Of a stretch of 64,000 nt of DNA, positions 1-64,000 are shown piece after piece. Location: positions 32,001 to 96,000 of the IMG/VR virus record IMGVR_UViG_3300023109_003600. One strand, written 5' to 3'. Both the position numbers and the translations under genes were made by a program. The DNA comes from a virus. Below the pieces are notes generated by a model, which searched no databases, was not told where the DNA came from, and worked only from the letters and a program-made list of their open reading frames with translations. The number at the start of each line of letters is the position of its first letter. Within the stretch, counting starts at the first letter, position 1.

Positions 1-1
1 A

Positions 2-1021
2 ATGGAGCAAATAATAGAAGAGAGAGGTAATAACCCTCAGACCGAATTCGGATTAATGGGTCCACACAAGAGTATCAATAACCTATATGGGTCCCTATTA
101 AGGCCAGGAAATATCACTGTTATAGTTTCTAGATCTGGAGTAGGGAAAACCACGTTCTGTTTGGATTACTGCACTAAGGTTTCACTCAAATATGATAACG
201 TTCCAGTTCTTCATTTTGATAATGGAGAAATGAGCGAAGAAGAAATAATGATGAGGCAGTGCGCTGCCCTATCTGGAGTGCCAATGCATTATCTTGAGAC
301 TGGCTCTTGGAGACAGAATCCAGAATTTGTAGATAAAGTAAGGAAAGTTTGGCCTCAAGTAAAGAATATGAAATTATATTATTACAACGTAGCAGGCCAG
401 TCGGTCGACCAAATGATAAATACAATGCGTAGATTCTATTTTTCTAAAGTGGGCAGGGGAAATAAAATGATATTTAGTTTCGATTACATAAAAACAACAT
501 CAGAGCAAAACAGCAACAACTTGTCGCACTGGCAGTTAGTAGGAGATATGGTAACAAAATTTAAAAATTTCATTCAAGACGAAATAGTATTTGAAGATGG
601 TCCAGTAATAGGAATGCTCACTAGCGTCCAATCAAATAGGTTGGGTATAACCAATAATAGGAATTCAGAAAATGTTGTTGACGACGAAAGCATAGTTTCG
701 CTTTCAGATCAAATCACTCAATTCAGCTCTCACTTATTTTCCTTAAGAAAAAAGACAATTGATGAACTAGCAGAAGATCCAGAGGGTTTTGGCACACACA
801 AATTAATATGCTTTAAGAATAGGTTTTTAGGGGAGGACGCACAAAGAGCTTTAAACGAAGTAGAGCTTCCTGACGGAAGAAAAAAGAAGAACTATATCAA
901 CCTAGAGCTTAATAATTTTGACATTAAAGACGTAGGAGATCTGAAGGATATGGTAGACTATCAAAATTCTAGCAATGTATCATTAGCTTCTAACGACGAA
1001 GAGTTTTCTCTCGACTTATGA
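2..1021 (+). CDS. dnaB: Replicative DnaB-like helicase (probably 5'-truncated by the window edge)
   Basis: Walker A SRSGVGKT, FDNGEMS, FDYIK, SVQSNR and KNRF motifs of the DnaB C-terminal domain; followed by primase. Confidence 0.9.
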   Translation: MEQIIEERGNNPQTEFGLMGPHKSINNLYGSLLRPGNITVIVSRSGVGKTTFCLDYCTKVSLKYDNVPVLHFDNGEMSEEEIMMRQCAALSGVPMHYLETGSWRQNPEFVDKVRKVWPQVKNMKLYYYNVAGQSVDQMINTMRRFYFSKVGRGNKMIFSFDYIKTTSEQNSNNLSHWQLVGDMVTKFKNFIQDEIVFEDGPVIGMLTSVQSNRLGITNNRNSENVVDDESIVSLSDQITQFSSHLFSLRKKTIDELAEDPEGFGTHKLICFKNRFLGEDAQRALNEVELPDGRKKKNYINLELNNFDIKDVGDLKDMVDYQNSSNVSLASNDEEFSLDL

Positions 1022-2040
1022 GTTCAGAGAAAACAGATGTAGATTTTGAATCAATTCTTGAAACACTTGGTTATAACTTAAACGATAGGGGTGAATACTG
1101 GCAAACTTCAGCTCTCTTTAGAGATGGAGATAACCCTACAGCTATACAAATTTATAAAAACTCAGGGGTATGGAAAGATTATGTAGAAGATTCAGGTTTT
1201 TTGCCATTCTCGGCCTTAGTTAAAAAAAGCAATCATGATTTATCCCAAGAAGAGTTAAAATCCATACTCAACAACGAAGAAACCAATGAAGCATTCATTA
1301 ATAAGCAAATATCTTCTTTCTCTTTTGAAGATATTTATAGCGACCTATGTCTTAATGACCTATTACCTCATTATAAATTTTATGAATCAAAAGGAGTTTC
1401 AAAAGATTTATTACAAGAAATTAGCTCAGGGCTGGCAACCAAAGGGCAAATGTATCAGAGATATGTATTCCCAATTAGAAATGAATACAAACAGATTCAT
1501 GGTTTCGCAGGAAGAGATATGTCAAATAAAGATGGTAGACCTAAATGGAAACACGTGGGGAAAAAAAGCAATTGGATTTACCCGCATTTTAATCTAAAAA
1601 ACAAAGGCTACTCTCAAGTTTTACTAGTAGAGAGCGTGGGAGATATGTTATCAATAAAAACTAATTCGAGTCATGATTGCCTAGTGACTTTCGGCTTGGA
1701 TGTCTCTCCAGCATTAATAACTTTTTTAATTTCAATAAACCCGCAAAAGATTATTCTTTCATTCAATAATGACTCTGAGTCTTCCAGCAATAGAGGTCTG
1801 CACGGCTCAATTAAAAATTACCTCAAATTATTATCCTACTTCGATCAATCTAAAATTAAAATTTGCTTACCAACAAAAAATGACTTCGGAGACATGGACA
1901 AAGAAGACTACAATAGCTTTAATAATAAGCTCGAAAACATTTTTGATAAAGATCAAAGACCTTATATAATTAAGTACTGCAAGAACAATAGCGGTTTCTC
2001 AAAAGCGTTGCTAAATAATTTAAAAAAAACTTTAACATGA
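1018..2040 (+). CDS. DNA primase (DnaG-like, TOPRIM)
   Basis: RYVFPIRN..GFAGR..PKW, LVESVGD and KNDFGD motifs; ATGA overlap with the helicase stop. Confidence 0.85.
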   Translation: MSSEKTDVDFESILETLGYNLNDRGEYWQTSALFRDGDNPTAIQIYKNSGVWKDYVEDSGFLPFSALVKKSNHDLSQEELKSILNNEETNEAFINKQISSFSFEDIYSDLCLNDLLPHYKFYESKGVSKDLLQEISSGLATKGQMYQRYVFPIRNEYKQIHGFAGRDMSNKDGRPKWKHVGKKSNWIYPHFNLKNKGYSQVLLVESVGDMLSIKTNSSHDCLVTFGLDVSPALITFLISINPQKIILSFNNDSESSSNRGLHGSIKNYLKLLSYFDQSKIKICLPTKNDFGDMDKEDYNSFNNKLENIFDKDQRPYIIKYCKNNSGFSKALLNNLKKTLT

Positions 2041-3092
2041 AAAAAGAAATGTCTCCACTCTCAGCGAGCAAAATTAAAACTTTACAAAGTTGTTCTTGGT
2101 CCTACTGGTGCAACTACCACTTAAAACTTCCAGACATTTCCAACGATGGAGCTTCAAGAGGAACAGTCTGTCACCAACTTTTTGAATGCTTAGGTAATCC
2201 AAGGCACAAAAAACACTATAACTCTATAATTAAAAGCGGAACAATTTGGAAGAATAAAGCGATAAGTAGATACATTAAAACTTTATCTAAGTCGCTAGAT
2301 GTAGATGATGAAGAAAATTTAACCTTAATTAACGATATGATTTTAAACGGATTAAGGTATGATTTTTTTGGAGATACAAGCAAAAAACCGTCAGAAGCAA
2401 TCTCAGAGAAATCTTTTTTAATAAAAGAAGATTCAGAAAACTTCAAGTATTCTATTAGAGGTTTTATCGATAAATTATTTTTGTATAAAAAGCAATCTCT
2501 GGCAATAATAAGAGACTTTAAAACAAGTAAAAAAGTTTTTGTAGGAAAGGATATTACCGATAACCTTCAAGCTTTAATGTATACTCTTGCTGTAAGTAAG
2601 TTGTACCCCAAAATTAAAAACAGAGACGCTGAGTTCTTATTTCTGAAATTCAACTTAGATAATGATATGCTAGGAGAAACTGGAGAAGGGGTTGTTAATA
2701 TATCAAACATTAGAGAAGCGGAACTCAAAGGTTTTGAATTTTTCTTGACTGAAATCCAGCAGGTAGTAGATAATTTTACGGAGGAAAATGCGAAATCCAA
2801 CCTTGCAGCAAAACAAGATTACCCTTCTGATGGAAGTTTTGGAGGCCCCCTATCTTGTGGATTCGCTAAAAAACCAGGGCAACTAAAGAAAGATGGAACA
2901 AAGATGTGGCACTGCCCTTATAAATTTCCGTATAATTATTTTGAATTAACTAACGAGAAAGGAGACTTAATTAAAACATCTATGGAAGAATCAAATCTTA
3001 ATGAATTAAAGAGAGACTCTGATACAATAGTTAAGAAGCACTATAAAGGCTGCCCCCATTGGACCAAACAGCAAGATGAATTTGATTTATGA
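2037..3092 (+). CDS. PD-(D/E)xK RecB/Cas4-like exonuclease
   Basis: LSASKI..CSW, GTVCH, GFIDKL, RDFKTS motifs and C-terminal cysteines (CGF, CPYK, GCP). Confidence 0.8.
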   Translation: MKKEMSPLSASKIKTLQSCSWSYWCNYHLKLPDISNDGASRGTVCHQLFECLGNPRHKKHYNSIIKSGTIWKNKAISRYIKTLSKSLDVDDEENLTLINDMILNGLRYDFFGDTSKKPSEAISEKSFLIKEDSENFKYSIRGFIDKLFLYKKQSLAIIRDFKTSKKVFVGKDITDNLQALMYTLAVSKLYPKIKNRDAEFLFLKFNLDNDMLGETGEGVVNISNIREAELKGFEFFLTEIQQVVDNFTEENAKSNLAAKQDYPSDGSFGGPLSCGFAKKPGQLKKDGTKMWHCPYKFPYNYFELTNEKGDLIKTSMEESNLNELKRDSDTIVKKHYKGCPHWTKQQDEFDL

Positions 3093-4093
3093 AGGTTAAT
3101 ATCATAGGTTGTGGTCTTTCTGGAGTCACTGCAGCTATCAAACTAAAAGAAAAAGGTCATAAAGTAGAAATTTTTGAGACAAGAAATCATATAGGAGGAA
3201 ATTGTTACGACCATGAACTTGAAGGGGTTATGGTTCATGAGTATGGATGCCACATTTTTCACACTAGTAACGAAAAAGTATGGGAATTCGTAAATAGATA
3301 CTCTGAATTTAATAATTATGTACATAAAACACGAGCGAATACTAAAGAAGGTTTAATCTCTATACCTTTTAGCAAAAAAACAATAGATCAAATAGGTAAA
3401 GATTTAAATAGCAAAGAAATTATAGATTTAATTTTTAAAGACTATTCAGAAAGACACTGGGGAATACCTTGGGAAAACCTCCCTAAATCAATATCAGGTA
3501 GGATAGCGAATAAAAGAAATAATTATGATGATAGGTATTTTACATCAAAGTACCAAGGCATACCTATAAACGGTTATAGCTCAATGTTTAATGCCATGCT
3601 TGATGGAATTAAAGTAAATTTATCTGTAGACAGGGATGCGTGGAAAAACCTTAAAGGAGATTTAACTATCTGGACCGCACCAATATCTCAATACTTTGAC
3701 TCTCAACTAGGTGAATTACCATATCGATCCTTAAGATTTGTACATAAAAAATCAAAAAGAGATAATGATAAATTTTCTTTTGATCTCGGTGGAGTAATTA
3801 ATGAATGTAATAAAAAACCATTTAATAGAACTTCTGATTCCTCTGTGTTCTTAGATCAACGTCCTGAGTATACTATACTCACAAAAGACTACCCAGAAGA
3901 ATACGTTCCAGGAAAAAATGAGCCCATTTATCCTAAAAATTTCACAGAAGGCGCCGAGCTATATCAAAAATACAAACAGCTCGCTAAAAACAAAAAAGAT
4001 GTGATATTTCTAGGTAGATTAGCAACTTATAAATATATAGATATGCATCAAGCTATAGGCGCAGCATTACAAGTTATTAACAAAATAAATTAG
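3089..4093 (+). CDS. glf: UDP-galactopyranose mutase
   Basis: GCGLSG FAD motif, HIGGNCYD, HEYGCHIFHT, YQGIP..GY, LPYRSL, GRLATYKYIDM. Confidence 0.93.
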   Translation: MKVNIIGCGLSGVTAAIKLKEKGHKVEIFETRNHIGGNCYDHELEGVMVHEYGCHIFHTSNEKVWEFVNRYSEFNNYVHKTRANTKEGLISIPFSKKTIDQIGKDLNSKEIIDLIFKDYSERHWGIPWENLPKSISGRIANKRNNYDDRYFTSKYQGIPINGYSSMFNAMLDGIKVNLSVDRDAWKNLKGDLTIWTAPISQYFDSQLGELPYRSLRFVHKKSKRDNDKFSFDLGGVINECNKKPFNRTSDSSVFLDQRPEYTILTKDYPEEYVPGKNEPIYPKNFTEGAELYQKYKQLAKNKKDVIFLGRLATYKYIDMHQAIGAALQVINKIN

Positions 4094-4096
4094 AAC

Positions 4097-4125
4097 TTGC
4101 AGTACACAAAAATAAGTGTTATACT
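4097..4125 (+). promoter_or_regulatory. sigma70-like promoter upstream of nrdA
   Basis: TTGCAG-17 nt-TATACT with TG extension. Confidence 0.55.
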
Positions 4126-4187
4126 TATTTCTTTTAACAAATTTAGCAACAAAAAACACAACACAAAATGACCGTGTACAAAGATAA

Positions 4188-6614
4188 ATGACCACCCCCA
4201 TGAACGTAAAAAAAAGAAACGGAAGATTAGAAGATTTTAATGTAGAAAAAATTAATGCATGCGCGCAAAGAGCATGCGAAGGCATAGATCACGTATCAGC
4301 TAGCGAAGTAGTTTTAGATGCCCAATTACAGTTATTTGATAAGATAAAAACTTCTGATATAGATAAAGCATTAATTCTTTCTGCTAGAGAAAAAATAGAA
4401 AAAGAACCAAATTATTCTTTCGCGGCAGCAAGCTTGCTTTTAAACACAGTATACAAGAAAGTATTTAAAGAAGGTGTTGATTCAGACACCTTTAAACTTC
4501 AATACAGAAAAAGCTTTATCCAGAATATTAAAAAACTAGTAAAAGAAGGTTTCTTAAATCCAAAATTATTAGATTACGATTTAGTTAAACTCTCAGAAGC
4601 GTTAAAAATAAGAAGAGATAAGTCTTTTAAATATCTAGGCATACAGATACTTACAGATAGATATTTTATCAGACAAAATGGAAAAATTATGGAAGCTCCA
4701 CAAAGCTTCTGGATGCGTGTATCTATGGGATTAGCTCTTAATGAAGAAAATAAAGAAGAGTGGGCGATAAAATATTACAATCTATTTAGTCAATTTTTAT
4801 ATACCTCATCAACCCCAACCCTTTTCAACAGTGGAACCACACATTCACAACTTAGTTCCTGTTATCTTAATACTTTTGATGACAGTATTGACGGTATCTT
4901 TGACGGAGCTTGGCAAGAAGCTAGAAAATCAAAGTTTGCTGGTGGTCTTGGTCTTGATGTTACCCCTTTTCGTTCTACAGGTTCTCATATTCAGGGAACT
5001 AATGGTATCTCTAGCGGTCTTGTTCCTTGGCTCAAAATATACAACGATCTCTTAGTTGCAGTTAATCAAGGAGGAAAGCGCCCAGGAGCAGGTTGTGCAT
5101 ATCTAGAACCTTGGCACTTAGACTTTGAAGACTTCTTAAACTTAAGAAGAAATACGGGGGATGATCGATTAAGATGCCACGATATGAATACAGCATCTTG
5201 GATTCCTGACGAATTCATGAGGAGAGTAAAAAACCAGCAAGATTGGTATTTCTTCGATCCAAAAGACTCAAAACTACATGATCTATTTGGCAAAGAATTC
5301 GACCATGCTTACAACGAGTTGATAGATTTAGCTGAAAATGGGCGCGTAGATAACTGGCGCAAAATACCAGCAAAAGAACTTTGGAAAAAAATGTTAAAAG
5401 TTCTCTTCGAAACCTCCCACCCTTGGAATACTTTTAAAGACCCGTGCAATATTAGATATACAAACCAACACGAAGGAGTAGTGCATAGTAGTAATCTATG
5501 CACCGAAATTACCCTCCATACAAAAGCATCAAAATATAAAGAAGGTAAAAAAATTAAAACAGGTGAGACGGCTGTCTGTAATTTAGGATCGTTAAACATA
5601 TTAAACCACCTAAAAGAAGATAATACCCTAGATTACGAAAAATTAAAATCAACAATACATACAGCGATCAGGGCTTTAGACAGCGTAGTAGACTTAAATT
5701 TTTACCCTACGGAAGAAGCTGAAAACAGCAATCTTCAGCACAGGCCAATAGGTTTAGGTCTAATGGCATTTCATGATGTCTGTCATAAAATGAACATTAA
5801 CATAGATAGCGAAGAAGCAATTCAGTTTAACGATAAACTTTTTGAATTCTATTCTTACCATGCTATTCTTGCAAGTTCTAAATTAGCAAAAGAAAAAGGT
5901 AAATACCAAACTTTTGAAGGTTCTTTATGGAGTCAAGATAAACTACCTATAGATTCTTACGCAGACTTAATGAAGTATAAGCGCAAAGATTTCGAAACAA
6001 AGACTTCGCTAGACTGGGATGTAGTTCGCAAGAGCATTGCAGAAAATGGAATGCGAAATAGTAATGTTATGGCAATCGCTCCAACAGCTACAATTGGTTA
6101 TATTAATGGAGTTGAACAAAGCATTGAACCAAACTTCTCAGTATTATTTGTATATGAAAACAAAAGTGGAAACTTTTACATCACAAACCCTCATTTCGTT
6201 CAAGATATGAAAGATGCAGGACTCTGGTCTCCTGAAGTTTCTGCCATGGTAAAAAATGCAGATGGAGATTTATCCTTGCTTGGCGAAGTAATACCAGAAA
6301 ACATTATAGATAAGTATAAAACAGCATTCGACAGAGACATGCTTAAATTAATTAAAGCAAACGGAGTTCGCCAAAAATGGATCGACCAAGCGGTAAGTTT
6401 TAATCTTTATAATAAATCTACATCCCTTAAATACTTAAATGACATATATATAGCATGCTGGGAAGAAGGATTAAAAACAACTTATTACCTAAGAAATAGA
6501 GCTGCATCTAAGGTTGAAAAATCCAACACTGATAGTTCGCCTAAAAGCAAAGAAGCTACAGCTTGCAGTATTGAGGCTATGAAAAATGGCGGCGAATGTG
6601 AGAGCTGTCAATGA
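4188..6614 (+). CDS. nrdA: Class I ribonucleotide reductase alpha subunit with N-terminal ATP cone
   Basis: VKKRNG ATP cone, TPTLFNSG, LSSCY, SNLCTEI, APTAT, KTTYYLR, terminal CESCQ. Confidence 0.97.
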   Translation: MTTPMNVKKRNGRLEDFNVEKINACAQRACEGIDHVSASEVVLDAQLQLFDKIKTSDIDKALILSAREKIEKEPNYSFAAASLLLNTVYKKVFKEGVDSDTFKLQYRKSFIQNIKKLVKEGFLNPKLLDYDLVKLSEALKIRRDKSFKYLGIQILTDRYFIRQNGKIMEAPQSFWMRVSMGLALNEENKEEWAIKYYNLFSQFLYTSSTPTLFNSGTTHSQLSSCYLNTFDDSIDGIFDGAWQEARKSKFAGGLGLDVTPFRSTGSHIQGTNGISSGLVPWLKIYNDLLVAVNQGGKRPGAGCAYLEPWHLDFEDFLNLRRNTGDDRLRCHDMNTASWIPDEFMRRVKNQQDWYFFDPKDSKLHDLFGKEFDHAYNELIDLAENGRVDNWRKIPAKELWKKMLKVLFETSHPWNTFKDPCNIRYTNQHEGVVHSSNLCTEITLHTKASKYKEGKKIKTGETAVCNLGSLNILNHLKEDNTLDYEKLKSTIHTAIRALDSVVDLNFYPTEEAENSNLQHRPIGLGLMAFHDVCHKMNINIDSEEAIQFNDKLFEFYSYHAILASSKLAKEKGKYQTFEGSLWSQDKLPIDSYADLMKYKRKDFETKTSLDWDVVRKSIAENGMRNSNVMAIAPTATIGYINGVEQSIEPNFSVLFVYENKSGNFYITNPHFVQDMKDAGLWSPEVSAMVKNADGDLSLLGEVIPENIIDKYKTAFDRDMLKLIKANGVRQKWIDQAVSFNLYNKSTSLKYLNDIYIACWEEGLKTTYYLRNRAASKVEKSNTDSSPKSKEATACSIEAMKNGGECESCQ

Positions 6615-6639
6615 GTAAAAATTCGTGTATATATAATAC

Positions 6640-6900
6640 ATGGATCTAGTCGAATTAAATAATAGAATACATTCTGCAACAAAATCAGAGTTACAATCTA
6701 ATTTATCTACATGGATAAGTAATATAAAAAGCATTCTTTCAGCAAATCGAACTGAAGACGAGCTTTATTATAAAAATCATACGGGCAGAGAATTATTTAG
6801 CAAGTTGTATAATTTCGGAATGACTTCTGAATTAACTACAATTAACGATACCTATGACGTAGGCTTTAGACCCACAACCGTAACAGGAATTAAAGTTTAA
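6640..6900 (+). CDS. Hypothetical protein between nrdA and nrdB
   Basis: 86 aa ORF filling the gap; GTGTA motif 10 nt upstream. Confidence 0.7.
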   Translation: MDLVELNNRIHSATKSELQSNLSTWISNIKSILSANRTEDELYYKNHTGRELFSKLYNFGMTSELTTINDTYDVGFRPTTVTGIKV

Positions 6901-6952
6901 TTTTTTTTCTTGTTATTGGTCTTTAATCGTGTTATAATCGTTATATATTAAT

Positions 6953-7966
6953 ATGAAAGAAAAAACTGGTGAAATTTTAGGTAAAGAACTTGGAGGCGTT
7001 AATCAAATACTTCCCCACAAACATAAGTATGTATGGGATTTATTTTTAAAAAGCTGTGCAAACAACTGGATGCCTACAGAAATATCTATGCAAAACGATA
7101 TTAAACAATGGAAAAATAATGAAATTACAGATGATGAAAAACTACTTGTTAAACGCTGTCTCGGATTTTTTGCTGGATCTGAGTCTCTGGTTGGCAATAA
7201 TCTTTTTACTGTGGCCGCTAGATTTATTACTGACCCTGAGTGCGGTCAGTACATCATGCGTCAAGGCTTTGAGGAAAGCCTTCACAACCACACGATAGTT
7301 TATATATGTGATAGCTTAGATCTAGACGTTAAAGAGGTTTACGAAGCTTATCAAAATATTGAAAGCATAAAAGCCAAGGATGATTTCTTAATGAATATTA
7401 CGACGGACGTTAATAGACAAGGCTTTAATCATGCAACAAAAGAGGGCAAGCAAGAGCTACTAAGAAATTTTTTAACCTACTGGATTGTATGCGAAGGAAC
7501 CTTTTTCTTTAGTGGTTTTGCTATGCTTCTAGCATTAGGTCGCCAAAATAAACTTCAAGGCATTTCAGATCAAATAAAATATACATTAAGAGACGAAACA
7601 AATCATATAGCTTTTGGAACATATGTTATTAAGAAAATCATCGAACAAGATCCTTCTATATGGACTCAAAAAATGCAAGACGAGTTCGTTGAACATATTA
7701 AAAAAGCAGTAGAGCTAGAAATTGCCTATGCGCACGACGTTCTTCCTACTGGAATACTTGGATTAAATGCTGACATGTTTGTAGACTATATGCACTTTAT
7801 CGGCAATAGAAGGCTAGAATCAATTGGTTTAGATTTTAGGTTCCCAAGCGACAATAATCCATTTCCTTGGCTCGGAGAAGTAGTAGACGTTCAAGCAATG
7901 GGTAATTTTTTCGAGAGAAGAGTTAGAGAATATCAGCAGAGCGGATCTTTAGAAGACGACTTTTAA
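6953..7966 (+). CDS. nrdB: Ribonucleotide reductase beta subunit, class Ic (R2c)-like
   Basis: ANNWMPTEI, FFAGSESLVGNN, EESLH, EGTFFFSGF, RDETNH, NFFERRVREY; upstream TTGTTA-17-TATAAT at 6910-6938. Confidence 0.95.
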   Translation: MKEKTGEILGKELGGVNQILPHKHKYVWDLFLKSCANNWMPTEISMQNDIKQWKNNEITDDEKLLVKRCLGFFAGSESLVGNNLFTVAARFITDPECGQYIMRQGFEESLHNHTIVYICDSLDLDVKEVYEAYQNIESIKAKDDFLMNITTDVNRQGFNHATKEGKQELLRNFLTYWIVCEGTFFFSGFAMLLALGRQNKLQGISDQIKYTLRDETNHIAFGTYVIKKIIEQDPSIWTQKMQDEFVEHIKKAVELEIAYAHDVLPTGILGLNADMFVDYMHFIGNRRLESIGLDFRFPSDNNPFPWLGEVVDVQAMGNFFERRVREYQQSGSLEDDF

Positions 7967-8376
7967 TGAGCGCTGCGGGGGTAGTTCTAATTTCTGACAA
8001 TTTAGTTCTGTTATGTAAGAGAATTTATTTCTGGGAAGGAATAAAAGTAAGTTACGGAGGTTACTGGTCTCCTTTCGCGGGATCAATAGAAGTTGGAGAA
8101 AGTCCAGAAGAAACAGCTAGAAGAGAACTAATTGAAGAATCTGGAATCGAATTACCCATAGAAATGTTTAAATTCAAAAAAGTTATTAACACAGATATTG
8201 AGTTTCATCTTTTTGTTATTGAATTAAACTCAATCCCACAAGTTAATCTATGCCAAGAACATACAGAACAAGGAATATTTAAAATAGAATTATTACACAC
8301 TTTAGAACCTGTAGATAGACAAGTAATACAAACAATTAAAGAATTTAAAAATAGAAATTTACAAGCGCTAGTCTAG
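7966..8376 (+). CDS. Nudix hydrolase
   Basis: Nudix box GSIEVGESPEETARRELIEESG. Confidence 0.9.
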   Translation: MSAAGVVLISDNLVLLCKRIYFWEGIKVSYGGYWSPFAGSIEVGESPEETARRELIEESGIELPIEMFKFKKVINTDIEFHLFVIELNSIPQVNLCQEHTEQGIFKIELLHTLEPVDRQVIQTIKEFKNRNLQALV

Positions 8377-8395
8377 AATATACTTTATTTTTATT

Positions 8396-9046
8396 ATGAA
8401 AACAAAAATCACTATACTTACGGCCTTTTTGGCCTTGATTTCTAACGTATGCCTGTTTGGAGCAGGAGCAGCTTCTCTGGGTTACTCCTCGGATTATGTA
8501 CGAAGAGGAGCTCTTGTTTCAGCAGAAGCTCTTCAAGCGTCTGCAGGTTATTCGGCAAGTGTTTCTGGTCTTGAGTTAAGCGGGTCCGTTTTCTCTAATC
8601 AGCCAACTGGCGTGGAAGAGGATACATATCTCATCAAAGGAGGCGCAGGAGTACAATTAGGAGAACTTCTTAACCTGTACGTCGGACTTGAGCATTTTGA
8701 AGCTCTTAATGGAGACGCAGATTTAGACGTAGCTGTAGAAGCTGGATTTAGCTCTGTTTTAAATCCTAACCTATACATTGCAAGAGATACTGACGACGAC
8801 CTTTATACTTTTGAAGGTTCCGTATCTCACGATGTCACCCTGCAAGACCTTACCGTGAGCCTTGGAGCTTTATATGGCTATACAGACCTGACAGAAACAA
8901 CGGATGAGACTTACTATGTTCTTAGCGCAGGAACATCTGTTAGCATTTCTGAATCAGCAGATATTGAGTTAACATATGACTATGTTGATTCTGATTTATC
9001 TCTTGAAGATAATGTATTTGGAATCGCTCTTAACGTAAACTTTTAA
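8396..9046 (+). CDS. Outer-membrane beta-barrel protein (TorF/TIGR02001-like)
   Basis: Signal peptide, YSSDYVRRG motif, amphipathic strands, C-terminal LNVNF beta-signal. Confidence 0.75.
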   Translation: MKTKITILTAFLALISNVCLFGAGAASLGYSSDYVRRGALVSAEALQASAGYSASVSGLELSGSVFSNQPTGVEEDTYLIKGGAGVQLGELLNLYVGLEHFEALNGDADLDVAVEAGFSSVLNPNLYIARDTDDDLYTFEGSVSHDVTLQDLTVSLGALYGYTDLTETTDETYYVLSAGTSVSISESADIELTYDYVDSDLSLEDNVFGIALNVNF

Positions 9047-9064
9047 TTACTAATTAATAATATT

Positions 9065-9307
9065 ATGGAAAACATCATCAAAACACTCAAGACTGCAATT
9101 AGTGGTCTTTTCGGATTACTAGTATCAATCGTAGGCTTGCTTATTGTAGCTCAAGTCGTCTTCGGAGAAGCTGCAGGAATGAACGTCATCGGAAACCTAC
9201 AGGCAATTGTCTCTGGTTTTGTCGGTCCAGGAGCTAGCCTCGCTGGATTAGTTACCCTCTTATTAATTGTAGGGTTACTAAACAACAACTGTTGTAAAAA
9301 AGATTAA
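9065..9307 (+). CDS. Small hydrophobic membrane protein
   Basis: Two hydrophobic Gly-rich helices separated by NVIGNL. Confidence 0.8.
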   Translation: MENIIKTLKTAISGLFGLLVSIVGLLIVAQVVFGEAAGMNVIGNLQAIVSGFVGPGASLAGLVTLLLIVGLLNNNCCKKD

Positions 9308-9322
9308 TTAAAATTTAATCAT

Positions 9323-9349
9323 AAAAAGCCGCCATTTGGCGGCTTTTTT
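9323..9349 (+). terminator. Rho-independent (bidirectional-type) terminator
   Basis: AAAAAGCCGCCA-TT-TGGCGGCTTTTTT. Confidence 0.9.
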
Positions 9350-9366
9350 GTGTAAACATATAAGAT

Positions 9367-10185
9367 ATGGAATTAGATTTCTCACAACAGATTAAATATA
9401 TGGAATGTTACGCCTGCGAAACCGAGGGTTCAGAGGAAGTAATAACCATGGAGGCGTGGGCAGAAGAAAAAAACAAAGGTAAGTCACTAAATAAACCTTT
9501 TAGAACTTCTGGGGGACCAAAAAAGTTTTCGGTTTACGTTAAAAACGAAAAAGGTAACGTAGTCAAGGTAAACTTCGGAGACCCTAATATGTCTATAAAG
9601 CGAGACAATCCAGCAAGAAAAAAATCCTTTAGAGCTAGGCATAATTGCAGCAATCCTGGGCCAAAATGGAAGGCTAGATATTGGAGCTGCAGGATGTGGT
9701 CAGGAAAAAGCGTTAACAAGATTACAAAAGGTTCCGACATGACGGATGATGAAGTTATTACGTTCTTAGATGAATCAGAAGCAGAACTCTCAGAAAAGCA
9801 AAAAAAATTGCCACCCGCAATACAAAAAAAGATCCTAAAAAACCAAGGCAAAAACAAAAAACCCGACAACAAGAAAGAGTCAGGTAAAAAATCTGAAGAA
9901 AAAAAAGAAGAATCAGAAGCTAAGCGCGGACTATGGGATAATATAAGAGATAAGAAAAAAAGAATGGGTAAAAAATATAAAGCAGCAAAACCAGGAGATA
10001 AAGACAGGCCAGATTCTAAATCCTGGAAAAAAGCTCAAGAGAAAAAAGAAGAATCAAAAGCGGAAGAAGGATTCAAAGAGTGTAAAATGTATAATAAAGA
10101 GGGAAAAGCTTATACAGCCAAGACAAAGGCTGAGCACGATAAGATGAAAAAAATGGGGTATACAAAATCTAAACAATATAAATAA
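9367..10185 (+). CDS. Modular Lys-rich phage protein (possible internal head polyprotein)
   Basis: Contains LNKPFRT.GGPKKFSVYVKN...FGDPNM...SFRARHNC...RYWSC and GLWDNI modules typical of large-phage hypothetical proteins. Confidence 0.75.
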   Translation: MELDFSQQIKYMECYACETEGSEEVITMEAWAEEKNKGKSLNKPFRTSGGPKKFSVYVKNEKGNVVKVNFGDPNMSIKRDNPARKKSFRARHNCSNPGPKWKARYWSCRMWSGKSVNKITKGSDMTDDEVITFLDESEAELSEKQKKLPPAIQKKILKNQGKNKKPDNKKESGKKSEEKKEESEAKRGLWDNIRDKKKRMGKKYKAAKPGDKDRPDSKSWKKAQEKKEESKAEEGFKECKMYNKEGKAYTAKTKAEHDKMKKMGYTKSKQYK

Positions 10186-10210
10186 CATTTAACAATAAAC
10201 CATAAAAACT

Positions 10211-10639
10211 ATGCCAAGTATTTACGATATTACAGGACTATTTCCAGGGCCAAACGGAGTTGGAACTACAGAAATCAATTCTCACCCAGCAACATTTATT
10301 AGTGGCTCAAGTAGTATTACTTTAGGCTCTAACGAATCAGGAATTTATATTCCTTTAGCAAATTTCACACATTCCCCAGAAGCCCTAAATCCATTAGAAG
10401 ATAATTATGATGTCAGATACTTGATATGGAATCTAGTAGAGCGATGCTCTGACTATATCGGATTCGAACAGCCAGAATTTAGATCTATTTCGGTAGCAGA
10501 GACAAATTTATTTACATTTCAAGGAGTAGCTGGAGATTTAAGAAGAAAAGATTATACAGTATCTTTATGGTTTAGACCCTTACAACAACTAGAATTAGAG
10601 CAAAATCTCGAATGGGATATTGGAAAAACCTACGAGTAA
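10211..10639 (+). CDS. Hypothetical protein, paralog of 30758..31144
   Basis: Shared GIY/FI/LPL, D.R...W..E and RR..YT.S motifs. Confidence 0.7.
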   Translation: MPSIYDITGLFPGPNGVGTTEINSHPATFISGSSSITLGSNESGIYIPLANFTHSPEALNPLEDNYDVRYLIWNLVERCSDYIGFEQPEFRSISVAETNLFTFQGVAGDLRRKDYTVSLWFRPLQQLELEQNLEWDIGKTYE

Positions 10640-10961
10640 AATTGCCAAGTTGATTATAGATGCTTACCTAAGTGAGCCCCCTAGCAAAATCTATTGCTTT
10701 AGAGACTTAACATTGTATGCAAAATGCTTTGTATTTGAAAGTGTTCTATTAAAATGCAACAAAGGAACAAGAACTTTTTATAGAGACTGGTTGAAAAACT
10801 ATGGAGCATATGATTTCATAGACGATCTAATTTTATTAGAAGAAAAGGAATACGGATTTACGATAGGCAATCAAGGATGCAATATTAATACGAAAAGTAT
10901 AGACTATAATAATTTATCGTGCTTAATTTCTTCAATCAAGAATTGTAAAAATAAATTTTAA
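10620..10961 (+). CDS. Hypothetical protein (start uncertain)
   Basis: ORF fills the gap between neighbours on the coding strand. Confidence 0.55.
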   Translation: MEKPTSKIAKLIIDAYLSEPPSKIYCFRDLTLYAKCFVFESVLLKCNKGTRTFYRDWLKNYGAYDFIDDLILLEEKEYGFTIGNQGCNINTKSIDYNNLSCLISSIKNCKNKF

Positions 10962-10975
10962 CACATATAATATAT

Positions 10976-13426
10976 GTGAACCATACAAAACAATTAGCTG
11001 TATTCGATCCCTGTACCGACTTTGAACATAAGAATGGAGATTTGCACAAGCTCCTAGAAAGCTACTTATCAATAGTTCCCTCTCAAGATTTTAAATTTGA
11101 CTGGTTTTTCTGTTTCAACAAGGGTCCAATTGAAAATTATGAAGATTTATTAATTTATGAATCTCACCCAAATATAAATAAAATTTACTTAATTGATGAA
11201 AAAATACCCGAAGAGGAAGATGTATATATACGTCAACACTTAATTAAATTTGAAAAAGGTTCAATAAAATATAAAGAATCAGAAAAACCAGAAAACCTAC
11301 CTATACTCGGAGGTGCTTCTGGGCCAAATTTAGGTTTCTACAGAGCAATAGATTTAATCTTTAACAATCATGATCACGAGTTCTTTTTTATGGTTGAGCA
11401 CGACAGTCATCCAATAAAAAAACATTGGTTTGACTACATGATTGAATACATTAATAAAGAAAAATTTTTAATAGCTGGAAGTAAATATAAAGGGCACCAG
11501 CCATGGCACTACGTATTAAATTACAAAGACCACCTAAATGGAATTGCAATTTATAAAAACGATAAAATGCTAATAGACTTCGTTAAAGAGTGCGAGAATT
11601 ATAACGAAAGATCAATAGATGAAAAAAATTGGTGCATAAATTTTGACATACTTTTGAGCGAATTTTCTAAAACAAACCAAGGAAAGAACATTATTAAACA
11701 TGATTCTCCTTTTTTGAATACTGATTTCATTACAAACATTAGTGACCCAAATGATTACCACATATCCCACGAAGACCTATTGAGGCATCATCCCAACACA
11801 ATTATAATTCATCAAAAAGAATATAAAGAACTAGAGTCATTCAGAGAAAGGTACCAAGCTGGAGAATTTAATTATCTTACTGATAAAAAAAGAATGGACA
11901 AATCTTGTATGTTCCTATTAAGACAACCAAGAACTGCAGGAAATTGGCTCATTAAATCTATTACATCAACACTATCAATAGAAAACAACCCAATAAACCT
12001 TGAGTACCCTATACCTTACTGCTTAAAAATAAAACTCCCTCAAGAAGAAGAAGGATCTTTTATAACTTGCGACTTTTTCTTTTTGTCTAAAAAATTAATT
12101 AAAAACTTTAAGAGAGGGTTTAAAAAAACAAAAGCAACCATAGAAGCAAAAGATTTTAAAACTGTATATAAAGATATTAAGCATTTCATCAGGCCAATAT
12201 TGATTAGTAACGACCCATTTGACTACAATAGTAACGCAAGATCAATCTTAAGTTACTTTAATGATTTTGATTACAACTTAGATTGCTATACTGTTTTAAG
12301 GAATCCATTCGACAAGACAAAATCTCTATATACAGAAAACTTAAAATCTGGAACGAATTCAAAAGATTCATTTATAGATTTCTTAAACTCCAACAAGATT
12401 CCAGACAGTTTCATAATTCGCTCTCTAACAAACCTAAAGCTATCAGAAGAGGTGGAGTTTTTTCACTATGAAGAAGCTTTACAAATCTTGAAACAGTTTG
12501 ATGTTTTCGACTTATCTCAAGCAAACGATATGTTGATACATAGTTTTAATAAAACCTTTAATTTAGATTACGAAACAAGAGACTTTCATATAGATAATTC
12601 TTACGCATTAAACTCTCAGCATTTAGTTACGCTACAAGAGGAAGATTTAAAAAATTACAAATACAAATTAAACAATTCGATCAATATGTTAGAATTCATT
12701 AAAGGAAGAACCTTCTTTGACCAATTAACTTATGATAGTTTAATAAAACAAACAGAAGATATAAGCTTTTTTTATAAAAACAAGTCGGTTAAAAACAATT
12801 TGTTTGATTTTGAACTTGCAAAAAGAGACCTAACTATTGCAACATTTATTCCTGCTCACAATCAAAGCAAAAAGCTTTTAGATGATTGGCGGACTTCTTG
12901 GCTGGCAAAAGGATTCAAAATATCAATAGGTTCGGAAGAAGAAATAAAGAATTCACAACTTTTATCAACTATTAAACATAATTTTCTCGAAGAGCTTTGT
13001 GCTGGCAGGGAAATCTTAGGCGAAGAACTAGAATCATTCAAAAAGCTTGTATTTATTGCAGAGCTAAACACCAAAGAACCTTTATATTTTTCAGATATTT
13101 ACCTTCTCAATAAATCCTTTGAACTGTGGGAGCCAGATTCTATTTTTCACCTAATGAATAAATCTTTATTTTCTTTTTTTAGCTCAAACTCTAGCCAAGC
13201 TCGAAATCTTATAGAGCTTTTATTAACTAAGAAGCATAAAATAAAAAATCTAACAGCATCAAATAAAAATTTTATGTTTACATTAAGCAACGTATGCAAT
13301 ATTTTAATTGACGACTTAAGAATTACAAGTTGGATAAGAACTACAGACCTTGATACCTTAAATCTTAATTTTATAAACGATGTAAGATCGACCCTCAATC
13401 AAGCGGACCACCAAATTGATAATTAA
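10976..13426 (+). CDS. Multidomain glycosyltransferase-like / sulfotransferase-like protein
   Basis: N-terminal domain paralogous to 15768 ORF (SGPN, EHD, IAGSKYKG, HLNGIAIY); middle PRTAGN and LRNPFD sulfotransferase motifs. Confidence 0.65.
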   Translation: MNHTKQLAVFDPCTDFEHKNGDLHKLLESYLSIVPSQDFKFDWFFCFNKGPIENYEDLLIYESHPNINKIYLIDEKIPEEEDVYIRQHLIKFEKGSIKYKESEKPENLPILGGASGPNLGFYRAIDLIFNNHDHEFFFMVEHDSHPIKKHWFDYMIEYINKEKFLIAGSKYKGHQPWHYVLNYKDHLNGIAIYKNDKMLIDFVKECENYNERSIDEKNWCINFDILLSEFSKTNQGKNIIKHDSPFLNTDFITNISDPNDYHISHEDLLRHHPNTIIIHQKEYKELESFRERYQAGEFNYLTDKKRMDKSCMFLLRQPRTAGNWLIKSITSTLSIENNPINLEYPIPYCLKIKLPQEEEGSFITCDFFFLSKKLIKNFKRGFKKTKATIEAKDFKTVYKDIKHFIRPILISNDPFDYNSNARSILSYFNDFDYNLDCYTVLRNPFDKTKSLYTENLKSGTNSKDSFIDFLNSNKIPDSFIIRSLTNLKLSEEVEFFHYEEALQILKQFDVFDLSQANDMLIHSFNKTFNLDYETRDFHIDNSYALNSQHLVTLQEEDLKNYKYKLNNSINMLEFIKGRTFFDQLTYDSLIKQTEDISFFYKNKSVKNNLFDFELAKRDLTIATFIPAHNQSKKLLDDWRTSWLAKGFKISIGSEEEIKNSQLLSTIKHNFLEELCAGREILGEELESFKKLVFIAELNTKEPLYFSDIYLLNKSFELWEPDSIFHLMNKSLFSFFSSNSSQARNLIELLLTKKHKIKNLTASNKNFMFTLSNVCNILIDDLRITSWIRTTDLDTLNLNFINDVRSTLNQADHQIDN

Positions 13427-14099
13427 ACATACGAATGTCTTGCTGGAATTTATCTTCTACAATTTCCTTAGTCTGCTTATCGTAATATAACCAATAAGGT
13501 TTCAATATCTTTTGTTTTATTTTTTGAGTTTGATTAACTGTAGGTATTTTATAATCCTGATCAATTTCAAGTATACGAAAAACCTTTTTAAGATCTTCTT
13601 CAAAATTTTCAAACCGACCAAGAAAATCTACAGATATTTTTTTTTGGGAGTTGCAGACAAACTGCCATTGAGGGGCAACATGATTCCTCCAACTGCACTT
13701 GAAATTTTTCAATATATACTCGTTAAAAGTTCTAGGAATTCTTCTTATATTTCCCCTACAACCGCAGCCACTATTTTTTTTAACATATAGATATTCACTA
13801 ACCATTCTATCCCACGGATTTCTCACGAATGCGAATTTAAAGTAAGAGCTTAAGTCAGCAATATTTCTATAGGAAGCGATCTCATTAAGGGTAAAATGCT
13901 GAGTCCATTTTTTGTCAAGGCTGTGAATTTTTTCTCTTTCTTTTTTTAAATCAAAGTTCTCATCATTAAAATCTTCAAAATAATTACCCAGCAATACATT
14001 TTCTACAGAACCTCCCCCTGTCTTAGGAACATGAATAAAAATTACATTTTTTTTGTTTAAATTATTGAGTATCACTTTGAAAATATTTGCCCAAGTCAT
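13395..14099 (-). CDS. Sulfotransferase family 2 protein
   Basis: FIHVPKTGGGS, FVRNPWDRMVSEY, GRFENFEED. Confidence 0.9.
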   Translation of the reverse strand: MTWANIFKVILNNLNKKNVIFIHVPKTGGGSVENVLLGNYFEDFNDENFDLKKEREKIHSLDKKWTQHFTLNEIASYRNIADLSSYFKFAFVRNPWDRMVSEYLYVKKNSGCGCRGNIRRIPRTFNEYILKNFKCSWRNHVAPQWQFVCNSQKKISVDFLGRFENFEEDLKKVFRILEIDQDYKIPTVNQTQKIKQKILKPYWLYYDKQTKEIVEDKFQQDIRMFNYQFGGPLD

Positions 14100-14110
14100 A
14101 TTATAGCATA

Positions 14111-15784
14111 ATGATTAAAAATCTAATTACAGTGGTTTGCGCAACAAGCCCTCATAGATTTAATGAAAATAATTCTATGATTTTATTTAATTACTCTGTA
14201 ATAAAAACGTCTCAATTCAAAGACTGCAGGTTCATTATATGTGCAGATGGAATTAACCCTAAATCAGACTTCAATTTAGACCATAAAAAGTCTTGGTACT
14301 ATGAGTACCTAGATTCCCTGGACGATGATCTACCAGAAGCAGAGATAATAAAATCAGATAATCATATAGGTCTAACAAAAAACTATCTACAAGCGTGGGA
14401 TAACAAAAAGGTTACGACACCATTTGTTCTATTAATCAATCATGATACTGTTTTTACAGATAAAATATTAAATATAAATATCCTAGATTTGCTTAAAAAT
14501 TTCCCAAACTTCGTAAACATTTTAATGTTTCCAAGGTTAACTAAAGACGATATGAATACTGAATGGTGGAGAAACATACCAATTCAGAGCCACAAAGATT
14601 ATAAAAGCGGTAGCTCTTGGGACGAATGTAGAATTTCTTTTGGGAATCAAGATAATTGCTGTATCACTAAAACTGATAAGTTTCAAAGTTTAGTTAATGA
14701 TTTCTATCAGCCAGAAATTACTCACTTCCTGGAAGACTCCATTCAGGCTGAATTGTTAAAAATTTCAGAGAACGATATTAAGTCTTGGGAAAAATTTGGA
14801 GGTTGTATCTTTCCCTGTAGAAACAATATTCATCTAGATGGACAAAGCAAAGCTGGCCCATGGAGACAAGAAAATTGTAGAGGAGGAGAAAATGTTTGGT
14901 CTGACGGAAAATTCAGACAACAAGACGAAAAACTTTTTCAAGACTTATTTAAAATAAACAAAAACCTACAATCAATATATCACAGTTTTTTAAAAAATTT
15001 ATTGCAAGATTATAAAGAAAAATGCATGGAAGAATTCAGAGGTTTAATCTCTACGGCTTCTCACATATTAGACCTTAGAAACTTTTTATACAAAGACTTG
15101 TCTGTAAACGAGCATGCGAACGCCTCAAGAGGGCTATTGCCATTACAGGAATCCGAATTACTATTTCATTTAAAAACTCAACCATTTAAGTCTGAGATTT
15201 TCTGGGAAGATAATAGAGAAGGTAAAGTGGATAACTCAAATCTCATATTAAAAATCACAGCAAACCCCAACACTAAAGAAGAAAGAATAATTCAAAATGG
15301 GGGGCACCCAAAAGGTTCTTGCGAGATTAATATGGAAAACCTAGGTATACAACCAACAGATTTATTAAAAATTAACATCCTTGAATTCTCTGGAAGAAAC
15401 CCAACCCAATCACCTGACATATTTGAAAATGAATTTAATCTGTCTTTTTGCGAGTTTACTAAAGATAAAATATTATTATCTGCAGGAGCATTAGAGAAAG
15501 AAAATGAGGAGGTAACACTAAATGTTAAAAAAAATAACGGATCAAACATTAACTATGAAAAAGTTAACGGAATTTACGAGATTAAATTATCAGAACTCAA
15601 AGATTGTTCAAGTATTATAGGGTTCTTTTGCACAAAAGACGCAAATGAAAATTATAAAACATCTTGGACTTTTGAGTGCGAGCCTTTTTCAGGAAACCCA
15701 AAATATTTAAACAACCTAAGGAATGCATACGATTCTTTTGTAAATTATTCCTTCGAAGATATTAAAGATGAATCATCAAAATAA
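14111..15784 (+). CDS. Glycosyltransferase-like protein with C-terminal extension
   Basis: IICADG, HIGLT, TPFVLLINHD and HLDG GT-A-like motifs. Confidence 0.55.
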   Translation: MIKNLITVVCATSPHRFNENNSMILFNYSVIKTSQFKDCRFIICADGINPKSDFNLDHKKSWYYEYLDSLDDDLPEAEIIKSDNHIGLTKNYLQAWDNKKVTTPFVLLINHDTVFTDKILNINILDLLKNFPNFVNILMFPRLTKDDMNTEWWRNIPIQSHKDYKSGSSWDECRISFGNQDNCCITKTDKFQSLVNDFYQPEITHFLEDSIQAELLKISENDIKSWEKFGGCIFPCRNNIHLDGQSKAGPWRQENCRGGENVWSDGKFRQQDEKLFQDLFKINKNLQSIYHSFLKNLLQDYKEKCMEEFRGLISTASHILDLRNFLYKDLSVNEHANASRGLLPLQESELLFHLKTQPFKSEIFWEDNREGKVDNSNLILKITANPNTKEERIIQNGGHPKGSCEINMENLGIQPTDLLKINILEFSGRNPTQSPDIFENEFNLSFCEFTKDKILLSAGALEKENEEVTLNVKKNNGSNINYEKVNGIYEIKLSELKDCSSIIGFFCTKDANENYKTSWTFECEPFSGNPKYLNNLRNAYDSFVNYSFEDIKDESSK

Positions 15785-16676
15785 CTTTGCGCTAGTTTAC
15801 TTAGTAACACACAAAGAATATACAAGTGGTCGTATATCAGAATCTATTCAAAAACTCTTCTTAGAAAAAAAACCTAGTAGAGATAGCAGTTTTACTATAT
15901 ATTTTATTTTTAATAATTTTTTTCATTTCGACACGTCTGAATTATCAGAGCTAGTACCAAAAGATATTTCTCACAAGATAAGGTTTCATTTTTTAAAAAT
16001 AGACAGCAAAGATGACGGATACTCCAGCAGGGGGAAATCAGAAGCGATTAGTAATTTAGGATTAAGCGCAGGACCTAACGCCTTATTTTTTGGAGCTGTA
16101 AATTTCATGAAGAAACTTCCACATGATTATTTTTTAATTCTAGAAACAGATGTTTTGCCACTTAAGAAATATTGGTTAGATGGATTGGTTTCATTCTCAA
16201 AATCGAATAACTTCTTAATAGCGGGCAGTACATACAAAGGTTTAAATCTTTATTGCTCAGAAACGAAGTGGGAACACATTAATGGAGTAGCAATATATCA
16301 AAACAATAAATTACTTCACAATCTAATAAAGTCTGTAAAAATTTATCTAATTAAAAAAATTGCAGAAAAAAGAATGCGAGCAAATAATATGGGAGAAAAG
16401 TCATGGAGTTTAGTCAATAAACCTAGCCAGGTTCAAGACTGGTTTAAAAAGCAAAATAATAATAAAAAAAGAAACTCTCTAATTATGAATTATGATGTAG
16501 CAATCTACAAGTATTGCAAAGAAATAGGTCCAGACCTCTTCTCGCTACAGAATACAAAAAACAAAATCATAGATACCGATCTAGTTTTAGATCTATCATT
16601 ATCAGTAGATAAAAAAACTTCTATCTCGGATGTCAAAAAAAGATTTCCTAAAGGTTTAATATGTCACAAAAAATAA
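15768..16676 (+). CDS. Glycosyltransferase-like protein (paralog of the 10976 N-terminal domain)
   Basis: SAGPN, LETD, IAGSTYKG, HINGVAIY, NYDV. Confidence 0.6.
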   Translation: MNHQNNFALVYLVTHKEYTSGRISESIQKLFLEKKPSRDSSFTIYFIFNNFFHFDTSELSELVPKDISHKIRFHFLKIDSKDDGYSSRGKSEAISNLGLSAGPNALFFGAVNFMKKLPHDYFLILETDVLPLKKYWLDGLVSFSKSNNFLIAGSTYKGLNLYCSETKWEHINGVAIYQNNKLLHNLIKSVKIYLIKKIAEKRMRANNMGEKSWSLVNKPSQVQDWFKKQNNNKKRNSLIMNYDVAIYKYCKEIGPDLFSLQNTKNKIIDTDLVLDLSLSVDKKTSISDVKKRFPKGLICHKK

Positions 16677-17557
16677 CAGCAACAAGAACAGACCAGTTAG
16701 GAATGCAAGTATATTCAAGAATATACGCAATGGCTTATTGTCAATTAAACAATCTAGACTACATACATACCCCACTGCCAAAAAAATATTCGCATTTTGA
16801 AGACTTTTTCAATTTAGGATTTGATAAACGCTCGCGAAAACAGGACGAAGAAGGAGTTTTAGATATAGGAGAATCGGTTATACCATCTTTTTTAGCAAGA
16901 AATTCTGGAGCCTTCCGATCTATAAAATTTGATAAAACCTTTTTGGCGAAATTAAGGTATAAATATTATATGGGAGAAAAAGAAAATTCGAAAAGCTTCT
17001 CTTCAACAAAGGGTATTAAGGCATGCATACATATACGAAAATGCGCAAAAGAAAGAAGTAAAAAAAACCCACATAAAAAACATTTAATAACTAAGTCTGG
17101 AATAACTGAAAGAGCTCAAGAGAAAGCTATGTGGGGCATCAGAGAACCTCCATCTGCTTTTATGCCTGCATGTTTTAGAAAGTTAAATAAAATTAAGGCA
17201 GATAGAATCAATGTAAATATCTATTCAAATGAAGAGCTTGACTTAGATTTTAGCGATGAACTATTTCAAGATCCAAAATTCCAAATATGTACTCATTATG
17301 ACACAAAAATTGAACACGTGATACACGATCTAATATCTTGTGATATTTTATTCAGATATGGAGTCTCTTCTTTTAGCGGGATTTGCAGTATATACAATAG
17401 AAACCTTTCTGTTTTTGCCTTACCTCCAGGAAAAAGATATTTATCAAATTCCTACATCAGTGACAATTGTTGCTACATGCAAGCTCCTATAAAATTTCAA
17501 GAGCTACCAACATTCGACGAGGTTGCTTTAGATAATTTTTTGTGTAATCAAGTTTAA
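16661..17557 (+). CDS. GT11/fucosyltransferase-like protein
   Basis: DQLGMQ, CIHIRK and SSFS motifs. Confidence 0.5.
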   Translation: MSQKITATRTDQLGMQVYSRIYAMAYCQLNNLDYIHTPLPKKYSHFEDFFNLGFDKRSRKQDEEGVLDIGESVIPSFLARNSGAFRSIKFDKTFLAKLRYKYYMGEKENSKSFSSTKGIKACIHIRKCAKERSKKNPHKKHLITKSGITERAQEKAMWGIREPPSAFMPACFRKLNKIKADRINVNIYSNEELDLDFSDELFQDPKFQICTHYDTKIEHVIHDLISCDILFRYGVSSFSGICSIYNRNLSVFALPPGKRYLSNSYISDNCCYMQAPIKFQELPTFDEVALDNFLCNQV

Positions 17558-17781
17558 TGCTAAACACGAAACAAAAAAACGCCATAGAAAATCTTTTAAT
17601 TATAGCAGATTATATAAAAGAACATTCTATTTATAGTGGAGAAATGAAAACAATCATTGATAAGTCGATAGAGCATGCAGAACAACTTATAGGTAGGCAG
17701 GTAAACCCAAAAGAAGAGAACGACTCTAAAGATTCTGTGGCAAAAATTATTTTAGACAAGTTTAATTCGGATAATCCTTGA
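17557..17781 (+). CDS. Hypothetical protein
   Basis: 74 aa ORF; GTGTA 10 nt upstream. Confidence 0.65.
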   Translation: MLNTKQKNAIENLLIIADYIKEHSIYSGEMKTIIDKSIEHAEQLIGRQVNPKEENDSKDSVAKIILDKFNSDNP

Positions 17782-17806
17782 CAAAATATGGGTCTCATGA
17801 TACGAT
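17778..17806 (+). promoter_or_regulatory. sigma70 promoter of the DNA polymerase cluster
   Basis: TTGACA-17-TACGAT. Confidence 0.7.
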
Positions 17807-17815
17807 ATGTATCAT

Positions 17816-18550
17816 ATGATTCCTTTATTTAAATCTCACTATAGTATTGGCAAAAGCATCCTTAGGCTAGGTGGAGGACAAGGTATATTCGACATAGCAA
17901 AAGATTTAAATTTAAAAAAAGTAGTGCTAGTAGAAGATAGCTTAACAGGATTCCTTGAAACCGCAAAAGTCAGCAAGGAGTATAAAATAGACTTTATATT
18001 TGGGTTAAGAATCTCCTTATGCGAATCAGATCTTTCGGCAGAAACAAATGATTGTCATAAAATTATAGTTTTTGCAAAAAACGGAGAAGGTTGCAAGCTA
18101 TTAAATAAGATCTACACAAAAGCTTTCTCTAATGGCAATCAAAGTATTTTAATCAAAGATCTAAAAAAACTATGGAATGAAAAATTATTAAAACTTTCAA
18201 TCCCTTTTTATGATTCTTTTATTTTTAACAATACATTATTATTTTCAAAATGCATGCCCTCTTTTGATTTTACAGAACCCACTTTTTTCTTAGAAGAAAA
18301 CGGATTACCATTTGATAACATCATCAAAGAAGAGGTTAAAGAATTTTGCAAAAAACAAAGCATGAAAATGGAAAACGCTAAAACAATTTACTACACAAAA
18401 AGAGAAGACTTCTCAGCTTTTCAAACTTATAAACTAATATGTAATAGGTCAGGATGGAGGGCAAAATCGACTTCGCTAGAGTGCCCGAACCTAGACCACT
18501 TCGGCAGCCAAGATTTCTGCGTAGAGAGCTTTGAACTTGCAACATTATAA
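17816..18550 (+). CDS. Stand-alone PHP domain of DNA polymerase III alpha
   Basis: PLFKSHYSIGKSIL, LVEDSLTGF, FIFGLR, FAKNGEG correspond to the DnaE N-terminal PHP domain. Confidence 0.8.
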   Translation: MIPLFKSHYSIGKSILRLGGGQGIFDIAKDLNLKKVVLVEDSLTGFLETAKVSKEYKIDFIFGLRISLCESDLSAETNDCHKIIVFAKNGEGCKLLNKIYTKAFSNGNQSILIKDLKKLWNEKLLKLSIPFYDSFIFNNTLLFSKCMPSFDFTEPTFFLEENGLPFDNIIKEEVKEFCKKQSMKMENAKTIYYTKREDFSAFQTYKLICNRSGWRAKSTSLECPNLDHFGSQDFCVESFELATL

Positions 18551-18555
18551 AAAAA

Positions 18556-19197
18556 ATGAACAATAACTTATTAAGATTCAACTCTCAACAAAAATATATT
18601 ATATTTGATTACGAAACCTGTAATTTAAATCTTGGTAGTACAGAAAATAAACCTTGGCAACTTTCATTTATCGTAGCTTCTAATAATAAAATTCACGAAA
18701 CTCATGATTACTATTTGCGCTGGGAAGACTTAAATATTTCTAAAGATGCTGCGAAGATTACTGGTTTCTCAAAATCAAAATACGACAAGCTTGCTGTATG
18801 CCCCAGAAAAGCTTTAGATCACTTTGAATCTTTCTTATATAATAAAAATTATATTCCAGTGGGCCACAACATATTAGGCTTTGATGTTTACATTCATAAT
18901 ATACATAGAAAACTCTTAAACAAGAAACCTGATTACAGCTATATCAATAGAGCTATAGATACAAATTGCCTAGCCAAGGGAATTGCTAAACAATTAACTA
19001 AGCCTCAAAGCAAAAGCACAATTGCTTGGCAGTATAGCTTAAATCAAATCATAGAAAGGGGGCTAAAAACAAGTTTGCAAATGTGTGCGAAAAAATACAA
19101 GATAGATTTTGACCCAACTAAGCTTCATGATGCACTGTATGATATTAAAATTAATCACCAAGTACTTAACAAACAGTTATGGGAGGTAGAAGTATGA
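18556..19197 (+). CDS. DEDDh 3'-5' exonuclease (DnaQ/epsilon-like)
   Basis: FDYETC, GHNILGFD, LHDALYD. Confidence 0.9.
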   Translation: MNNNLLRFNSQQKYIIFDYETCNLNLGSTENKPWQLSFIVASNNKIHETHDYYLRWEDLNISKDAAKITGFSKSKYDKLAVCPRKALDHFESFLYNKNYIPVGHNILGFDVYIHNIHRKLLNKKPDYSYINRAIDTNCLAKGIAKQLTKPQSKSTIAWQYSLNQIIERGLKTSLQMCAKKYKIDFDPTKLHDALYDIKINHQVLNKQLWEVEV

Positions 19198-21749
19198 GTT
19201 TCCTTGAAGAATTTGAAACGTATAAGGATTTTTCTCCTCCTGGAGTACGTTTACCAGAAATCATAATTGAAAAAGAGAGGTATAAATCTTTAGGCCTCAA
19301 AGAAGACTCAACCAATTTTCAATTTTTAACTTCGCTATGCTCAGCAGGCTTAAAGGATAAAGCTATAGATGCCAATAAGCTTAAATTATATAAATCAAGA
19401 GTAAAAGAAGAATTACTGATCCTTAAAGATTTAGGTTTTATTGATTACATTTTACTCAACTGGGATGTTCTTAATTTTTGTCATGAAAATAACATACCTA
19501 CTGGCCCAGGAAGAGGTTCTGCAGCAGGTAGTTTGGTTTTATATTTAATAAGGGTGACGCAAGTAGACCCAATAAAAAACGATTTGTTTTTTGAGAGATT
19601 TGTATCAAAAAGCAGAGCCAAGAAAACAGAACACAATGGAATCACCTATTTAGACGGAAGTTTACTAGCGGATGTAGATAATGATATCGCATACGAACAT
19701 AGACAAACAGTAATAAAATATATCGAAGATAAATATCCAGCAAGGACATGTAAAATTCTAACACTAAATACCTTAAGCTCTAAATTATGCATCAAGGAGT
19801 GCGGCAAACTAGTAGGTAATTTAACAGAGCAAGAGGTGAACGAAGTAAGCGATTTTATTCCGAAGAAATTTGGCAAAGTTCTTTCAATAGATGAATCAAT
19901 AATTGAAAGTGAAAAATTTAAAGATTGGTCAGAAAAAAATAATAATATTATTAACATAGCTAGAAAAATTCACGGTTTAAACAAAAATACTGGAGTACAT
20001 CCGAGCGGAATAGCAATATCTCATCAAAAACTTGAAGACATTTGCCCGCTACAAACTAATTCAGAAGGAGATGTGATAAGCGGTTATGATATGAATTGGG
20101 TTGCAGAATTAACAGTTAAGTTTGATATTCTTGGTCTAAGAACCTTAAGTGTAATATATAACACTTGTAAGTCTTTAGGGATTGATCCCCAAGATATAAA
20201 AATGGATGATAAAATCATTTATGATAGCCTGCAAGACCTAATTTCCCCACAAGGAATTTTTCAAATTGAAGCTGACACAGACTTTAGAGTATGCAAAAAA
20301 ATCAAACCAAGGAATCTTGAAGAGCTTAGCGCAGTAATTGCCATAGCAAGACCTGGAGCTCTTGATTTTTTAAGTAATTATACTGACTACAGGGAGACAG
20401 GTCAAAGTCAAAGTGTGCATCAAGTATTTGATGAAATCCTTCAAACAACAGCAGGAATACCATTATATCAAGAACAGCTTATGCAAATGGCCGTTAAGAT
20501 CGGTTTTACCTTAGACGAATCAGAGCAGTTGCGTAGAATTGTAGGAAAGAAAAAGACAGAATTAATGCCAGAATGGCAAGAAAAAATTAAAGACAAGATA
20601 AAAGAAAATAACTTGCCCGCAGAAGCAGGAGAAATCCTATGGAGGGTGGCGGAAGATAGCGCGAATTATTCGTTTAACAAGTCGCACAGTATTAGTTATG
20701 CAATTCTTTCTGCTTGGACAGTTTACTTAAAATTCAAACATCCCCAAGAATTTTTCTTATCTTTACTTAAAATGAGCAAATTTGAACCATCCCCTCAAGA
20801 AGAGATTAATAAAGTTAGTCAAGAGCTATCTAGATTTAAATTCTCCCTACTACCTCCTGATTTAGCTAGGTCTGATATAGACTTTTCTATAGAAGGAAAA
20901 GATATTAGATTTGGATTAAACAGCATAAAAGGGGTTAGTGAAAAATCCTTTAAATCCTTACAAAGCTTTCGAGATTCAGACACCCCTAATAAATATGATA
21001 TTTTTATTGCGGCAAAACAGGCTGGTTTAAATATAGGAGCGCTCTCATCTTTAATTCAAGCAGGAGCCCTATCTAGCTATAAAACAAATAGATCGCTACT
21101 GGTCTTAGAGGCTCAATCATTTAATTTATTAACAGAGAGGGAGAAGCGAAACTTTTATCAATTAGGGGAAAAATATAACTTTAGTTTGCTCAAGGCTATT
21201 TCAGACGCTAAAAAAGGAATACTTATGTCGGACGATGGCAAGAGGCTAATGACAGAAAAGCGATTCCAGACATTTAAGAAAAAGTTTGATTCTTATAAAA
21301 AAATCTACGACAAGAATAAATCTCACGAGCTCTTTGCGAACTGGTACTTTGAGAATAAACTATTAGGTTATTCCTACACATGTAAGCTAAACTCAATATT
21401 TAAGTCTAACAATCACACCATAAAAGACACTCAAGATTTTAGAGAGCTAGCTAAAGATCAGTCAGATGTCTTTGTTGGAACTGTTTTTGATATTATTAAA
21501 AGAAAATCCAGAAACGGAAATGAATATATTAAAGCTACAATTATAGACGAAGTAGGATCAATGGATATTATGATGGGTGACTTTGGCAACAGAAAAGCTT
21601 TATCAAAATACACAGAATCAGGAGGAATTATTCCTCAAAAAGGAAATATTATAACAACAACAGGTAGAAAAGGAGACGACATTTTATTCGCAAACAATAT
21701 AAATATACTAGATCACAAAATTTATATGAAACTCAGTGATATAGATTAG
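19194..21749 (+). CDS. dnaE: DNA polymerase III alpha catalytic part lacking the PHP domain
   Basis: GPGRGSAAGSLV, FFERF, DVDND, HPSG, KFDILGL, YQEQLM, YSFNKSHS, IRFGL. Confidence 0.95.
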   Translation: MSFLEEFETYKDFSPPGVRLPEIIIEKERYKSLGLKEDSTNFQFLTSLCSAGLKDKAIDANKLKLYKSRVKEELLILKDLGFIDYILLNWDVLNFCHENNIPTGPGRGSAAGSLVLYLIRVTQVDPIKNDLFFERFVSKSRAKKTEHNGITYLDGSLLADVDNDIAYEHRQTVIKYIEDKYPARTCKILTLNTLSSKLCIKECGKLVGNLTEQEVNEVSDFIPKKFGKVLSIDESIIESEKFKDWSEKNNNIINIARKIHGLNKNTGVHPSGIAISHQKLEDICPLQTNSEGDVISGYDMNWVAELTVKFDILGLRTLSVIYNTCKSLGIDPQDIKMDDKIIYDSLQDLISPQGIFQIEADTDFRVCKKIKPRNLEELSAVIAIARPGALDFLSNYTDYRETGQSQSVHQVFDEILQTTAGIPLYQEQLMQMAVKIGFTLDESEQLRRIVGKKKTELMPEWQEKIKDKIKENNLPAEAGEILWRVAEDSANYSFNKSHSISYAILSAWTVYLKFKHPQEFFLSLLKMSKFEPSPQEEINKVSQELSRFKFSLLPPDLARSDIDFSIEGKDIRFGLNSIKGVSEKSFKSLQSFRDSDTPNKYDIFIAAKQAGLNIGALSSLIQAGALSSYKTNRSLLVLEAQSFNLLTEREKRNFYQLGEKYNFSLLKAISDAKKGILMSDDGKRLMTEKRFQTFKKKFDSYKKIYDKNKSHELFANWYFENKLLGYSYTCKLNSIFKSNNHTIKDTQDFRELAKDQSDVFVGTVFDIIKRKSRNGNEYIKATIIDEVGSMDIMMGDFGNRKALSKYTESGGIIPQKGNIITTTGRKGDDILFANNINILDHKIYMKLSDID

Positions 21750-21766
21750 TGTATCTCATTATGAAT

Positions 21767-24202
21767 ATGGAACTTAAACCCAACTTTACACCCCGAGCGC
21801 AAGAAGTTATTGCAGCTTCAAGAAAGCTAGCTTTAAACTATAATAAAAGAGTAGTTAACGAAGAACATTTATTTCTTGCTTTAGCGAAAGTAGATACTCA
21901 ATCGCTAGAAACTCTCTTTTCGGCATTTGATCTAGAAAGAAAAAATCTTATACTTTTTATATCCAAAAAGCTTAAAAAAAATACATCAGCGCCAACAAAA
22001 AAAAATTACTTCTCAGGAGAATTTAAATCAATCCTAGGGGGAGCGGTATTAGAAGCCGAAAAACACGAGCATGACTACATAGGAGTACAACATATACTAC
22101 TTTCAGTGTTCAAAAAACAAGACAATACAATTTGTCTTTTTTTTATAGAAAACGGAATCAGTGTCGAGTCATGCATATTAACAATTAGATCTCAATTTTT
22201 AATTAGTTCTTCTTCTGAAACTTTAGAGTCTAGCAGGCTATCCTCAGAATCAAATTATATCCCTAAAATAGAAGAAGAATATAAAGAAGGTCTAAAGTCT
22301 AATTTCTTTCATTGCATGAACACAAAAGCAATGCAAGGAAAATATGACGAAGTTATTGGTAGAGATCAAGAAATTAAAGATATTTCGGAAGTATTATGCA
22401 GGAGAAGTAAAAATAATCCTATACTCCTAGGGGATGCAGGAGTTGGAAAAACTGCAGTTGTAGAAGGTTTATCTCAAAAAATAGTAGAAGGTTCTGTAAC
22501 AGAATTTCTGTACAAAAAAAGAATTTATTCGCTAGATATGGCAAGCATGATTGCTGGCACAAAATATAGAGGGCAATTTGAAGAAAGGCTCAAAAATACT
22601 ATGGAAGAAATCCAGAAAGATAAAGACGCGATTATTTTTATAGACGAAATTCACTCAATTGTAGGCGCGGGAAGCGCTGAGGGAACTATGGACGCAGCAA
22701 ATATACTAAAACCAATGCTAGCAAGGGGCGATATCATGTGCATAGGAGCGACCACGCAAGAAGAATACAGAAAAACTATATTAAAAGATGGAGCATTAGA
22801 TAGAAGATTTCAACCGATCCATATTAAAGAGCCAACGCCTTCGGAATGTAAAGAAATATTAAACGGTCTCAAAGAAAAATATGAATCATTTCATCAAGTT
22901 AAGTATGAGGAAAATGTTGTAGAAAATTCCATCAAACTGTCCTCAAGGTTTATCTTAGATAGACAGCTTCCAGATAAAGCCATAGACTTACTAGATCAAG
23001 CTGGATCCAAAGCTAAAATTTCAGCATTTAAGCGTCCTGAAGAAGCGTTACAAATAGAAGAAGAGTTAAACGGTCTATACGAAATAGAGTCTACTTCTAG
23101 CGAACCTAATGTAATTATGAAGAAAAGAGATGCCTTAATGAAAAAATATCAAAATATAATTGAAGGTTGGGCAGAACAATCCACTTTAAAGAAAATTTTT
23201 GTAACAAATAAAGAATTATTTCAAGTAGTATCCCAAAAAACTGGGGTACCTATCGAAGATATCTCGAGCTCTGATACAGACAAATTTCTAAATTTAGAAA
23301 ACTCCTTAAAAAATGTCATCATCGGCCAAGACCCAGCAATTGAATCTATTTCAGAAACACTTATAAGGAACAAAGCAGGCTTAAGGGATGAACAAAAGCC
23401 TATAGGTAGTTTTTTATTTTTGGGTAGTAGCGGTGTAGGTAAAACTTACCTAGCAAAACAGGTGGCGAGTTTAGCGTTCGGAGACTCTAGTGATTTAATA
23501 CATATAGATATGTCAGAGTTTTCAGAGCAAGCTTCAACGGCTAAATTTGTAGGGGCATCGCCAGGATATATAGGTTTTGAGTCATCTGGAGCAATTACAG
23601 AAAGAGTAAGAAAGAAACCTTATTCAGTTTTATTGTTTGATGAGGTAGAAAAAGCTCACGAAGACGTGACGAACTTGCTACTACAGATACTAGAAGAAGG
23701 TAGGCTAACAGATAGTTCAGGAAGAACAATTTCCTTTAGAAATGTAATCGTAATCATAACAGGAAATATTGGGTCAAATTTCATGCAAAAGAATAATTCA
23801 GTAGGATTTATGCCTTCAAATTCGGAAGAAGACATTAATCAAAAGGTTATCGCAGAAGCAAGAAAAAAACTAAAACCAGAGCTCATCAATAGGATAGAGT
23901 CTATAATAAACTTCAAGAATTTCGAAGAAGCTCATTTGAAAAAAATCTCTGGACTGGAATTAGAAAAAAGCATGTCAAGAATAGAGGGCTCTATGGATAA
24001 AATTAATATAAAACCTTCGGTTTTTTCTTACATTGCTCAAAAAGCGCTAGAGCTCAATGATGGAGCGAGGCCAATCAAAAATATAATTAAAAAAGAAGTA
24101 GAGAACCCTTTGGCAAAATTAATTCTTCAAAACAAATCCTACGAGTCTAAAACACTAAGTATATCCGTAGTAAAAAATTGCATAAAAGTTTTATTGACTT
24201 AG
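21767..24202 (+). CDS. clpC: ClpC-type AAA+ unfoldase
   Basis: Clp-N repeats (NFTPRAQ), two Walker A motifs (GDAGVGKT, GSSGVGKT), LPDKAIDL, FDEVEKAH, SVGF ClpP-docking loop. Confidence 0.9.
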   Translation: MELKPNFTPRAQEVIAASRKLALNYNKRVVNEEHLFLALAKVDTQSLETLFSAFDLERKNLILFISKKLKKNTSAPTKKNYFSGEFKSILGGAVLEAEKHEHDYIGVQHILLSVFKKQDNTICLFFIENGISVESCILTIRSQFLISSSSETLESSRLSSESNYIPKIEEEYKEGLKSNFFHCMNTKAMQGKYDEVIGRDQEIKDISEVLCRRSKNNPILLGDAGVGKTAVVEGLSQKIVEGSVTEFLYKKRIYSLDMASMIAGTKYRGQFEERLKNTMEEIQKDKDAIIFIDEIHSIVGAGSAEGTMDAANILKPMLARGDIMCIGATTQEEYRKTILKDGALDRRFQPIHIKEPTPSECKEILNGLKEKYESFHQVKYEENVVENSIKLSSRFILDRQLPDKAIDLLDQAGSKAKISAFKRPEEALQIEEELNGLYEIESTSSEPNVIMKKRDALMKKYQNIIEGWAEQSTLKKIFVTNKELFQVVSQKTGVPIEDISSSDTDKFLNLENSLKNVIIGQDPAIESISETLIRNKAGLRDEQKPIGSFLFLGSSGVGKTYLAKQVASLAFGDSSDLIHIDMSEFSEQASTAKFVGASPGYIGFESSGAITERVRKKPYSVLLFDEVEKAHEDVTNLLLQILEEGRLTDSSGRTISFRNVIVIITGNIGSNFMQKNNSVGFMPSNSEEDINQKVIAEARKKLKPELINRIESIINFKNFEEAHLKKISGLELEKSMSRIEGSMDKINIKPSVFSYIAQKALELNDGARPIKNIIKKEVENPLAKLILQNKSYESKTLSISVVKNCIKVLLT

Positions 24203-24222
24203 CGCGTATATAGGTGTACTAT
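24194..24222 (+). promoter_or_regulatory. sigma70 promoter of tmRNA
   Basis: TTGACT-17-TACTAT. Confidence 0.75.
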
Positions 24223-24246
24223 ACTTATAGTTCTTTAACAGTTTAT

Positions 24247-24680
24247 GGGGGTGTTCTGGATTCGACTGAAGTTGAATTCTAACACCGCAAGAGGGAGATT
24301 GCACTACGGCTCCCCCATCAATGTGCAAAAGCTTTACATGGCTCTAAAAAACATGTTAGAGCTCTCGGCTTCAAAAATCGTATCGCTGCAAAGCGCTTCG
24401 GTTATAAGAGCCGTAAGCTCGCCCTAGCAGCATAGGCTGCTAGCCTCTTACTTCTTGACGCAGATACAGAGGTAAAGAGGTCATCAATCTGCAAAACAGA
24501 AAAAGTTTATCTGTATCAAAAACTGTACCGCTGAGTATTCGGAGGCCCTAGTTCTAGGTGAATAATTGAAACAGAGGGTTGGATGTTAATATCAAAACCA
24601 TAAAAAAAATTAACTATACTTGTAGACGTGTTAGCTTGAAGGCTATCAGGACGCGGGTTCAACTCCCGCCACCTCCACCA
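24247..24680 (+). ncRNA. ssrA: tmRNA (SsrA), 434 nt
   Basis: GGGGGTG/CACCTCC-ACCA acceptor stem with G3.U70, GGATTCGAC, T-arm GCGGGTTCAACTCCCGC, pseudoknot 1 (GGGAG/CTCCC and TTGCAC/GTGCAA), tag frame ending LALAA-TAG in hairpin CTAGCAGC-ATAG-GCTGCTAG. Confidence 0.97.
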
Positions 24681-24721
24681 TTTTTTAATCATAAAACCAC
24701 AAACAAGTGGTATTATATAAT

Positions 24722-27004
24722 ATGAAAATATTATTTACCATAATTTTTATTGCTGCATCAAGCCTTGCAGGCGCAACCGTACCGACCCTCTTCTTCCAAG
24801 ACGGCAGATCCTTGGAAGCTAATATCATTGAAGCAAATTTCACACACGCCTTGATTGAAAGACGAAGAGATTTGCAGCGCTTTAGAATTGCGATCAACTC
24901 TTTAACAGAAGATAATCAAGCGTTTATAAAAAATAATTTTACACCCAGTCACCAAGCTTTACCCAAATTTAAAAAACCCTTAAACGAAAAAGATCTGCTT
25001 AGTCACTCTAGATATATAGATACTTTAATCGAAAGAAAACTTAGATCATATAATCTACAGCCAAACAAAGAAGCGGAAGACGAAGTTTTTCTGCGAAGAA
25101 CCTATCTTAAGATTATAGGCAGAACACCCTCCCTTTTAGAAGTTAAAGGGTTTGAAGAAAATAGAAGCAAAAACAAAAGGCGAGAGCTTATAGATTCTCT
25201 TTTAGGTAGCGAGGGTTATGTTAGCCATTGGTTTAATTTTTGGGCAGATATTTTAAGAATAAAAGATAGATTAAACAATAGAGTATCAGGCATACCTTAT
25301 AAAAATTATGTCAAGAAGTTTGTATCCAACAATCAACCTTATGACGAATGGGTAAGGGAATTGCTTTCTTCTTCTGGGCCTCTATGGAAAGAAGGTAGCG
25401 AAGGAGTAAGTTATTTTGCAAGAGATGTCAATATGCCTCTTGATAACATGTCAAACACTGTTAGAATTTTCTTAGGAACAAGTCTGGAATGCGCGCAATG
25501 CCATGATCATCCTTTTGACAGATGGACGCAAAAACAGTTTTATGAAATGGCTGCATTTACAAGCGGGTCAACAAATCTTAGGAGAAAAAACGTACCAAAC
25601 TTGGGCAAATTCAATCAATTAGTCCGTGAAGAACAGAAAAGGTTAGAGCAAGAAGGAGATCCAAATAAATCTAGAAGATTAAGGGATGCATCACGATCAG
25701 TGCAAGACATCCTACAAACAGGATTAGATAGTTTAGGTTCGGGAAAAATTAATTTACCGAAAGATTATCAATATGATAATGCGAAACCAAATGAGCAACT
25801 ATCAGGCAAAACTATTTTTGGATTAGATGTAGAGATTAAAACTAAAGCTCCAGAATCAGGCACTAGAGAAATCTACGCCAACTGGTTAGCTTCAGAATCT
25901 AACCCTAGATTTACAGCGGTAATAGTTAATAGACTATGGAAGGAAGTTTTTGGGTTGGCATTAATTGAGCCGCTAGATAATATGTTTGATGACACGATAC
26001 CTACAGATATAAAACTACAGCTACACCTCGAAAAAGTTATGATTGCCTTAAATTATGATTTAAAAGAATTTTTAAGAATATTATATAATACAAAAACTTT
26101 TCAGAGAGCTTCTGTTATTAGAGATGTTATACCGCGAGATGAAAAAGATACAGTCATGCCTATAGAAGTAAAGTGGATTATAGCGGGGCCAAATACTGAA
26201 AAGCAATCTCAAAATGCTGTACCATTCTTCTACCAAGGGCCTTTAGTTGAAAGGATGAGTGGCGAACAAATTTGGGACTCTTTAGTTAATTTAACTTTTA
26301 ATAATATAGATTCAAGAAAATTACAGCAGAACACAAAAGGATATGAAGACTTCGATAGATTCTCAAGCATGACTGGAGAAGAGCTTTTTGAAAATATTAT
26401 GAATAAACTCAACAACAAAGAAAATGCAGGGTCAAAAATAGCGACAAAATTTACAGAACCTATTAATACAGAATGCCCTATAAAACCAGGCAGGGAAATC
26501 GACCCAACCTTATTAGCCTTAAATGAAGATGGTCAGACAGTAGCGTTTTGTTGTGAATCTTGCCTAGACAAATTCAAATCTCAAAAGAAACAAAAAAAAG
26601 ATGACTACAAACAAAACTACACTAAGGACAGGAATTCAGTCAGGGCGTCCGAACTAAGCTCTCCAGCACCCATAGGGCACCTCATAAGGGAGTTTGGCGG
26701 CTCAGACAGAGAACAGATAGAAAACTCGCACAAACAAGCTTCAGCAACCCAAGTACTTAATTTATTAAATGGTTTTGTAGAAACAAGGTTATTAAAAAAC
26801 AAAAATTCAGAGATAGTAAAGCAAATCAAATCACAAAAAAATTTAGAAGACAAAATTAAAGTTGCGTTCAAATCAATCCTAAATAGAGAAGCTTCAATAT
26901 CAGAATTAAAATTATTTAAATCGTCACTTAAACAGGGTAAAGAGGTATATAAAGAGATAGTATGGACGCTGGTAAACAGTCACGAATTTATATTTATTAA
27001 ATAA
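24722..27004 (+). CDS. Secreted DUF1549 + DUF1553 (PSD1) protein with N-terminal SHD1-like domain and Cys-rich YHS-like insert
   Basis: Signal peptide; FLRRTYLKIIGRTP, WADILR, FLGTSLECAQCHDHPFD, VNRLWKEVFG, WTLVNSHEF; CPI..VAFCCESC. Confidence 0.9.
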   Translation: MKILFTIIFIAASSLAGATVPTLFFQDGRSLEANIIEANFTHALIERRRDLQRFRIAINSLTEDNQAFIKNNFTPSHQALPKFKKPLNEKDLLSHSRYIDTLIERKLRSYNLQPNKEAEDEVFLRRTYLKIIGRTPSLLEVKGFEENRSKNKRRELIDSLLGSEGYVSHWFNFWADILRIKDRLNNRVSGIPYKNYVKKFVSNNQPYDEWVRELLSSSGPLWKEGSEGVSYFARDVNMPLDNMSNTVRIFLGTSLECAQCHDHPFDRWTQKQFYEMAAFTSGSTNLRRKNVPNLGKFNQLVREEQKRLEQEGDPNKSRRLRDASRSVQDILQTGLDSLGSGKINLPKDYQYDNAKPNEQLSGKTIFGLDVEIKTKAPESGTREIYANWLASESNPRFTAVIVNRLWKEVFGLALIEPLDNMFDDTIPTDIKLQLHLEKVMIALNYDLKEFLRILYNTKTFQRASVIRDVIPRDEKDTVMPIEVKWIIAGPNTEKQSQNAVPFFYQGPLVERMSGEQIWDSLVNLTFNNIDSRKLQQNTKGYEDFDRFSSMTGEELFENIMNKLNNKENAGSKIATKFTEPINTECPIKPGREIDPTLLALNEDGQTVAFCCESCLDKFKSQKKQKKDDYKQNYTKDRNSVRASELSSPAPIGHLIREFGGSDREQIENSHKQASATQVLNLLNGFVETRLLKNKNSEIVKQIKSQKNLEDKIKVAFKSILNREASISELKLFKSSLKQGKEVYKEIVWTLVNSHEFIFIK

Positions 27005-27016
27005 AAAAAAAGAAAA

Positions 27017-28300
27017 ATGAACATAAACGAATTAGGAAGAAGAGAATTTATAGCTCAAGCAGCAAAAAGTTGCTTGGGAGTAGGCTTGATGCCAATGGCA
27101 GGAGCTTATATACATAATAGCGTCGAGGCACTACAGCCAGGAGTTAGACCAGCAACAGCCCGTCATGTTATATATTTAAATATGGCAGGAGCAATGTCAC
27201 ACCTAGACACCTTTGGTCCAAAACCAGAAGTCCCAGATATTCAAGGTCCGACAAAATCAATCGCAACTACAGCAGATGGAATTCTATTATCGGAAAACTT
27301 ACCGAATACTGCGCAGTTTATGCATAAAGCTTCCGTCATTAAAACTATGGTATCTAGCCAGGGAGCGCACGAACAAGCTAGCTATCTCATGCACACTAGC
27401 TATCTCAAGAGAGGTACAATTGTTCATCCTACTTTTGGAAGTTGGGTTTCAAAGCTGGCAGGCTCAATCAATACTACCGTACCTGCAAATATTAAAATTG
27501 GAGGTGGAGGAGGAGGAGCTGGTTTTCTTGAATCAAAATATGGTGCTCTGCCAATAAATAATCCTCGCTCTGGTTTGGCTAATAGTAAAATGGCTTCTTA
27601 TTTAGATTTAGAAACCTTTCAAGGCAGAATTTCTTTGGCAGAGAAATTAAATCAAAACTTTTCTACAGATTTTCAATTAAAACAAGTAAGAGCTTATTCT
27701 GATTTATACAGGGATGCAGTTAAGCTAATGAATAGCGATGACTTAAATGCTTTTGATATAACTAAAGAGTCGCAGCAAACAAGCGAACTTTATGGTGCTA
27801 CTAATTTTGGGCAAGGTTGCCTTTTAGCAAGAAGGTTAGTTGAAAATGGCGTTCGTTACGTTGAAGTTACAAGAGGTGGATGGGATACGCATGATAATAA
27901 CTTTGAAAGAGTTGCGGCAAATTGCGCGGATATTGATCAAGCTTTAAGCGGTTTGCTTTACGATTTAGATAGACGAGGACTTTTAAGCGAAACGCTTGTA
28001 GTGTTGACTTCTGAATTTGGAAGGACTCCAAACATCAACGGTAGAGACGGAAGAGATCATTGGCCATATTGCTTTACGGCTTTTATGGCGGGAGGAGGAA
28101 TCAAAGAAGGCTTCTCTTACGGAGAAAGTGACAAGGCAGGTCGAAGCCCAGTGGAAGGAAAAGGCATTAAGCCAGAAGACTTAAATGCTACTATAGCATA
28201 CGCCTTAGGGTTGTCAATAAATAGTCAGCAGTACTCCCCCTCAGGAAGACCTTTTACGATAGCGAATAAGGGAGAACCTTTACTTGACGTTATTTCTTAA
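27017..28300 (+). CDS. DUF1501 family protein (Tat-exported)
   Basis: RREFI twin-arginine signal, GAMSHLDTF, GQGCLLARRLVE.GVRYV, GWDTH, SEFGRTP, GRDHW, AGGG. Confidence 0.93.
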   Translation: MNINELGRREFIAQAAKSCLGVGLMPMAGAYIHNSVEALQPGVRPATARHVIYLNMAGAMSHLDTFGPKPEVPDIQGPTKSIATTADGILLSENLPNTAQFMHKASVIKTMVSSQGAHEQASYLMHTSYLKRGTIVHPTFGSWVSKLAGSINTTVPANIKIGGGGGGAGFLESKYGALPINNPRSGLANSKMASYLDLETFQGRISLAEKLNQNFSTDFQLKQVRAYSDLYRDAVKLMNSDDLNAFDITKESQQTSELYGATNFGQGCLLARRLVENGVRYVEVTRGGWDTHDNNFERVAANCADIDQALSGLLYDLDRRGLLSETLVVLTSEFGRTPNINGRDGRDHWPYCFTAFMAGGGIKEGFSYGESDKAGRSPVEGKGIKPEDLNATIAYALGLSINSQQYSPSGRPFTIANKGEPLLDVIS

Positions 28301-28311
28301 CTTATAATTAT

Positions 28312-29118
28312 TCATTCTGGGCGCTTACCCAAAGGTTTCCCATCTTGACCAATTTGCCCATCTCTAATTTTTGTAGCAGAGACTTCTTGCAATTCTTTAC
28401 TTAGTTCCAATTGTTCGATATTGTAACCAACACCTCTTCCATAAAATACGTCCATAATATTTGGAAGCTCTACGACTTTAATTTTATTTCCAAACTCGAT
28501 ACAAGCAGAATGTATCTCTGCTTTTACCTTTTCAAAATTGTAGGGATTACTATCATTAATTCCACCAACATCTCTTAATGCTATGCAACACTGACCTGTT
28601 CTTTTTATGGCTTCGGCAACAAGACTCTTGTGTCCAATGTGGAATGGTTGGTATCTACCTATTAGTAGTGCGGTAGGCGCCTGATTATCCCACACTTCGC
28701 TTTCGTTTAATTTTTCAATAACTTTATCGACCCACTCTTCTGGAGTTCCATCAGTAAGTCTTACATCATAATTCATAGGACTTTCAAACAATTTGTTCGT
28801 ATCTTCGTATCTACCCTCCAAGATTCTATCTACCCAAATTACAAAATCTGCATTAAAAGATTCTCTTGTTTTTTGAGTTGGGCAGATAAAGTCTGCGATA
28901 ACATAACACCCTCCCATTTTCGCCCAATCACAAAGTTTGCCCATTCTCTTGGCATGAGACAATCTATCTTCAGGAGAAAAACCAAGTTCAGAATATATAT
29001 CTTGCCTAACAGCATCAGCATTAAACCATGCAGCTTGCAATTTTGGAACGAGCTTTTCAGCTAAAGTTGTCTTGCCAGAACCTGGCAGACCCATAATTAA
29101 TATTTTTCTTTTCGTCAT
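28312..29118 (-). CDS. APS-kinase-like P-loop kinase fused to a HIGH-type nucleotidyltransferase
   Basis: Reverse complement encodes GLPGSGKT, NADAVR, LGFSPEDR, DFICP, then GRYQPFHIGH, YGRGVGY and SATKIR. The ORF track labels it + but it is on the - strand (stop TGA reads TCA at 28312). Confidence 0.88.
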   Translation of the reverse strand: MTKRKILIMGLPGSGKTTLAEKLVPKLQAAWFNADAVRQDIYSELGFSPEDRLSHAKRMGKLCDWAKMGGCYVIADFICPTQKTRESFNADFVIWVDRILEGRYEDTNKLFESPMNYDVRLTDGTPEEWVDKVIEKLNESEVWDNQAPTALLIGRYQPFHIGHKSLVAEAIKRTGQCCIALRDVGGINDSNPYNFEKVKAEIHSACIEFGNKIKVVELPNIMDVFYGRGVGYNIEQLELSKELQEVSATKIRDGQIGQDGKPLGKRPE

Positions 29119-29150
29119 AACCCTATTATACACTTTTATTTTTTTTATCC

Positions 29151-29179
29151 TTGACTTATTTTTTTAAAAATAGTAATAT
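29151..29179 (+). promoter_or_regulatory. sigma70 promoter
   Basis: TTGACT-17-TAATAT. Confidence 0.7.
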
Positions 29180-29192
29180 ATACTTATATCAA

Positions 29193-29729
29193 ATGAATTT
29201 ACTAGAAAACACAAAAACATATTTAGTAGGACACATGCAATATCTTAGCGGAAGAAATTGGCGCGAAGAAATAACAGGGCAATTAAGCTCCTTAAATATA
29301 ACATGTTTTGATCCATACAAAAAACCATTCATGAAAGATGTTGAAGAAGACGAAGCCTCTAGGCTTGAAATGGAAACATGGATGAAGACCAAACAGTATG
29401 ATCGAGTTACGGATAGAATGAAAACCGTAAGAGCATACGACCTAAACTTAGTTGATCGTTCAGATTTTATTATTGCCCATCTTGTTCCAGATGTAGCTTC
29501 GTGGGGCAGTGCAGAAGAAATAGTTACAGCAGTACGAATGAAAAAACCTATTTTTATTAGCATGGAAGGTGGAAAGTCAAAGACACCTTTATGGATGCTA
29601 GGAATGCTACCTCATAAATATATTTATAATAGTCTTGACGAAGTAGTAGAAATGTTGTATGCTATAGACAATGGAAACAAACCGATAGATTCAGATAGGT
29701 GGAGATTACTACAGAAACAATTCAGATAA
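29193..29729 (+). CDS. Nucleoside 2-deoxyribosyltransferase-like protein
   Basis: YLVGHM..WRE, FDPY, YDL..VDRSD, GSAEEI, KKP. Confidence 0.7.
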   Translation: MNLLENTKTYLVGHMQYLSGRNWREEITGQLSSLNITCFDPYKKPFMKDVEEDEASRLEMETWMKTKQYDRVTDRMKTVRAYDLNLVDRSDFIIAHLVPDVASWGSAEEIVTAVRMKKPIFISMEGGKSKTPLWMLGMLPHKYIYNSLDEVVEMLYAIDNGNKPIDSDRWRLLQKQFR

Positions 29730-29816
29730 TATAGAAAACAATGACACTAGATTTAATATTATTCATAATTTTTAGTTACTTATTTTACCAAGTTATAGAA
29801 AAAGGAAGATTTTAAT

Positions 29817-30194
29817 ATGAGCGAAGACAAAAACAATAAAAATAAAAACCCCCTCGAGGGAGCAACAAGAATGGGAGATTCCTTTACTCCCACTCCAGAT
29901 CAACTTAACGCCTTATTGGGAGACGCGATGGGAACTCAAAGAGCAGCCCTACCAACGCAACAATACCTACAGTCAATATTCAATCAGTATGTAGGATTAC
30001 GAGAGCAAAGTTTGGCAGACTTGTCTATGCTATTGCAACATGGAGTTGGAGTTGGAGATCATGCTGATGTAGGAGCAACAATCAAACAGAAAATTGAAGA
30101 GGCTGAGAAATACGACTCTTTAGTTTCTGCAATGGACAAGTGGTTCGCGGCAGGACAAGCGGCAGAACAATTCAAACAAGCAAAGCAAGAGTGA
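29817..30194 (+). CDS. Conserved phage hypothetical protein
   Basis: GVGVGDH motif resembling the VGIGEH family of large phages. Confidence 0.65.
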   Translation: MSEDKNNKNKNPLEGATRMGDSFTPTPDQLNALLGDAMGTQRAALPTQQYLQSIFNQYVGLREQSLADLSMLLQHGVGVGDHADVGATIKQKIEEAEKYDSLVSAMDKWFAAGQAAEQFKQAKQE

Positions 30195-30361
30195 GGGGTA
30201 AGGCATGCAAGAGGTTAAAAACTTTATTTAACCCAAAAGAAGGAGACGAAACAAGTAAAAAAGCTTATCGACTAGCAAAAAAACAATACAAATCATTTAA
30301 CGAAGACGAAAAAAAATCATTTATTAAAAATCTAGAAATTATTCACAATTCAAAACAATAA
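30191..30361 (+). CDS. Small basic hypothetical protein
   Basis: GTG start overlapping the previous stop (GTGA). Confidence 0.6.
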   Translation: MRGKACKRLKTLFNPKEGDETSKKAYRLAKKQYKSFNEDEKKSFIKNLEIIHNSKQ

Positions 30362-30366
30362 AAACT

Positions 30367-30681
30367 ATGGAAAACGAAAATAATCAAACAAACGATTGGA
30401 AAGAACGCGAAATTGGAGCTCTCTGGAGACGCAGTGGCAAAAGTCAAAAGTATCTATCTGGATACATTAGAACTGGAGACGAGCTAGACCCGCAAGAAGT
30501 CAGGCTAGTAGTATTTAGTAATAAGTACAAGAGCGAAAACGAAAAAGCTCCAGATTTTGTAGTCTACAGGTCCGAACCTGCGCAAAAACAAGAAACGGTT
30601 GAAGCAAAATCTTCAAACAAAGCTCCAGCAAAAGCTGAAGAAGATGATTTAGAGCAAGAGCTAGAAGAATTATTAAAATAA
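30367..30681 (+). CDS. DUF736-like protein, possibly ssDNA-binding
   Basis: EIGALW, KYLSG and KAPDF motifs; acidic tail. Confidence 0.6.
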   Translation: MENENNQTNDWKEREIGALWRRSGKSQKYLSGYIRTGDELDPQEVRLVVFSNKYKSENEKAPDFVVYRSEPAQKQETVEAKSSNKAPAKAEEDDLEQELEELLK

Positions 30682-30757
30682 TTAAAAGAAATCTAGAAAA
30701 TCTTTTTTTTCTGTGTAATATTGGTTAACTACATTTTAACATTTAACTTTATATATT

Positions 30758-31144
30758 ATGGCAGGCAGAGATTTCGACATTCATCCATCAGGCGTTTTTG
30801 GCGCAGATTATTCAGTATTAACTGGCAGCACACCTTTTACCCCACCAGCAGATGGAATATTTTTACCTCTATCAACGCTAGTGGGTCAATCTGGAGCTCC
30901 AACCGACCACGAGCTTACTAAAGCAGAAGCGGGAGTAGACCACAGAAAAGTAGCTTGGGGCATACTCGAAGCATATTATGCTCATATGTCAGAATTAGAT
31001 GTTGATAGCGCAATAGATAACTTTACTGTTACTAGAGGAGCTTTATCTTTTACTGGAGAAGCATCAAGTCGTAGAACTTATACCATTAGTTTTCAATATG
31101 GTGTGGGATCTATGGATATTGGTGACGAAACTGCAGCTCCTTAA
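30758..31144 (+). CDS. Hypothetical protein, paralog of 10211..10639
   Basis: GIFLPL, DHRKVAWGILE, RRTYTISF. Confidence 0.75.
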   Translation: MAGRDFDIHPSGVFGADYSVLTGSTPFTPPADGIFLPLSTLVGQSGAPTDHELTKAEAGVDHRKVAWGILEAYYAHMSELDVDSAIDNFTVTRGALSFTGEASSRRTYTISFQYGVGSMDIGDETAAP

Positions 31145-31512
31145 TGGAAGTCGAATACGGGCTAATTACTAGCTCGGCGGTACCAGAACAGCTGAGAGCG
31201 TCTAAGTCCTTTATGGAGGTAGACAAAAATCAGTGGTACGATTTAGTGGATTATGCAAAAAGTCTCGACCCAACCAAAGAGTCTGAAAAAGTTATGGTTT
31301 TAGTTGTTGCGCATGGAACTCCCGAAGAAGAAGCGGCAGAGCAAAAACGTCTTGAAAAAGAAGCGGCAGAAGTAGCAAGGTTAAAAGCTGAAGAACAGAA
31401 AAACATCCAACAAAAACAATCTGAACAAGAAAAACAAGAATCGGAGCAGAGGGAACAATCTAGGCTCAGAGCTCGATCAAAAGAAATACTCAATGCCTTA
31501 TACGGAAGATAA
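31144..31512 (+). CDS. Hypothetical coiled-coil protein
   Basis: E/Q/K-rich C-terminal half; translationally coupled. Confidence 0.7.
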   Translation: MEVEYGLITSSAVPEQLRASKSFMEVDKNQWYDLVDYAKSLDPTKESEKVMVLVVAHGTPEEEAAEQKRLEKEAAEVARLKAEEQKNIQQKQSEQEKQESEQREQSRLRARSKEILNALYGR

Positions 31513-31810
31513 GCAGTCGGTAATACACAAAGCTAATTTCATTATTAAAGCATGTAAGCTTTTAAAAACCGAGTTGCACTGTGATTTTATAGAAGAGCCC
31601 ATATTTCACTGTGTTATATATAACACAAGAGGTGATATGGCAAGTATATCGCAAGATCATAATTTATTTGAATCGGCAAAGTATGCCCCCGAGTGGTCAG
31701 AATCAATGACGAATTGGGCAAAAGAAGAAGGCTTCTCTGAATCACAGATTAAAACTCAAAACCTTATGCATACAGCAACCTTAAATGAAATCTGCGCGCT
31801 TTTAACATGA
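31493..31810 (+). CDS. Hypothetical protein
   Basis: Overlapping coupled ORF. Confidence 0.65.
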   Translation: MPYTEDKQSVIHKANFIIKACKLLKTELHCDFIEEPIFHCVIYNTRGDMASISQDHNLFESAKYAPEWSESMTNWAKEEGFSESQIKTQNLMHTATLNEICALLT

Positions 31811-32073
31811 TCGAAAAAGGAAAAAATTTACAGTTTTATTCTTGGGTAAGAGAAGGTGAGTCAATTACTGTTGTGGGAACAAGGCTTCCAGAAAAACCCT
31901 TAACGTTTTCTTTTTTTTTAGGTAAAGAACAATTAAACGATACAGACAGCTCGATTGTCACAGACTTTGTAACAGAATTAAAAGAATCAATGTCAAAAAC
32001 TAAAAGTAAAAATGCGAAAAACAACCCTAAAAAAGTCGCAAGAAGACCAAGAAGGGTGCCAAGAAGACGTTAA
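31807..32073 (+). CDS. Hypothetical protein with Arg-rich tail
   Basis: ATGA overlap; ends RRPRRVPRRR. Confidence 0.65.
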   Translation: MIEKGKNLQFYSWVREGESITVVGTRLPEKPLTFSFFLGKEQLNDTDSSIVTDFVTELKESMSKTKSKNAKNNPKKVARRPRRVPRRR

Positions 32074-32076
32074 TTA

Positions 32077-32105
32077 TTGACAACTCTAGCCAGCTATGTT
32101 ATTAT
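32077..32105 (+). promoter_or_regulatory. sigma70 promoter (leaderless GTG start at 32113)
   Basis: TTGACA-17-TATTAT. Confidence 0.75.
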
Positions 32106-32112
32106 ATTTTCT

Positions 32113-32532
32113 GTGGCAGATCAAAAAGATATAGATAAAACATATTTAATTATGGCTAAAGCTTGGGCAAACCTATCAAAAGCCCAAAGAAAAAAAGTCG
32201 GATGCCTAATTGTTAAAGATGGGTGTATAATTTCAGATGGTTTTAACGGAACCCCTTCTGGTTTTGATAACTCTTGTGAAAACAGAGAAAATTTATTTTT
32301 AGTTACCAAGCCAGAAGTTTTACATGCAGAAAGTAACGCAATAACCAAGCTAGCTAAGTCAACCCAATCTAGTTTAGGTGCAACAATGTATATTACAATA
32401 AACCCATGTGTTGAATGTGCAAAATTAATAATTCAGTCAGGAATAACTAGGGTCGTTTATAAAGATTTTTATAAGGATTATAAAGGAATAAATCTGCTTC
32501 AACAAGCAAAAATTAAAACAGAAAACATATGA
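32113..32532 (+). CDS. dCMP deaminase
   Basis: KVGCLIV, GFNGTP, HAESNAI, PCVECAK. Confidence 0.95.
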   Translation: MADQKDIDKTYLIMAKAWANLSKAQRKKVGCLIVKDGCIISDGFNGTPSGFDNSCENRENLFLVTKPEVLHAESNAITKLAKSTQSSLGATMYITINPCVECAKLIIQSGITRVVYKDFYKDYKGINLLQQAKIKTENI

Positions 32533-32960
32533 AAGTAAAGTTTAAAAAAATAGAACAATTCACTAAGGGGCCGACCAAAGCACATCAAGACGATGCTGGT
32601 TTTGATTTGTATGCATCAAGCAAACAAGAGCCAGTGTTTAATAGCGTGGGCCTTTATATTGAATACGGCACAGGGATTTGCTTTGAGATTCCAAAGGGTT
32701 ACGTAGGATTATTATTTCCTCGTTCAAGTATTAGTGATACGAGGCACAACTTAAGAAACTCTGTTGGAGTAATTGATTCTGGATATAGGGGAGAAGTAAA
32801 GTTTAGATTTTCCGAAGACAATACTTCTTCGGGTTATTCTGTAGGAGATAAGATTGGGCAAGTTGTTTTTATAAAGTTGCCCAAAATAGACCTAGAAGAA
32901 TCATTTAACCTCTCAGATTCAAGTAGGAATGAAGGAGGTTTTGGCTCCTCAGGAAAATAA
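32529..32960 (+). CDS. dut: Trimeric dUTPase
   Basis: AGFDL, PRSS, GVIDSGYRGE, RNEGGFGSSG. Confidence 0.95.
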   Translation: MKVKFKKIEQFTKGPTKAHQDDAGFDLYASSKQEPVFNSVGLYIEYGTGICFEIPKGYVGLLFPRSSISDTRHNLRNSVGVIDSGYRGEVKFRFSEDNTSSGYSVGDKIGQVVFIKLPKIDLEESFNLSDSSRNEGGFGSSGK

Positions 32961-33004
32961 GGCTTGACTTTTTCACACATAAACAGTATATTATATAAAT
33001 CATC

Positions 33005-33541
33005 ATGACATACCAAAACAAATTTGACAAAAGTGGAGAATGCGCCATCCAAGGAGAAAGCGCGGAAGAACTATTTAGCAAACTTTCTGTAAAAAGAAAT
33101 TACAAAGTGCGGAAAGCAGATAAAAATCAAAACATATATGACCACATAGACTACTATTTAACAGGAGTTAATAAAGAAAGTAATAAAGATCAGACAATTA
33201 CTGTAGACGTTAAAGCTCAAAAAAAGACAAACAGAAAAGATTCTTCATTTAACAACTCTTGGGTCTGGGTAGAGATTAAAAATGTACAAGGTAGAGATGG
33301 ATGGCTTTACGGGAAGTCAAATTTTATAGCGTTCGAGCAGAAAGAATACTTTTTGTTAGTACCAAGAAAGACTTTGATAGAGGTAGTTCTCTCAAACGTA
33401 AGGTTTGACCTAGACTATGTTCAAAGAGCCGCTCAAGCTAAGTACAGAATTTATCAGAGGCCAGGCAGAAGGGACCAAATTACACAAATCAAAGTGCAAG
33501 ATTTACTTGTGCTTCAAAACTCAACAAAATGGAAAAAATAA
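33005..33541 (+). CDS. Conserved phage protein, probable PD-(D/E)xK nuclease fold
   Basis: HIDY, VDVKA, WVEIKNVQG.DGWLYG; upstream TTGACT-17-TATATT at 32964-32992. Confidence 0.6.
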   Translation: MTYQNKFDKSGECAIQGESAEELFSKLSVKRNYKVRKADKNQNIYDHIDYYLTGVNKESNKDQTITVDVKAQKKTNRKDSSFNNSWVWVEIKNVQGRDGWLYGKSNFIAFEQKEYFLLVPRKTLIEVVLSNVRFDLDYVQRAAQAKYRIYQRPGRRDQITQIKVQDLLVLQNSTKWKK

Positions 33542-33542
33542 T

Positions 33543-33734
33543 ATGAGCATCAATACAGAATACGTTTATGTAGTAACTCGCAATAAAAGACGGGTAGAAC
33601 CAGTAAGTTATAAAACTATATCAGAAGCTCAAGATAGGGCAACAGGTTTAGTAGAAACCCTTAAAAAGTGGAAAGATCCAGATTACAACAAGGTCTCAAT
33701 AACAAAGACTAGGCATCCGCACACCATCACCTAA
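33543..33734 (+). CDS. Hypothetical protein
   Basis: ATG just after the previous stop; 63 aa. Confidence 0.6.
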   Translation: MSINTEYVYVVTRNKRRVEPVSYKTISEAQDRATGLVETLKKWKDPDYNKVSITKTRHPHTIT

Positions 33735-33740
33735 TTAATC

Positions 33741-33929
33741 ATGATAAATTATATTTTAAATAAATTTATGCCAATTTTAATTATAACCTTTTTACTCTTC
33801 TTAAATTTTGGGTTTTATAAGATCGAACCGTACATAATACTAGGGCTAGTAGCCTTTATTACTAACTTTAATTACAAGGTTGGTTACTCTATGGGAATTT
33901 GCGAAGCAAAAGGAATAAACTTAAAGTAA
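33741..33929 (+). CDS. Small membrane protein
   Basis: Two hydrophobic stretches. Confidence 0.65.
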   Translation: MINYILNKFMPILIITFLLFLNFGFYKIEPYIILGLVAFITNFNYKVGYSMGICEAKGINLK

Positions 33930-33945
33930 AAGTGTATATTTATAT

Positions 33946-34656
33946 ATGCCACCAAACAATAAAAAAAACTTCAAAATACCGCAGCTCGAACAAACAATAA
34001 AAGTTAACTGCCTTAAATTAGACGAAAAACAATTATCATTTTTAGAAAAATCTCTATCTGAAGATACAAAAGTTATGATAATTGCTGGTCCCGCAGGAAC
34101 TAGCAAAACCTACATGTCTGTCTACTCAGCGATGAGATTGCTGTCTTCAGACCCTAAAAAAGATTTAATTTATATTAGAACTGTAATTGAGAGCGCAGAC
34201 AAGGGAATGGGTGCCCTGCCAGGAGATCTAGATGAAAAATTCAACCCGTACATACTCCCATTACTAGATAAACTTGAAGAAATTTTGCCCAAAAACTCTA
34301 CATTAAAGAGAGATTTACTAGACAAAGGCCGAGTTTCGGCATTACCTGTAAATTTCCTAAGAGGGGCAAGCTGGAATAATAAAATTATAGTTGCTGATGA
34401 AGCGCAAAACTTCTCCTTCAAAGAGTTAACGACACTAATTACTAGAATAGGCGAGAACTGTACCCTATTTATATGTGGAGACCCAATGCAAAGCGATATC
34501 AACGGCAAGAGTGGCTTCGGAGATTTAATTAACATTTTTAACGACGAAGAAAGCCAGGAAAAAGGCATTCATAGTTTTTTCTTTAACCATGCAGACATAA
34601 AGAGAAGCAAAATATTAAAATTCATAATACAAAAAATCCAAAAATATGGGGGCTAA
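33946..34656 (+). CDS. phoH: PhoH-like ATPase
   Basis: GPAGTSKT, LPGDLDEK, FLRGAS, DEAQN, TRIGE, GDPMQSD. Confidence 0.95.
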   Translation: MPPNNKKNFKIPQLEQTIKVNCLKLDEKQLSFLEKSLSEDTKVMIIAGPAGTSKTYMSVYSAMRLLSSDPKKDLIYIRTVIESADKGMGALPGDLDEKFNPYILPLLDKLEEILPKNSTLKRDLLDKGRVSALPVNFLRGASWNNKIIVADEAQNFSFKELTTLITRIGENCTLFICGDPMQSDINGKSGFGDLINIFNDEESQEKGIHSFFFNHADIKRSKILKFIIQKIQKYGG

Positions 34657-35164
34657 ATACAGAACTAAATACTCAGAAAACATTTATGACAGAAATTGGG
34701 GCAAAAATGGAGCAATGTTTATCAGCAATCTTGTCAGAGCTTCTATTTTTAACGAGTTTGAATTGGTTAAGCAGGGTTTTTCCCCAAGTGCTACTTTTGA
34801 TATTACGTTTCCGCATGCTTTAGTTGGTCTTAATGTAAATGGCAAAGATTATCTTTCATATAAAGAGGGTAATAAAGATCAACAAATAAAATACAAAGCA
34901 AAAGATGGCATGAAAGAGATAGCTACTTTTTTAAAGCGAAAAAAAATACTAAATAAATCAAATTACAAAAACTTTCGAACGAAAGTTTTCATTCTTTTCG
35001 AACAAAAAACTGGTGGAAATTTCTTAGAAATTATAAATGGGGGAGGTATAAATTTCCTTGAAAAAATCGAAGATCAACAGAAAAATTCAAGGTTATTTAC
35101 TTATGATTATTACGAATCTATTTGCGTCAACAATATAGTGCATTGTTACGCCAGTCTACATTGA
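34646..35164 (+). CDS. Hypothetical protein
   Basis: 172 aa ORF overlapping the phoH end. Confidence 0.6.
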   Translation: MGAKYRTKYSENIYDRNWGKNGAMFISNLVRASIFNEFELVKQGFSPSATFDITFPHALVGLNVNGKDYLSYKEGNKDQQIKYKAKDGMKEIATFLKRKKILNKSNYKNFRTKVFILFEQKTGGNFLEIINGGGINFLEKIEDQQKNSRLFTYDYYESICVNNIVHCYASLH

Positions 35165-35406
35165 ATACTATCTATCAAGAATCAGGTTGCTGGTTTACAT
35201 ACGACTATGCGCATAAAAAAATATTCTTAAGCGTTGATCAGGTTAAGGCGCTCTGCCCTGCTGTAGATAAATTTACTGAAGACTCGGTAAAAAGATTCTC
35301 AAAAATTAAACTTAGTAACAATTTTCATAATTGCACTTTGATACCAACAAAAAACATAAAGGATATATATAATAGCTTGTTTAAAATAAAACAAAAAAAG
35401 TGTTGA
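35161..35406 (+). CDS. Hypothetical protein
   Basis: TTG start overlapping the previous stop. Confidence 0.5.
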   Translation: MNTIYQESGCWFTYDYAHKKIFLSVDQVKALCPAVDKFTEDSVKRFSKIKLSNNFHNCTLIPTKNIKDIYNSLFKIKQKKC

Positions 35407-35494
35407 CAAAACCATACTACTGATGTAATATATATACATAATCAAAATTGAGAATCAAACTCAAGCAAATAAAATAATTGATCTTTAACATTTT
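35403..35494 (+). promoter_or_regulatory. sigma70 promoter plus boxA-like leader element
   Basis: TTGACA-17-TAATAT at 35403-35431; TGATCTTTAACATTTT at about 35479-35494 resembles the rrn boxA (TGCTCTTTAACA). Confidence 0.7.
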
Positions 35495-35496
35495 AA

Positions 35497-35770
35497 TTTG
35501 AGGTTTAACCCAATCTTGCAAGAGAAGGGAATCATCGTTTAACTGCCTAAAGTTAATCCTCAAAAAACTTTGGAAGGGCTTATAATCCTTCCTGTGGGTG
35601 ACTGAAATAGCCTGTTGTGAGCGGGCTAAGGTATACAATTCTCTGTGGTAGAGTGCCAATGGACAAATGTCTGAGGCAGGGTTCCCAACCCTAATTGTAG
35701 TGCGAGTAGGAAAATTATGAACTGATGTTCACACCAAAAGTTGAGAGTATACAGTAATCTCTCCCCACAC
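35497..35770 (+). ncRNA. Highly structured non-coding RNA (possibly manA-motif related)
   Basis: GC-richer ORF-free stretch with nested stems, e.g. TTTGAGG/CCTCAAA, GGAAGG/CCTTCC, TGTGGG/CCCACA, TAGCCTGT/GCGGGCTA, TACAATT/AATTGTA, GAGAG/CTCTC; followed by a T-rich tract. Confidence 0.75.
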
Positions 35771-35786
35771 TTATTTTTTAAACCCC

Positions 35787-36095
35787 ATGATCTTTATAAA
35801 AAAAGACGAACAATCAAGAAACGCACTAAAACTAATTAAGCAGGTTCTACAAGCTCATCAAGACATGTTAGAACAAAAAGAGTCTGAACTAGTATGCATT
35901 GCCTCAGAAGAAATTAAAAATGAAATTAACAGCATCCTAAAAAACAAGGCCCCGCAAGAAGAAACGTTTTCTAAAGCAGATCTAATTTCTCAAGAGATAG
36001 AAGTTATAGATATAAAGATAGCTGCTATACAATATACGTACGATTACGTAAAGTTGATGTTAAAACAATGCGAAAAATTGGAAAAGAATACATAA
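35787..36095 (+). CDS. Hypothetical coiled-coil protein
   Basis: 102 aa ORF. Confidence 0.65.
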   Translation: MIFIKKDEQSRNALKLIKQVLQAHQDMLEQKESELVCIASEEIKNEINSILKNKAPQEETFSKADLISQEIEVIDIKIAAIQYTYDYVKLMLKQCEKLEKNT

Positions 36096-36295
36096 AGTAT
36101 CATCTCGAAAATACCTTTCGAGAGCAATCAAAAGAAAGACGGTTACTAAAAATTGACTGGTACGACGAAAAAGGAATACGGGCAGCGGCTTATATGTCAA
36201 AAGTAAATCCCAACCATGAGGATGTAGACAATTTTCTGCAAAACAAAAGTTTAACAGACTTAATTTTACTTTTTCCACCCCTGGAGGTAGAATAA
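36068..36295 (+). CDS. Hypothetical protein
   Basis: 75 aa ORF. Confidence 0.55.
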   Translation: MRKIGKEYIKYHLENTFREQSKERRLLKIDWYDEKGIRAAAYMSKVNPNHEDVDNFLQNKSLTDLILLFPPLEVE

Positions 36296-36341
36296 ATAAG
36301 ATTAATTATTTATATACGAAAATCCAAGTGTAATAAAATTC

Positions 36342-36578
36342 ATGGACCCAACCTTTAAAAATATAATGTTTATCCTTATCTCTGTCTTTATTACATGGGA
36401 GTACTATTCAAGAGGAAAAGAGGTTGAGGAGTTAAAAGAAACAATATTCGTTCAACATCAAGCGATAGATTCTCAGAATTTATTAATTAATTTTTATAAA
36501 AATAAATTTCACGAAGAATCCTACAACCCTCCTTTCTATGAAAGCCAACAAAAAATAAACAAATATGAAAGTAAGTGA
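36342..36578 (+). CDS. Membrane-anchored small protein
   Basis: N-terminal transmembrane segment then coiled coil; GTGTA 9 nt upstream. Confidence 0.65.
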   Translation: MDPTFKNIMFILISVFITWEYYSRGKEVEELKETIFVQHQAIDSQNLLINFYKNKFHEESYNPPFYESQQKINKYESK

Positions 36579-37005
36579 ATTAGTAAAAAAATGCAACTAT
36601 AAAAAAGTTTTTAATATAGTTTACAAGAAATATTTAATAAATAAATCTCCCGAACATGTAATCAGAGTAGATCTGGAAATTCAAAAAGCTTATAACTTCA
36701 TAAGTAAAGTGTCATGTTCCCCAGAAGTCGCAAAAGATAGTCACTCGGTATACGTACTCTTTACAGAGGGTGAACAAGTAGATATATGTATTCATGATGA
36801 AGAATCAGACGAATTATGCTCTTTAGATCTTTATGACTGGACTCAGCTAGCATGTCTTGAATTTAAAAAGGGTTGCGAGTTATCCAGTTCAGAAATTGCT
36901 GCAGAAATACTCTGGGAAATAACCCATTGGGGAAACAATGAAGATATTAAAAAGTTACTAAAAGACATTGACGACACAATTAACAACTTGACAAAAGACG
37001 ATTAA
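36565..37005 (+). CDS. Hypothetical protein
   Basis: AEILWEITHWG motif; 146 aa. Confidence 0.65.
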   Translation: MKVSELVKKCNYKKVFNIVYKKYLINKSPEHVIRVDLEIQKAYNFISKVSCSPEVAKDSHSVYVLFTEGEQVDICIHDEESDELCSLDLYDWTQLACLEFKKGCELSSSEIAAEILWEITHWGNNEDIKKLLKDIDDTINNLTKDD

Positions 37006-37025
37006 TAAGTTAACATTGCTAGTCA

Positions 37026-37838
37026 ATGAAACTAGCTATAGTTATACCATATAGGTCAAGGAAAGATTATTTAGATATTTTCCTAAAATCTACCGCAAAG
37101 TATATTGAATCTAAAAATAGAATCAATAAAAAAGATTACAATTTTATCCTTGCAGAACAGCTAGATAATAAATTATTTAATCGAGGGCTGGCTATTAACA
37201 TAGGCGCAGAATACGCAAATAAATATAATCTTGGAGAATATTTCATATTTCATGACGTAGACACAATTCCACTGAGCGGCATTGATTATAAATACAATCA
37301 ACTAACAGAATGGTGGTTTTTGTGCGCGGGAGGATTTAAAATACACTCTCGAGACTTTGAGTCAGTCAATGGGTTTAGCAATAATTATAAAGGGTGGGGT
37401 TTTGAAGATACAGATTTTCAAAATAGATTATTTCACTTCAATAAAGACCCTTTCTTTTGGCCAAAATTAGGCAAAGAAAAAAAATCAACCATGCTTGATC
37501 TAGAAATCAAAGATTTAGAATCAAATCAAGAAAGCAAGAGGTATTTTGAAGAAACAATGCTTCGAAAAGGCCTTGGAAAATACCAAGGCTTCCCAAGATA
37601 TATGTCATTAAAAGACCTAGGAATTGAACATGAAAGAGCAGACAAATCAAAATTATGGTACCAAGAGGATTTAATTAAAGAAAACAAAGCTTTATTAGAT
37701 AAAATTCAAGAACAATTTAGCTCAGAAGAAAAAACAAAACTTTATAATTCAGATGGTTTTTCGCAATCAAAATTTTACCCAACCCAAGAATGCAAAGACT
37801 TTGGGAACTTTCACAGAATAGGATTCTATACGGAATGA
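37026..37838 (+). CDS. GT7 (beta-1,4-galactosyltransferase-like) glycosyltransferase
   Basis: IVIPYR, FNRGLAIN, FHDVD, NGFSNNYKGWGFED; upstream TTGACA-17-TAACAT at 36988-37016. Confidence 0.85.
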   Translation: MKLAIVIPYRSRKDYLDIFLKSTAKYIESKNRINKKDYNFILAEQLDNKLFNRGLAINIGAEYANKYNLGEYFIFHDVDTIPLSGIDYKYNQLTEWWFLCAGGFKIHSRDFESVNGFSNNYKGWGFEDTDFQNRLFHFNKDPFFWPKLGKEKKSTMLDLEIKDLESNQESKRYFEETMLRKGLGKYQGFPRYMSLKDLGIEHERADKSKLWYQEDLIKENKALLDKIQEQFSSEEKTKLYNSDGFSQSKFYPTQECKDFGNFHRIGFYTE

Positions 37839-37875
37839 ACTTGACTTTAATTAATAAATAATGTATCATCATACT

Positions 37876-38124
37876 ATGAAAAATAAAAAAGAAAACACAA
37901 TTAAAAATCTATATCGCACGTTTTTTTCTTCAAGGTTTTTGCTAGTTTATAAAAACAATGCTGGCAAGATTAAAACATACGAAATCTCAAAACCAGAACT
38001 AGATCACTCTTTCGGCAATAAGAATGAACATAGAAACAATGCTGGGTTTAGAGCTTTTTGTTTTGGCAGAAAAGAATTTAGGTCTTTTCGGCATGACAGA
38101 ATCGTTTCTTTAACGAAATCATAA
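37876..38124 (+). CDS. Stand-alone WYL-like domain protein
   Basis: AFCFGRKEFRSFRHDRI matches the WYL C-terminal motif; upstream TTGACT-17-TATCAT at 37841-37869. Confidence 0.65.
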   Translation: MKNKKENTIKNLYRTFFSSRFLLVYKNNAGKIKTYEISKPELDHSFGNKNEHRNNAGFRAFCFGRKEFRSFRHDRIVSLTKS

Positions 38125-38127
38125 AAT

Positions 38128-38358
38128 ATGGCAGAGTTCTACCAAAAGTATAGCTTAAACGCTGAAAGTTGCGAAAAGCTTGTTAAAAAAAATGAATATA
38201 CCTTCTATAAGGTTGTAGAAACTAAACTTAAAATACCCCTAAAGCAATTAAATACATTTGTTATCGAGTGCGAAGCAAGCGGATATATTATCAACCAACT
38301 ACAAAAAGATAATCAAAATAATTCGTGTACAATTTGGTTGCATCATAAAATTTTATGA
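38128..38358 (+). CDS. Hypothetical protein
   Basis: 76 aa ORF. Confidence 0.6.
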   Translation: MAEFYQKYSLNAESCEKLVKKNEYTFYKVVETKLKIPLKQLNTFVIECEASGYIINQLQKDNQNNSCTIWLHHKIL

Positions 38359-38489
38359 ACAGCGCAGGCAATGGCAAAGGAGATTCTCCAAGAAATATTT
38401 TTTCTCAGAATTATACAAAAAATTACGAAAGCATAAATTGGAAAAAGCCGAAGGTCAAAAAAAAAATAAAAACAAAAAACAAAAAATAG
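38355..38489 (+). CDS. Small basic phage protein (GKGDSPR type; not in the ORF track)
   Basis: MNSAGNGKGDSPRNIFSQNYTKNYESINWKK..., 44 aa, ATGA overlap. Confidence 0.65.
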   Translation: MNSAGNGKGDSPRNIFSQNYTKNYESINWKKPKVKKKIKTKNKK

Positions 38490-38524
38490 TGGACGATATA
38501 CATTAACATGTGTATATATATTAC

Positions 38525-38935
38525 ATGAAAGTAGTAGCAGTCAGCGGGTACTTTGACCCAATACATGTCGGACACCTAGAATATCTAGAGCAAGCAAAAA
38601 AATTAGGAGATAAACTTGTTGTAATCGTAAACAATGATTATCAATGTACCTTAAAAAAGGATAGACCCTTCATGAAAGAAAATGATAGGTTAAAAATTGT
38701 TTCAGCATTAAAAGTTGTAGATGAAGCTTTTTTGTCTATAGATCAAGATAAAAGCGTATGCCTTTCTTTAGAGCATATCAAGCCTAATATTTTTGCAAAT
38801 GGAGGAGATAGGACCTTAGGAGAAATTCCAGAGTCGAAAATTATGAAAAAATTTAATATAGACATGGTGGACGGATTAGGAGACAAGATTAGAAGCTCTT
38901 CAGATCTTACGGGATTGAAGCAAAAAAACGCCTAG
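38525..38935 (+). CDS. Cytidylyltransferase-family (TagD/RfaE/FAD-synthase-like) protein
   Basis: SGYFDPIHVGH, VNND, FANGGDR, RSSS. Confidence 0.88.
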   Translation: MKVVAVSGYFDPIHVGHLEYLEQAKKLGDKLVVIVNNDYQCTLKKDRPFMKENDRLKIVSALKVVDEAFLSIDQDKSVCLSLEHIKPNIFANGGDRTLGEIPESKIMKKFNIDMVDGLGDKIRSSSDLTGLKQKNA

Positions 38936-38969
38936 CCCGATAAAAAAATTAAAAAAGATTCAAACCAAA

Positions 38970-39137
38970 GTGGACGATAGACAAAAAAAATACCTTTCCT
39001 CAGAAAAAGGAAAAAATGCCGCAATGAAGGCTAAAAAAAAGTACGACGAGAAAGATAAAGAAAAAAGAAAAGCGCAAAAAAGAGATTACATGAGGAGAAA
39101 GAGGTTAGAAAACCCAAACTATTGCAAATGGAAGTAA
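38970..39137 (+). CDS. Small Lys/Arg-rich protein (not in the ORF track)
   Basis: GTG start; MDDRQKKYLSSEKGK...RDYMRRKRLENPNYCKWK, 55 aa. Confidence 0.6.
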   Translation: MDDRQKKYLSSEKGKNAAMKAKKKYDEKDKEKRKAQKRDYMRRKRLENPNYCKWK

Positions 39138-39838
39138 GGGCATTTCAGATATATTATGAAGATAGTCAGGCAGAAAATCTACTTCCAGGATTTATTCCTT
39201 ATTTCAATACACATACTGATATTTTTTTAGAAAGCTCTGTTATTTCAAGAATTGAAAAAGAGAATCGACACCTAAATTATAATTGGTTAGGAGTTTTTTC
39301 TCACAAAGTTAACAAAAAACTGATTCAAGATTCAATGTATGGAGATTTTAACTTTAAAAGAATTGAATATATGTGCAACCATAGATCGGCACAAGATTAT
39401 GATATTCTTGCGCCAAAACCCTCTAGATATCCCTGGAAAAACGTTCGCAAACACCATCAACCGAGAGAACAGCATGCTGCGAAACACTTATGGCGCGGCT
39501 TCGATGTACTTTTACAGAAATTAAAAATACCAAACCTTAACAACGGAAACTACCTCGATAAAGAATTAAACATGATTTATACAAACTCTTTTATGGCAAA
39601 AAAACAAGTAATGAGAGATTTTATAGAGTCTATGCTTGATCCAGCAATAAAACTCATTGAGACCGACGAAGAGTTGCACCGACTATGCCGAAATAATGCG
39701 AATTATAATCGCCCTGTTCCAGAAAATTTTACAAAATTTACTGGCATGACATATTGGCCAGTAGCGCCATTCATCCTAGAAAGAATGATAAACACATATA
39801 TCTTAACGCACAGCAAAAAAGTTCTTTACTCTTTATGA
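39128..39838 (+). CDS. Putative glycosylation-related protein
   Basis: FQIYY, GVFSHK, PFILER motifs; lies within the glycosyltransferase island. Confidence 0.55.
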   Translation: MEVRAFQIYYEDSQAENLLPGFIPYFNTHTDIFLESSVISRIEKENRHLNYNWLGVFSHKVNKKLIQDSMYGDFNFKRIEYMCNHRSAQDYDILAPKPSRYPWKNVRKHHQPREQHAAKHLWRGFDVLLQKLKIPNLNNGNYLDKELNMIYTNSFMAKKQVMRDFIESMLDPAIKLIETDEELHRLCRNNANYNRPVPENFTKFTGMTYWPVAPFILERMINTYILTHSKKVLYSL

Positions 39839-40572
39839 AAATTTTAAATATTATTACTCCATGTTCCAGACCAGAGAACTTAAAATCTTTATTTAAAAGT
39901 ATACAGAAACCAGACGATACGGAGGTTTACTGGTATATAGTATATGACCTCGGAATTAAGCCTGAGTTAGGACTGCCCAAGCAATATAATGGCATAAATA
40001 TAATTGAACACTTGGCTGATAAAAAATCTGTATCAGGAAACAATTTAAGAAACTGGGCTTTAGATCAAATAACAGAAGGCTTTGTTTATTTATTGGACGA
40101 TGACAATATATTCAATCCAAATTTTTGGTTATTTTTTAATTCTTTTAAAAAAAATTATTTTCACAGTTTTTTAACTGAATTTATTGCTCCAGATAATATA
40201 GTTATACGAAAATTCAGAAACGAATGGCATGTCTTTACGTCAGGAAGAATAAGAGGCGCAAGAAATGTGAAAATTACTAGGGGGGCGGGCATGCCAACTT
40301 TTGAATTGGCTATGGAACGTTACCCAGAGCTTTTAAAAAAAGTGCCAAACTACAGAGTTTATCTTTATCCCTGTATGCCTAAAGTTGACCATATAGATAG
40401 CTCTATGTGTTGCGTAGATCGGAGTCTTATTGGAGATTCTCGTTTTCAAGAAAACGCTTACAACGCAGATAGCATATTTCTTGAAGAAGTATTCTTAAAA
40501 TCTAGACAAAATTTTTCTTACATAGATGAATATCTTGGATACTACAACTATTTAGAACGATCCAAAACCTAG
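39835..40572 (+). CDS. GT2-like glycosyltransferase
   Basis: IITPCSRPENL, RNWAL, YLLDDDN, YNAD. Confidence 0.8.
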   Translation: MKILNIITPCSRPENLKSLFKSIQKPDDTEVYWYIVYDLGIKPELGLPKQYNGINIIEHLADKKSVSGNNLRNWALDQITEGFVYLLDDDNIFNPNFWLFFNSFKKNYFHSFLTEFIAPDNIVIRKFRNEWHVFTSGRIRGARNVKITRGAGMPTFELAMERYPELLKKVPNYRVYLYPCMPKVDHIDSSMCCVDRSLIGDSRFQENAYNADSIFLEEVFLKSRQNFSYIDEYLGYYNYLERSKT

Positions 40573-40573
40573 T

Positions 40574-41152
40574 ATGGCCAGAGTGTTTCAAATAGGTTTT
40601 AATAAGTGCGGGACAAGATCGCTTTACAAGCTTTTCGCAGACAACTCAATTCCTGCCCTGCACTGGCATACAGACCAAGGAAGAATTGCAAAAAAAATGC
40701 TTAAAAATTTTTTAAACGGAGAAAATATTATCCCAAAAGATTACGATAAGATTATTTTTTTTTCTGACTTAGAAGATGTTTACGGCTCAAATTATTTGCC
40801 TATATTTGCTTACAGGTTTTATCGAGAGATATTTTATCAATTTCCAGATGCAAAATTTATCCTCAACATAAGACCTTTAAATGAGTGGCTCAACTCAAGG
40901 GTAAGCCATGACGACGGCAAATACCTAAATCATTGTTTAAGTATGCTTAAAATATCAAAAACGGAACTAATAAAACATTGGGAGTCCCATTTTTTAAATC
41001 ATGCAGCAGAGGTTCAAAATTTTTTCAAAGATAAACAAGAAAAGCTTTTAACTTTTAATATTTCTACGGACAATGTAAGTAAAGTGATTGACTTTTTTCC
41101 AGAATTTAATCTTCAAGCAAAACATTGGCAAAAAATTTCTAAAGGTATATAA
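40574..41152 (+). CDS. Sulfotransferase-like P-loop protein
   Basis: IGFNKCGTRSL, FPDAKFILNIR..WLNSR. Confidence 0.8.
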   Translation: MARVFQIGFNKCGTRSLYKLFADNSIPALHWHTDQGRIAKKMLKNFLNGENIIPKDYDKIIFFSDLEDVYGSNYLPIFAYRFYREIFYQFPDAKFILNIRPLNEWLNSRVSHDDGKYLNHCLSMLKISKTELIKHWESHFLNHAAEVQNFFKDKQEKLLTFNISTDNVSKVIDFFPEFNLQAKHWQKISKGI

Positions 41153-41157
41153 TAGGT

Positions 41158-41799
41158 ATGATACAAAAAAACTTCTTTCAAACCTGGAGAGAAGAAGAAC
41201 TTTCTTCTTATTCAGACGGGAAAATAGGCCTGCAATCAAAGAATTCTATACTTAAATTTTTTAAAGATTACAGATACAGATTATGGACAGACGAGAAAAT
41301 GCATTCTTATATGAATACGCAGCCTTCTTTGTGGAAAAACACCTTTAATTGCTTAGATCACCACATAAAAAAGGTAGATTTTTTTCGCTATGTTTTAATT
41401 TATAATTTTGGAGGTTTTTACGCCGACTTAGATTTTATTTTTTTACAGCCTTTACCAGACAAAGTTAACTCTTGCGATTTTGTTTCTTATAAAGCAAATA
41501 GAAACATTGAATTACGAACCGCATGCTTTGAAGAAGACCCTGAAGGCAAGTGGGTTGTCGGGCAGGCGTTTTTTGGAGCGCCAAAGCAATCCTATTTTTT
41601 GAAATGTATTTTAAACGAGATTTCTTCCGCTTTTAATGTTCACGATAGCCCTCTTCTGGATACTGGGCCAGAAAGACTAAACGAAATTTTCCGAAAAAAA
41701 GATTTATTTAAAAGAAATATACATATTTTTAATATGTCTGAGTTTGCAAATGGCTCTGGAACTCATGCAAACCATTATACTCACTCGATATGGGCTTAA
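41158..41799 (+). CDS. GT32 (DXD sugar-binding) glycosyltransferase
   Basis: FQTW, DFFRY, GGFYADLD, TGP. Confidence 0.85.
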   Translation: MIQKNFFQTWREEELSSYSDGKIGLQSKNSILKFFKDYRYRLWTDEKMHSYMNTQPSLWKNTFNCLDHHIKKVDFFRYVLIYNFGGFYADLDFIFLQPLPDKVNSCDFVSYKANRNIELRTACFEEDPEGKWVVGQAFFGAPKQSYFLKCILNEISSAFNVHDSPLLDTGPERLNEIFRKKDLFKRNIHIFNMSEFANGSGTHANHYTHSIWA

Positions 41800-42764
41800 T
41801 GGGCATTAATTATGGCTCAGGCCTTGGAACTCAACTATATGTAGCTTTTTTTCAAAAGCAGGCAAAGTTACGTGGGGCGACAGTTAAAACAAATCCTTCT
41901 TTAAAAGAAGGAGAAGGTCTAGATGTTTGCTTGCATTTAGAATCATTAAATATAAATTTATTAAAAAGATCAAAAATTAATGTACTACTACCTTATCCAG
42001 AGCATTTTTTTAGTATAGACAATCTTGATAAAATTCATTATATTCTTTGTGCTTCAGAACTATGCAGGAATTTGTTTTTAGATTTAAAATACGTATATAA
42101 TTTTACCTACGAAGTTGTATATATTAGTTCAACAAGCTTAGTCCCACCCAAAATAGATCTTAAAAATTTAAATTATGAAAAATTCTTACATTTATCTGGA
42201 GTTTCGCCATTAAAGAATACTCGAATAGTTTTAGAAACCTGGTTATCTGAACCAAATTTCCCAGAACTTAATTTAGTTTGCTTAGATAGGCCAGAATATA
42301 GAAGTTGCTTCAGGGAGTGCGAACATTTAATAGTAAAAGCTCAAAAATCAAAAAATATAAAAATCTTTTCTAAGAAGTTGAAGGAATCAGATAAATTCAG
42401 CCTGCAGTCAAATTGTGGTTTTGCCATTTGCCCCAGCGAAGCAGAATCTTTTGGGCACTACATAAACGAAGCGAAAGGTTTTGGGTCAATTGTTATATCC
42501 ACAGATTATCCTCCTATGAATGAGCTAATTCGTTCAGACTTTGGCTTTTTACTTAACTCGACAAGCAAAACAGAAAGAGGATTTTTTTCTATTCCCCTGC
42601 AAACCTTTAAGCATGCAGAGTTAAAACGATCAGTAAATTTTTTAACTAATTTGTCGCTAGAAAATAAATTACAAATGTCTCAAATTGCTAGAGATAGTTT
42701 TATTAAAAATGATTTATTTTGCAAATACGAGTTTAACAAGTTCCTGAATAAGGTTTCCAAATAA
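41799..42764 (+). CDS. GT4-like glycosyltransferase
   Basis: CPSEAESFGHYINEA, TDYPPMNELI. Confidence 0.75.
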   Translation: MGINYGSGLGTQLYVAFFQKQAKLRGATVKTNPSLKEGEGLDVCLHLESLNINLLKRSKINVLLPYPEHFFSIDNLDKIHYILCASELCRNLFLDLKYVYNFTYEVVYISSTSLVPPKIDLKNLNYEKFLHLSGVSPLKNTRIVLETWLSEPNFPELNLVCLDRPEYRSCFRECEHLIVKAQKSKNIKIFSKKLKESDKFSLQSNCGFAICPSEAESFGHYINEAKGFGSIVISTDYPPMNELIRSDFGFLLNSTSKTERGFFSIPLQTFKHAELKRSVNFLTNLSLENKLQMSQIARDSFIKNDLFCKYEFNKFLNKVSK

Positions 42765-42768
42765 TATA

Positions 42769-43629
42769 ATGAATCTTGAACTTCAAAATTATGCCCAATA
42801 CAAAAATGCATCACTAAAGTTTTTGTCAAAAGATTTGTATTTGAAGACTAGCTTAATCAACGATTATCAATTTTATAAAGAGAATTGTATTAAAAAGTGT
42901 ATATCCTTAATAGGGTTATGGGATTGTGAGTTTTTTCATTTTTTATTTAATTATTTAATTTATTTTAAAGATTTAGAGCAGTTAGATACGGACGATTACA
43001 AGATATTATTAAGACAACATGAAAGAAACTCTTGGCAATCGGGGTGGATTAAAAAAATTGCTCCGAAATTACATTCAAATATTCTTTATCTTAATGAGGG
43101 CGAAGAAATTTATTTCGAACATCTTATAATGCTTGGGCCAAACCATCAATTATTTCACAGAGAGCTCGATAAATATAGAATCTTATGGTTGAAGAACAAA
43201 ATATTTTCAGACACTAAAAATGATAAAAGAACATTAATTTTGATTAAGCGATCTTTTAGCAGAGTCTTAAAAAATTGGGATAAAGTATTTGAACTATGCA
43301 GAAGTTATTGTCGAAAACACAATTTAACGCTTGATATCTTTGACGATTCTTCTAACTTAGGCTCTATAGAACATCAAGCCTTAAGGTTTAAAAAAGCAAA
43401 ATTGATCATCGGTAGCCATGGAGCGGGATTCATCAATCTTATTGCCTGCGACAGTGATGCAAGCTTAATTGAGTTTTTATATTTTAGAAAACCAAGAAAT
43501 AGTTATGACGGACAATGCTATAAAAAATTATGCGAAATATTAAAAATTCGGCATCATTCTATATTAGTAAACAAAGACCTGCAAACAATATCAATCAAAG
43601 AACTTTCAAACGAGTTAAAATCATTATGA
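42769..43629 (+). CDS. GT61 (DUF563) glycosyltransferase
   Basis: FFHFL, R.SFSR, IIGSHGAGFIN. Confidence 0.8.
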   Translation: MNLELQNYAQYKNASLKFLSKDLYLKTSLINDYQFYKENCIKKCISLIGLWDCEFFHFLFNYLIYFKDLEQLDTDDYKILLRQHERNSWQSGWIKKIAPKLHSNILYLNEGEEIYFEHLIMLGPNHQLFHRELDKYRILWLKNKIFSDTKNDKRTLILIKRSFSRVLKNWDKVFELCRSYCRKHNLTLDIFDDSSNLGSIEHQALRFKKAKLIIGSHGAGFINLIACDSDASLIEFLYFRKPRNSYDGQCYKKLCEILKIRHHSILVNKDLQTISIKELSNELKSL

Positions 43630-44288
43630 AAATATACTATTATTACGACGAGAAATTCAAATCACTTAAAAATAATTTCGAAAAGTCGCTTAAAGATAAT
43701 TTCGAGAAACACCCAATTCAAACAAATAATTTTGATGTTAAGTCAGAAAAATTTTGCAGAGAAGAAATTGGAGGAGGCAGAGATTCTTGGCTAATGAGGT
43801 TCGACGTTATACTAAAAGGTATTAGAGAGAGCATGGGAGAGATAATTTTATTATCTGATGTAGATATAATTTTCTTCAGGCCAGCCACCGAAGCAATACT
43901 TACATGCATGAACCATTCAGACCTCGTATTCCAAAGAGAATCATTTGATCATGGTTTAAATGTAGGCTTTATTGCAATCAAATGCAACAAAGAGACTGAA
44001 AATTTCTGGCAAACAGCTAGAGATATTTGTTATCAAAAAAAATCCTGGGATCAACAAGTAGTAAACGATTTAATCTATAAAGAAAATTATAAAATTAAAT
44101 GGAGTCGCTTTCCTCAGCAATTCTATAATGGGAGCCAATCAAAAGTTTTATCTAAAAACGGACAGCCTTTTTGGGATTTACAAGGTAAAACTCCTAGCGA
44201 TTCTATATTATATCATGCGAACGCGGGAAAAACTTTAAAAGAGAAATTTGCTCAATTTGATATTGTATCTAAACTTATTAGAGTTTGA
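43626..44288 (+). CDS. Nucleotide-diphospho-sugar transferase (GT77-like)
   Basis: SDVDIIFF, NVGF, WDQQVVN, YHAN. Confidence 0.78.
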   Translation: MKIYYYYDEKFKSLKNNFEKSLKDNFEKHPIQTNNFDVKSEKFCREEIGGGRDSWLMRFDVILKGIRESMGEIILLSDVDIIFFRPATEAILTCMNHSDLVFQRESFDHGLNVGFIAIKCNKETENFWQTARDICYQKKSWDQQVVNDLIYKENYKIKWSRFPQQFYNGSQSKVLSKNGQPFWDLQGKTPSDSILYHANAGKTLKEKFAQFDIVSKLIRV

Positions 44289-44899
44289 TGATAGATCACA
44301 GGACTAAATCTATTTTTATTCATATGCCTTGTACTGGAGGAACAAGCATCGAATCAGCTTTACTTAACGATCCGAGTGGCGGGAGATCAGTAGATATTAA
44401 AGAAAAGCATATAAACTCCTTGACGGCCAAAATAATTTACAAACAATACTGGAATGATTATTTTAAATTCAGTTTTGTAAGAAACCCCTGGGGACGCATG
44501 CTTTCTATGATGAAGTTTAGAGATAAAAGCCTATACGGCATAAAAGAATTAGACGGGAAAATTAATCTTGATGAATACTTAAAAATTCACCCATTTATTG
44601 AAGTAGACCCAAGAGCTAGGAATTATAGTAAAAATTGCTACATTAAAGGATCTGTTTATCAAAATTTTTTAAGTGAAGACCTTGATTTTGTCGGCAAATT
44701 TGAAAACCTGCAAGATGATTTTAATAAAGTATGCCGAGAGTTAAACATTGAGTCAAAAGAATTGCCAATTATTAATTCTAGCAACTATAAAACTCCTATC
44801 AAAAATTACTTCAACGAAAGATCTAACAATCAAATTCGAAAAATGTTCGAAAAAGATATATTATATTACAAATACAATGAACCTTGGAAAAATCAGTAA
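44288..44899 (+). CDS. Sulfotransferase family 2 protein
   Basis: FIHMPCTGGTS, FVRNPW, GKFENLQDD. Confidence 0.85.
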   Translation: MIDHRTKSIFIHMPCTGGTSIESALLNDPSGGRSVDIKEKHINSLTAKIIYKQYWNDYFKFSFVRNPWGRMLSMMKFRDKSLYGIKELDGKINLDEYLKIHPFIEVDPRARNYSKNCYIKGSVYQNFLSEDLDFVGKFENLQDDFNKVCRELNIESKELPIINSSNYKTPIKNYFNERSNNQIRKMFEKDILYYKYNEPWKNQ

Positions 44900-45512
44900 A
44901 CAGTTAAAACACGGAGCTCAACTTGGTCAAGACCACTGGGTTTTAGAGTTTTTTAATTATAAAACAAAAGGATATTTTGTAGAGGTTGGAGCTTACGATG
45001 GAATAGAGTACTCAAACACCTATTTAATGGAATCGAGCTATGACTGGGACGGAATTTGTGTTGAAGCAAACCCTTTGACATATAATTATTTAATAAGCAA
45101 TAGAAAATGCCGCATAAGCAACGCTTGCATATATAAAGAATCAGGGAAAACAGTACCATTTTTTAATACCCCGCTTCTCGGAGGGATTGAAGACCACCTA
45201 AACAAAGAACGAATTTCTAAACATAATCTTGAGGGGAACTTGATCAACTTAAAGACTTTATCCCTAAATGATCTTTTAGAAAAATTCAAAGCTCCAGAAT
45301 ATATAGATTATATAAGCATAGATACTGAAGGTTCTGAATTAGAAATTATCAAAAATTTTAATTTTAAAAAATATACAGTAAATTTGTGGACAATAGAGCA
45401 TAACGACGAATTTCAAAGCAAAAACCAATCGGGGGAAATTATTAGTTTTTTTCTATCAATGGGATATAACTATAAATTAGTAGAACATGATATATGGCTT
45501 TTTAAGGAATGA
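44877..45512 (+). CDS. FkbM-family methyltransferase
   Basis: FVEVGAYDG..SNT, WDGICVEAN, IDTEGSE, IEHN. Confidence 0.9.
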   Translation: MNLGKISKQLKHGAQLGQDHWVLEFFNYKTKGYFVEVGAYDGIEYSNTYLMESSYDWDGICVEANPLTYNYLISNRKCRISNACIYKESGKTVPFFNTPLLGGIEDHLNKERISKHNLEGNLINLKTLSLNDLLEKFKAPEYIDYISIDTEGSELEIIKNFNFKKYTVNLWTIEHNDEFQSKNQSGEIISFFLSMGYNYKLVEHDIWLFKE

Positions 45513-46486
45513 AACCTCTATTTAAAAGCGGGCCAAGATGCGAGCACCTTCAATTTACTCCGTGCGGAAAATTTCTTTTAATCTTGGATTTTAAAAATAA
45601 TTGCATATATGCTAATGAAGTTAACGGGCGCGAGATAGTTAAATCTTATATCATTTATTCCCATCAACTTAAGGCTCCGCATAGTTTATTTTTTATAAAT
45701 GAAAAAGATTTTTTTGTAGCAAATCGATGGGGAAATATCGAGCTATTTACCTTGCCATCTTTTGTAAGCAATGTTTCTTCATACAAAATGCAAAGCAAAT
45801 TTACATTAGCAGATGAGCTTATTGATGCGCCGACTTGCATTATTGCCAAAGAAGAGCCAACATGTTTTATATTATTTATAGGCAATGTTTTTAAGCATTC
45901 CATATCAAGATTTAAAATATCTAAACAAAACTATCAAATCATTAGTAAAAATATTTCAGTTTCGGGCGGTGGAGAGCTAATGTTCCCAGATAGTCTTTTG
46001 CTATCTCCTTGCAAAGATTATTTCTTTGTAGCATCTCATGGAACTGGAGAATGCTTAATGTATTCTGCTGAAAAATTTAATCAGCAAGACTCTTTAGCAA
46101 GATTTACAGACATTTTATTCCCGCATGACGTAAGAATTGATAAAGAAGGAAAATTATTTGTAACAGATGCTGGAAGTCCATATGTTTTTGTTTTTGAAAA
46201 GACTTCTGAGCAATGGTTTGGCACTTATAGACCTCATAAATTTTTTAGAGGGGTTGATGTAGGTAATTTTGTTCAAGAAAACTGTGAAGAAGGAGGAATC
46301 AAAGGTATAGATTTCCTTGGAGACTGGATTGCCTTAACATCAGAGCATCAACCTCTAAAAATTATCCATAAAAACGAAATTGAGCTTTCTGACCCATTAA
46401 TAATACGAGATCAGTTACTGGGATTATCAAAGGGCTTAAAAGAAAACCCGAAGTTTTCTCATTCCAAAAAAAATATTTTAATATAA
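45509..46486 (+). CDS. Beta-propeller (NHL/lactonase-like) protein
   Basis: Repeated PH/PD...F.V blade motifs. Confidence 0.6.
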   Translation: MKPLFKSGPRCEHLQFTPCGKFLLILDFKNNCIYANEVNGREIVKSYIIYSHQLKAPHSLFFINEKDFFVANRWGNIELFTLPSFVSNVSSYKMQSKFTLADELIDAPTCIIAKEEPTCFILFIGNVFKHSISRFKISKQNYQIISKNISVSGGGELMFPDSLLLSPCKDYFFVASHGTGECLMYSAEKFNQQDSLARFTDILFPHDVRIDKEGKLFVTDAGSPYVFVFEKTSEQWFGTYRPHKFFRGVDVGNFVQENCEEGGIKGIDFLGDWIALTSEHQPLKIIHKNEIELSDPLIIRDQLLGLSKGLKENPKFSHSKKNILI

Positions 46487-47565
46487 TGCAAAAAATTGTT
46501 TCGAACTTGCCTTTCAGCAATGAAGCGCTGCACTATATTCCTAAATTTAATAGAGCGACTACAGATTATACTTTTTTGCCGACAGATTCTCTTTCGCTAA
46601 ATTCGCACTCCAACCTCAATCCAATACCTCAAAATGGAGATATTTTTATTTATTTTCCGTATTCCAAAAATGAGTGTCTTCTATCGAACAGCCTTGAAGA
46701 GAAAAGAAGAGTTGGAAACTTTAACAAGATTATAATAAATACTTTTAACGAAGGAGGAATAGGGGTCAAAAATGTCTATCATCCTGAATTTTTAAAAGGG
46801 TTTGTTCAAGAGGTTTCTCAGAGATTTCAAGCTAAAACAGTTTTATTGACTCAAAACCAATTAGCAGAGAACGGCCAAGATATATTATATTCTAATATGG
46901 CGTGGGGAGATTATAGGTTTGGCTCAAGTCCGCCAATTAAGGGTCAGTATAAATTTTTGTATTTAAATGGTTACGCAAGAGAAGAAAAAGTTAGGATGAT
47001 AAACGCATTATATTCAAGAGGCTTATTAAACCAATCATTGTGGTCGCTTTTAGATATTAAAGATCAATCTTGCAATCTTGATATCCGTTTAAGAAACCAA
47101 ATTCCAAAAAAAATTCCAGGAGATATCATTGCCAGTAGACCAGCAGGCGAAAATTATCCATTAATTAATTTTATAAATCAAATGCTTTATAAAAGCACCG
47201 ATTTTTCTTTAGTTCAAGAATCGGAAATGCAATCATTTACTAATCGTTATACAGAAAAAACCGTCAAGGCCATTTTACAGAAACACCCATTTATTATAGC
47301 AGGTAATTTTAATACTCTTAAGACCCTAAAGCACGACGGGTTTAAAACATTCAGCCCATATATTAACGAAGAGTATGACGGCATTATAGATTTAGATAAT
47401 AGAATAGACGCAATAACTAGAGAAGTAGAAAGACTTTGCACAATGGCAAAATCATCTTGGTCAGAGCTGAAAGAACGAGTAAAAGAAATATTAGATTATA
47501 ATTACGATCACTTCTTTAAAAAAAACCAATTACATAAAAAAACTTTTAAAGATTTGATTATATGA
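46486..47565 (+). CDS. Conserved phage glycosyltransferase-like protein
   Basis: TEKT.K...HPFII.G...GFKTF...INE.YD motif family. Confidence 0.6.
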   Translation: MQKIVSNLPFSNEALHYIPKFNRATTDYTFLPTDSLSLNSHSNLNPIPQNGDIFIYFPYSKNECLLSNSLEEKRRVGNFNKIIINTFNEGGIGVKNVYHPEFLKGFVQEVSQRFQAKTVLLTQNQLAENGQDILYSNMAWGDYRFGSSPPIKGQYKFLYLNGYAREEKVRMINALYSRGLLNQSLWSLLDIKDQSCNLDIRLRNQIPKKIPGDIIASRPAGENYPLINFINQMLYKSTDFSLVQESEMQSFTNRYTEKTVKAILQKHPFIIAGNFNTLKTLKHDGFKTFSPYINEEYDGIIDLDNRIDAITREVERLCTMAKSSWSELKERVKEILDYNYDHFFKKNQLHKKTFKDLII

Positions 47566-47587
47566 TCTTATATAGCAAGCGTAAAGA

Positions 47588-48220
47588 ATGAAACTAAAAA
47601 TATTCAATTTTGGTCTACCGAGGACGGGGACAACGAGTTTTCATTTTTTTATGAAAAAACTAGGCTTTAAATCCTTACATTCGGGCAACGGTGTCATAAA
47701 CGATATTTTTCCATCAAATTATTTCAATTTTGTTAAAAATCAAAATGACCCTAGAAATATTTTAAATAAATTAATATACAGAAATGAAGTATTTTCTGAC
47801 TTACCTTGGTATTCTAATGCGTTAATGAACGTGTTGATAAAAAAATATGAAAACGATCCTAACGTAAAATTTGTTGCAACAATTCGAAATAAAGAATCCT
47901 GGCTAAATAGTATAAAAAAACTCAATTCCCCCAATTGGATAAATGGTGCTGGATCTGTAGAATTTCACAAATATGAATACAATGGTATATTTGACAAGTA
48001 TAGCGAATTTTGCGAGACAGAGCTGAACCAATTATTAGGAGATTACTATAACAAACACTACGAACTACTAAAAGAATTATGCGCGGACTATTTGTTATTA
48101 AATATAGATAATATAAATGAGCTAAAAAGCAATATTACTATACTGCTCCCTGAAAAAGAATCTGATATTAATAATATTGAATATCCACACAAGGGCGCAC
48201 ATATTACAAGTTTTTCTTGA
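47588..48220 (+). CDS. Sulfotransferase-like P-loop protein
   Basis: GLPRTGTTS, SDLPW, R...SWLNS. Confidence 0.8.
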   Translation: MKLKIFNFGLPRTGTTSFHFFMKKLGFKSLHSGNGVINDIFPSNYFNFVKNQNDPRNILNKLIYRNEVFSDLPWYSNALMNVLIKKYENDPNVKFVATIRNKESWLNSIKKLNSPNWINGAGSVEFHKYEYNGIFDKYSEFCETELNQLLGDYYNKHYELLKELCADYLLLNIDNINELKSNITILLPEKESDINNIEYPHKGAHITSFS

Positions 48221-48251
48221 TTTAAGTTATTATCTAATATATAATGAATAA

Positions 48252-48581
48252 ATGGAAGATGATGATAATTTTTCAGAAGAATACTTAGAAGGCTTCAATG
48301 CAGGTTACTCAGAAGCTGAAGAAGACCTTATATCTTCTAATTTTAGCGCAGAACTTAACGAGGAGGAATTGAATCTTAAATTCGACAAAGGCAAACAAGA
48401 AGGTATAAAATTTTGCCAAGGAGCGTTAGGCGAAGTATTGAACAAGTTCTCAGAAATAGAAAGTTCAGACGAAGGAAAGCAACTTTTAATTAGAAATCAA
48501 ATTCTAGCAATTAAGTATGCTATCGATTACATTCACTCGCTAAAAACGAATAAAAAGTTTACCCAACAGCCATGGCTTTAG
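48252..48581 (+). CDS. Acidic hypothetical protein
   Basis: Upstream TTGATT-17-TATAAT at 48217-48245; leaderless. Confidence 0.65.
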   Translation: MEDDDNFSEEYLEGFNAGYSEAEEDLISSNFSAELNEEELNLKFDKGKQEGIKFCQGALGEVLNKFSEIESSDEGKQLLIRNQILAIKYAIDYIHSLKTNKKFTQQPWL

Positions 48582-48790
48582 AAGAATACAGAATTCGATA
48601 TAGGCATGACCATGCGGTAAAAACAAGCTTTCACTACTATATGGCTGAGAGTGCAGAAGAAGCAAAATCTTTTCATGATTACATGGCAGACAAAAAACAC
48701 TTAGATTTACAAACGCTTTCAATAGAATACTTTGATAGATATGCAGAAAAATGGAAGAGCGTAATTATAGAATACAATTATGAAAACTGA
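48572..48790 (+). CDS. Hypothetical protein
   Basis: 72 aa ORF. Confidence 0.6.
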   Translation: MALEEYRIRYRHDHAVKTSFHYYMAESAEEAKSFHDYMADKKHLDLQTLSIEYFDRYAEKWKSVIIEYNYEN

Positions 48791-48956
48791 TTTTATAGTT
48801 CTTACAGACCTCTGGCAAGATGGTTTTTTTTCTGAAGTTGGAGATATTATTTCTTCGGAGAAGTGGACTCAATCAAGGACAGCAGAGTTCTGCCTATATT
48901 TCTCTAAATATTTAGGCCTTAGAGAATTCGAGGTATTATATAAATTTTTAAAATGA
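48780..48956 (+). CDS. Hypothetical protein (not in the ORF track)
   Basis: MKTDFIVLTDLW...LYKFLK, 58 aa, overlaps both neighbours. Confidence 0.6.
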   Translation: MKTDFIVLTDLWQDGFFSEVGDIISSEKWTQSRTAEFCLYFSKYLGLREFEVLYKFLK

Positions 48957-50104
48957 ATAAAATCACTATTTCTTATTGTGATGGCGCAAAAATTTCTATC
49001 GAAAATAAACACGAGGCCTCTTATGAAGTCAAATTCTTTAATCATGCTACTAATAAATTAATCTATCAATCAGTCATACAAAATGGAATGTGGTCTAAAG
49101 CTAATATCAAGTATTATACAAAATGGAGGTTGGAGATATGGCAATCTAAAGAAAAGATCGTTGAAGATATATTAGACTTAACAAATAAAAAAGTCCATAT
49201 ATCTATTTCGAGTAAAGCCATGGGAGATACAATAGCTTGGCTTCCTTATATAGAACAATTCAGACAAAAACATAATTGCGAACTAATATGTTCTACTTAC
49301 CACAATCATTTATTTGAATCAATATATTCTAATATTAATTTTTTGCCCCCCAAAAGCCACATAGATAACTTGTATGCATCATACTCCATTGGCTGGCATT
49401 ACAAAGGCAACGAACACGACAAAGAGTACCATTTAAGTGATTTCAAGCATCAACCCCTTCAGAAAACTGCGGCGGATATCTTGGGTTTACAATTTTCAGA
49501 AACTGCGCCCAAATTAAAAAAAACTCCTAAAAGCTCGATCAAAGAAAAATATGTAACAATTTCAACGCAGTCAACGCTACAAGCGAAATACTGGAATCAT
49601 GCTGGAGGATGGAAAGAAGTAATAAAATACTTACACAGCAAAGGTTATAAAGTGGCAGTGGTAGATAAACATAAAACTTTTGGTGTTCCTGGATTCATGA
49701 ACTCTTCTCCTGAATGTGATTATCATTTTCACGAAAAACCCTTGAGCGAAGTAATGTCAATTATTAGCGGGGCAGAATTTCATATTGGGCTAGGATCAGG
49801 TTTGTCGTGGTTAGCTTGGGCTTTAAATACTTCTGTAGTATTAATATCATCATTTTCTAAACCTTGGTGCGAGTTTCAAACTAATTGTTCTAGAATTTAC
49901 AAAGAAACCTCTACTTCTGGATATTTTAACACGCACAAAATGTCTCGATCAGATTGGAACTGGAACCCTTTTCAAAAAATAGAATCAATGCAAGATTGGA
50001 ATAATATAGAGACCATCAGTCCTAATTTAGTCATTCAAGAGATTGATCGTGTATTTAATCATAAAGAATACTTAAAACAGCAGACAAATTTCCAAAATGG
50101 ATAA
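48953..50104 (+). CDS. Autotransporter heptosyltransferase-like (Aah/TibC) glycosyltransferase
   Basis: KYYTKWRLEI, SKAMGDTIAW, PLQKTAADILG, QSTLQAKYWN..GW, IGLGSGLSWLAW, LISSFS. Confidence 0.8.
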   Translation: MNKITISYCDGAKISIENKHEASYEVKFFNHATNKLIYQSVIQNGMWSKANIKYYTKWRLEIWQSKEKIVEDILDLTNKKVHISISSKAMGDTIAWLPYIEQFRQKHNCELICSTYHNHLFESIYSNINFLPPKSHIDNLYASYSIGWHYKGNEHDKEYHLSDFKHQPLQKTAADILGLQFSETAPKLKKTPKSSIKEKYVTISTQSTLQAKYWNHAGGWKEVIKYLHSKGYKVAVVDKHKTFGVPGFMNSSPECDYHFHEKPLSEVMSIISGAEFHIGLGSGLSWLAWALNTSVVLISSFSKPWCEFQTNCSRIYKETSTSGYFNTHKMSRSDWNWNPFQKIESMQDWNNIETISPNLVIQEIDRVFNHKEYLKQQTNFQNG

Positions 50105-50486
50105 AAATCAAATTCAAACAATCTGGGATACATTTGACTTCACCATGAATAATATCTCAGTGCTTGAAGATCAAGTTGCTTTTTTCGTATCTCAAGTAGA
50201 CAAGAAAGCCGCGCTGGTAGAAGCAGATGTGATAACAGAAGAAAAATTTATTGATTTTTGCGAAGAATCTTTAATCAACCACAAAAACCTTATTTCTTTT
50301 TATGAAAAGCAAATACATACAGTGAGAGATATTCTGAGTATAGACCTAAAACTGCAACCTATTGAGCGAGAAGTTTCAGTCTCTACGCTAAAAGAGTTAT
50401 TAAACTTAACTGCCACATTAAGGCTGGCAATTGAAGACTCTGCTCTAAATTTAGACCAAATGATTCGAGACTTAAAGTCTATATAA
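50097..50486 (+). CDS. Hypothetical protein
   Basis: 129 aa helical ORF. Confidence 0.65.
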   Translation: MDKNQIQTIWDTFDFTMNNISVLEDQVAFFVSQVDKKAALVEADVITEEKFIDFCEESLINHKNLISFYEKQIHTVRDILSIDLKLQPIEREVSVSTLKELLNLTATLRLAIEDSALNLDQMIRDLKSI

Positions 50487-50490
50487 AAAG

Positions 50491-50706
50491 ATGAACCTAG
50501 CAGAGCAGATTAACGAAAAACTCGACGAAATTAATAAGCTCAGAACAGAACAAAAACAATTAATAGGTGAGTTAAATTCGGAAGAGTACGAAGAAACCGC
50601 AGAATTATTAATTAAATATGCCCACGACGACCTAGAATCTTTAGTCTTTAATCAGAAAATATCAGGCTTATTTACTAATGAAATTTACATCAACTCGACC
50701 ACTTAA
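50491..50706 (+). CDS. Hypothetical protein
   Basis: 71 aa ORF. Confidence 0.6.
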   Translation: MNLAEQINEKLDEINKLRTEQKQLIGELNSEEYEETAELLIKYAHDDLESLVFNQKISGLFTNEIYINSTT

Positions 50707-51062
50707 TGGTCAACAAAAACTATATTCAACTTTTCGCATATAGCGCACATTTCTAATGGAGACATTTGGTTGTAGTAATGAGAAACATATTCCTTCAACC
50801 TCATCTCTCTTTTTTTTGGAGTACCGTTTACCCAATACATAAACATAGATTTATCTAAATTTTGGTATAAGTAATCAAGAATAGACTTCTTAATATTATA
50901 TTTATACATTTCTAAAATATCAAGCTCACTCAACTTTTTGTATATTTTTATTGCTGCAAACTTTATTTGGTTGCAGTCAACTTCACAAGGGTTTTCATAT
51001 TTTTGAATCAAATCTTCATGAATCAACCCGAAAACAATCTTTCGAATTTCTTTTTTAAGCAT
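50703..51062 (-). CDS. Hypothetical protein
   Basis: Only long ORF in the gap; GTGTA 13 nt upstream on the - strand. Confidence 0.65.
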   Translation of the reverse strand: MLKKEIRKIVFGLIHEDLIQKYENPCEVDCNQIKFAAIKIYKKLSELDILEMYKYNIKKSILDYLYQNLDKSMFMYWVNGTPKKREMRLKEYVSHYYNQMSPLEMCAICEKLNIVFVDH

Positions 51063-51123
51063 ATCTAAAAGAACTTACACTTTTTTCTTGCAAAAAAAAT
51101 AAATTTATAATATAATAATTACC

Positions 51124-51816
51124 ATGAACCAAGAAACACAAGAAAAAATCGCAGACCTTAAAAGCAAAAATCTATTAAGCGATGAGTTTGCCAGAACAGT
51201 CCAATCATGGAAAGCTGAAGAAGGTTCTATGAGGATTACAACAATTAAAAACTTTATATCAAAACAAGATTGTGAAAAAATAATTGATTTCTTCGGTAAA
51301 CAAGAATTCCAAAACTTTAATGGAGCTTCGAAGTTTGTTGGAAAAACTTTTCCGTGGCTTCAATGCAGAAGCCTGCCTCATAATCATGAAGATGAAGATA
51401 TTGTAAAGATAATGTCTAGTTATCGTTTCAACGCAACCATGCATGCCAGAAAATTTTTCGAAAAAGAGCTTTATCCAGAGTATACAGATTTAGTAGTTTG
51501 GAAAAATGGCGAAGACATGGCGGTTCACGCAGATTCTTGCGAAATGGATGGAACACCTAGAGACTCAAGGGGGAGTAGTCACGACTGGAGGTTTGGAGGA
51601 GGAGTTCTTTATTTAAACGATGACTATGCAGGTGGAGAAACCTATTTTCCTAAATACAGTATCCAGGTTAGGCCAGAAGTAGGTAAATTATCTTTGTTTA
51701 TGGCCGACTGGAATCATATGCACGGAGTTAGAGAAATTAGCCAAGGCAAAGAACCTATAGCGAGATACACTATGCCTATATGGTTCACAGAAGACTATAC
51801 AAAATCAGAAATTTAA
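51124..51816 (+). CDS. 2OG-Fe(II) oxygenase (prolyl-hydroxylase-like)
   Basis: HAD, LYLNDDYAGGETYF, HMHGV, RY; upstream TTGCAA-17-TATAAT at 51088-51116. Confidence 0.9.
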   Translation: MNQETQEKIADLKSKNLLSDEFARTVQSWKAEEGSMRITTIKNFISKQDCEKIIDFFGKQEFQNFNGASKFVGKTFPWLQCRSLPHNHEDEDIVKIMSSYRFNATMHARKFFEKELYPEYTDLVVWKNGEDMAVHADSCEMDGTPRDSRGSSHDWRFGGGVLYLNDDYAGGETYFPKYSIQVRPEVGKLSLFMADWNHMHGVREISQGKEPIARYTMPIWFTEDYTKSEI

Positions 51817-51819
51817 ATC

Positions 51820-52605
51820 ATGAAGATAGGCTTCGCGTTCCTGACTTATCGGAATATTCATAACCAACAAGTTTATAAAAAACTTTTTGAAGAACTCTCT
51901 GCGGATGGGCACGAAGTTATCTCAGCGATACATTCGAAGAAGCGCTTTGAGTCAACCATTTTGCCAGATCTTGATTTTATAAACACTGTACAAACGAGGT
52001 GGGCAACACCCTCCTTGATAGAGGCTCAGATATTATTATTTTCTCATTTATTCTCGCAGGAATCAGACATTGTTTATTTTCTTAGCGGAGATACTTTGCC
52101 GCTAAGAAGGTCAAAAGGCTTTATTTCCTTAAATCAAGAGACTACATTTTGCTTACAAAGCAAGGAGGCACTAGGAGGGAACAATGAAGACTACCAATAC
52201 GATCAAAGCAAAGTATTTTCAGGAATAAACCAGAACAAGTGGAACTGTGAGATATTTAGGGTCAATGGTTTAGATATTGACTTCCAAAATTTCGAAAAGC
52301 AACAAATGTTTTTCTGCATAAACAAGAGGGACTTCAATACATTTTTTCAAAAAACGTTAGAAAACAATTATTTCAATAAATTGCAAAGGCTATCGCCGAT
52401 GGATGAATATTTTTGGGTAAACATATTTAATTTATTAGATATTTCCTATAGAGGAATGGACTCCTACATATACAGCAACAGAAGAAATAACGTTAATACT
52501 CAAGCGGAAGACTTTAGGTTGTGTGTAATTAATAAAGACATTAAAGATAAATATATTTTCCTTCGAAAACTTAGACAAGAAAACGCAGAAATTAATTTTA
52601 TTTAA
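51820..52605 (+). CDS. GT14 core-2/I-branching-like glycosyltransferase
   Basis: FAFLT, WATPSLIEA, LSGDTLPL, DEYF. Confidence 0.7.
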   Translation: MKIGFAFLTYRNIHNQQVYKKLFEELSADGHEVISAIHSKKRFESTILPDLDFINTVQTRWATPSLIEAQILLFSHLFSQESDIVYFLSGDTLPLRRSKGFISLNQETTFCLQSKEALGGNNEDYQYDQSKVFSGINQNKWNCEIFRVNGLDIDFQNFEKQQMFFCINKRDFNTFFQKTLENNYFNKLQRLSPMDEYFWVNIFNLLDISYRGMDSYIYSNRRNNVNTQAEDFRLCVINKDIKDKYIFLRKLRQENAEINFI

Positions 52606-52647
52606 TAAAAGCTTGACTTAACAATACTTAAATAGTAACATAAACCT

Positions 52648-52905
52648 ATGCCATATATACCACAATTAGAAAAAAACCAAGTAGATTCCCATAACCTAAT
52701 TTCCACAGCAGGGCAGTTTAATTATGCACTTAATCAGTTGATTGCAAATTTTATCGACCAGAATGATTTTAATTATCAAACAGCTAATGATATTGTAGGA
52801 GCAATGGAATGCGCAAAAATGGAGCTCTATCGAAGGTTAATATCGCCATATGAAGATAAAAAAATCTCGGAAAACGGAGATGTCAAACCATATAATTCTT
52901 TTTAA
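52648..52905 (+). CDS. Conserved phage protein (DUF6899-like)
   Basis: MPYI..GQFNY..GAMECAKMELYRR..PYEDKKI.ENGDV; upstream TTGACT-17-TAACAT at 52613-52641. Confidence 0.7.
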   Translation: MPYIPQLEKNQVDSHNLISTAGQFNYALNQLIANFIDQNDFNYQTANDIVGAMECAKMELYRRLISPYEDKKISENGDVKPYNSF

Positions 52906-53447
52906 TGAAAAACTTATTTTTATTTTTATTTTTGCTAACCCCTTTATATTCGCAAGAATTTAGAGTATTCTACTCTTCCGACTACGAAACAAGGACAGAA
53001 GCGAAATACATAAAATACTGCCCAGACTCATTATTCCTTTTATTGCAAAACAGAGATGACTCAATGTTTGAAGAAAAACTTACAACATTTTCTATAGAAG
53101 ATAGAATTTACGTAACAAAAGAACATAAAAAATGGGCAGCAAAGAAACATAAAGCTCAGTCATACTTCGGAAGCTATAGGGGTTCTAGACGCAATCCAAA
53201 AAAAGTTTACCAAGCGAGACCAACAAGCTTTAAAGAAGGTTATCTAGGGGCTTTGTTTGAAGACCATTGGACAAACCCGAACGCCAAATTCAAAAAAGAT
53301 CATTGGGTCATTATAAACCATTTAAATTTACAAAAAAGAAACTATAACTCCCCTATAGAGATGAGGCCAGACGAAATTACTGGACAAAGAATAATTATAG
53401 ACTTTAAAACAAAAAAGAGGTTATGTCCTCCCAGTGGCTGCAAATGA
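52905..53447 (+). CDS. Secreted protein with SHD1-like domain
   Basis: Signal peptide; FRVFYSSD...EAKY...FSIEDRIYV. Confidence 0.55.
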   Translation: MKNLFLFLFLLTPLYSQEFRVFYSSDYETRTEAKYIKYCPDSLFLLLQNRDDSMFEEKLTTFSIEDRIYVTKEHKKWAAKKHKAQSYFGSYRGSRRNPKKVYQARPTSFKEGYLGALFEDHWTNPNAKFKKDHWVIINHLNLQKRNYNSPIEMRPDEITGQRIIIDFKTKKRLCPPSGCK

Positions 53448-55144
53448 ATATAAAAGTTAGAACAGGTACAAATATTAAAACAGTACTAAAGTCTACTGTA
53501 AACATTCCTCAGGCATTTACCGAATTAGTAAAAAATTCCGTACAGAACGAAGCGAGTGAATGCGAAATTTTACTCAACGAAAGCGAAGCAGTAATAGTAG
53601 ATAATGGTATTGGTTTATCGATCGATGCAGAACCAGGAGAATTAAATTCTTTTGAGAAATATTTTACTTACGGAAATTCTTACGAACAAACAGGTGGAAC
53701 GAATTTGAATTTGGGACAAATGGGAATAGGGGGGAAAGTTGCAAATGACCGCCTTTCGGACCCACAAAATACTCATTGGCAGATAGAATCCAAAGACCTA
53801 TCAGGCAAGTGCTACTTATTAAATTACCAACCGACAGAAACCAACTTTTTAGACGAATACTCTCCAACTATTGAAGAAATTCCTCCAGAATCATGCTCAA
53901 TAAAACATAATTCAGGAGTAAAAATCATAATAAAAAGCCTAACAAAAGAAGTTGAAGAAGGTTGGGATTTGCAAGCAATAAAGCTAGAGCTACAGACTTT
54001 TTTCGGCGTTTTAGTTAAAGAATTAAAAGAAGAGGGAGTATCCTTTGATTTATCATTTCAAAAAGAAAAAATAAATTTCGATTATAAACTCCCAGGAATA
54101 GAGATAAAATTCCAAGAGGTGTTTAACTATAATCTATTAAATATTAACTCTCAAACAGAGACAATGCTGTCAGAAGTCAAATTTAATCTTGCTTACATAA
54201 AAGATCCTATGGAGTTAAATAATTTTCACCAAAAAACGATAGATATTATCTCAGGAGTCAAGGTTTGTTCTTTGATCTTTTCTGATCTACCTTGTCGAGA
54301 AGAATGTATTAAGATAGCAAAAACATTAGGTCACAAAAACTTTGATTATAGCATTATAAATAGATACTTTCATTCAATAATTGGATTCATTTCCTGCAAA
54401 AATATATCTAAAGATATTGACAGCACAGGAAATAACGCAAAGGATATTTCCCATCATGGCTTAAGAACAGACCATGCGCTTACTGAACCTTTTTATAAAT
54501 TGTTAGGAAATTCTATAGTTACTTGGATTATTGCGTTTGATTTATCCAACGAATCAACATCGTCCTCTGTAGTAGAGCAATTGGTTCTACATGCAAGCGC
54601 TATGGTCATGGAATCTCTTAATATAGAAGATTTGGCGGAGTTAATATCAGACTTAGGAATTGAATATGAAACATATGACTACGTTACAATAGACAAGTTA
54701 GCTGAATTGGGTTCAGCTCCAGTAGAATCAGCGCTAAAAACTCAAAAATCTTTATTCTCTGATGACGAATCGGGGCCACCGAAAGAATATAATCCATTTT
54801 CAAACGATTCGGTTGCCTGGCAAGATACAGTTCTGCAATTAGCAAAAATCAAAAAAACAATACCTTTTGAAATTGTAGATTTTAGCGAAGGGCAAGAGTA
54901 CATAATGTCAAAGCTAGATCCTTTTTTCAAGTTCAAGGTGTTAATCAACAGCTCGAATCCAAAATATAAATCATTCATGAAAGAAACAACTCCTACGTTA
55001 ATGACGCTCTTCTTGTCAGAATTACTCATTAGAGAAATTATTTTCTTTACAGAGTCGACCAACGTTCGAGAGGCTTTAGATGAAAAAATCAGCAAATTTT
55101 ACGAAGAGTCCTACGAAAACATTAAATTAATCTCTCAAGCGTAA
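53444..55144 (+). CDS. GHKL (HSP90/MORC-like) ATPase domain protein
   Basis: ELVKNS, DNGIG, GQMGIGGK, GVKI Bergerat-fold motifs. Confidence 0.8.
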   Translation: MNIKVRTGTNIKTVLKSTVNIPQAFTELVKNSVQNEASECEILLNESEAVIVDNGIGLSIDAEPGELNSFEKYFTYGNSYEQTGGTNLNLGQMGIGGKVANDRLSDPQNTHWQIESKDLSGKCYLLNYQPTETNFLDEYSPTIEEIPPESCSIKHNSGVKIIIKSLTKEVEEGWDLQAIKLELQTFFGVLVKELKEEGVSFDLSFQKEKINFDYKLPGIEIKFQEVFNYNLLNINSQTETMLSEVKFNLAYIKDPMELNNFHQKTIDIISGVKVCSLIFSDLPCREECIKIAKTLGHKNFDYSIINRYFHSIIGFISCKNISKDIDSTGNNAKDISHHGLRTDHALTEPFYKLLGNSIVTWIIAFDLSNESTSSSVVEQLVLHASAMVMESLNIEDLAELISDLGIEYETYDYVTIDKLAELGSAPVESALKTQKSLFSDDESGPPKEYNPFSNDSVAWQDTVLQLAKIKKTIPFEIVDFSEGQEYIMSKLDPFFKFKVLINSSNPKYKSFMKETTPTLMTLFLSELLIREIIFFTESTNVREALDEKISKFYEESYENIKLISQA

Positions 55145-55383
55145 TGAAAAATAGAGACATACCTACAGAAATGGCAGAAGATCTACTTAATTTGTTTTAC
55201 GAAAAAACATACCAAATCAAAAAAGGAATAAATTTTGGAGGTTGCCATTTAGATGAAGCGTCGGACATAATAAGCAGGTCTTTATTTTTAGCGGGCCACG
55301 AATCTATTACATTAAAGATTTCAAAAGCTAAAGACAAACATCACATCAACATCAAGATAGAAGAAGTTAAAGAAATACAATGA
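55144..55383 (+). CDS. Hypothetical protein
   Basis: TAATG coupling. Confidence 0.6.
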   Translation: MKNRDIPTEMAEDLLNLFYEKTYQIKKGINFGGCHLDEASDIISRSLFLAGHESITLKISKAKDKHHINIKIEEVKEIQ

Positions 55384-55568
55384 TACTCATAGAAGACGCA
55401 AATAATGAAAATTATTATATCAACTCAAAAAACGTTGTTTATATAAAAGAACGTCAGGACGCATTCAAGAAAGAGCGTTGGTGGAAAATAACCTTCGTTA
55501 ATGGAGAACAACTTCATACAAAAAATGAAGCAGGAGTAAAGTCGATTATATCGAGGTTAAACACATGA
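55380..55568 (+). CDS. Small beta-rich hypothetical protein
   Basis: YINSKNVVYIKE..ITFVNGE; ATGA coupling. Confidence 0.6.
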   Translation: MILIEDANNENYYINSKNVVYIKERQDAFKKERWWKITFVNGEQLHTKNEAGVKSIISRLNT

Positions 55569-56197
55569 GTAACGCTTATATTCTCTCATTAGATGATTCT
55601 GCAGAAAGAGCAGTAAACGCAAAACAAATTCTAGATAGGCTTTCATTTAAAGTATTTCATTGTGAGGTCATACCTCACGAAGAAAAAAGTTTCTCAAATA
55701 GATTGAGCATGTTAAATATCATGAAACTTATTACCTCTAAAAGAAATAAGTGGTCATACGTATTTGAAGATGACATTCAATTTTGGGAATATATTGGCCC
55801 AAAAAAACTAAAACATTTCGAGAAAGCTTCTAAAAATTTCTTTTACCTAGGAGCTTGTTCAGAAACTCCTCCCACAAAAACAAAAGAAAAAATATTGGAC
55901 ATATCAGCTTATAGATTCCAAACTAATAAAGTAGGATGCAGTCACGCTTTTGCAATCTCAAGAGAAGGAGCAAAGCTTGTTTTAGAAAAAGCAAAAGATT
56001 TTGACGAAAGTGTTAATTTTGATGAAATACTATCTACGCTCTTTGCTTCCGAGAAACCTTTGGTCGTAATGAATGAAGAATCTGGAAATGTTTCGTATCA
56101 GAACAAAGATCACTACGGGCTTGTTTTTCAAGATAAGTTTGCATTTTCATCTAACCCTCCCAAGGATATCCCTAACGTAAGCATTCATATTAATTAA
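55565..56197 (+). CDS. GT25-like glycosyltransferase
   Basis: ILSLDD..ER, VFEDD, HAFAISREGA. Confidence 0.75.
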   Translation: MSNAYILSLDDSAERAVNAKQILDRLSFKVFHCEVIPHEEKSFSNRLSMLNIMKLITSKRNKWSYVFEDDIQFWEYIGPKKLKHFEKASKNFFYLGACSETPPTKTKEKILDISAYRFQTNKVGCSHAFAISREGAKLVLEKAKDFDESVNFDEILSTLFASEKPLVVMNEESGNVSYQNKDHYGLVFQDKFAFSSNPPKDIPNVSIHIN

Positions 56198-56951
56198 TTA
56201 AAGATCGCAAATTATATTGTTGATTAAGGTTTTTTAATGGGTGATATAAATTATTTTTGTCAATAAAAGCTCCATCAAAACAATTCTTTGGAAGCTGGTG
56301 GTTAAAAAACATAATATATTTCAATTCTTCAATATATTTGGCGCGCAAATTATTTTTCAGAGCAATATTAGCAAATAAAATTTCATCCATCTCTAAATAT
56401 TTTTTATTATTTGCAGAGATCTTCAACGCTTTAAAGAAATCCTTCGAGCATCTTATAGCGCACGACATGCTAGTATATACCTCTTGATCAGGAAGCTCCT
56501 CTAAAGCGTTTTTATACCAATGCCAACCAGGTTCTAAGGGTTTTATTTTAGGACACAGAAGGTCTTCGGATGGGTATTTAGCATCTATTTTTAATAAAGT
56601 CTCTGAGCTAGGTATAAAAACATCCTCTTCCACCATCCAGACATTTTCATACTCGGTCATCTCTTCAGAAAAAAAATATAAACATCTATCTCTTGTAGAA
56701 AAATCTATAATGCCTGATTTGCCATATGTCGAACCATTGTAGCCCAAGGATTCACATTTTTTTTCGCAAGGACTTATTATTGACATCATTCGAACAAGTT
56801 TAGAATTAACTTTCGAAATAAGGTTTTTGTCCTGCACTAACACATACAAATCATAATTATTACGCATAGAACAAATAAATCTCAATTGATTAAAATCGAG
56901 ATTCAAACTCAACAAACACAAAGCATTTTTATGTTGACTTTTGTAAATCAT
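56190..56951 (-). CDS. Glycosyltransferase-like protein
   Basis: VWMVEEDVF, WHWY, YHPLKN. Confidence 0.6.
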   Translation of the reverse strand: MIYKSQHKNALCLLSLNLDFNQLRFICSMRNNYDLYVLVQDKNLISKVNSKLVRMMSIISPCEKKCESLGYNGSTYGKSGIIDFSTRDRCLYFFSEEMTEYENVWMVEEDVFIPSSETLLKIDAKYPSEDLLCPKIKPLEPGWHWYKNALEELPDQEVYTSMSCAIRCSKDFFKALKISANNKKYLEMDEILFANIALKNNLRAKYIEELKYIMFFNHQLPKNCFDGAFIDKNNLYHPLKNLNQQYNLRSLIN

Positions 56952-56970
56952 TTACATATAATAACCAATA

Positions 56971-57288
56971 ATGATCGAAAGTATAGCAGAAAATATTTTT
57001 TTTGAAAAAGGTTACGATAAAGGGTACGCAGATTGTCAAGAAAACATGGCCAAAGAATATGATAAACTGTCTAAGTGGAACTGCATCTTAAATAAAGTGC
57101 CAAGCATGGATGATTTTTTATTTCTATATGTACAAGGAGATAATTGGCAGGGAACAGGTTTTTATTTTGGCAAGGACAAAGAGCTAAAAGAAGAAAACAA
57201 TCATATTTTTGGTGGTTGTGCTGGCATGATTACGGGAGAGATTAGTCATTGGATGATTGCGCCTAAACCGCCGAAAAAACAATCATGA
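56971..57288 (+). CDS. DUF551-like protein
   Basis: W..ILNKVP...ISHWMIAPKPP; upstream TTGACT-17-TATAAT at 56934-56962. Confidence 0.7.
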   Translation: MIESIAENIFFEKGYDKGYADCQENMAKEYDKLSKWNCILNKVPSMDDFLFLYVQGDNWQGTGFYFGKDKELKEENNHIFGGCAGMITGEISHWMIAPKPPKKQS

Positions 57289-57449
57289 AATCAATCTTAA
57301 GTTTCATTGCTTACATCATTGGAAACTTAATTAGTAAATTACTATATTTTAATTGCTGCTCTTTTCTTTATAAACCATACAGTAAAATAATGCTAATCAG
57401 CAGTAAATTAGACATCCGTCAAAAATTATGGAAACGGCCCAAAAATTAA
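57285..57449 (+). CDS. Small hypothetical protein (not in the ORF track)
   Basis: MKSILSFIAYIIGNLISK...KLWKRPKN, 54 aa, ATGA coupling. Confidence 0.5.
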   Translation: MKSILSFIAYIIGNLISKLLYFNCCSFLYKPYSKIMLISSKLDIRQKLWKRPKN

Positions 57450-58159
57450 AATTATACAAATCAAAAACAGTAAAATTTGACGTAGATCGCCACTACTACT
57501 CTTTTTATTTTTGCGGACATAGCCCTCAATTACATAAAAAAGGTCTACAAAGAGACGGTAAAAATCCACTACAATTCTTCATGAGAGACATGACTCGTCA
57601 AAAATATGAATCTTTACCTAATGGCAGATATTACGAGTACAACTTAAACTCATTAAGCGCGTTCAAGAATCAACCTTGCAAAAAGTACTATATTTTGGAC
57701 GCGAATAAATCAAAAGTTTTCGTAGGATTCGAATTATACGAAGATATTCCTAGTAGCACAATAAATACCGACCAATTATATTTTGACGTAAAGGGTGGTA
57801 AATTAAATTATCTCAAAAAACCCAAAAAAAAAAGTGCAGAAGCTCATAAACAGAATATAAATAAGGCAATCGATTCAGCGCCAACTGCTCATCGTGATGC
57901 GTTTGCCGAGAATTACATTAAATTCATTTTAGGTCATAAAAAAATGGGTCATATAAGTCACGAAGTTTATTGTCATGCTATGCTTATTCTTCGCAAATGT
58001 GCGGGTCTAAATCTCATTATACCACACAAGTTTAAAGAATTACTATATAATATATATGGTCAAGATTCAAAGGTAAATAAATCAACTGCTGAATCAGAAT
58101 TTATATTGTATGCTTTAAAAGCATTTAAAAGAACAGGAAAAGAAAGTATTTATAAATAA
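57428..58159 (+). CDS. Hypothetical protein
   Basis: 243 aa ORF. Confidence 0.65.
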   Translation: METAQKLKLYKSKTVKFDVDRHYYSFYFCGHSPQLHKKGLQRDGKNPLQFFMRDMTRQKYESLPNGRYYEYNLNSLSAFKNQPCKKYYILDANKSKVFVGFELYEDIPSSTINTDQLYFDVKGGKLNYLKKPKKKSAEAHKQNINKAIDSAPTAHRDAFAENYIKFILGHKKMGHISHEVYCHAMLILRKCAGLNLIIPHKFKELLYNIYGQDSKVNKSTAESEFILYALKAFKRTGKESIYK

Positions 58160-58594
58160 ATGAATAAAATAAAAACAGGAATTACATTTAGCACATTTGA
58201 TTTACTTCACACAGGACATATTGCTATGTTAGCTGAAGCAAAATCTGTTTGTAATTATTTAATATGTGGACTTCATGTTGATCCACAAGTTGAGCGACCA
58301 AATAAAAATAAACCTATACAAAGTGTTGTTGAGCGTTATATTCAATTATCTTCGGTGCAATATGTTGATGAAGTGATTCCATATAATCTTGAAAAAGATT
58401 TGCATGATATTTTATTGACTTACCCTATTAACGTAAGAATTATTGGTGCAGACTATAAAGGTGTTGAATTTTCGGGCAAAGATATTTGCTTGACAAAAGG
58501 CATAGAGATTTATTACAATAAACGCTCTCACAATTTCTCCAGTACAGAGTTAAGAAAAAGAATACAACAAGCAGAAGATGAAAAACAAACTTAA
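58160..58594 (+). CDS. Glycerol-3-phosphate cytidylyltransferase-like protein
   Basis: FSTFDLLHTGH, KNKPIQS, GADY, RSHNFSST. Confidence 0.88.
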   Translation: MNKIKTGITFSTFDLLHTGHIAMLAEAKSVCNYLICGLHVDPQVERPNKNKPIQSVVERYIQLSSVQYVDEVIPYNLEKDLHDILLTYPINVRIIGADYKGVEFSGKDICLTKGIEIYYNKRSHNFSSTELRKRIQQAEDEKQT

Positions 58595-58674
58595 ACAAAT
58601 TAAAGAATTATTCTTGGGCGTTGGAACGCTTTTTATCTTGATATTCTTGCAAATATGGTATATAATTACAGGCA

Positions 58675-59508
58675 ATGAGTAAAATATTAGTAACAGGTCA
58701 CAAAGGTTACATAGGTTCACACCTATATTCTGAAATAAAAAAAGATTCTTCTCACGATGTCTACGGAATAGACTTAAAAGATGGAGATGATGCCCTATAC
58801 TGCTTGCCAGACGAGCAATTTGATACCGTATTTCATTTCTGCGCATACCCAAGGGTAGAATATTCCGTCCTCAATCCAAGTTATACATTACAACAAAATG
58901 TACTGGTTACATCTAAACTTTTAGAATGGAGTAAAAACCACGGAGTTAAAAAATTTATATTCTCGTCTTCGTCTGCAATTATGGGAGATGGAGATGGAGC
59001 CCCAAAATCTCCTTATGGCTTGCATAAACTCATGTCGGAAATGGAATGTAAATTATACAAAGAACTGTATGGGGTACATTGTGTTTGCCTCCGTTATTTT
59101 AACGCTTACTCAGAAGATCAGCCTTACGGGGGCGCATATACCACAGCAATTTCTGCATGGATGGAAATGATTCGTCAAAATAAACCTTTGCGATTAGATG
59201 GAGATGGGGAGCAAACTAGAGATTTTGTTCATGTTGAGGATATCGTATCAGCAAATATACTAGCGATGAATAACAGCGAAATGGATGATGACTACTATAA
59301 CGTTGGCTACGGTTTTTCATTTTCCTTAAATTATATAAAAGATTTTATCGACAGGCATCAAAAAGTAGAATGGGACTTTGCCTCTCCAAGAAAAGGAGAT
59401 GCGAGAAATACCCTTGCAAATAATCAGTCCCTGATTGATTGTGGTTGGAAGCCAAAAGTTCATTTTAATGAAGGACTAGAGAGGTGCTTCGGGAAGGCTT
59501 TAGTATAA
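58675..59508 (+). CDS. NAD-dependent epimerase/dehydratase
   Basis: TGHKGYIG, SSSSA, YGLHK, LRYFNAY, GDGEQTRDF; upstream TTGATA-17-TATAAT at 58638-58666. Confidence 0.92.
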   Translation: MSKILVTGHKGYIGSHLYSEIKKDSSHDVYGIDLKDGDDALYCLPDEQFDTVFHFCAYPRVEYSVLNPSYTLQQNVLVTSKLLEWSKNHGVKKFIFSSSSAIMGDGDGAPKSPYGLHKLMSEMECKLYKELYGVHCVCLRYFNAYSEDQPYGGAYTTAISAWMEMIRQNKPLRLDGDGEQTRDFVHVEDIVSANILAMNNSEMDDDYYNVGYGFSFSLNYIKDFIDRHQKVEWDFASPRKGDARNTLANNQSLIDCGWKPKVHFNEGLERCFGKALV

Positions 59509-59577
59509 AAATGGAAATGATGATTGTATTTATAATCTTAATGATATTCATTATTACTGCAGACTGGTTATTGTAAT

Positions 59578-59892
59578 ATGGCTATATCAAATTTTCAGCA
59601 TCCTTATTTCGAAGAGTTAAAAGCCCTCAGGGCAGAAGTTCCGCAAAATATTGAGTTTTGCGAGTCAAAGGAGATTGAAAAATACCCTCAAGAAACCAAA
59701 ATCATACTAAAATCTTTAGATCTCATAGAAGAAGGTTGGGGCCTAAGCATGCTAACAGACGAAAGCAGGATTTCAGATTTTAATTTAACAGAAAAAGAGT
59801 TAAATTTTCTTTCGAGTACATTAGGTTTTAAAGTTAAAGATGACCAATTAATTTTACTCATATCTAAACAGATTCATGATAACAAGAAATAG
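59578..59892 (+). CDS. Hypothetical protein
   Basis: 104 aa ORF, LTDESRISDF. Confidence 0.6.
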   Translation: MAISNFQHPYFEELKALRAEVPQNIEFCESKEIEKYPQETKIILKSLDLIEEGWGLSMLTDESRISDFNLTEKELNFLSSTLGFKVKDDQLILLISKQIHDNKK

Positions 59893-60310
59893 CTGGATTC
59901 AAGATGATATCAAAAATATAACAATCTACCTAAAAAAAGATCAAATCTTAATAGATGAAGGAGTAGATAAACTTAATAATAAGTTAAATTCGCATAAAGG
60001 CCTTAATAAAAATTTTGCCTTTATAGATACCTCAGATTACACATTTGAAGATCAAGATTATTTTTTAGATTTCTTTTATTTGTTGTCGCACAAAGCCAAC
60101 AAAGGCTTAGCAGTAATAACAAATCATCAAAATTTAACCCAGCAAAAAACTTTAAATTTGCAGTTTATTTATTTCAATGGGGTCGAGAGTCAAGAAAGTT
60201 TTGAGTCTAAGAAAAAATTTAGACACGCAAGTCTTAGACTTCAAGAAACTCTGGAAATGGTTATGCCAATGCCAGCCGATGAGTACTTATTCAACCCATT
60301 TAGTGTATAG
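59876..60310 (+). CDS. Hypothetical protein
   Basis: 144 aa ORF. Confidence 0.6.
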   Translation: MITRNSWIQDDIKNITIYLKKDQILIDEGVDKLNNKLNSHKGLNKNFAFIDTSDYTFEDQDYFLDFFYLLSHKANKGLAVITNHQNLTQQKTLNLQFIYFNGVESQESFESKKKFRHASLRLQETLEMVMPMPADEYLFNPFSV

Positions 60311-60316
60311 ATTAGT

Positions 60317-61177
60317 ATGATTGACCCTCAACAACATAGAAATATCCCCTGCTTTTATCATGTACCTAAAAATGCTGGAACATATACAATTAGTTTAATG
60401 ATATTATTTTTTAGATTATTAAGGCGGGATCGCACAACCTGGCAGTCTCGAGTATCAGGGCCTAGTGCAAGAAATATTGTAATACATCTTAATAATCTAG
60501 AAATTGCTCGTCTAATTGCGGGAGACCCTAATGATATATGCAACCAAGCCCCAATTTTCAAACGCGGATCAGAAGACAAAACACATTATACAATCAATTT
60601 AAGCGATTGCTCTGCAGAGACATTTAGTTGTTTGAATATTTTTTCAATAGTTATTGAGTCGGATGGATTCATATACCACGATCAAATTAAAAAGTCTTTT
60701 GAAAAATATAATTTAATTGACTTTATGATATTGCGAGAACCCATCAAGAGAGTAATATCTTTCTTTGACTACATCAATTCAGACAAAGCAAAACACGAAC
60801 CAACTTATGGAATTATTCCTAATAAATTTGCAGAATATGCAAAAAGTCAATACACAGAAGATAGCTGGTTAATTCGTCAATTTGCAAATGTAGATAACTC
60901 CAAGGGAATTACTCTAGAAAACTATAATACAGCCCTCAATATTTTAAAAAAGTTTAAATCATGCGACATCAAAGATACAGATTCCTTTGTAAGAAATATA
61001 TTTAAAGAATCTTTAAATTTAAAACTAACGCAACAGGACATGCAAGCCAAGGGTTGGAGTACAATTCGCAACTCAAAATCAGAAAATCCCACAATCATCG
61101 ACGAAGAATCACGTAAAATATTACAACAAAGAATGAAATACGACATTGATTTATACAACAAATTACTATCATGCTAA
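60317..61177 (+). CDS. Sulfotransferase family 2-like protein
   Basis: YHVPKNAGT, LREPIKRVIS.F.Y, DIDLY. Confidence 0.8.
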   Translation: MIDPQQHRNIPCFYHVPKNAGTYTISLMILFFRLLRRDRTTWQSRVSGPSARNIVIHLNNLEIARLIAGDPNDICNQAPIFKRGSEDKTHYTINLSDCSAETFSCLNIFSIVIESDGFIYHDQIKKSFEKYNLIDFMILREPIKRVISFFDYINSDKAKHEPTYGIIPNKFAEYAKSQYTEDSWLIRQFANVDNSKGITLENYNTALNILKKFKSCDIKDTDSFVRNIFKESLNLKLTQQDMQAKGWSTIRNSKSENPTIIDEESRKILQQRMKYDIDLYNKLLSC

Positions 61178-61821
61178 TATCACACTCGCATAAATTCATA
61201 ACAATTGATATTCCAAAAACTGGCTCAAGATCCTTGCGAGAAACTTTTGTACCCCAAAATGTAATTGATATAATTGGCCTACCACAGCCAGACTCAGAGT
61301 ATTATCAACACGGAACTGCTCAACAATGCTCTAATTCTCTATACAACTTAATGAAAGACTTTGCAGACTATTTTTCATTTACCATTGTTCGAAATCCTTG
61401 GGATCGTTATTATAGTTTCTTTAAATATTTTAAAGAATATGCCGAGAAATATAAAAACAAAGACTCAAGCATCACATGGAATGCTCCTGAAATTAACCAA
61501 GGAAAAATGTGCGAACAATTATTTGCAAATAAAACAGATGAAACTGTATTTCGAAATATTATCATAAATAATGTATGCCAAAGTGATTATTATACGAATA
61601 AAAATGGCGAAATTATGGTCTCCCATATAGCAAAATTTGAAAACATCAACCAAGAATTTGAATCGCTCTGCAACAAAGTGAATGTAAAATATTCGCCATT
61701 ATTTCACGGAAATAAAAGTGCATCAAAAACTAGATATACAGATGCTTATACCCAGCTGACCATTGATTTAGTCGCAGAAAAAGAAAAAAGTGTAATAAAA
61801 TTAAAAGGATATGAATATTAA
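61171..61821 (+). CDS. Sulfotransferase family 2 protein
   Basis: IDIPKTGSRS, VRNPWDRYYS, KFEN. Confidence 0.85.
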   Translation: MLISHSHKFITIDIPKTGSRSLRETFVPQNVIDIIGLPQPDSEYYQHGTAQQCSNSLYNLMKDFADYFSFTIVRNPWDRYYSFFKYFKEYAEKYKNKDSSITWNAPEINQGKMCEQLFANKTDETVFRNIIINNVCQSDYYTNKNGEIMVSHIAKFENINQEFESLCNKVNVKYSPLFHGNKSASKTRYTDAYTQLTIDLVAEKEKSVIKLKGYEY

Positions 61822-62467
61822 CGCTAATACTTCAAAAGACCTTCTTAATTACATAAAAGAAATAGAATCAACAAATTCATCTTTTTGCAAAATTGGTGAC
61901 TCTGCTGAAACTTTAATTGTAAGTTTTGGGCATATTGTCCACGGAGGCTTTGCGAGTAAAACTAGTTTAGTAAATCAAAAATGTGAAAATAACAATTTTG
62001 ATATCTTGTATATTCGAGACGTTGAAAAGAATTTTTATCTTGATGCTTTGCCCAAAATAGGAAACTCGCTTGCAGAGACAATAAACTTTCTAGAATCAGC
62101 GACATCAAAATATAAAACTACAATTTATATAGGAAGTAGTATGGGAGGATATGCAAGTATTTTATTCGCAAGTATATTAAAAGGTACTACCGCAATTGCC
62201 CAGATGCCACAAACTGATCTTGAATATGTTTATAATCATTGCATAGACATATTTAAGCCAATCAAAAATAAATATCCAGACGTATGGAATTCGTATAAAA
62301 ACTTAAATTCTGTCATCAATGATTCCACACAATATATCGTTGGTGGATTTGATCCAAATGCAAATGTTTTGCACGATTTACATCACTATAAAAATATCAA
62401 ATCTCACGCAAATGTAAAAATGCCAAACAACTTTGATTTTGTAAACGAGGTGAAAACGCACATGTAG
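61811..62467 (+). CDS. Alpha/beta-hydrolase-fold protein
   Basis: GSSMGGY nucleophile elbow; PQT. Confidence 0.7.
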   Translation: MNINANTSKDLLNYIKEIESTNSSFCKIGDSAETLIVSFGHIVHGGFASKTSLVNQKCENNNFDILYIRDVEKNFYLDALPKIGNSLAETINFLESATSKYKTTIYIGSSMGGYASILFASILKGTTAIAQMPQTDLEYVYNHCIDIFKPIKNKYPDVWNSYKNLNSVINDSTQYIVGGFDPNANVLHDLHHYKNIKSHANVKMPNNFDFVNEVKTHM

Positions 62468-62477
62468 TAAATCTAAA

Positions 62478-63236
62478 ATGAAAATATACACCTACTATCA
62501 GAATATAAATCACAATAACCAATCCGAACTAATTGACTTATGGAAAATTAGTTGGTCACGACAAGGTTACGAACCAATCGTGCTAAATTTACAAGACGCA
62601 AAAAGACATTCGTATTTCGATACACTAAACACAGAAATGCGTAGAATTTTCAAAGAAATTACAAACAAAGAAATTTCTGATTACGGAATGAGTTGTTGGT
62701 TTCGTTGGTTGGCATATGCAACGCAAGCAGATGAAAAATTTTATGTGAGTGATTATGATGCAATCAATGTTAATTTTCCGATCACAGAGCCAAACGATAA
62801 ACTTCATTTAATGGATGGTGGTTGCCCTTTTTTAGCAAGTGGAACACCAAAACAATTTGAAAATTTATGCAAAGCATTCGTGGAAGCTAGCAATCAAAGA
62901 ATTGATATTTTAAAACAACAAACAGATCATTATCATGATCAAGAATTTTTTCAATATAACTTCATGCCACAACAAAATGATTCTGCTGAAGATCTAAGAA
63001 AGCAACACGACATTTTAATGACGAGAAATAGGCATGAAATTGGTGGATATATAGATCCTGTGGAAAACAAAATACTTGCAGGTCCAAACATTGGATACAT
63101 TGAAAACGAAAACTGTAAAGTGGTTCATGTGTCACATCACAGTATCGGAACTTTACAAGAAAAATATGCTCAATATAAAAACCTTAATGCTAGTCAATTG
63201 AGAATCGACTTAGTTAAACAATTTCTTGGGATTTAA
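62478..63236 (+). CDS. Glycosyltransferase-like hypothetical protein
   Basis: WKISW..GYEPIVL, CWFRWLAYA, SDYD, HDQ. Confidence 0.55.
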   Translation: MKIYTYYQNINHNNQSELIDLWKISWSRQGYEPIVLNLQDAKRHSYFDTLNTEMRRIFKEITNKEISDYGMSCWFRWLAYATQADEKFYVSDYDAINVNFPITEPNDKLHLMDGGCPFLASGTPKQFENLCKAFVEASNQRIDILKQQTDHYHDQEFFQYNFMPQQNDSAEDLRKQHDILMTRNRHEIGGYIDPVENKILAGPNIGYIENENCKVVHVSHHSIGTLQEKYAQYKNLNASQLRIDLVKQFLGI

Positions 63237-63237
63237 G

Positions 63238-63327
63238 ATGAAAAAACCATTATTCATACATGTTCCAAAGGCAGGAGGAAGTTCCATTAAAAGCATCATC
63301 AACAAGAACAATAAAGACAATGACTGA
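63238..63327 (+). pseudogene. Truncated sulfotransferase N-terminus (29 aa)
   Basis: MKKPLFIHVPKAGGSSIK... ends at TGA 63325-63327, overlapping an unrelated gene. Confidence 0.7.
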
Positions 63328-64000
63328 TACAAAAGAATATAATAATATAATATATTATCACTATTTTTGCACAGAACGTTCGGCTAAAATATTCGATAAC
63401 ATTTTCAACAAAATAGTTGAATCTGAATTATACCACCATATTAACGCACTGTTTGTTAATGTAATTGGTGTTGATTGCGGTCAACACTTACATGATCTGG
63501 AAATAAAATACAAAGTCAACAAAAAAATAGTATTTACATCGCATAGAAGTGATAAGCTTAAAAAAATTCAAGATTCATACACACATGACCAAATATCTAA
63601 AAACCCGAAATTATCCATTGGCAGAAATGGCATGGAGGGGGATACATTAGAATTGTTGCACACTAACACAATCAATTCTACCATGAACACCAATATTTTG
63701 TATATACACTCTAAAGGCGCAACTAATGAGGGTGAATTTTGTAATTGGAAATCACGTGAAGAGTGGCGTAATAACTTAGTAGATGGTACAATTAACGACT
63801 GGAGGGAGTGTTTAAATAATCTCACGGATAATCCCCACATTGGACCTAATTATCATAAAAATTACCAAGCAAATAGTATACCGCATTATTCTGGAAACTA
63901 CTGGTGGGCCACATCTAAGCATATAAAAAAACTAGTACCATTCGATGTATTCTGTGGTGATGGTTTTCTTGTAAATAAGATACTAAACAAAATTAATCAA
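63320..64000 (+). CDS. Glycosyltransferase-like protein, 3'-truncated by the window (not in the ORF track)
   Basis: Open frame from ATG 63320 to the window end with LYIHSKG and HYSGNYWWA motifs. Confidence 0.65.
   Translation, partial: MTDTKEYNNIIYYHYFCTERSAKIFDNIFNKIVESELYHHINALFVNVIGVDCGQHLHDLEIKYKVNKKIVFTSHRSDKLKKIQDSYTHDQISKNPKLSIGRNGMEGDTLELLHTNTINSTMNTNILYIHSKGATNEGEFCNWKSREEWRNNLVDGTINDWRECLNNLTDNPHIGPNYHKNYQANSIPHYSGNYWWATSKHIKKLVPFDVFCGDGFLVNKILNKINQ

What the first reader, a model, noticed from the sequence alone, without database searches (positions are those of the whole stretch)
21767..24680. Phage tmRNA with a 31-aa polybasic tag, encoded directly after a phage ClpC: a candidate viral tag-and-degrade system
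Seen: a complete 434-nt tmRNA. Pseudoknot 1 (GGGAG/CTCCC, TTGCAC/GTGCAA) is followed by TTACAT, which places the resume codon at GGC 24340. The frame reads GSKKHVRALGFKNRIAAKRFGYKSRKLALAA-TAG (24340-24435): 31 residues, 10 Lys/Arg and no acidic residue. Established: typical bacterial tags are about 10 aa and acidic in the middle (e.g. ANDENYALAA), and terminal LAA is the Clp degron. The adjacent ClpC keeps a VGF ClpP-docking loop. Inference: the phage may rewire trans-translation so that rescued proteins carry a tag read by its own unfoldase or bypassing host adaptors. Alternatively the basic peptide may affect exit-tunnel transit or nucleic-acid binding.
Basis: partly seen in the sequence, partly recalled or inferred. 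Interest (0 to 1): 0.85.

Follow-up and report, generated by a model that had tools for sequence, protein, structure and literature searches.

The report
Phage tmRNA with long basic tag
An uncultured marine phage carries its own ribosome-rescue RNA (tmRNA) that adds a 31-residue, strongly positive tail to unfinished proteins, and it sits beside a phage ClpC unfolding enzyme; the RNA and tail are real and conserved, but a working link between them is not shown.

Summary
OBSERVATION CONFIRMED. Window 24247-24680 (+) is a full-length one-piece tmRNA (Rfam RF00023, 102.6 bits, E 5.9e-39). It lies in a 121.6-kb IMG/VR virus record.

The resume codon GGC at 24340 gives a 31-residue tag with 10 Lys/Arg, no acidic residue and an ALAA end. 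Support:
- It lies 11 nt after a covarying pseudoknot 1, with A at -4.
- ARAGORN makes the same call on the closest relative.
- 17 of 26 variable tag sites are third codon positions.

The tmRNA belongs to a large family seen here almost only on viral contigs. I read 74 tags, all 19-41 residues, ranging from strongly basic to strongly acidic. Sixty bacterial tmRNAs from two phyla gave 8-10-residue, non-basic tags.

INTERPRETATION PARTLY SUPPORTED.
- For: every phage ClpC keeps the ClpP-docking loop (22 of 22). 11 of 11 near-complete tmRNA-bearing relatives carry ClpC, none ClpP or SmpB.
- Against: ClpC also sits beside short-tag and acidic-tag tmRNAs, and its N-domain charge does not track tag charge.

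Nothing shows that ClpC reads the tag. This scan has met the same family on other DNA. I class it as a new variant of a known kind.

The parts
17807..21749 (+). Split replicative polymerase module read as three ORFs: PHP domain (17807-18550), RNase T-like exonuclease (18556-19197) and DnaE core (19179-21749). ClpC follows it directly.
   Evidence: Pfam PHP, RNase_T, DNA_pol3_alpha/finger/HHH_6. The order PHP-Exo-DnaE-ClpC recurs in L010, L057, L059, L093 and L102.
21749..24202 (+). Phage ClpC-type AAA+ unfoldase, 817 aa from GTG 21749 (ATG at 21761 and 21767). The ClpP-docking VGF is at residues 685-687.
   Evidence: Pfam AAA, AAA_lid_9, AAA_2, ClpB_D2-small and a weak Clp_N match. Best solved match is B. 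subtilis ClpC 3j3s, 629 bits in one stretch, with VGF aligned. Walker A/B, pore-loop Tyr and Gly-Phe are invariant in 20 phage ClpCs.
24194..24222 (+). Sigma-70-like promoter of the tmRNA gene, overlapping the last codons of clpC.
   Evidence: 9 of 12 hexamer matches with a 17-nt spacer. This is a consensus match only: the region holds no more such sites than its shuffles. A -35-like element occurs upstream of 22 of 74 family members.
24228..24246 (+). Conserved 5' leader directly before the mature tmRNA 5' end. It is probably a processing context for RNase P (inferred).
   Evidence: A near-identical roughly 19-nt leader precedes most family tmRNAs, whatever lies further upstream (read by eye, not counted).
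24247..24680 (+). One-piece tmRNA gene, 434 nt, with an encoded CCA end followed by a T-run.
   Evidence: RF00023 at 102.6 bits, E 5.9e-39, model 1-374. The acceptor stem with G3-U is invariant in 11 of 11. Metatranscriptome contigs lie on it.
24293..24328 (+). Pseudoknot 1: stem 1 pairs 24293-24297 with 24310-24314, and stem 2 pairs 24299-24304 with 24323-24328.
   Evidence: 100% of cells are paired in both stems, and 5 pairs show changes on both sides.
24335..24342 (+). Frame-setting upstream pentamer (U-A at -5/-4) and the resume codon GGC (24340-24342).
   Evidence: Sequence, Rfam alignment, the A86 rule (PMC2481249), and the ARAGORN call on L024.
24340..24435 (+). Tag template of 31 codons plus TAG. 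The tag has net charge +10 and ends in ALAA.
   Evidence: Translation. Third-position bias is 17 of 26 variable sites. The tag is conserved in 9 other viral loci and one MAG contig.
24424..24443 (+). Helix 5 hairpin with the stop codon in its loop.
   Evidence: An 8-bp stem. It is paired in the 8 basic-tag sequences of A1. The 3 acidic-tag sequences have another sequence there.
24457..24496 (+). Pseudoknot-2 region, used as the family signature in the collection scan.
   Evidence: The pattern scan of viral contigs found 116 stretches. Of the 73 new loci among the 80 listed, 66 hold a tmRNA of this family.
24707..28300 (+). Downstream neighbours: a DUF1549/DUF1553 protein (24707-27004) and a DUF1501 protein (27017-28300). 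They are context, not part of the rescue system.
   Evidence: Pfam. The same pair, or DUF1501 alone, lies downstream of the tmRNA in L012, L015, L017, L049, L059, L079, L080, L098, L108 and L113.

Best explanation
This is a working, phage-encoded one-piece tmRNA of an uncultured clade of large marine tailed phages.

SHOWN
- The RNA has every structural hallmark of tmRNA.
- Its 31-codon tag frame is under protein-level selection.
- It is held as a discrete RNA-library contig in marine metatranscriptomes.
- It belongs to a family that I found almost only on viral contigs, whose tags are all long (19-41 residues).

INFERRED
- It is transcribed from its own sigma-70-like promoter and trimmed at a conserved leader.
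- It is charged with Ala by the host AlaRS through the G3-U pair and delivered by host SmpB and EF-Tu, since the phages encode no SmpB.
- It enters ribosomes stalled on broken mRNAs in the infected cell and frees them.
- It adds Ala plus the 31-residue polybasic tail.
- The ALAA end is the ordinary ClpP-pathway degron, so tagged fragments are most likely unfolded and degraded through the host's ClpP.
- The clade-wide phage ClpC keeps its ClpP-docking loop but comes without a phage ClpP. It probably docks on that same host ClpP.

OPEN
Whether ClpC itself reads the long tag body, or host ClpX/ClpA do the reading through the ALAA end.
For: tmRNA identity and tag:
- Rfam 102.6 bits over the full model.
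- Pseudoknot 1 and acceptor covariation, G3-U in 11 of 11.
- Resume codon fits the -4 A rule and the distance from pseudoknot 1.
- ARAGORN gives the same call on L024.
- Codon-position bias 6/3/17, p 8e-4.

Phage origin:
- The window lies in the middle of an IMG/VR virus record with even GC of 30-38% across it.
- rIIA/rIIB homologues at E 4.7e-100 and 2.7e-62.
- manA RNA in the window.
- A large-terminase N-domain in 9 of 12 clade records searched.

Family:
- 116 viral stretches carry the pseudoknot-2 signature.
- 77 of 84 loci examined hold the tmRNA. 74 tags were read and 48 are distinct, all 19 residues or longer.

Bacterial baseline with the same tools:
- Tags of 8-10 residues, net charge -2 to 0, in 29 of 30 and 30 of 30 loci from two phyla.
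- A scan of 185,579 species genomes for the tag-end pattern found one tmRNA. It lies on a 47-kb contig that carries genes of this phage clade, inside a MAG whose contig of over 1 Mb has an ordinary 11-residue tag.

RNA libraries:
- In run X5 a 460-nt contig at depth 125 lies on 24255-24678 with no differences, and has Illumina-adapter-like ends on both sides.
- A contig of run X19 (another study) ends at the same 24678 followed by adapter.
- Runs from 4 studies hold contigs on the tmRNA.

ClpC:
- ClpP-docking loop kept in 22 of 22.
- ClpC in 11 of 11 near-complete relatives. ClpP and SmpB each in 0 of 12.
Against: - No experiment or structure ties the tag to any protease.
- Contigs from RNA libraries cannot prove transcription, strand or ends (tool caveat).
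- The window's own record has no terminase or capsid match. It is therefore a fragment despite CheckV's 90% estimate, and its lack of ClpP and SmpB proves little by itself.
- CheckV's '100% complete' for the relatives rests on references that may themselves be partial. All these records are linear.
- The host is unknown, so the host's SmpB, AlaRS and ClpP are assumed.
- ARAGORN fails on the window's own copy, for a reason I did not find.
- ClpC/tmRNA co-occurrence may be plain shared ancestry within one clade.
Confidence: 0.7

Rival explanations
1. Dedicated orthogonal pair. The phage ClpC, docked on host ClpP, specifically recognises the long polybasic tag body. Fragments rescued by the phage tmRNA are then routed to a phage-controlled protease and bypass host adaptors.
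For: - ClpC ends 44 nt before the tmRNA in the window. It lies directly upstream in L024, L008, L080, L102 and L108.
- ClpC is present in 11 of 11 near-complete tmRNA-bearing relatives.
- 6 of 13 ClpC-anchored fragments hold a tmRNA.
- The docking loop is conserved in 22 of 22 with no phage ClpP in this subgroup (0 of 8 relatives' records; none in the window's own record).
- Every family tag is long enough to act as an unstructured initiation tail.
- Recalled, not checked here: Mycoplasma's long tag is matched to Lon instead of ClpXP, a precedent for tag-protease retuning.
Against: - The same ClpC family sits beside acidic, short-basic and long-basic tags alike.
- N-domain charge does not track tag charge (rho -0.22, p 0.32). 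The N-domains of the window, L024 and L025 (all with +10 tags) are neutral to basic.
- No adaptor of the MecA, ClpS or SspB families is in the record.
- ClpC is the last gene of a conserved replication module. Its position may be inherited synteny.
Confidence: 0.2
2. The tag body serves something other than degradation. The polybasic (or, in sister phages, polyacidic) tail changes the fate of rescued fragments or of the ribosome. Possibilities: nucleic-acid or ribosome binding, aggregation or sequestration, slowed passage through the exit tunnel, or escape from a host sensor or adaptor that reads normal SsrA tags. The ALAA end is then a leftover or a back-up.
For: - The peptide is under selection along its whole length, not only at the ALAA end. 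Synonymous-only changes occur at codons 8-10, 12-14, 17, 19, 21 and 25.
- One tmRNA scaffold carries tags from net +12 to -11. That looks like diversification of the tag body.
- No family tag is shorter than 19 residues.
Against: - 52 of the 74 tags read end in ALAA. All 74 end in -AA or -VA, as bacterial degradation tags do.
- No test of binding or localisation was possible.
- Opposite charges in sister phages argue against one shared electrostatic target.
Confidence: 0.15
3. Host DNA or an assembly artefact. The tmRNA, and the PVC-type genes after it, would be a bacterial chromosome piece: a prophage flank at an ssrA attachment site, or a chimeric contig.
For: - ssrA is a common prophage integration site.
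- DUF1549/DUF1553/DUF1501 are typical bacterial genes. The closest named DUF1501 relatives (80% and 76% identity) are labelled as Verrucomicrobiota MAG proteins.
Against: - GC is even across the junction.
- All large ORFs around it are on one strand, inside a phage replication module.
- The same tmRNA family recurs on 77 viral loci next to the same phage genes.
- The tmRNA is full length with its own promoter, not a 3' fragment.
- No bacterial chromosome with this tag end was found among 185,579 species.
Confidence: 0.03
4. Decoy or inhibitor. The phage RNA competes for host SmpB or ribosomes to shut down host trans-translation, as reported for the TLD-only RNA of mycobacteriophage DS6A. Productive tagging would not be its role.
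For: The phages encode no SmpB, so the RNA must draw on the host's pool. The DS6A precedent is in PMC4131195 and PMC11915505 (passages).
Against: The RNA keeps a complete, frame-conserved tag template with the resume context and an in-loop stop. A pure decoy would not need these.
Confidence: 0.05

Closest known systems
Bacterial one-piece tmRNA (SsrA, Rfam RF00023), E. coli type with a 10-residue tag
   Same: - tRNA-like domain with G3-U and CCA.
- Pseudoknot 1 followed, after about 11 nt, by the resume codon with A at -4.
- Stop codon in the helix-5 loop.
- Tag ending in ALAA.

   Different: - The gene is encoded by a phage.
- The tag is three times the commonest bacterial length of 10 aa (PMC11915505, passage).
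- The tag has net charge +10. In the 60 bacterial loci sampled the range was -2 to 0.
- No SmpB gene accompanies it.
Known phage tmRNAs: mycobacteriophage Bxz1 group, Bacillus phage G, and the two-piece tmRNAs of pelagimyophages and OM43 phage Melnitz (PMC4131195; PMC9004378)
   Same: - A lytic-type large phage carries a complete ssrA without smpB.
- The idea that a phage might tag proteins for recycling was already voiced for Melnitz (PMC9004378, passages).
   Different: - This one is one-piece.
- It has no blastn match in 50,697 deposited phage records at E 1e-8 or better.
- Its family has uniformly long, charge-extreme tags.
- The family travels with a phage ClpC.
- The passages I read say nothing of either feature. 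I did not see those papers' supplementary tables.
B. subtilis / S. aureus ClpC (with MecA or McsB) working with ClpP
   Same: - Two AAA+ rings, a short middle domain and an N-domain.
- A VGF-type ClpP-docking loop.
- Best solved matches are 3j3s and 6em8.
   Different: - About 38-42% identity at most to any deposited phage-record homologue.
- It is the last gene of a phage replication module.
- No ClpP, MecA or ClpS is in the record.
- The N-domain is only weakly Clp_N-like (31 bits).
Mycoplasma long SsrA tag read by Lon
   Same: A tag much longer than usual whose body, not only its end, is matched to a different protease. This is a precedent for tag-protease retuning.
   Different: That case is a bacterial system with a demonstrated protease switch. 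Here no protease preference has been shown, and the end remains ALAA.

Membership tests
tmRNA (Rfam RF00023) | Covariance-model score above the curated gathering score over the full model | tested here: met
   102.6 bits against 47, model positions 1-374, E 5.9e-39. Confirmed on the whole record.
tmRNA (Rfam RF00023) | tRNA-like domain: acceptor stem with the G3-U alanine identity pair, T-arm and 3' CCA | tested here: met
   All 7 acceptor pairs are paired in 11 of 11 sequences and G3-U is invariant. The CCA is encoded at 24678-24680.
tmRNA (Rfam RF00023) | Pseudoknot 1 just upstream of the tag template, supported by covariation | tested here: met
   Both stems are 100% paired, with 2 of 5 and 3 of 6 pairs showing double changes. 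Slid controls give 37-48% paired.
tmRNA (Rfam RF00023) | Tag reading frame with a conserved A four nucleotides before the resume codon, ending in a hydrophobic Ala-rich degron | tested here: met
   U-A at -5/-4 before GGC 24340 (rule from PMC2481249). 31 codons ending in ALAA, then TAG in a hairpin loop. Third-position bias 17 of 26.
tmRNA (Rfam RF00023) | Works with SmpB | not testable with these tools
   No SmpB (PF01668) in the record or in 12 relatives. Host SmpB is assumed and the host is unknown.
tmRNA (Rfam RF00023) | Present as a stable RNA | tested here: inconclusive
   Contigs from RNA libraries of 4 runs in 4 studies lie on it. One is identical over 424 nt at depth 125, with adapter-like ends on both sides. 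Contigs cannot prove transcription or ends.
ClpC-type class I Clp/Hsp100 unfoldase | Two AAA+ modules with intact Walker A/B and pore loops | tested here: met
   Pfam AAA plus AAA_2. Lys/Thr of both Walker A motifs, Asp/Glu of both Walker B motifs and the pore-loop Tyr residues are invariant in 20 phage ClpCs.
ClpC-type class I Clp/Hsp100 unfoldase | ClpP-docking hydrophobic-Gly-Phe loop in D2 (absent from ClpB) | tested here: met
   VGF at 685-687 aligns to B. subtilis ClpC's VGF. The tripeptide is present in 22 of 22 phage ClpCs.
ClpC-type class I Clp/Hsp100 unfoldase | Short middle domain, in contrast to ClpB's long coiled coil | tested here: met
   ClpC chains match in one continuous stretch (residues 12-803). 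ClpB and Hsp104 chains match in two stretches.
ClpC-type class I Clp/Hsp100 unfoldase | Clp_N double-repeat N-domain used for adaptor or phospho-arginine binding | tested here: inconclusive
   Only one Clp_N stretch, at 31.3 bits against a cut-off of 20.7. The binding residues were not examined.
SsrA tag-and-degrade system (tag + unfoldase + ClpP, with or without an adaptor) | The unfoldase recognises the tag | not testable with these tools
   No assay was possible. The charge co-variation test gave rho -0.22, p 0.32.
SsrA tag-and-degrade system (tag + unfoldase + ClpP, with or without an adaptor) | A ClpP peptidase is available to the unfoldase | tested here: not met
   PF00574 was found in 0 of 1 (own record), 0 of 12 and 0 of 8 records of the 31-33-residue tag group. 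The phage would have to use host ClpP, which is inferred. Within the family, only 3 of 5 records of the 38-residue tag group have a ClpP gene.
SsrA tag-and-degrade system (tag + unfoldase + ClpP, with or without an adaptor) | Tag-specific adaptor (SspB, MecA or ClpS type) | tested here: not met
   PF04386, PF05389 and PF02617 all give no match in the record. An unrecognised adaptor is not excluded.

The most novel reading that the evidence does not exclude
A whole clade of large marine phages runs an orthogonal quality-control circuit. The phage tmRNA writes a long, lineage-specific 'address' (polybasic here, polyacidic or shorter in sister phages) onto every protein whose synthesis is aborted in the infected cell. 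The phage ClpC, plugged into the host's ClpP through its conserved docking loop, reads that address. The phage would thereby take over both the marking and the destruction of truncated proteins, recycling amino acids or removing defence proteins.
Probability: 0.15. Interest if true: 0.85.

Novelty: new variant of a known kind. Interest (0 to 1): 0.6.

Why it matters
tmRNA tags are usually treated as short, near-universal degrons.

Here a large tmRNA family, found almost only on viral contigs, has no tag shorter than 19 residues. On one RNA scaffold it has evolved tails from +12 to -11 net charge. It travels with a phage unfoldase that keeps its ClpP plug but brings no ClpP.

That makes a concrete question testable with simple reporters: can a virus re-address the products of ribosome rescue to a protease it controls?

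It would also offer ready-made orthogonal degradation tags. Even under the plain reading, it shows that abundant marine phages invest in ribosome rescue during infection.

Tried and rejected
ARAGORN. It finds no tmRNA or tRNA in the window or the whole record at default settings. Relaxed thresholds give only spurious permuted calls elsewhere. It does call the closest relative, L024, and six further family members. For two of those it picks a later resume codon than I do. I did not find why the window's copy is missed.

Alternative resume codons. The +1 frame starting at 24341 ends in a non-degron tail and would put the conserved A at -5. In-frame Ala/Gly codons further down lack A at -4 (read). 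Both rejected.

First ClpC search. A single-protein search of viral contigs found no relative. An alignment-based search later found 551, most of them outside this clade.

Deposited phages. There is no blastn match to the tmRNA. DnaE reaches at most 34% identity and ClpC at most 42%. No cultured relative or host was obtained.

Complex prediction. ClpC residues 1-165 with the 31-residue tag gave no verdict (score 0.00, controls not run). This is evidence neither for nor against binding.

Charge co-variation between the ClpC N-domain and the tag. Not significant. In one search two loci gave the wrong ORF (DnaE), which one search corrected. The n of 22 includes one N-terminally truncated ClpC (L046, counted as 0) and two near-identical records (L155, L057).

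Read laying. In the four RNA runs the last 500 nt or so of clpC had no cover, and the gene after the tmRNA had cover in X5 only, at depth about 5.

Host clade. The single genome-contig scan went to the tag-end pattern. I therefore obtained handles only for three bacterial genomes and sampled two phyla.

Structural genes. Searches of the own record for T4 gp23 and for the terminase C- and N-domains found nothing. The gp23 control rang nowhere, so that search says nothing. Phage_sheath_1 found nothing in 12 records, and Terminase_6C nothing in 5 relatives.

Literature. Four searches found no paper describing this family, its long charged tags or a ClpC pairing. I read passages only of PMC9004378, PMC4131195, PMC2481249, PMC7162821 and PMC11915505. 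Supplementary files were not consulted; Table S1 of PMC9004378 and the tmRNA database tables could list such tags.

Tag calling. Tags were read by a script rule. One 25-residue call (L054) is probably a mis-start of a 19-residue tag. 36 of the 116 stretches were not listed and were not examined.

Full report
WHAT IS THERE

A cmscan of the window against Rfam finds a full-length tmRNA at 24247-24680 on the + strand (RF00023, 102.6 bits against a gathering score of 47, E 5.9e-39, model 1-374). It also finds a manA RNA at 35572-35773. The window is bases 32001-96000 of a 121,649-base IMG/VR virus record, and the record holds this one tmRNA. ARAGORN reports nothing in the window or the record.

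Anatomy, read:
- The acceptor strand starts at 24247 and the encoded CCA ends at 24680, followed by a T-run.
- Pseudoknot 1 spans 24293-24328.
- Eleven nucleotides later comes GGC at 24340, preceded by U-A at -5/-4.
- The frame runs 31 codons to TAG at 24433-24435, which lies in the loop of an 8-bp hairpin.
- A sigma-70-like promoter match lies at 24194-24222 inside the end of clpC. It is a consensus match only: the region has no more such sites than its shuffles.

IS THE TAG REAL?

Four independent lines place the resume codon at 24340.
1. In E. coli the frame is set four nucleotides after the nearly invariant A86, and the resume codon lies about 12 nt after pseudoknot 1 (PMC2481249, passages). 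Only GGC 24340 fits both.
2. The Rfam alignment puts the model's resume codon on the same triplet.
3. ARAGORN calls the closest relative (L024, the record of L017) with the resume codon at nucleotide 94 and a 31-residue tag that differs at one residue.
4. Among the seven sequences with 31-codon tags (window, L017, L014, L015, L008, L018, L020), the 26 variable sites fall 6, 3 and 17 on codon positions 1, 2 and 3 (binomial p 8e-4). Twelve variable codons are synonymous, seven are not, and one is a stop variant. I left out L007 and L019 because their tag lengths differ.

Variants seen in RNA-library contigs follow the same pattern (table 3). On an 11-sequence alignment both stems of pseudoknot 1 are paired in every sequence, five pairs show changes on both sides, and the G3-U alanine identity pair is invariant. 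Slid controls pair at only 37-48%. The tag has 10 Lys/Arg and no acidic residue.

IT IS PHAGE DNA, BUT A FRAGMENT

- GC is even at 30-38% across the window, with no step at the tmRNA.
- Nearly all large ORFs run on the + strand.
- The record ends with rIIA and rIIB homologues (E 4.7e-100 and 2.7e-62).
- The genes before the tmRNA form a split replicative polymerase (PHP, exonuclease, DnaE core) followed by ClpC. The genes after it are a DUF1549/DUF1553 protein and a DUF1501 protein.
- The record has no match to terminase or T4 capsid families, so CheckV's 90% is too generous.
- Nine of 12 clade records searched have a large-terminase N-domain in ORFs of 618-665 aa.
- No deposited phage is close: there is no blastn match to the tmRNA, DnaE reaches at most 34% identity and ClpC at most 42%.

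A LARGE, ALMOST PURELY VIRAL tmRNA FAMILY WITH LONG TAGS

- Exact-pattern scans of IMG/VR with the 5' 20-mer, the tag end and a pseudoknot-2 signature gave 10, 9 and 116 stretches. Only 80 of the 116 were listed.
- Of 84 loci examined, 77 hold a tmRNA of this family. I could read 74 tags, of which 48 are distinct.
- Tag lengths: 19-21 residues in 47, 25 in one (probably a mis-call), 31-33 in nine (net +10 to +12), 34 in seven (net -9 to -11), 38 in eight (net +8 to +9), and 40-41 in two (acidic). None is shorter than 19.
- The basic and acidic types share one scaffold, with 78% mean column identity.
- The 31-residue type equals the 20-residue type plus an 11-codon insert that echoes the neighbouring motif (alignment gap in L019).

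As a baseline with the same tools I sampled two bacterial phyla.
- The 30 best tmRNAs of 101 genomes in the phylum of G011 gave tags of 8-10 residues in 29 of 30 loci, net charge -2 to 0.
- The 30 best of 41 genomes in the phylum of G137 gave 9-10 residues in 30 of 30, net -2 to 0.
- Each set also gave one extra, overlapping alternative call.
- The tmRNA database paper gives 10 aa as the commonest tag length (PMC11915505, passage).

A scan of one genome from each of 185,579 species for the degenerate tag end found three stretches, and only one is a tmRNA. That one lies on a 47-kb contig of a 4.9-Mb MAG labelled Halobacteriovorax.
- The MAG holds three tmRNAs. The one on its contig of over 1 Mb has an ordinary 11-residue tag.
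- The 47-kb contig and a second small contig carry this phage clade's genes (DnaE 67%, ClpC 41%, the conserved deoxyribosyltransferase-like gene 68%).
- Their GC is 41-43%, against 35-38% for the other sampled stretches of the MAG.
- I read them as phage contigs binned with the MAG. This is at most a weak lead to the host.

IS IT MADE?

Twenty public runs hold part of the stretch, six of them RNA libraries. I laid four RNA runs from four studies.
- All four have contigs on the tmRNA.
- In X5 a 460-letter contig at depth 125 lies on 24255-24678 with no differences. Its loose ends on both sides look like Illumina adapter (recognised from my own knowledge).
- An X19 contig also ends at 24678 followed by adapter.
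- This fits a discrete, abundant RNA of about the predicted size. Contigs cannot prove transcription, strand or exact ends, so I count it as a moderate hint.

ClpC AND THE TAG-AND-DEGRADE IDEA

The 817-aa protein is a genuine ClpC type.
- Its best solved matches are B. subtilis and S. aureus ClpC, in one continuous stretch.
- ClpB and Hsp104 match only in two pieces.
- Its VGF aligns to ClpC's docking VGF.
- In 20 aligned phage ClpCs the Walker A/B residues, the pore-loop tyrosines and the Gly-Phe of the loop are invariant.
- All 22 extracted have hydrophobic-Gly-Phe at that position.

Linkage:
- ClpC ends 44 nt before the tmRNA in the window.
- It lies directly upstream in L024, L008, L080, L102 and L108, and 1.4-8 kb away in L059, L093, L046, L057, L115 and L010.
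- ClpC is found in 3 of 5 and 3 of 5 fragmentary viral relatives, and in 11 of 12 larger ones. That is 11 of 11 of those rated 90% complete or more.
- Starting instead from ClpC, 6 of 13 clade fragments hold a tmRNA.
- ClpP and SmpB are each absent from all 12 larger relatives and from the window's record.
- ClpP is absent from 8 of 8 records of the 31-33-residue tag group, but present in 3 of 5 records of the 38-residue group.
- No ClpS, MecA or SspB is in the record.

So a ClpP-docking unfoldase without its peptidase is a fixed feature of the clade, and so is the tmRNA. This fits the use of host ClpP.

Nothing, however, ties ClpC to this particular tag.
- The same ClpC family accompanies acidic, short and long basic tags.
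- N-domain charge does not follow tag charge (rho -0.22, p 0.32).
- Co-occurrence within one clade can be simple inheritance.

VERDICT ON MECHANISM

Most likely (0.7): the phage supplies extra tmRNA to keep ribosomes free while mRNAs are being broken in the infected cell. It uses host AlaRS, SmpB and EF-Tu. The tagged fragments go to ClpP-based proteolysis through the ALAA end.

The long, selected and diversifying tag body shows that the peptide itself matters to the phage. Whether its reader is the phage ClpC (0.2), some other target (0.15) or only host factors remains open.

NOVELTY

- Phage tmRNAs are known. About 2.3% of deposited phage genomes have one (PMC9004378, passage; PMC4131195; PMC7162821).
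- Four literature searches found no description of this family, its tags or the ClpC pairing. I did not see the papers' supplements.
- Earlier notes of this scan describe the same family on at least 12 other genomes, with the same reading.
- I class it as a new variant of a known kind.

Noticed in passing
L006, L010, L012, L060, L102, L107, L115, L046, L101 (viral loci): Sister tmRNAs on the same scaffold carry 34- to 41-residue, strongly acidic tags (net -9 to -11) that end in -VA or -AA. This is a full charge reversal within one RNA family.
   Followed up: partly
L051, L056, L058, L063, L070, L082, L087, L110 (viral loci); L312-L314: A third tag type of 38 residues (net +8 to +9) starts at an Ala codon. 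3 of 5 records of this group that could be searched carry a ClpP-family gene, against none of 8 in the 31-33-residue group.
   Followed up: partly
window 24228-24246 and the same place in most family loci: A roughly 19-nt leader directly before the mature 5' end is conserved across the family. It is kept even where the sequence further upstream is the end of a coding gene and no promoter is near. It may be a processing signal.
   Followed up: no
window 24213-24217 and 21749-21753: A GTGTA element lies in the -10 region of the tmRNA promoter and again right at the start of clpC. 25 of 74 family members have it at the matching place upstream of the tmRNA. Earlier notes of the scan suggested a shared promoter class. 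I did not test this.
   Followed up: partly
whole record G000 (121,649 bases): CheckV rates the record 90% complete, yet it has no terminase or capsid match, while 9 of 12 clade records searched have a terminase. The record is a fragment made mostly of replication, nucleotide and glycan genes.
   Followed up: partly
window 17807-21749: The replicative polymerase is split into separate PHP, RNase T-like exonuclease and DnaE-core ORFs, in an order conserved across the clade.
   Followed up: no
window 29151-29729: A nucleoside 2-deoxyribosyltransferase-like gene (weak Pfam matches, below cut-off) is the most conserved neighbour of the tmRNA. It is 74-94% identical in about 45 family loci, while ClpC is only 37-61%.
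   Followed up: no
window 27017-28300: The phage DUF1501 protein has relatives up to 91% identical in metagenomes. The closest named ones (80% and 76%) are labelled Verrucomicrobiota MAG proteins. This is either a host lead or more phage contigs binned into MAGs.
   Followed up: no
G011 (MAG labelled Halobacteriovorax): contigs C14, C24, C25, C33: One MAG holds three full tmRNAs with different tags, plus two small contigs carrying this phage clade's genes. The bin is mixed. It may or may not point to the host.
   Followed up: partly
window 24247-24680: ARAGORN misses this tmRNA but calls the 434-nt relative L024 and six other family members. Surveys of phage tmRNAs that rely on ARAGORN alone may undercount this family.
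   Followed up: no

Follow-up and report, generated by a model that had tools for sequence, protein, structure and literature searches.

Gene content of the locus

The window analysed here, a stretch of 64,000 nucleotides from a viral record of 121,649 bp, carries on its minus strand an open reading frame at 28312-29118 that encodes a protein of 268 aa from an ATG start and ends in a stop codon. A GTG further upstream, at 29133, is an alternative start and would give 273 aa. Translation of this frame bore out the sequence-only reading of the gene: the fused ORF and the five motifs named for it (GLPGSGKT, NADAVR, LGFSPEDR, GRYQPFHIGH and SATKIR) were all found in the 268-aa protein. Residues 1-142 (28693-29118, minus strand) were assigned by PF01583, PDB sequence matches and Foldseek to a trimmed, APS-kinase-like P-loop domain. 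Residues 143-268 (28315-28692, minus strand) were assigned by CTP_transf_like, NadM-type NMNAT and PDB profile matches and by the structure model to a minimal nucleotidyltransferase (NT) with the motifs HxGH, YGRxVGY and SATxIR, a candidate ATP sulfurylase. The AlphaFold2 model of the fusion has a mean pLDDT of 93.9.

The protein matches the family phrog_10255 ('kinase') over its full length (1.3e-49; residues 5-253 on profile positions 3-226 of 230). The family members Xylella phage Salvo gp32 and Stenotrophomonas phage DLP_6 AAY80_227 have the same two domains at 35-40% identity and 93-95% length; their records are labelled only 'kinase', 'hypothetical protein' or 'Adenylylsulfate kinase', with the NT half and a link to sulfation unannotated. 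A protein search with the DnaE of the phage gave no relative above 34% identity.

Six full sulfotransferase genes had been read from the window, and Pfam confirmed all of them: a Sulfotransfer_2 gene on the minus strand at 13395-14099 (Pfam listing 13398-14099; 3.2e-26), a presumed PAPS consumer, and, on the plus strand, Sulfotransfer_4 genes at 40574-41152 (3e-9) and 47588-48220 (8.4e-15) and Sulfotransfer_2 genes at 44285-44899 (1.8e-9), 60317-61177 (C-terminal part of a 286-aa protein; 3.2e-5, 24.6 bits against a cut-off of 22) and 61171-61821 (5.2e-8). An embedded sulfotransferase domain claimed for the 816-aa ORF at 10976 and a remnant claimed near 63238 were detected neither by Pfam nor by a six-frame sulfotransferase HMM, which does not prove their absence. 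Two further sulfotransferases lie outside the window, so that the genome holds at least eight. Neither Sat (catalytic domain PF01747) nor CysD (PF01507) was found anywhere in the phage genome at E≤1, nor a CysQ-type PAP phosphatase at E≤0.1; three other small cytidylyltransferase-like genes are present.

Kinase half of the fusion

By sequence and modelled fold, the first 142 residues form a trimmed APS kinase. PF01583 (APS_kinase) was matched on residues 6-88 (E 2.2e-12; 47.7 bits against a cut-off of 21.1), and the best NCBIfam models were APS-kinase models, although the equivalog cut-off of TIGR00455 was not reached (43.5 bits against 138.7). A sequence search of the PDB returned APS kinases, e.g. 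2yvu (5.4e-8). With the model of the whole fusion, the Foldseek listing against the PDB consisted almost entirely of APS kinases or APS-kinase domains (2ofw, 4.4e-9; 7yq1, 9.9e-8; TM normalised to target 0.6-0.76), among them those of the human PAPS synthase 1x6v (5.7e-8) and of the Aquifex aeolicus enzyme 2gks (7.4e-7), to which the kinase half was aligned.

Conservation was scored over 53 diverse homologues of the fusion. The Walker A motif GLPGSGKT occupies residues 10-17. All of the homologues have K16 and R38, and at least 90% of them have D35, F47 and R52. On alignment, K16, D35, R38, F47, D51 and R52 were identical in two canonical CysC sequences. The motifs NADAVR and LGFSPEDR correspond to the substrate motifs DGDxxR and LGFSxxDR of APS kinase. 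The fusion kinase shares its fold with stand-alone CysC (2ofw, 1m7g, 7yq1), along with the P-loop, the D..R and LGFSxxDR motifs and one of the (I/V)SP type. It differs from these enzymes in that its PF01583 match is confined to profile positions 5-92 of 152, in that the first Asp of the DGD motif is replaced by Asn, and in that its lid, aligned with that of the two canonical CysC, lacks about 12 residues in its second half, past the conserved E..R..D stretch. Because the domain scores below the equivalog cut-off and part of its lid is missing, its substrate could differ from APS.

Nucleotidyltransferase half of the fusion

By sequence and modelled fold, the NT half is nearest to NMNAT and PPAT, not to Sat. 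Pfam placed CTP_transf_like on residues 152-176 (9.3e-5), the NadM-type NMNAT model NF003786 gave 5.1e-8, and the NT family profile retrieved 2qjt (1.5e-7) and 1f9a (7.6e-6) from the PDB, with zero ATP sulfurylases at E≤10. The model of the domain (pLDDT 93, about 125 residues) has three main strands. When it was compared by VIA-align, PPAT and NMNAT scored Z 9.2-10.1 (PPAT 4nah 10.1, the top match; NMNAT 9.6), Thermus ATP sulfurylase 1v47 8.4 (116 aligned, rmsd 3.1), cytidylyltransferases 7.7-8.1 and other ATP sulfurylases 5.5-6.6, with 6.5 and 6.0 on the sulfurylase domains of 1x6v and 2gks. Foldseek with the NT-only model gave nothing at E≤1e-3. Set against Sat/PAPSS and NMNAT structures, the kinase half of the fusion has the APS-kinase fold, as in the sequence-only reading, and the NT scores higher with PPAT and NMNAT than with Sat.

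In sequence and fold taken together, the best relative of the NT half is NadM/archaeal NMNAT (2qjt, 2qjo, 1f9a): in both, the domain starts with GRxQPxHxGH, represented here by GRYQPFHIGH, and has SxTxIR, here SATKIR, near its end. These NMNAT-like motifs and matches would suit a reversed NadR-like enzyme of NAD salvage, a nucleoside or nucleotide kinase joined to an NMN adenylyltransferase, that would rebuild NAD+ during infection; a NADAR gene beside the fusion in Salvo and an automatic JGI name for the fusion that begins with 'nicotinamide riboside kinase' point the same way. The NT half is, however, about 50 residues shorter than these enzymes and far under the NMNAT equivalog cut-offs (TIGR01527, 20.3 against 181.2 bits; NF003786, 32.5 against 397), and in a HMMER alignment with M. 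jannaschii NMNAT (1f9a) about 25 NMNAT residues have no counterpart in the NT family profile; this insert presumably carries the NMN-binding residues and forms the NMN pocket. The partner of the NT is neither a Nudix domain nor an RNK; it is a kinase that resembles APS kinase rather than ribosylnicotinamide kinase. The canonical CysC fusion and the cysH operon described below have no NAD logic. With CysC as the partner of the NT and cysH or sulfotransferases as its context, NAD salvage was dropped as the main reading, and we regard it as very improbable.

The structural ranking and the same JGI name, which ends in 'phosphopantetheine adenylyltransferase', could instead be taken to indicate a kinase and an NT that activate a sugar or alcohol phosphate (compare HldE, LicA/LicC and TagD) or a pair like PPAT and dephospho-CoA kinase that forms a 3'-phospho-ADP cofactor, the product being destined for the glycan islands of the phage. 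In structure the NT does match PPAT best (Z 10.1), with cytidylyltransferases at Z 7.7-8.1. Against this stand the specific similarity of the kinase to APS kinase, the occurrence of the fusion in small phages without glycan islands, such as Salvo (55.6 kb), the equivalog-level CysC to which the NT is joined in the reverse-order fusion, and a cellular context of sulfur assimilation. We consider such an activity improbable.

Within the NT, at least 90% of the 53 fusions keep G154, R155, Q157, P158, H160, G162, H163, R182, Y226, V230, Y232 and S247, and all of them keep G227, R228, G231 and R252; this set of residues indicates a catalytic domain that has not decayed. Similarity to Sat is slight. 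Of 50 relatives, just two gave a PF01747 match in the NT region, each below the threshold (13-14 bits). A local hhalign comparison of the NT with 37 Sat sequences gave a weak alignment (probability 11%, E 2.7e-3), which paired HxGH with HxxH, YGRD with VGRDHAG and SATxIR with SGTKVR, collinear with the Sat-type motifs HxxH, GRD and SGTxxR; archaeal NMNAT also aligns an R-G-Y stretch at the place of YGRD. The Sat layout, with its PUA-like N-terminal domain and catalytic domain of about 210 residues, is absent from the fusion, whose NT has about 125. Longer architectures with the NT were not seen among proteins of 470-2000 aa, which is weak evidence.

It could be argued from the lack of significant Sat similarity that only the kinase half takes part in sulfate activation, with APS made by the host, and that the NT is regulatory or transfers an adenylyl or cytidylyl group to another acceptor in glycan tailoring. 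The stand-alone viral relatives of the NT (about 120 aa), which form large clusters, and the three other cytidylyltransferase-like genes of the phage, which suggest a demand for nucleotide-activated donors, fit this alternative. The conserved catalytic HxGH, GR and SxT..R residues argue against a purely regulatory NT.

The same pair in cellular genomes

A protein of 311 aa (P0270) joins the two domains in the opposite order, with the NT N-terminal to a full-length CysC. Its NT is 42% identical to the phage NT over 105 residues (2e-26), and its CysC matches PF01583 at 5.7e-63 and lies above the equivalog cut-off of TIGR00455 (233.6 bits against 138.7). At least 120 protein clusters of 63-100% identity, covering 92-100% of P0270 and from marine sources, make up this NT-CysC family. 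It differs from the phage fusion in its reversed order, in its canonical full CysC and in its position, in an OCS116-cluster bacterium, on a chromosomal contig beside gltB and a POT transporter. From the two domain orders it follows that this NT/APS-kinase pair was fused twice independently.

The order to which the carrier bacterium belongs was represented by 25 genomes of unstated completeness. NT-CysC was present in 4 of them and Sat (PF01747) in none; PF01507 gave five weak partial matches on frames of 312-432 aa, none a convincing CysD, and PF01583 was found only in the three full NT-fused genes. In two of the genomes (G049 and G069), the contig with NT-CysC also carries Sulfotransfer_3 genes, at a distance of 7-18 kb; across the order, the association of NT with Sulfotransfer_3 in a 2×2 table was not significant (Fisher p 0.17).

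In two small alphaproteobacterial genomes other than those with NT-CysC, the genes for cysH (PAPS_reduct), DUF2061, a short kinase and the NT follow one another, overlapping or abutting. Altogether, the NT was fused to, overlapped with or adjoined a gene for an APS kinase or APS-kinase-like protein in all nine resolved cellular loci. Of 10 NT-bearing cellular genomes (completeness unstated), 3 also have Sat or CysD, so the NT is not always the sole sulfurylase candidate. As the pair stands beside a PAPS/APS reductase in cellular relatives, its general role would be the supply of APS or PAPS. A role in sulfate activation for the kinase half alone leaves unexplained the coupling of NT and APS kinase in nine of nine loci and in two orders, and gives no account of NT-CysC as the sole APS kinase in an order without Sat or a convincing CysD, or of the pair behind cysH in an operon.

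Sulfotransferases in phages with the fusion

Of 103 fusion loci, 38 have a sulfotransferase-like gene at a distance of up to 10 kb (17 of the 28 close and 21 of the 75 distant ones), and 19 have one within 1.1 kb. When ten of the distant neighbours were checked in Pfam, three were unmatched and three gave weak matches only. One sulfotransferase query had matches in 25 of the 103 fusion loci as against 6 of 50,697 phage records, and three of these six belong to the 16 records that carry the kinase or the fusion (hypergeometric 5e-10). Up to ten sulfotransferases occur in one fusion-bearing genome (G001).

Among 50 fusion-bearing records, PF03567 was found in 13, and in one of the four that were at least 90% complete; PF17784 was found in two, both weak and below the cut-off. 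In some of the complete phage genomes that carry the fusion, no sulfotransferase was detected. Salvo gp29 gave a weak Sulfotransfer_4 match (20.1 bits, and 17.7 in a second search, with a cut-off of 22.8), and pairwise BLAST between it and the two Sulfotransfer_4 proteins of the window was not significant. The co-occurrence of fusion and sulfotransferases that had been anticipated from the sequence is seen within 10 kb in many loci and is incomplete across whole records. Since it is frequent and not universal, a unit for APS/PAPS supply fits better than a pure accessory of glycan sulfation. PAPS reductase or CysD was found in none of the 50 records, and Sat over its cut-off in none.

The kinase also occurs without the NT: in phiRSL1 a short kinase of this kind shares one operon with glycosyltransferases and a sulfotransferase, and in RsoM2USA the kinase stands alone. 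Both cases agree with a kinase that works on APS made by the host. In view of the cellular loci, we nevertheless think it rather unlikely that sulfate activation involves the kinase half only.

A proposed compact sulfate-activating enzyme

In this large marine phage, rich in sulfotransferases, the fusion probably makes their donor PAPS. We hold it reasonably likely that sulfate is activated in two steps by the compact protein of 268 aa, a candidate PAPS synthase. The C-terminal HxGH domain of about 110 residues, as the candidate sulfurylase, would adenylylate sulfate (ATP + sulfate → APS + PPi), and the trimmed N-terminal kinase, to judge from its homology, fold and retained motifs, would phosphorylate the 3'-OH of APS to give PAPS. 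The ATP sulfurylase step is thermodynamically unfavourable, as is established for ATP sulfurylases in general, and joining both halves would drain this first step. The PAPS would supply the eight sulfotransferases of the phage, which are located in large glycan-tailoring islands, and sulfation would become independent of a host that possibly does not activate sulfate. The proposal of a PAPS synthase in the sequence-only reading gains support from the APS-kinase homology and fold, the NT-CysC family, the nine cellular loci, the cysH operon, the order without Sat or a convincing CysD and the clustering with sulfotransferases in several phage lineages; from these we infer the sulfurylase step.

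In human PAPSS1/2, the Sat-APS kinase of Aquifex aeolicus and CysN-CysC, an APS kinase and an APS-making enzyme are likewise joined in one chain, as they would be here if the NT has the proposed sulfurylase activity. The phage protein differs from such PAPS synthases in its total length (268 aa as against about 550-630 for bifunctional enzymes), in its candidate sulfurylase half of only about 110-125 residues with no match to PF01747, and in its shortened kinase lid.

To our knowledge, two forms of ATP sulfurylase have been described, Sat and CysDN. Sat consists of a catalytic domain of about 210 residues and a PUA-like domain; CysDN is a GTPase-coupled heterodimer. The small second half of the fusion may represent a kind of ATP sulfurylase that has gone unrecognised. 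We lean slightly towards the wider view that the NT of about 110 residues is a third, minimal class of the enzyme, which would have arisen from NMNAT-like adenylyltransferases, would always be coupled to APS kinase and would replace Sat or CysDN in many phages and streamlined marine bacteria.

Genome-based predictions of sulfate activation depend on finding Sat or CysDN. If a third, unannotated sulfurylase of about 110 residues exists, such predictions would change for abundant marine bacteria, and some lineages thought unable to activate sulfate could do so. Phages would carry a complete, portable PAPS pathway, from donor synthesis to up to ten sulfotransferases per genome, with a bearing on sulfated surface glycans, phage-host recognition and marine sulfur cycling; a PAPS synthase of 268 aa could also serve as a tool for enzymatic sulfation. 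In the records examined, the family is hidden under the names 'kinase', 'hypothetical protein', 'adenylylsulfate kinase' and 'phosphopantetheine adenylyltransferase'. The literature listings and openings of abstracts that were covered, and passages of PMC6864105, describe neither this fusion nor a third ATP sulfurylase; such genes may be listed in supplementary material.

Neighbouring genes

The divergent neighbour of the fusion gene in the window, 29151-29729, gave weak matches to nucleoside 2-deoxyribosyltransferase-like proteins, below the cut-off. It was considered as a link shared with Salvo and rejected: the gene is unrelated to Salvo gp29, and BLAST found homologues in just seven loci. 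In Salvo itself, a gene adjoining the fusion encodes NADAR.

Fusion gene and source phage

The gene at 28312-29118 (-) was intact; its ATG start gives a product of 268 aa, and starting at the GTG (29133) would give 273 aa. All motifs named in the sequence-only reading were present as described (GLPGSGKT, NADAVR, LGFSPEDR, GRYQPFHIGH and SATKIR). Pfam searches gave an APS_kinase match at residues 6-88 (2.2e-12; profile positions 5-92 of 152 only) and a weak cytidylyltransferase-like match at residues 152-176. The top NCBIfam models were an adenylyl-sulfate kinase for the N-terminal half and a NadM-type NMN adenylyltransferase for the C-terminal half, all far under the curated cut-offs.

The source virus record is 121,649 bp long, with a completeness of 90% as estimated by CheckV. 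The window encodes a class I ribonucleotide reductase large subunit (4188-6614), a DnaE-type DNA polymerase (19179-21749), a large ATP-dependent protease (phrog_4871; 21749-24202) and PhoH (33946-34656). The nearest cultured-phage DnaE was at most 34% identical; none of the cultured phages in the collection is therefore closely related to it.

Kinase half (residues 1-142)

An AlphaFold2 model of the fusion, built on 53 diverse homologues, was confident (mean pLDDT 93.9), and its Foldseek PDB listing consisted almost entirely of APS kinases or APS-kinase domains of PAPS synthases. Alignment to two canonical CysC proteins showed identity at the P-loop, D35, R38, F47, D51, R52 and an E..R..D stretch, with about 12 residues missing from the second half of the lid. 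Because of these fold matches, the CysC-identical residues and the partly missing lid, the kinase half is identified as a trimmed APS kinase. It is not classed as a CysC equivalog, since TIGR00455 failed (43.5 versus 138.7 bits). The kinase half probably serves APS/PAPS metabolism.

Nucleotidyltransferase half (residues 143-268)

Modelled alone, the nucleotidyltransferase (NT) half gave a pLDDT of 93 and the fold of a small HxGH nucleotidyltransferase. VIA-align Z scores were 10.1 for PPAT, 9.2-9.6 for archaeal NMNAT and NadM, 8.4 for Thermus ATP sulfurylase and 5.5-6.6 for other ATP sulfurylases. A Foldseek search with this model returned no match at E≤1e-3, and the NT family profile, searched against the PDB, matched NadM and NMNAT only and no ATP sulfurylase. 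The NMNAT insert of about 25 residues was absent from the NT family in the profile alignment. The family has kept its residues of catalytic type: G227, R228 and R252 do not vary, and H160 and H163 occur in ≥90% of the sequences. Judged from the predicted fold and the sequence together, the NT half belongs to the right superfamily for a sulfurylase, with its acceptor substrate decided by neither.

A weak collinear hhalign alignment paired NT with Sat at HxGH/HxxH, YGRD/VGRDHAG and SATxIR/SGTKVR; the pairing is no more than suggestive, given that archaeal NMNAT shows a like alignment at the middle motif. Two sub-threshold matches to the Sat profile PF01747 among 50 fusion-bearing records fell on the fusion's own NT half and show a direct NT-Sat similarity that is faint at most. 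The fusion would resemble PAPSS and Sat-CysC fusions in function, but it lies outside the Sat family: it falls short of PF01747, has no PUA domain and is half the size.

Homologues and domain architectures

The fusion is very common. Of 8,000 candidates scored, 7,176 proteins passed E≤1e-3, many of them from marine samples and on contigs of up to about 200 kb, and 2,608 cluster representatives matched at the same threshold. At least 579 fusions were confirmed in IMG/VR (579 of the 600 pattern matches listed). The cultured-phage members make up phrog_10255, comprising Xylella phage Salvo and its relatives and Stenotrophomonas phage DLP_6. Annotated records name the protein 'kinase', 'hypothetical protein' or 'Adenylylsulfate kinase', and no published description of it was found in the literature.

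In the 311-aa marine protein P0270, residues 1-114 were 42% identical to the NT half (2e-26) and the remainder was a full-length CysC (PF01583, 5.7e-63) that passed TIGR00455 (233.6 bits; cut-off 138.7). NT here precedes CysC and in the phage follows the kinase; the same NT has therefore been fused to APS kinases both ways round. As the best 120 NT-CysC clusters listed matched at 63-100% identity with 92-100% query coverage, this architecture is a real family and not an assembly artefact. Longer fusions containing NT were sought but not found. The short kinase was also joined to a DUF4118 membrane domain in other architectures. DUF4118 stood at either end of the kinase, with or without NT, in the metagenomic proteins P0122, P0186, P0187, P0195, P0200, P0219 and P0236, a hint that the module may also exist anchored in a membrane.

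NT domain in cellular genomes

Full-length NT-CysC was found in two genome-contig records, one of them from an OCS116-cluster bacterium. This 98.8-kb contig carries glutamate synthase, carboxyltransferase and a POT transporter and is clearly chromosomal. Among 25 genomes of this bacterium's order (completeness unstated), NT-CysC was present in four, in one as a fragment only; the only PF01583 matches were the three complete NT-fused genes, and Sat (PF01747) was found in none. The CysD marker PF01507 gave five weak matches only, to the first 80-94 or so profile positions in frames of 312-432 aa, which are probably other PP-loop enzymes. An APS kinase in an order with no known APS source would make sense if the fused NT supplied the APS. 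Sulfotransfer_3 genes occurred in five of the 25 genomes, in two of them (G049 and G069) on the same contig as NT-CysC and 7-18 kb from it; the association across the 25 genomes was not significant alone (Fisher p 0.17).

The NT half was searched against 401 genomes sampled evenly from the class. Matches at E≤1e-5 came from 13, of which 11 reached E≤1e-25; one of the 13, an unpublished genome, was left out of further analysis. The pairing of NT with APS kinases was obligate: NT was fused to, or overlapped, an APS-kinase(-like) gene in 9/9 resolved cellular loci (L202 and L209 left out). Locus L211, where the NT match was weak and partial, had no kinase.

Two alphaproteobacterial genomes of 0.8-0.9 Mb shared an operon of four tightly packed genes, PAPS_reduct, DUF2061, short kinase and NT (117 aa), adjoining an RNase E/G-like gene (loci L201, 51-1836, and L200, 1486-3271). 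The reductase carries CC and CxxC motifs, which we take to mark APS-using reductases; the operon needs a sulfurylase whether its reductase uses APS or PAPS. As a guess, the DUF2061 protein could be a sulfate carrier.

Ten NT-bearing genomes were checked for known sulfurylases: Sat was found in one (G260), CysD-size PF01507 genes in two (G316 and G469) and neither in seven. A gammaproteobacterial MAG, in which NT-CysC lies on a short contig, had both CysD and CysH. Known sulfurylases were absent from the phage, and several host-like genomes, their completeness unstated, yielded none. Among the 50 fusion-bearing phage records, none had Sat above cut-off and none had PAPS reductase or CysD.

Sulfotransferases near the fusion

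Six sulfotransferase genes in the window were confirmed by Pfam, and the phage genome holds two more. An embedded sulfotransferase domain claimed at 10976 and a remnant at 63238 were detected neither by Pfam nor by a sulfotransferase HMM run on the six frames of the window. A sulfotransferase HMM was built from the Sulfotransfer_2 family that emerged when ORFs were called on 105 fetched loci, 103 of which contained the fusion: in an unbiased clustering this family was the sole neighbour cluster widespread in both close (≥59% identity) and distant loci (27 loci).

With the HMM, sulfotransferase-like genes lay ≤10 kb from the fusion in 38/103 loci (17/28 close, 21/75 distant), a count that is somewhat uncertain because Pfam placed four of 10 distant cases above cut-off, three as weak and three as no match. 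They lay ≤1.1 kb away in 19 loci. Sulfotransferase-like genes occurred in 7 of the 19 fusion lineages (defined at 70% identity). The window's best sulfotransferase, used as query, hit 6 of 50,697 phage records (tblastn), which serves as the background rate, versus 25 of 103 fusion loci (blastp). Three of those six, DLP_6 and phiRSL1 (deposited twice), were among the 16 records with the kinase or fusion (hypergeometric 5e-10; 5e-7 for distinct phages). In phiRSL1 (L198, 5262-11499), one operon contains a short APS-kinase-like ORF238, three glycosyltransferases, two sugar nucleotidyltransferases and the sulfotransferase ORF232; ORF238 has an unrelated C-terminal extension of about 80 residues and no HxGH motif.

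Genomically, the module is coupled to users of PAPS or APS. The predicted co-occurrence with sulfotransferases held for the 38 loci but not throughout: PF03567 was found in only 13/50 fusion records, including one of the four that were ≥90% complete, and PF17784 weakly in 2/50, most records being small fragments. These counts speak against a strict link.

Proposed function

In the proposed route, the NT half would adenylylate sulfate, the kinase half would phosphorylate the resulting APS, their fusion might help to pull the unfavourable first reaction, and the product would feed the phage's sulfotransferases. The comparative evidence backs this proposal of a miniature PAPS synthase. On balance we lean towards a two-step PAPS synthase. 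A third, minimal form of ATP sulfurylase would be new to biochemistry, and the proposal is simple to test.

Other neighbouring genes

A 765-aa ORF and then a gene for a DUF1501 protein (PF07394, 1.8e-107) occupy 24707-28300 (+); the latter is convergent to the fusion gene and ends 12 bp from its stop. The divergent neighbour (29151-29729, +) gave weak nucleoside 2-deoxyribosyltransferase-like matches, all under cut-off (PF15891, 2.1e-6; 28.5 versus 30 bits), and BLAST found its homologues in only 7 fusion loci. Three small cytidylyltransferase-like genes (frames of 142-154 aa) lie at 38510-38935, at 58160-58594 and, outside the window in the phage's own record, at G000:C1:97824-98099. Their PF01467 scores (1e-14 to 1e-16) were much above that of the NT half, and they are presumably donor-activating enzymes for phage glycan islands.

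The complete 222,461-bp virus record G001 (source of locus L036), with a 71% identical fusion, had ten PF03567 matches in nine distinct frames, one match having an internal TAA. In Salvo (L001, 4650-6741), where gp32 is the fusion, gp29 had a weak Sulfotransfer_4-like match under cut-off (20.1 bits) and a PRSRS loop at the position of the sulfotransferase PAPS loop. Salvo gp30 is a NADAR domain protein (3.4e-25), a neighbour that does not fit the sulfation reading. In a distant phage lineage (L057-L110) the fusion lay in a variable region whose neighbour families are conserved; representatives checked in Pfam matched tryptophan halogenase (L085), 2OG-Fe(II) oxygenase (L100), Asp/Arg hydroxylase (L072), HSP20, SNase, CHAP and pyrimidine-dimer glycosylase.

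Follow-up and report, generated by a model that had tools for sequence, protein, structure and literature searches.

A full-length manA RNA laid out like a small rRNA operon in a marine phage genome

The locus and its relatives

The window analysed here comprises 64,000 nucleotides (bases 32001–96000) of the IMG/VR virus record IMGVR_UViG_3300023109_003600, a linear record of 121,649 bp that is about 90% complete and has a G+C content of 33.5%. Nearly all genes of the window are on the plus strand, as are the features described below unless stated otherwise. At the gathering threshold, an Rfam scan of the whole window returned two matches, a tmRNA at 24247–24680, which scores 102.6 bits though ARAGORN did not call it in the window, and a manA RNA at 35572–35773 (+). 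The manA RNA is preceded by a promoter, a leader hairpin, a boxA and an optional module, an order that the window shares with more than 100 related marine-phage loci.

The window's phage appears to have no close cultured relative, judging from sequence comparisons. A blastn search with 35300–36300 gave no match among cultured phages, and the phage's PhoH protein is less than 40% identical to its matches in cultured phages, which are spread over phages of many hosts and therefore allow no host call.

Related loci were gathered with three sequence patterns. A gapped pattern built on two conserved blocks of manA retrieved 23 viral contigs, namely 22 with classic cyanophage-type manA and one, L012, that was the sole contig of the window's kind. 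A 22-mer around boxA had matches in five viral contigs, which aligned with the window and have in common the order promoter, small hairpin, 22-mer, variable hairpin domain and manA. Finally, a subtype-specific pattern recovered 39 viral contigs (many of 50–214 kb) and at least 120 metagenome contigs. The resulting manA-subtype set, window included, holds at least 160 loci, at least 135 of them unique, and 12 of 13 loci checked by cmscan score 71–85 bits for manA. The window's subtype, whose sequence signature is TGTGGGTGA...GAACTGATGTTCAC, was found in genomes of about 120–214 kb that also carry a tmRNA. The thirteenth of the loci checked, a Dermabacter match from a genome scan, contained no manA by cmscan and was taken as chance.

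The manA core and its fold

The core is a member of the already catalogued manA family and is thus known, not new. Its cmscan match (RF01745) covers model positions 1–192 of 192 at 35572–35773, scoring 77.1 bits against a gathering score of 55.2 (E = 7.1e-18); the match was unchanged when the stretch was searched on its own, and the 121,649-bp record holds a single manA copy. A first-pass annotation, made from the sequence alone, had remarked that the 3' end of this RNA resembles manA and had proposed a cmscan including RF01745. The strong match over the full model bears the resemblance out and, by that annotation's own reasoning, removes the novelty of the core while confirming the RNA itself.

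The fold opens with a first hairpin at 35572–35592 (GGAAGG 35572–35577 / CCTTCC 35587–35592), followed by a core enclosed by a long-range helix at 35593–35769 (TGTGGG 35593–35598 / CCCACA 35764–35769). Both elements lie where they had been proposed, and the inner helices proposed with them match either the structure line of the manA model or the consensus fold of 120 relatives. The covariation check suggested at the same time was made on a MAFFT alignment of 120 unique cores from the relatives listed, not fitted to the covariance model, in which 26 of the 43 pairs predicted are compensatory, both sides having changed. Folded as a single sequence, 35438–35780 is not unusually stable (z = −1.44), its fold being equalled by 8 of 100 shuffles; thermodynamics thus adds nothing, and it is the covariance-model score and the covariation that argue for structure.

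Two pseudoknots proposed in the first-pass annotation are not supported by covariation in this alignment. Of the ACTG (35601–04) × CAGT (35752–55) pairing, the pair 35603–35753 is retained by 32 of 120 relatives; of the GTATAC × GTATAC pairing, 67 of the 120 relatives retain one pair and 80 another. Compensating changes number zero in both pairings. A pairing of the manA terminal loop is marked ‘pseudoknot?’ in a figure legend of Weinberg et al. 2010 (PMC2864571). Alternatively, the terminal loop could pair with the GAAC-UGAU-GUUC hairpin (ACUG with CAGU), whose covariation is uninformative because the subtype search pattern fixed that hairpin, GAACUGAUGUUC.

The extent of the RNA needs some adjustment. 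The stretch, described earlier as ORF-free, is free of annotated-like genes but contains a mechanical 80-aa TTG frame on the minus strand (35417–35659); the earlier length of about 270 nt corresponds to 35497–35769, whereas a transcript beginning at the likely initiation site would measure about 340 nt up to the T-run.

Classic manA RNAs of T4-like cyanophages and other marine sources share the fold and the conserved blocks with the window (model 1–192, 77.1 bits), including the first hairpin, the closing helix, the multibranch core and the terminal hairpin with its GUAUACAGUAAUC loop. Both kinds are found in marine phages, each with a nearby upstream promoter. In classic manA, however, the −10 box ends about 6–16 nt before the first hairpin, and a boxA, a leader hairpin and an insert slot were each found in 0 of 19 loci; the window's subtype differs in its signature, in carrying a boxA leader and modular inserts and in usually having a terminator of its own.

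Promoter, leader hairpin and boxA

A sigma-70-type promoter, TTGACA-17-TAATAT, lies at 35403–35431, as had been claimed, and agrees with the consensus at 10 of 12 positions. Promoter-like sites are not enriched in the region (12 found, 9.9 expected). Among the listed loci, a near-consensus promoter (TTGACN-16..18-TANNNT, at most 120 nt 5' of boxA) is present in 103 of 113 on the sense strand and in 0 of 113 antisense.

Between promoter and boxA, at 35448–35464, is a leader hairpin, TTGAG-AATCAAA-CTCAA, in a boxB-like position; it overlaps a second promoter-like site (35448–35475). A TTGAG-loop-CTCAA hairpin occurs in 96 of 118 listed boxA-bearing leaders, and a TTAAG/CTTAA variant in at least four loci constitutes a compensatory change. 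Loops that contain G or C are complementary to the stretch immediately 5' of boxA, in eight or more distinct combinations, among them GGAT/ATCC, GAGGC/GCCTC, GGGG/CCCC and AGCTT/AAGCT. This suggests, provisionally, that the leader loop pairs with that segment as a pseudoknot, a case that rests on the at least eight complementary pair types. Complementarity of 4 nt or more was observed in 42 of 96 listed leaders against about 28 of 96 after dealing the loops to other leaders; since loops are shared among related leaders, this contrast is weak.

The rrn-like boxA, TGATCTTTAACA followed by TTTTAA, is at 35479–35490, the place given for it in the first-pass annotation; TGATCTTTAACAT has one exact copy in the window, in this site. 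A degenerate boxA ([TC]G[AT]TCTTT[AT]A[ACT]A, sense strand, at most 300 nt upstream, in loci with that much sequence) was found in 112 of 121 listed unique loci, a count somewhat inflated by the pattern's having been derived from the same loci, which leaves the contrast with the controls intact (0/123 downstream, 0/121 antisense, 0.19/121 in shuffles). The spacing is also similar, with 47 nt from the −10 box to boxA in the window and most commonly 41–59 nt among listed relatives.

The published gammaproteobacterial consensus is GYTCTTTAANA (Baniulyte et al. 2017, PMC5725501). The window's GATCTTTAACA departs from it at one of 11 positions, having A in place of Y; the region also agrees at 15 of 17 positions with the E. 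coli rrn boxA-spacer oligonucleotide (Table 1, PMC2724277). The exact consensus occurs in 28 of 112 listed manA leaders (24 TGTTCTTTAATA, 2 TGTTCTTTAACA and 2 CGTTCTTTAAAA). The commonest variants are TGATCTTTAACA, in at least 30 loci, and TGATCTTTTACA, in at least 25, which are one or two positions off the published consensus.

The window's boxA sits as rrn boxA sites do: promoter-proximal, after a hairpin and on an untranslated transcript. The likeness to an rRNA operon leader extends to the structured nature of that transcript, which here is a phage RNA of 200–500 nt and not rRNA. Elsewhere, boxA also acts at suhB, and the boxA survey reporting this left non-coding RNAs out, by its authors' own statement (Baniulyte et al. 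2017, PMC5725501).

A slot for swappable modules

The slot between boxA and manA spans 0–240 nt and holds recurring, folded modules that are swappable. Distances from boxA to the core fall into classes of 46–49 nt (36 listed loci without an insert, including L012), 70–74 nt, 96–117 nt and up to 288 nt; in the window the distance is 114 nt. The window's slot is occupied by accessory module A (35497–35564), which consists of an outer helix (TTTGAGG 35497–35503 / CCTCAAA 35558–35564), a GCAA-capped inner hairpin and a near-invariant segment of 26 nt. The first-pass annotation had treated it as domain 1 of the RNA; it is indeed real, structured and at that place, but it is an optional, swappable module and not a fixed part. 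Module A occurs in at least eight unique loci and is absent from L012, the closest relative, and from 36 of 112 listed loci.

Among relatives, the outer helix of module A shows the compensatory series UUUAAC/GUUAA, UUCAAC/GUUGAA and CUAGC/GCUAG, and the inner hairpin is capped by a GNRA or another loop. Module B, a second recurring insert, is found alone or behind module A. At the E-value level, a search of 35300–35900 against Rfam gave nothing beyond chance-level matches for module A (sn2991, E = 0.88; SAM-II on the minus strand, E = 0.95), and the larger inserts of 13 loci matched no Rfam family.

Presence in seawater metatranscriptomes

The stretch is present, always as assembled contigs, in three seawater metatranscriptome runs from three studies. 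In two runs from two studies the sole contigs are 35593–35765 and 35594–35760, which have no loose ends and span the helix-closed core; leader, module A and first hairpin are all missing from them. In the third run (X1), contigs cover the promoter, the leader and the ORF downstream, and one of them (35653–35953) bridges manA and that ORF; since X1 covers the promoter too, it may contain DNA, or read-through transcripts. Run X5 yielded no contig for the stretch, and in X2 and X3 parts of it are not covered by RNA contigs; neither absence is used as evidence. The metatranscriptome check proposed by the first-pass annotation thus places the stretch in three runs, in the form of assembled contigs, which cannot show the ends, strand or level of an RNA. 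The two core contigs give a weak hint that the manA core is the processed or most stable species.

The same leader precedes the phage tmRNA

Besides the boxA before manA, the plus strand of the whole phage genome has one further boxA-like site, GTTCTTTAACA at 24230–24240. This second site follows a TTGACT-17-TACTAT promoter, ends 6 nt before the tmRNA 5' end and matches GYTCTTTAANA at 11 of 11 positions. We compared seven phage tmRNAs, from the window's phage, L012, four complete genomes of 194–214 kb with the manA subtype and a 210-kb MAG-binned contig. A boxA ends 5–6 nt before the tmRNA 5' end in all seven, and the exact consensus is present in five of the seven leaders (G000, L012, G001:C4, G002 and G005). 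An extended boxA pattern, searched in five phage genomes, gave four manA sites, four tmRNA sites and one coding-like site, that is nine, against five for the backwards pattern as control. In G003, a third extended-boxA site in a T-rich, coding-like stretch has no promoter and was taken as chance.

A possible bacterial counterpart comes from a marine gammaproteobacterial MAG titled Cellvibrionales, in which GTTCTTTAACA lies about 200 nt before the 16S gene. The related 210-kb contig is inside a Cellvibrionales-titled MAG and, as it carries a phage-like manA and a boxA-led tmRNA, is probably a binned phage genome; the tmRNA of the MAG bacterium itself has no boxA. For Cellvibrionales as host this is a hint at most. 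A search for phage genes encoding NusB, S10 and NusG found none, so host factors would be needed if the site works through them.

A competing account holds that the ‘boxA’ is a phage-specific lookalike, either a signal for the processing or maturation of stable RNAs or the binding site of a phage protein, and not a Nus-factor site. The 5' processing of tmRNA occurs at the mature 5' end, and the site lies 5–6 nt before that end in all seven phage genomes; the commonest variants, TGATCTTTAACA and TGATCTTTTACA, break the consensus at one or two positions, and the two core contigs begin only at 35593, well past boxA. Such a lookalike would nevertheless have to account for the exact consensus in 28 of 112 listed manA leaders and five of seven tmRNA leaders, for the presence of the same 11-mer in the marine gammaproteobacterial MAG's rrn leader and for a promoter-proximal position with a preceding hairpin, as in rrn leaders. 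Processing also normally removes the boxA of rrn leaders, which makes a processing signal and a Nus-factor site compatible readings. On this balance we consider the lookalike account unlikely.

The 3' side

A T-run at 35774–35779 directly follows the closing helix (CTTA, then six T). It is the T-rich tract that had been claimed after the last helix, and T-rich tracts are common at this place in relatives. Terminator-like sites in the window region 34500–36800 numbered zero, and the terminator scan showed no expression platform overlapping the manA fold in the window. A small ORF of 102 aa (35787–36095), possibly co-transcribed, starts 14 nt after the manA match; as the window has no hairpin terminator, some transcripts probably run on into it. 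This ORF has no Pfam match and one faint PHROG match (E = 0.068). Its homologues lie 3' of manA in 5 of 109 listed loci, including L012; a related-locus search with the ORF returned no relative, though alignments show homologues in L012 and L025.

Relatives commonly end differently. A simple, crude custom scan found a hairpin terminator, meaning a GC-rich hairpin with a T-run, no more than about 120 nt 3' of manA in 86 of 127 listed unique loci. These terminators lie 8–50 nt or more past the closing helix and therefore do not overlap the fold, unlike an expression platform; in L025, L026 and L027/L028 a GC-rich terminator comes directly after manA. A new promoter pattern 3' of manA is present in 33 of 123 listed loci. 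A same-strand ORF begins within 400 nt of manA in 109 of 112 listed relatives, and these first downstream ORFs form 17 clusters, none with a known family; the largest cluster accounts for 80 of 109 listed loci and is absent from the window's phage.

These data bear on the role under which manA is filed. Rfam types it as Cis-reg, and Weinberg et al. 2010 (PMC2864571) presented it as a probable riboswitch in potential 5' UTRs, so that the fold could be a cis regulator (a riboswitch or protein-binding leader) of the ORF at 35787–36095, with an mRNA promoter and 5' UTR upstream. An ORF 14–20 nt after manA without a hairpin terminator, in the window and in L012, and the X1 contig bridging manA and ORF would fit such a role. 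So would the prevalence of a same-strand ORF within 400 nt and the 80 ORFs of a single family, which conserved synteny among related phages would explain equally well. Against it stand the separate GC-rich terminator before the next gene in 86 of 127 listed relatives, among them L025, in which the homologue of the window's ORF sits behind the terminator, the fresh promoter pattern after manA in 33 of 123, and the split of the downstream ORFs into 17 clusters, none with a known function. The boxA leader, moreover, is typical of untranslated stable RNAs and also precedes the tmRNA in the same phages. We therefore regard cis regulation as improbable at this locus.

A probable stand-alone gene for a stable RNA

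The locus encodes manA RNA at full length in an arrangement resembling a small rRNA operon, and we think it likely that it is a stand-alone gene for a manA-family RNA made as a Nus-assisted stable product. The first-pass description of an independently promoted, boxA-led, multi-domain non-coding RNA is supported by promoter, boxA and layout, all conserved in more than 100 related loci, and an independent RNA also fits the finding that most relatives end in their own terminator.

By analogy with rRNA operons, expression would proceed as follows. Host RNA polymerase would start about 7 nt after the −10 box, and the boxA RNA would recruit a host NusB/NusE-based complex, which would protect the transcript, untranslated as it is, against Rho. 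The complex would also keep the 5' end near the polymerase and in this way, as proposed for rRNA, may aid formation of the closing helix, which spans 170 nt. Leader and module would then perhaps be trimmed, leaving the helix-closed core, and the mature manA RNA would work in trans. It may do so as a homo-oligomer, a state reported for other manA RNAs in vitro in a 2026 preprint.

The family is described in Weinberg et al. 2010 (PMC2864571), Rfam 14, a cyanophage genome paper and the 2026 preprint. A literature search, mostly of titles and abstracts, found no link of boxA with manA or with phage tmRNA, and the manA context reported here (promoter, boxA leader, modules and terminator) is absent from the literature searched and in that sense new. 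An orphan riboswitch candidate since 2010, manA became, in 2026, a showcase of RNA-only cages in vitro. The layout, which recurs in more than 100 marine phage loci and is paralleled by the same leader before the phages' tmRNA, gives it a testable biological frame, in which the rRNA-type Nus pathway would yield a stable RNA as product. If true, boxA-dependent control would extend to phage non-coding RNAs.

A more far-reaching scenario, which we put forward as speculation and would not expect to hold in full, is that a large lineage of marine phages of about 120–214 kb exploits boxA leaders to mass-produce tmRNA and manA with the host's rRNA-type transcription and folding machinery, that manA forms a multimeric, RNA-only particle in the infected cell, and that the slot modules are displayed on it or released as small RNAs. 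Cryo-EM in the preprint shows manA RNAs assembled in vitro into pentamer-based decamers and a 60-mer cage (bioRxiv 10.64898/2026.07.01.735769); they assembled at high concentrations of RNA and Mg, and none of those it describes is known to be of the window's subtype. Self-assembly of the window's RNA is possible, and a reasonable guess by analogy with these members of the same Rfam family. Loops presumed to be counterparts of the reported kissing loops contain short complementary stretches in the window, GUGGU with CCC(A) and ACUG with CAGU, the correspondence of loops between the two RNAs being itself a guess.

Leader hairpin and boxA in the manA unit

In the leader of the manA RNA (Rfam RF01745), the loop of the hairpin that precedes boxA, the rrn-like motif, is complementary to sequence at or beside boxA. 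At window positions 35448–35483, AUCAA in the loop is complementary to a UUGAU whose bases run into the 5' end of boxA, and among related loci of the same manA subtype the loop is complementary to the segment just 5' of boxA in L030, L035, L049, L071, L076, L078, L102 and others, with at least eight different pair types across loci. Such a pairing might form a pseudoknot, with boxA either hidden or exposed by it. In L183, on the 210-kb contig described below, a short lipoprotein-like ORF on the minus strand (6900–7040; about 48 aa) with an LAGC lipobox-like motif lies between the manA-unit promoter and the leader hairpin.

The slot between boxA and manA holds a different, larger insert with the recurring sequence GGGGCAACAGC ... 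GCTGGGTCGA ... TCGACTGCCCC in some loci (L064, L088, L097, L100, L103, L111 and L163); an Rfam scan of this insert in three of them (L064, L088 and L100) matched no family.

A boxA-led tmRNA in phages

The window also encodes a phage tmRNA, which together with its promoter and boxA occupies 24187–24680; Rfam matches the tmRNA at 102.6 bits, and ARAGORN missed it. By sequence pattern, the tmRNA is served by its own promoter, TTGACT-17-TACTAT, within the unit, and the boxA GTTCTTTAACA (24230–24240) ends 6 nt upstream of the tmRNA 5' end. This promoter and boxA arrangement precedes the tmRNA in all seven phage genomes examined; the tmRNA examined in a bacterial MAG was without that boxA arrangement.

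The manA subtype also occurs on a 210,818-bp contig of this MAG, titled Cellvibrionales, where the tmRNA is boxA-led, as in phages, and G+C content is about 35–38% in the 8 kb seen. The contig probably represents a phage genome that was placed in the MAG by binning, and so gives only a weak hint of the host.

Sequence within and downstream of manA

Glycosyltransferase family 7-like and cytidylyltransferase-like genes (37026–38935) lie about 1.3–3 kb downstream of manA. Sugar-nucleotide functions of this kind were listed near manA RNAs in 2010 (PMC2864571), but in the window several small ORFs separate manA from the two genes. A promoter-like site, TTCACA-16-TACAGT (35728–35755; 9/12 matches), falls within manA, where the 3' portion is conserved, and precedes the small ORF at 35787; it may be coincidental.
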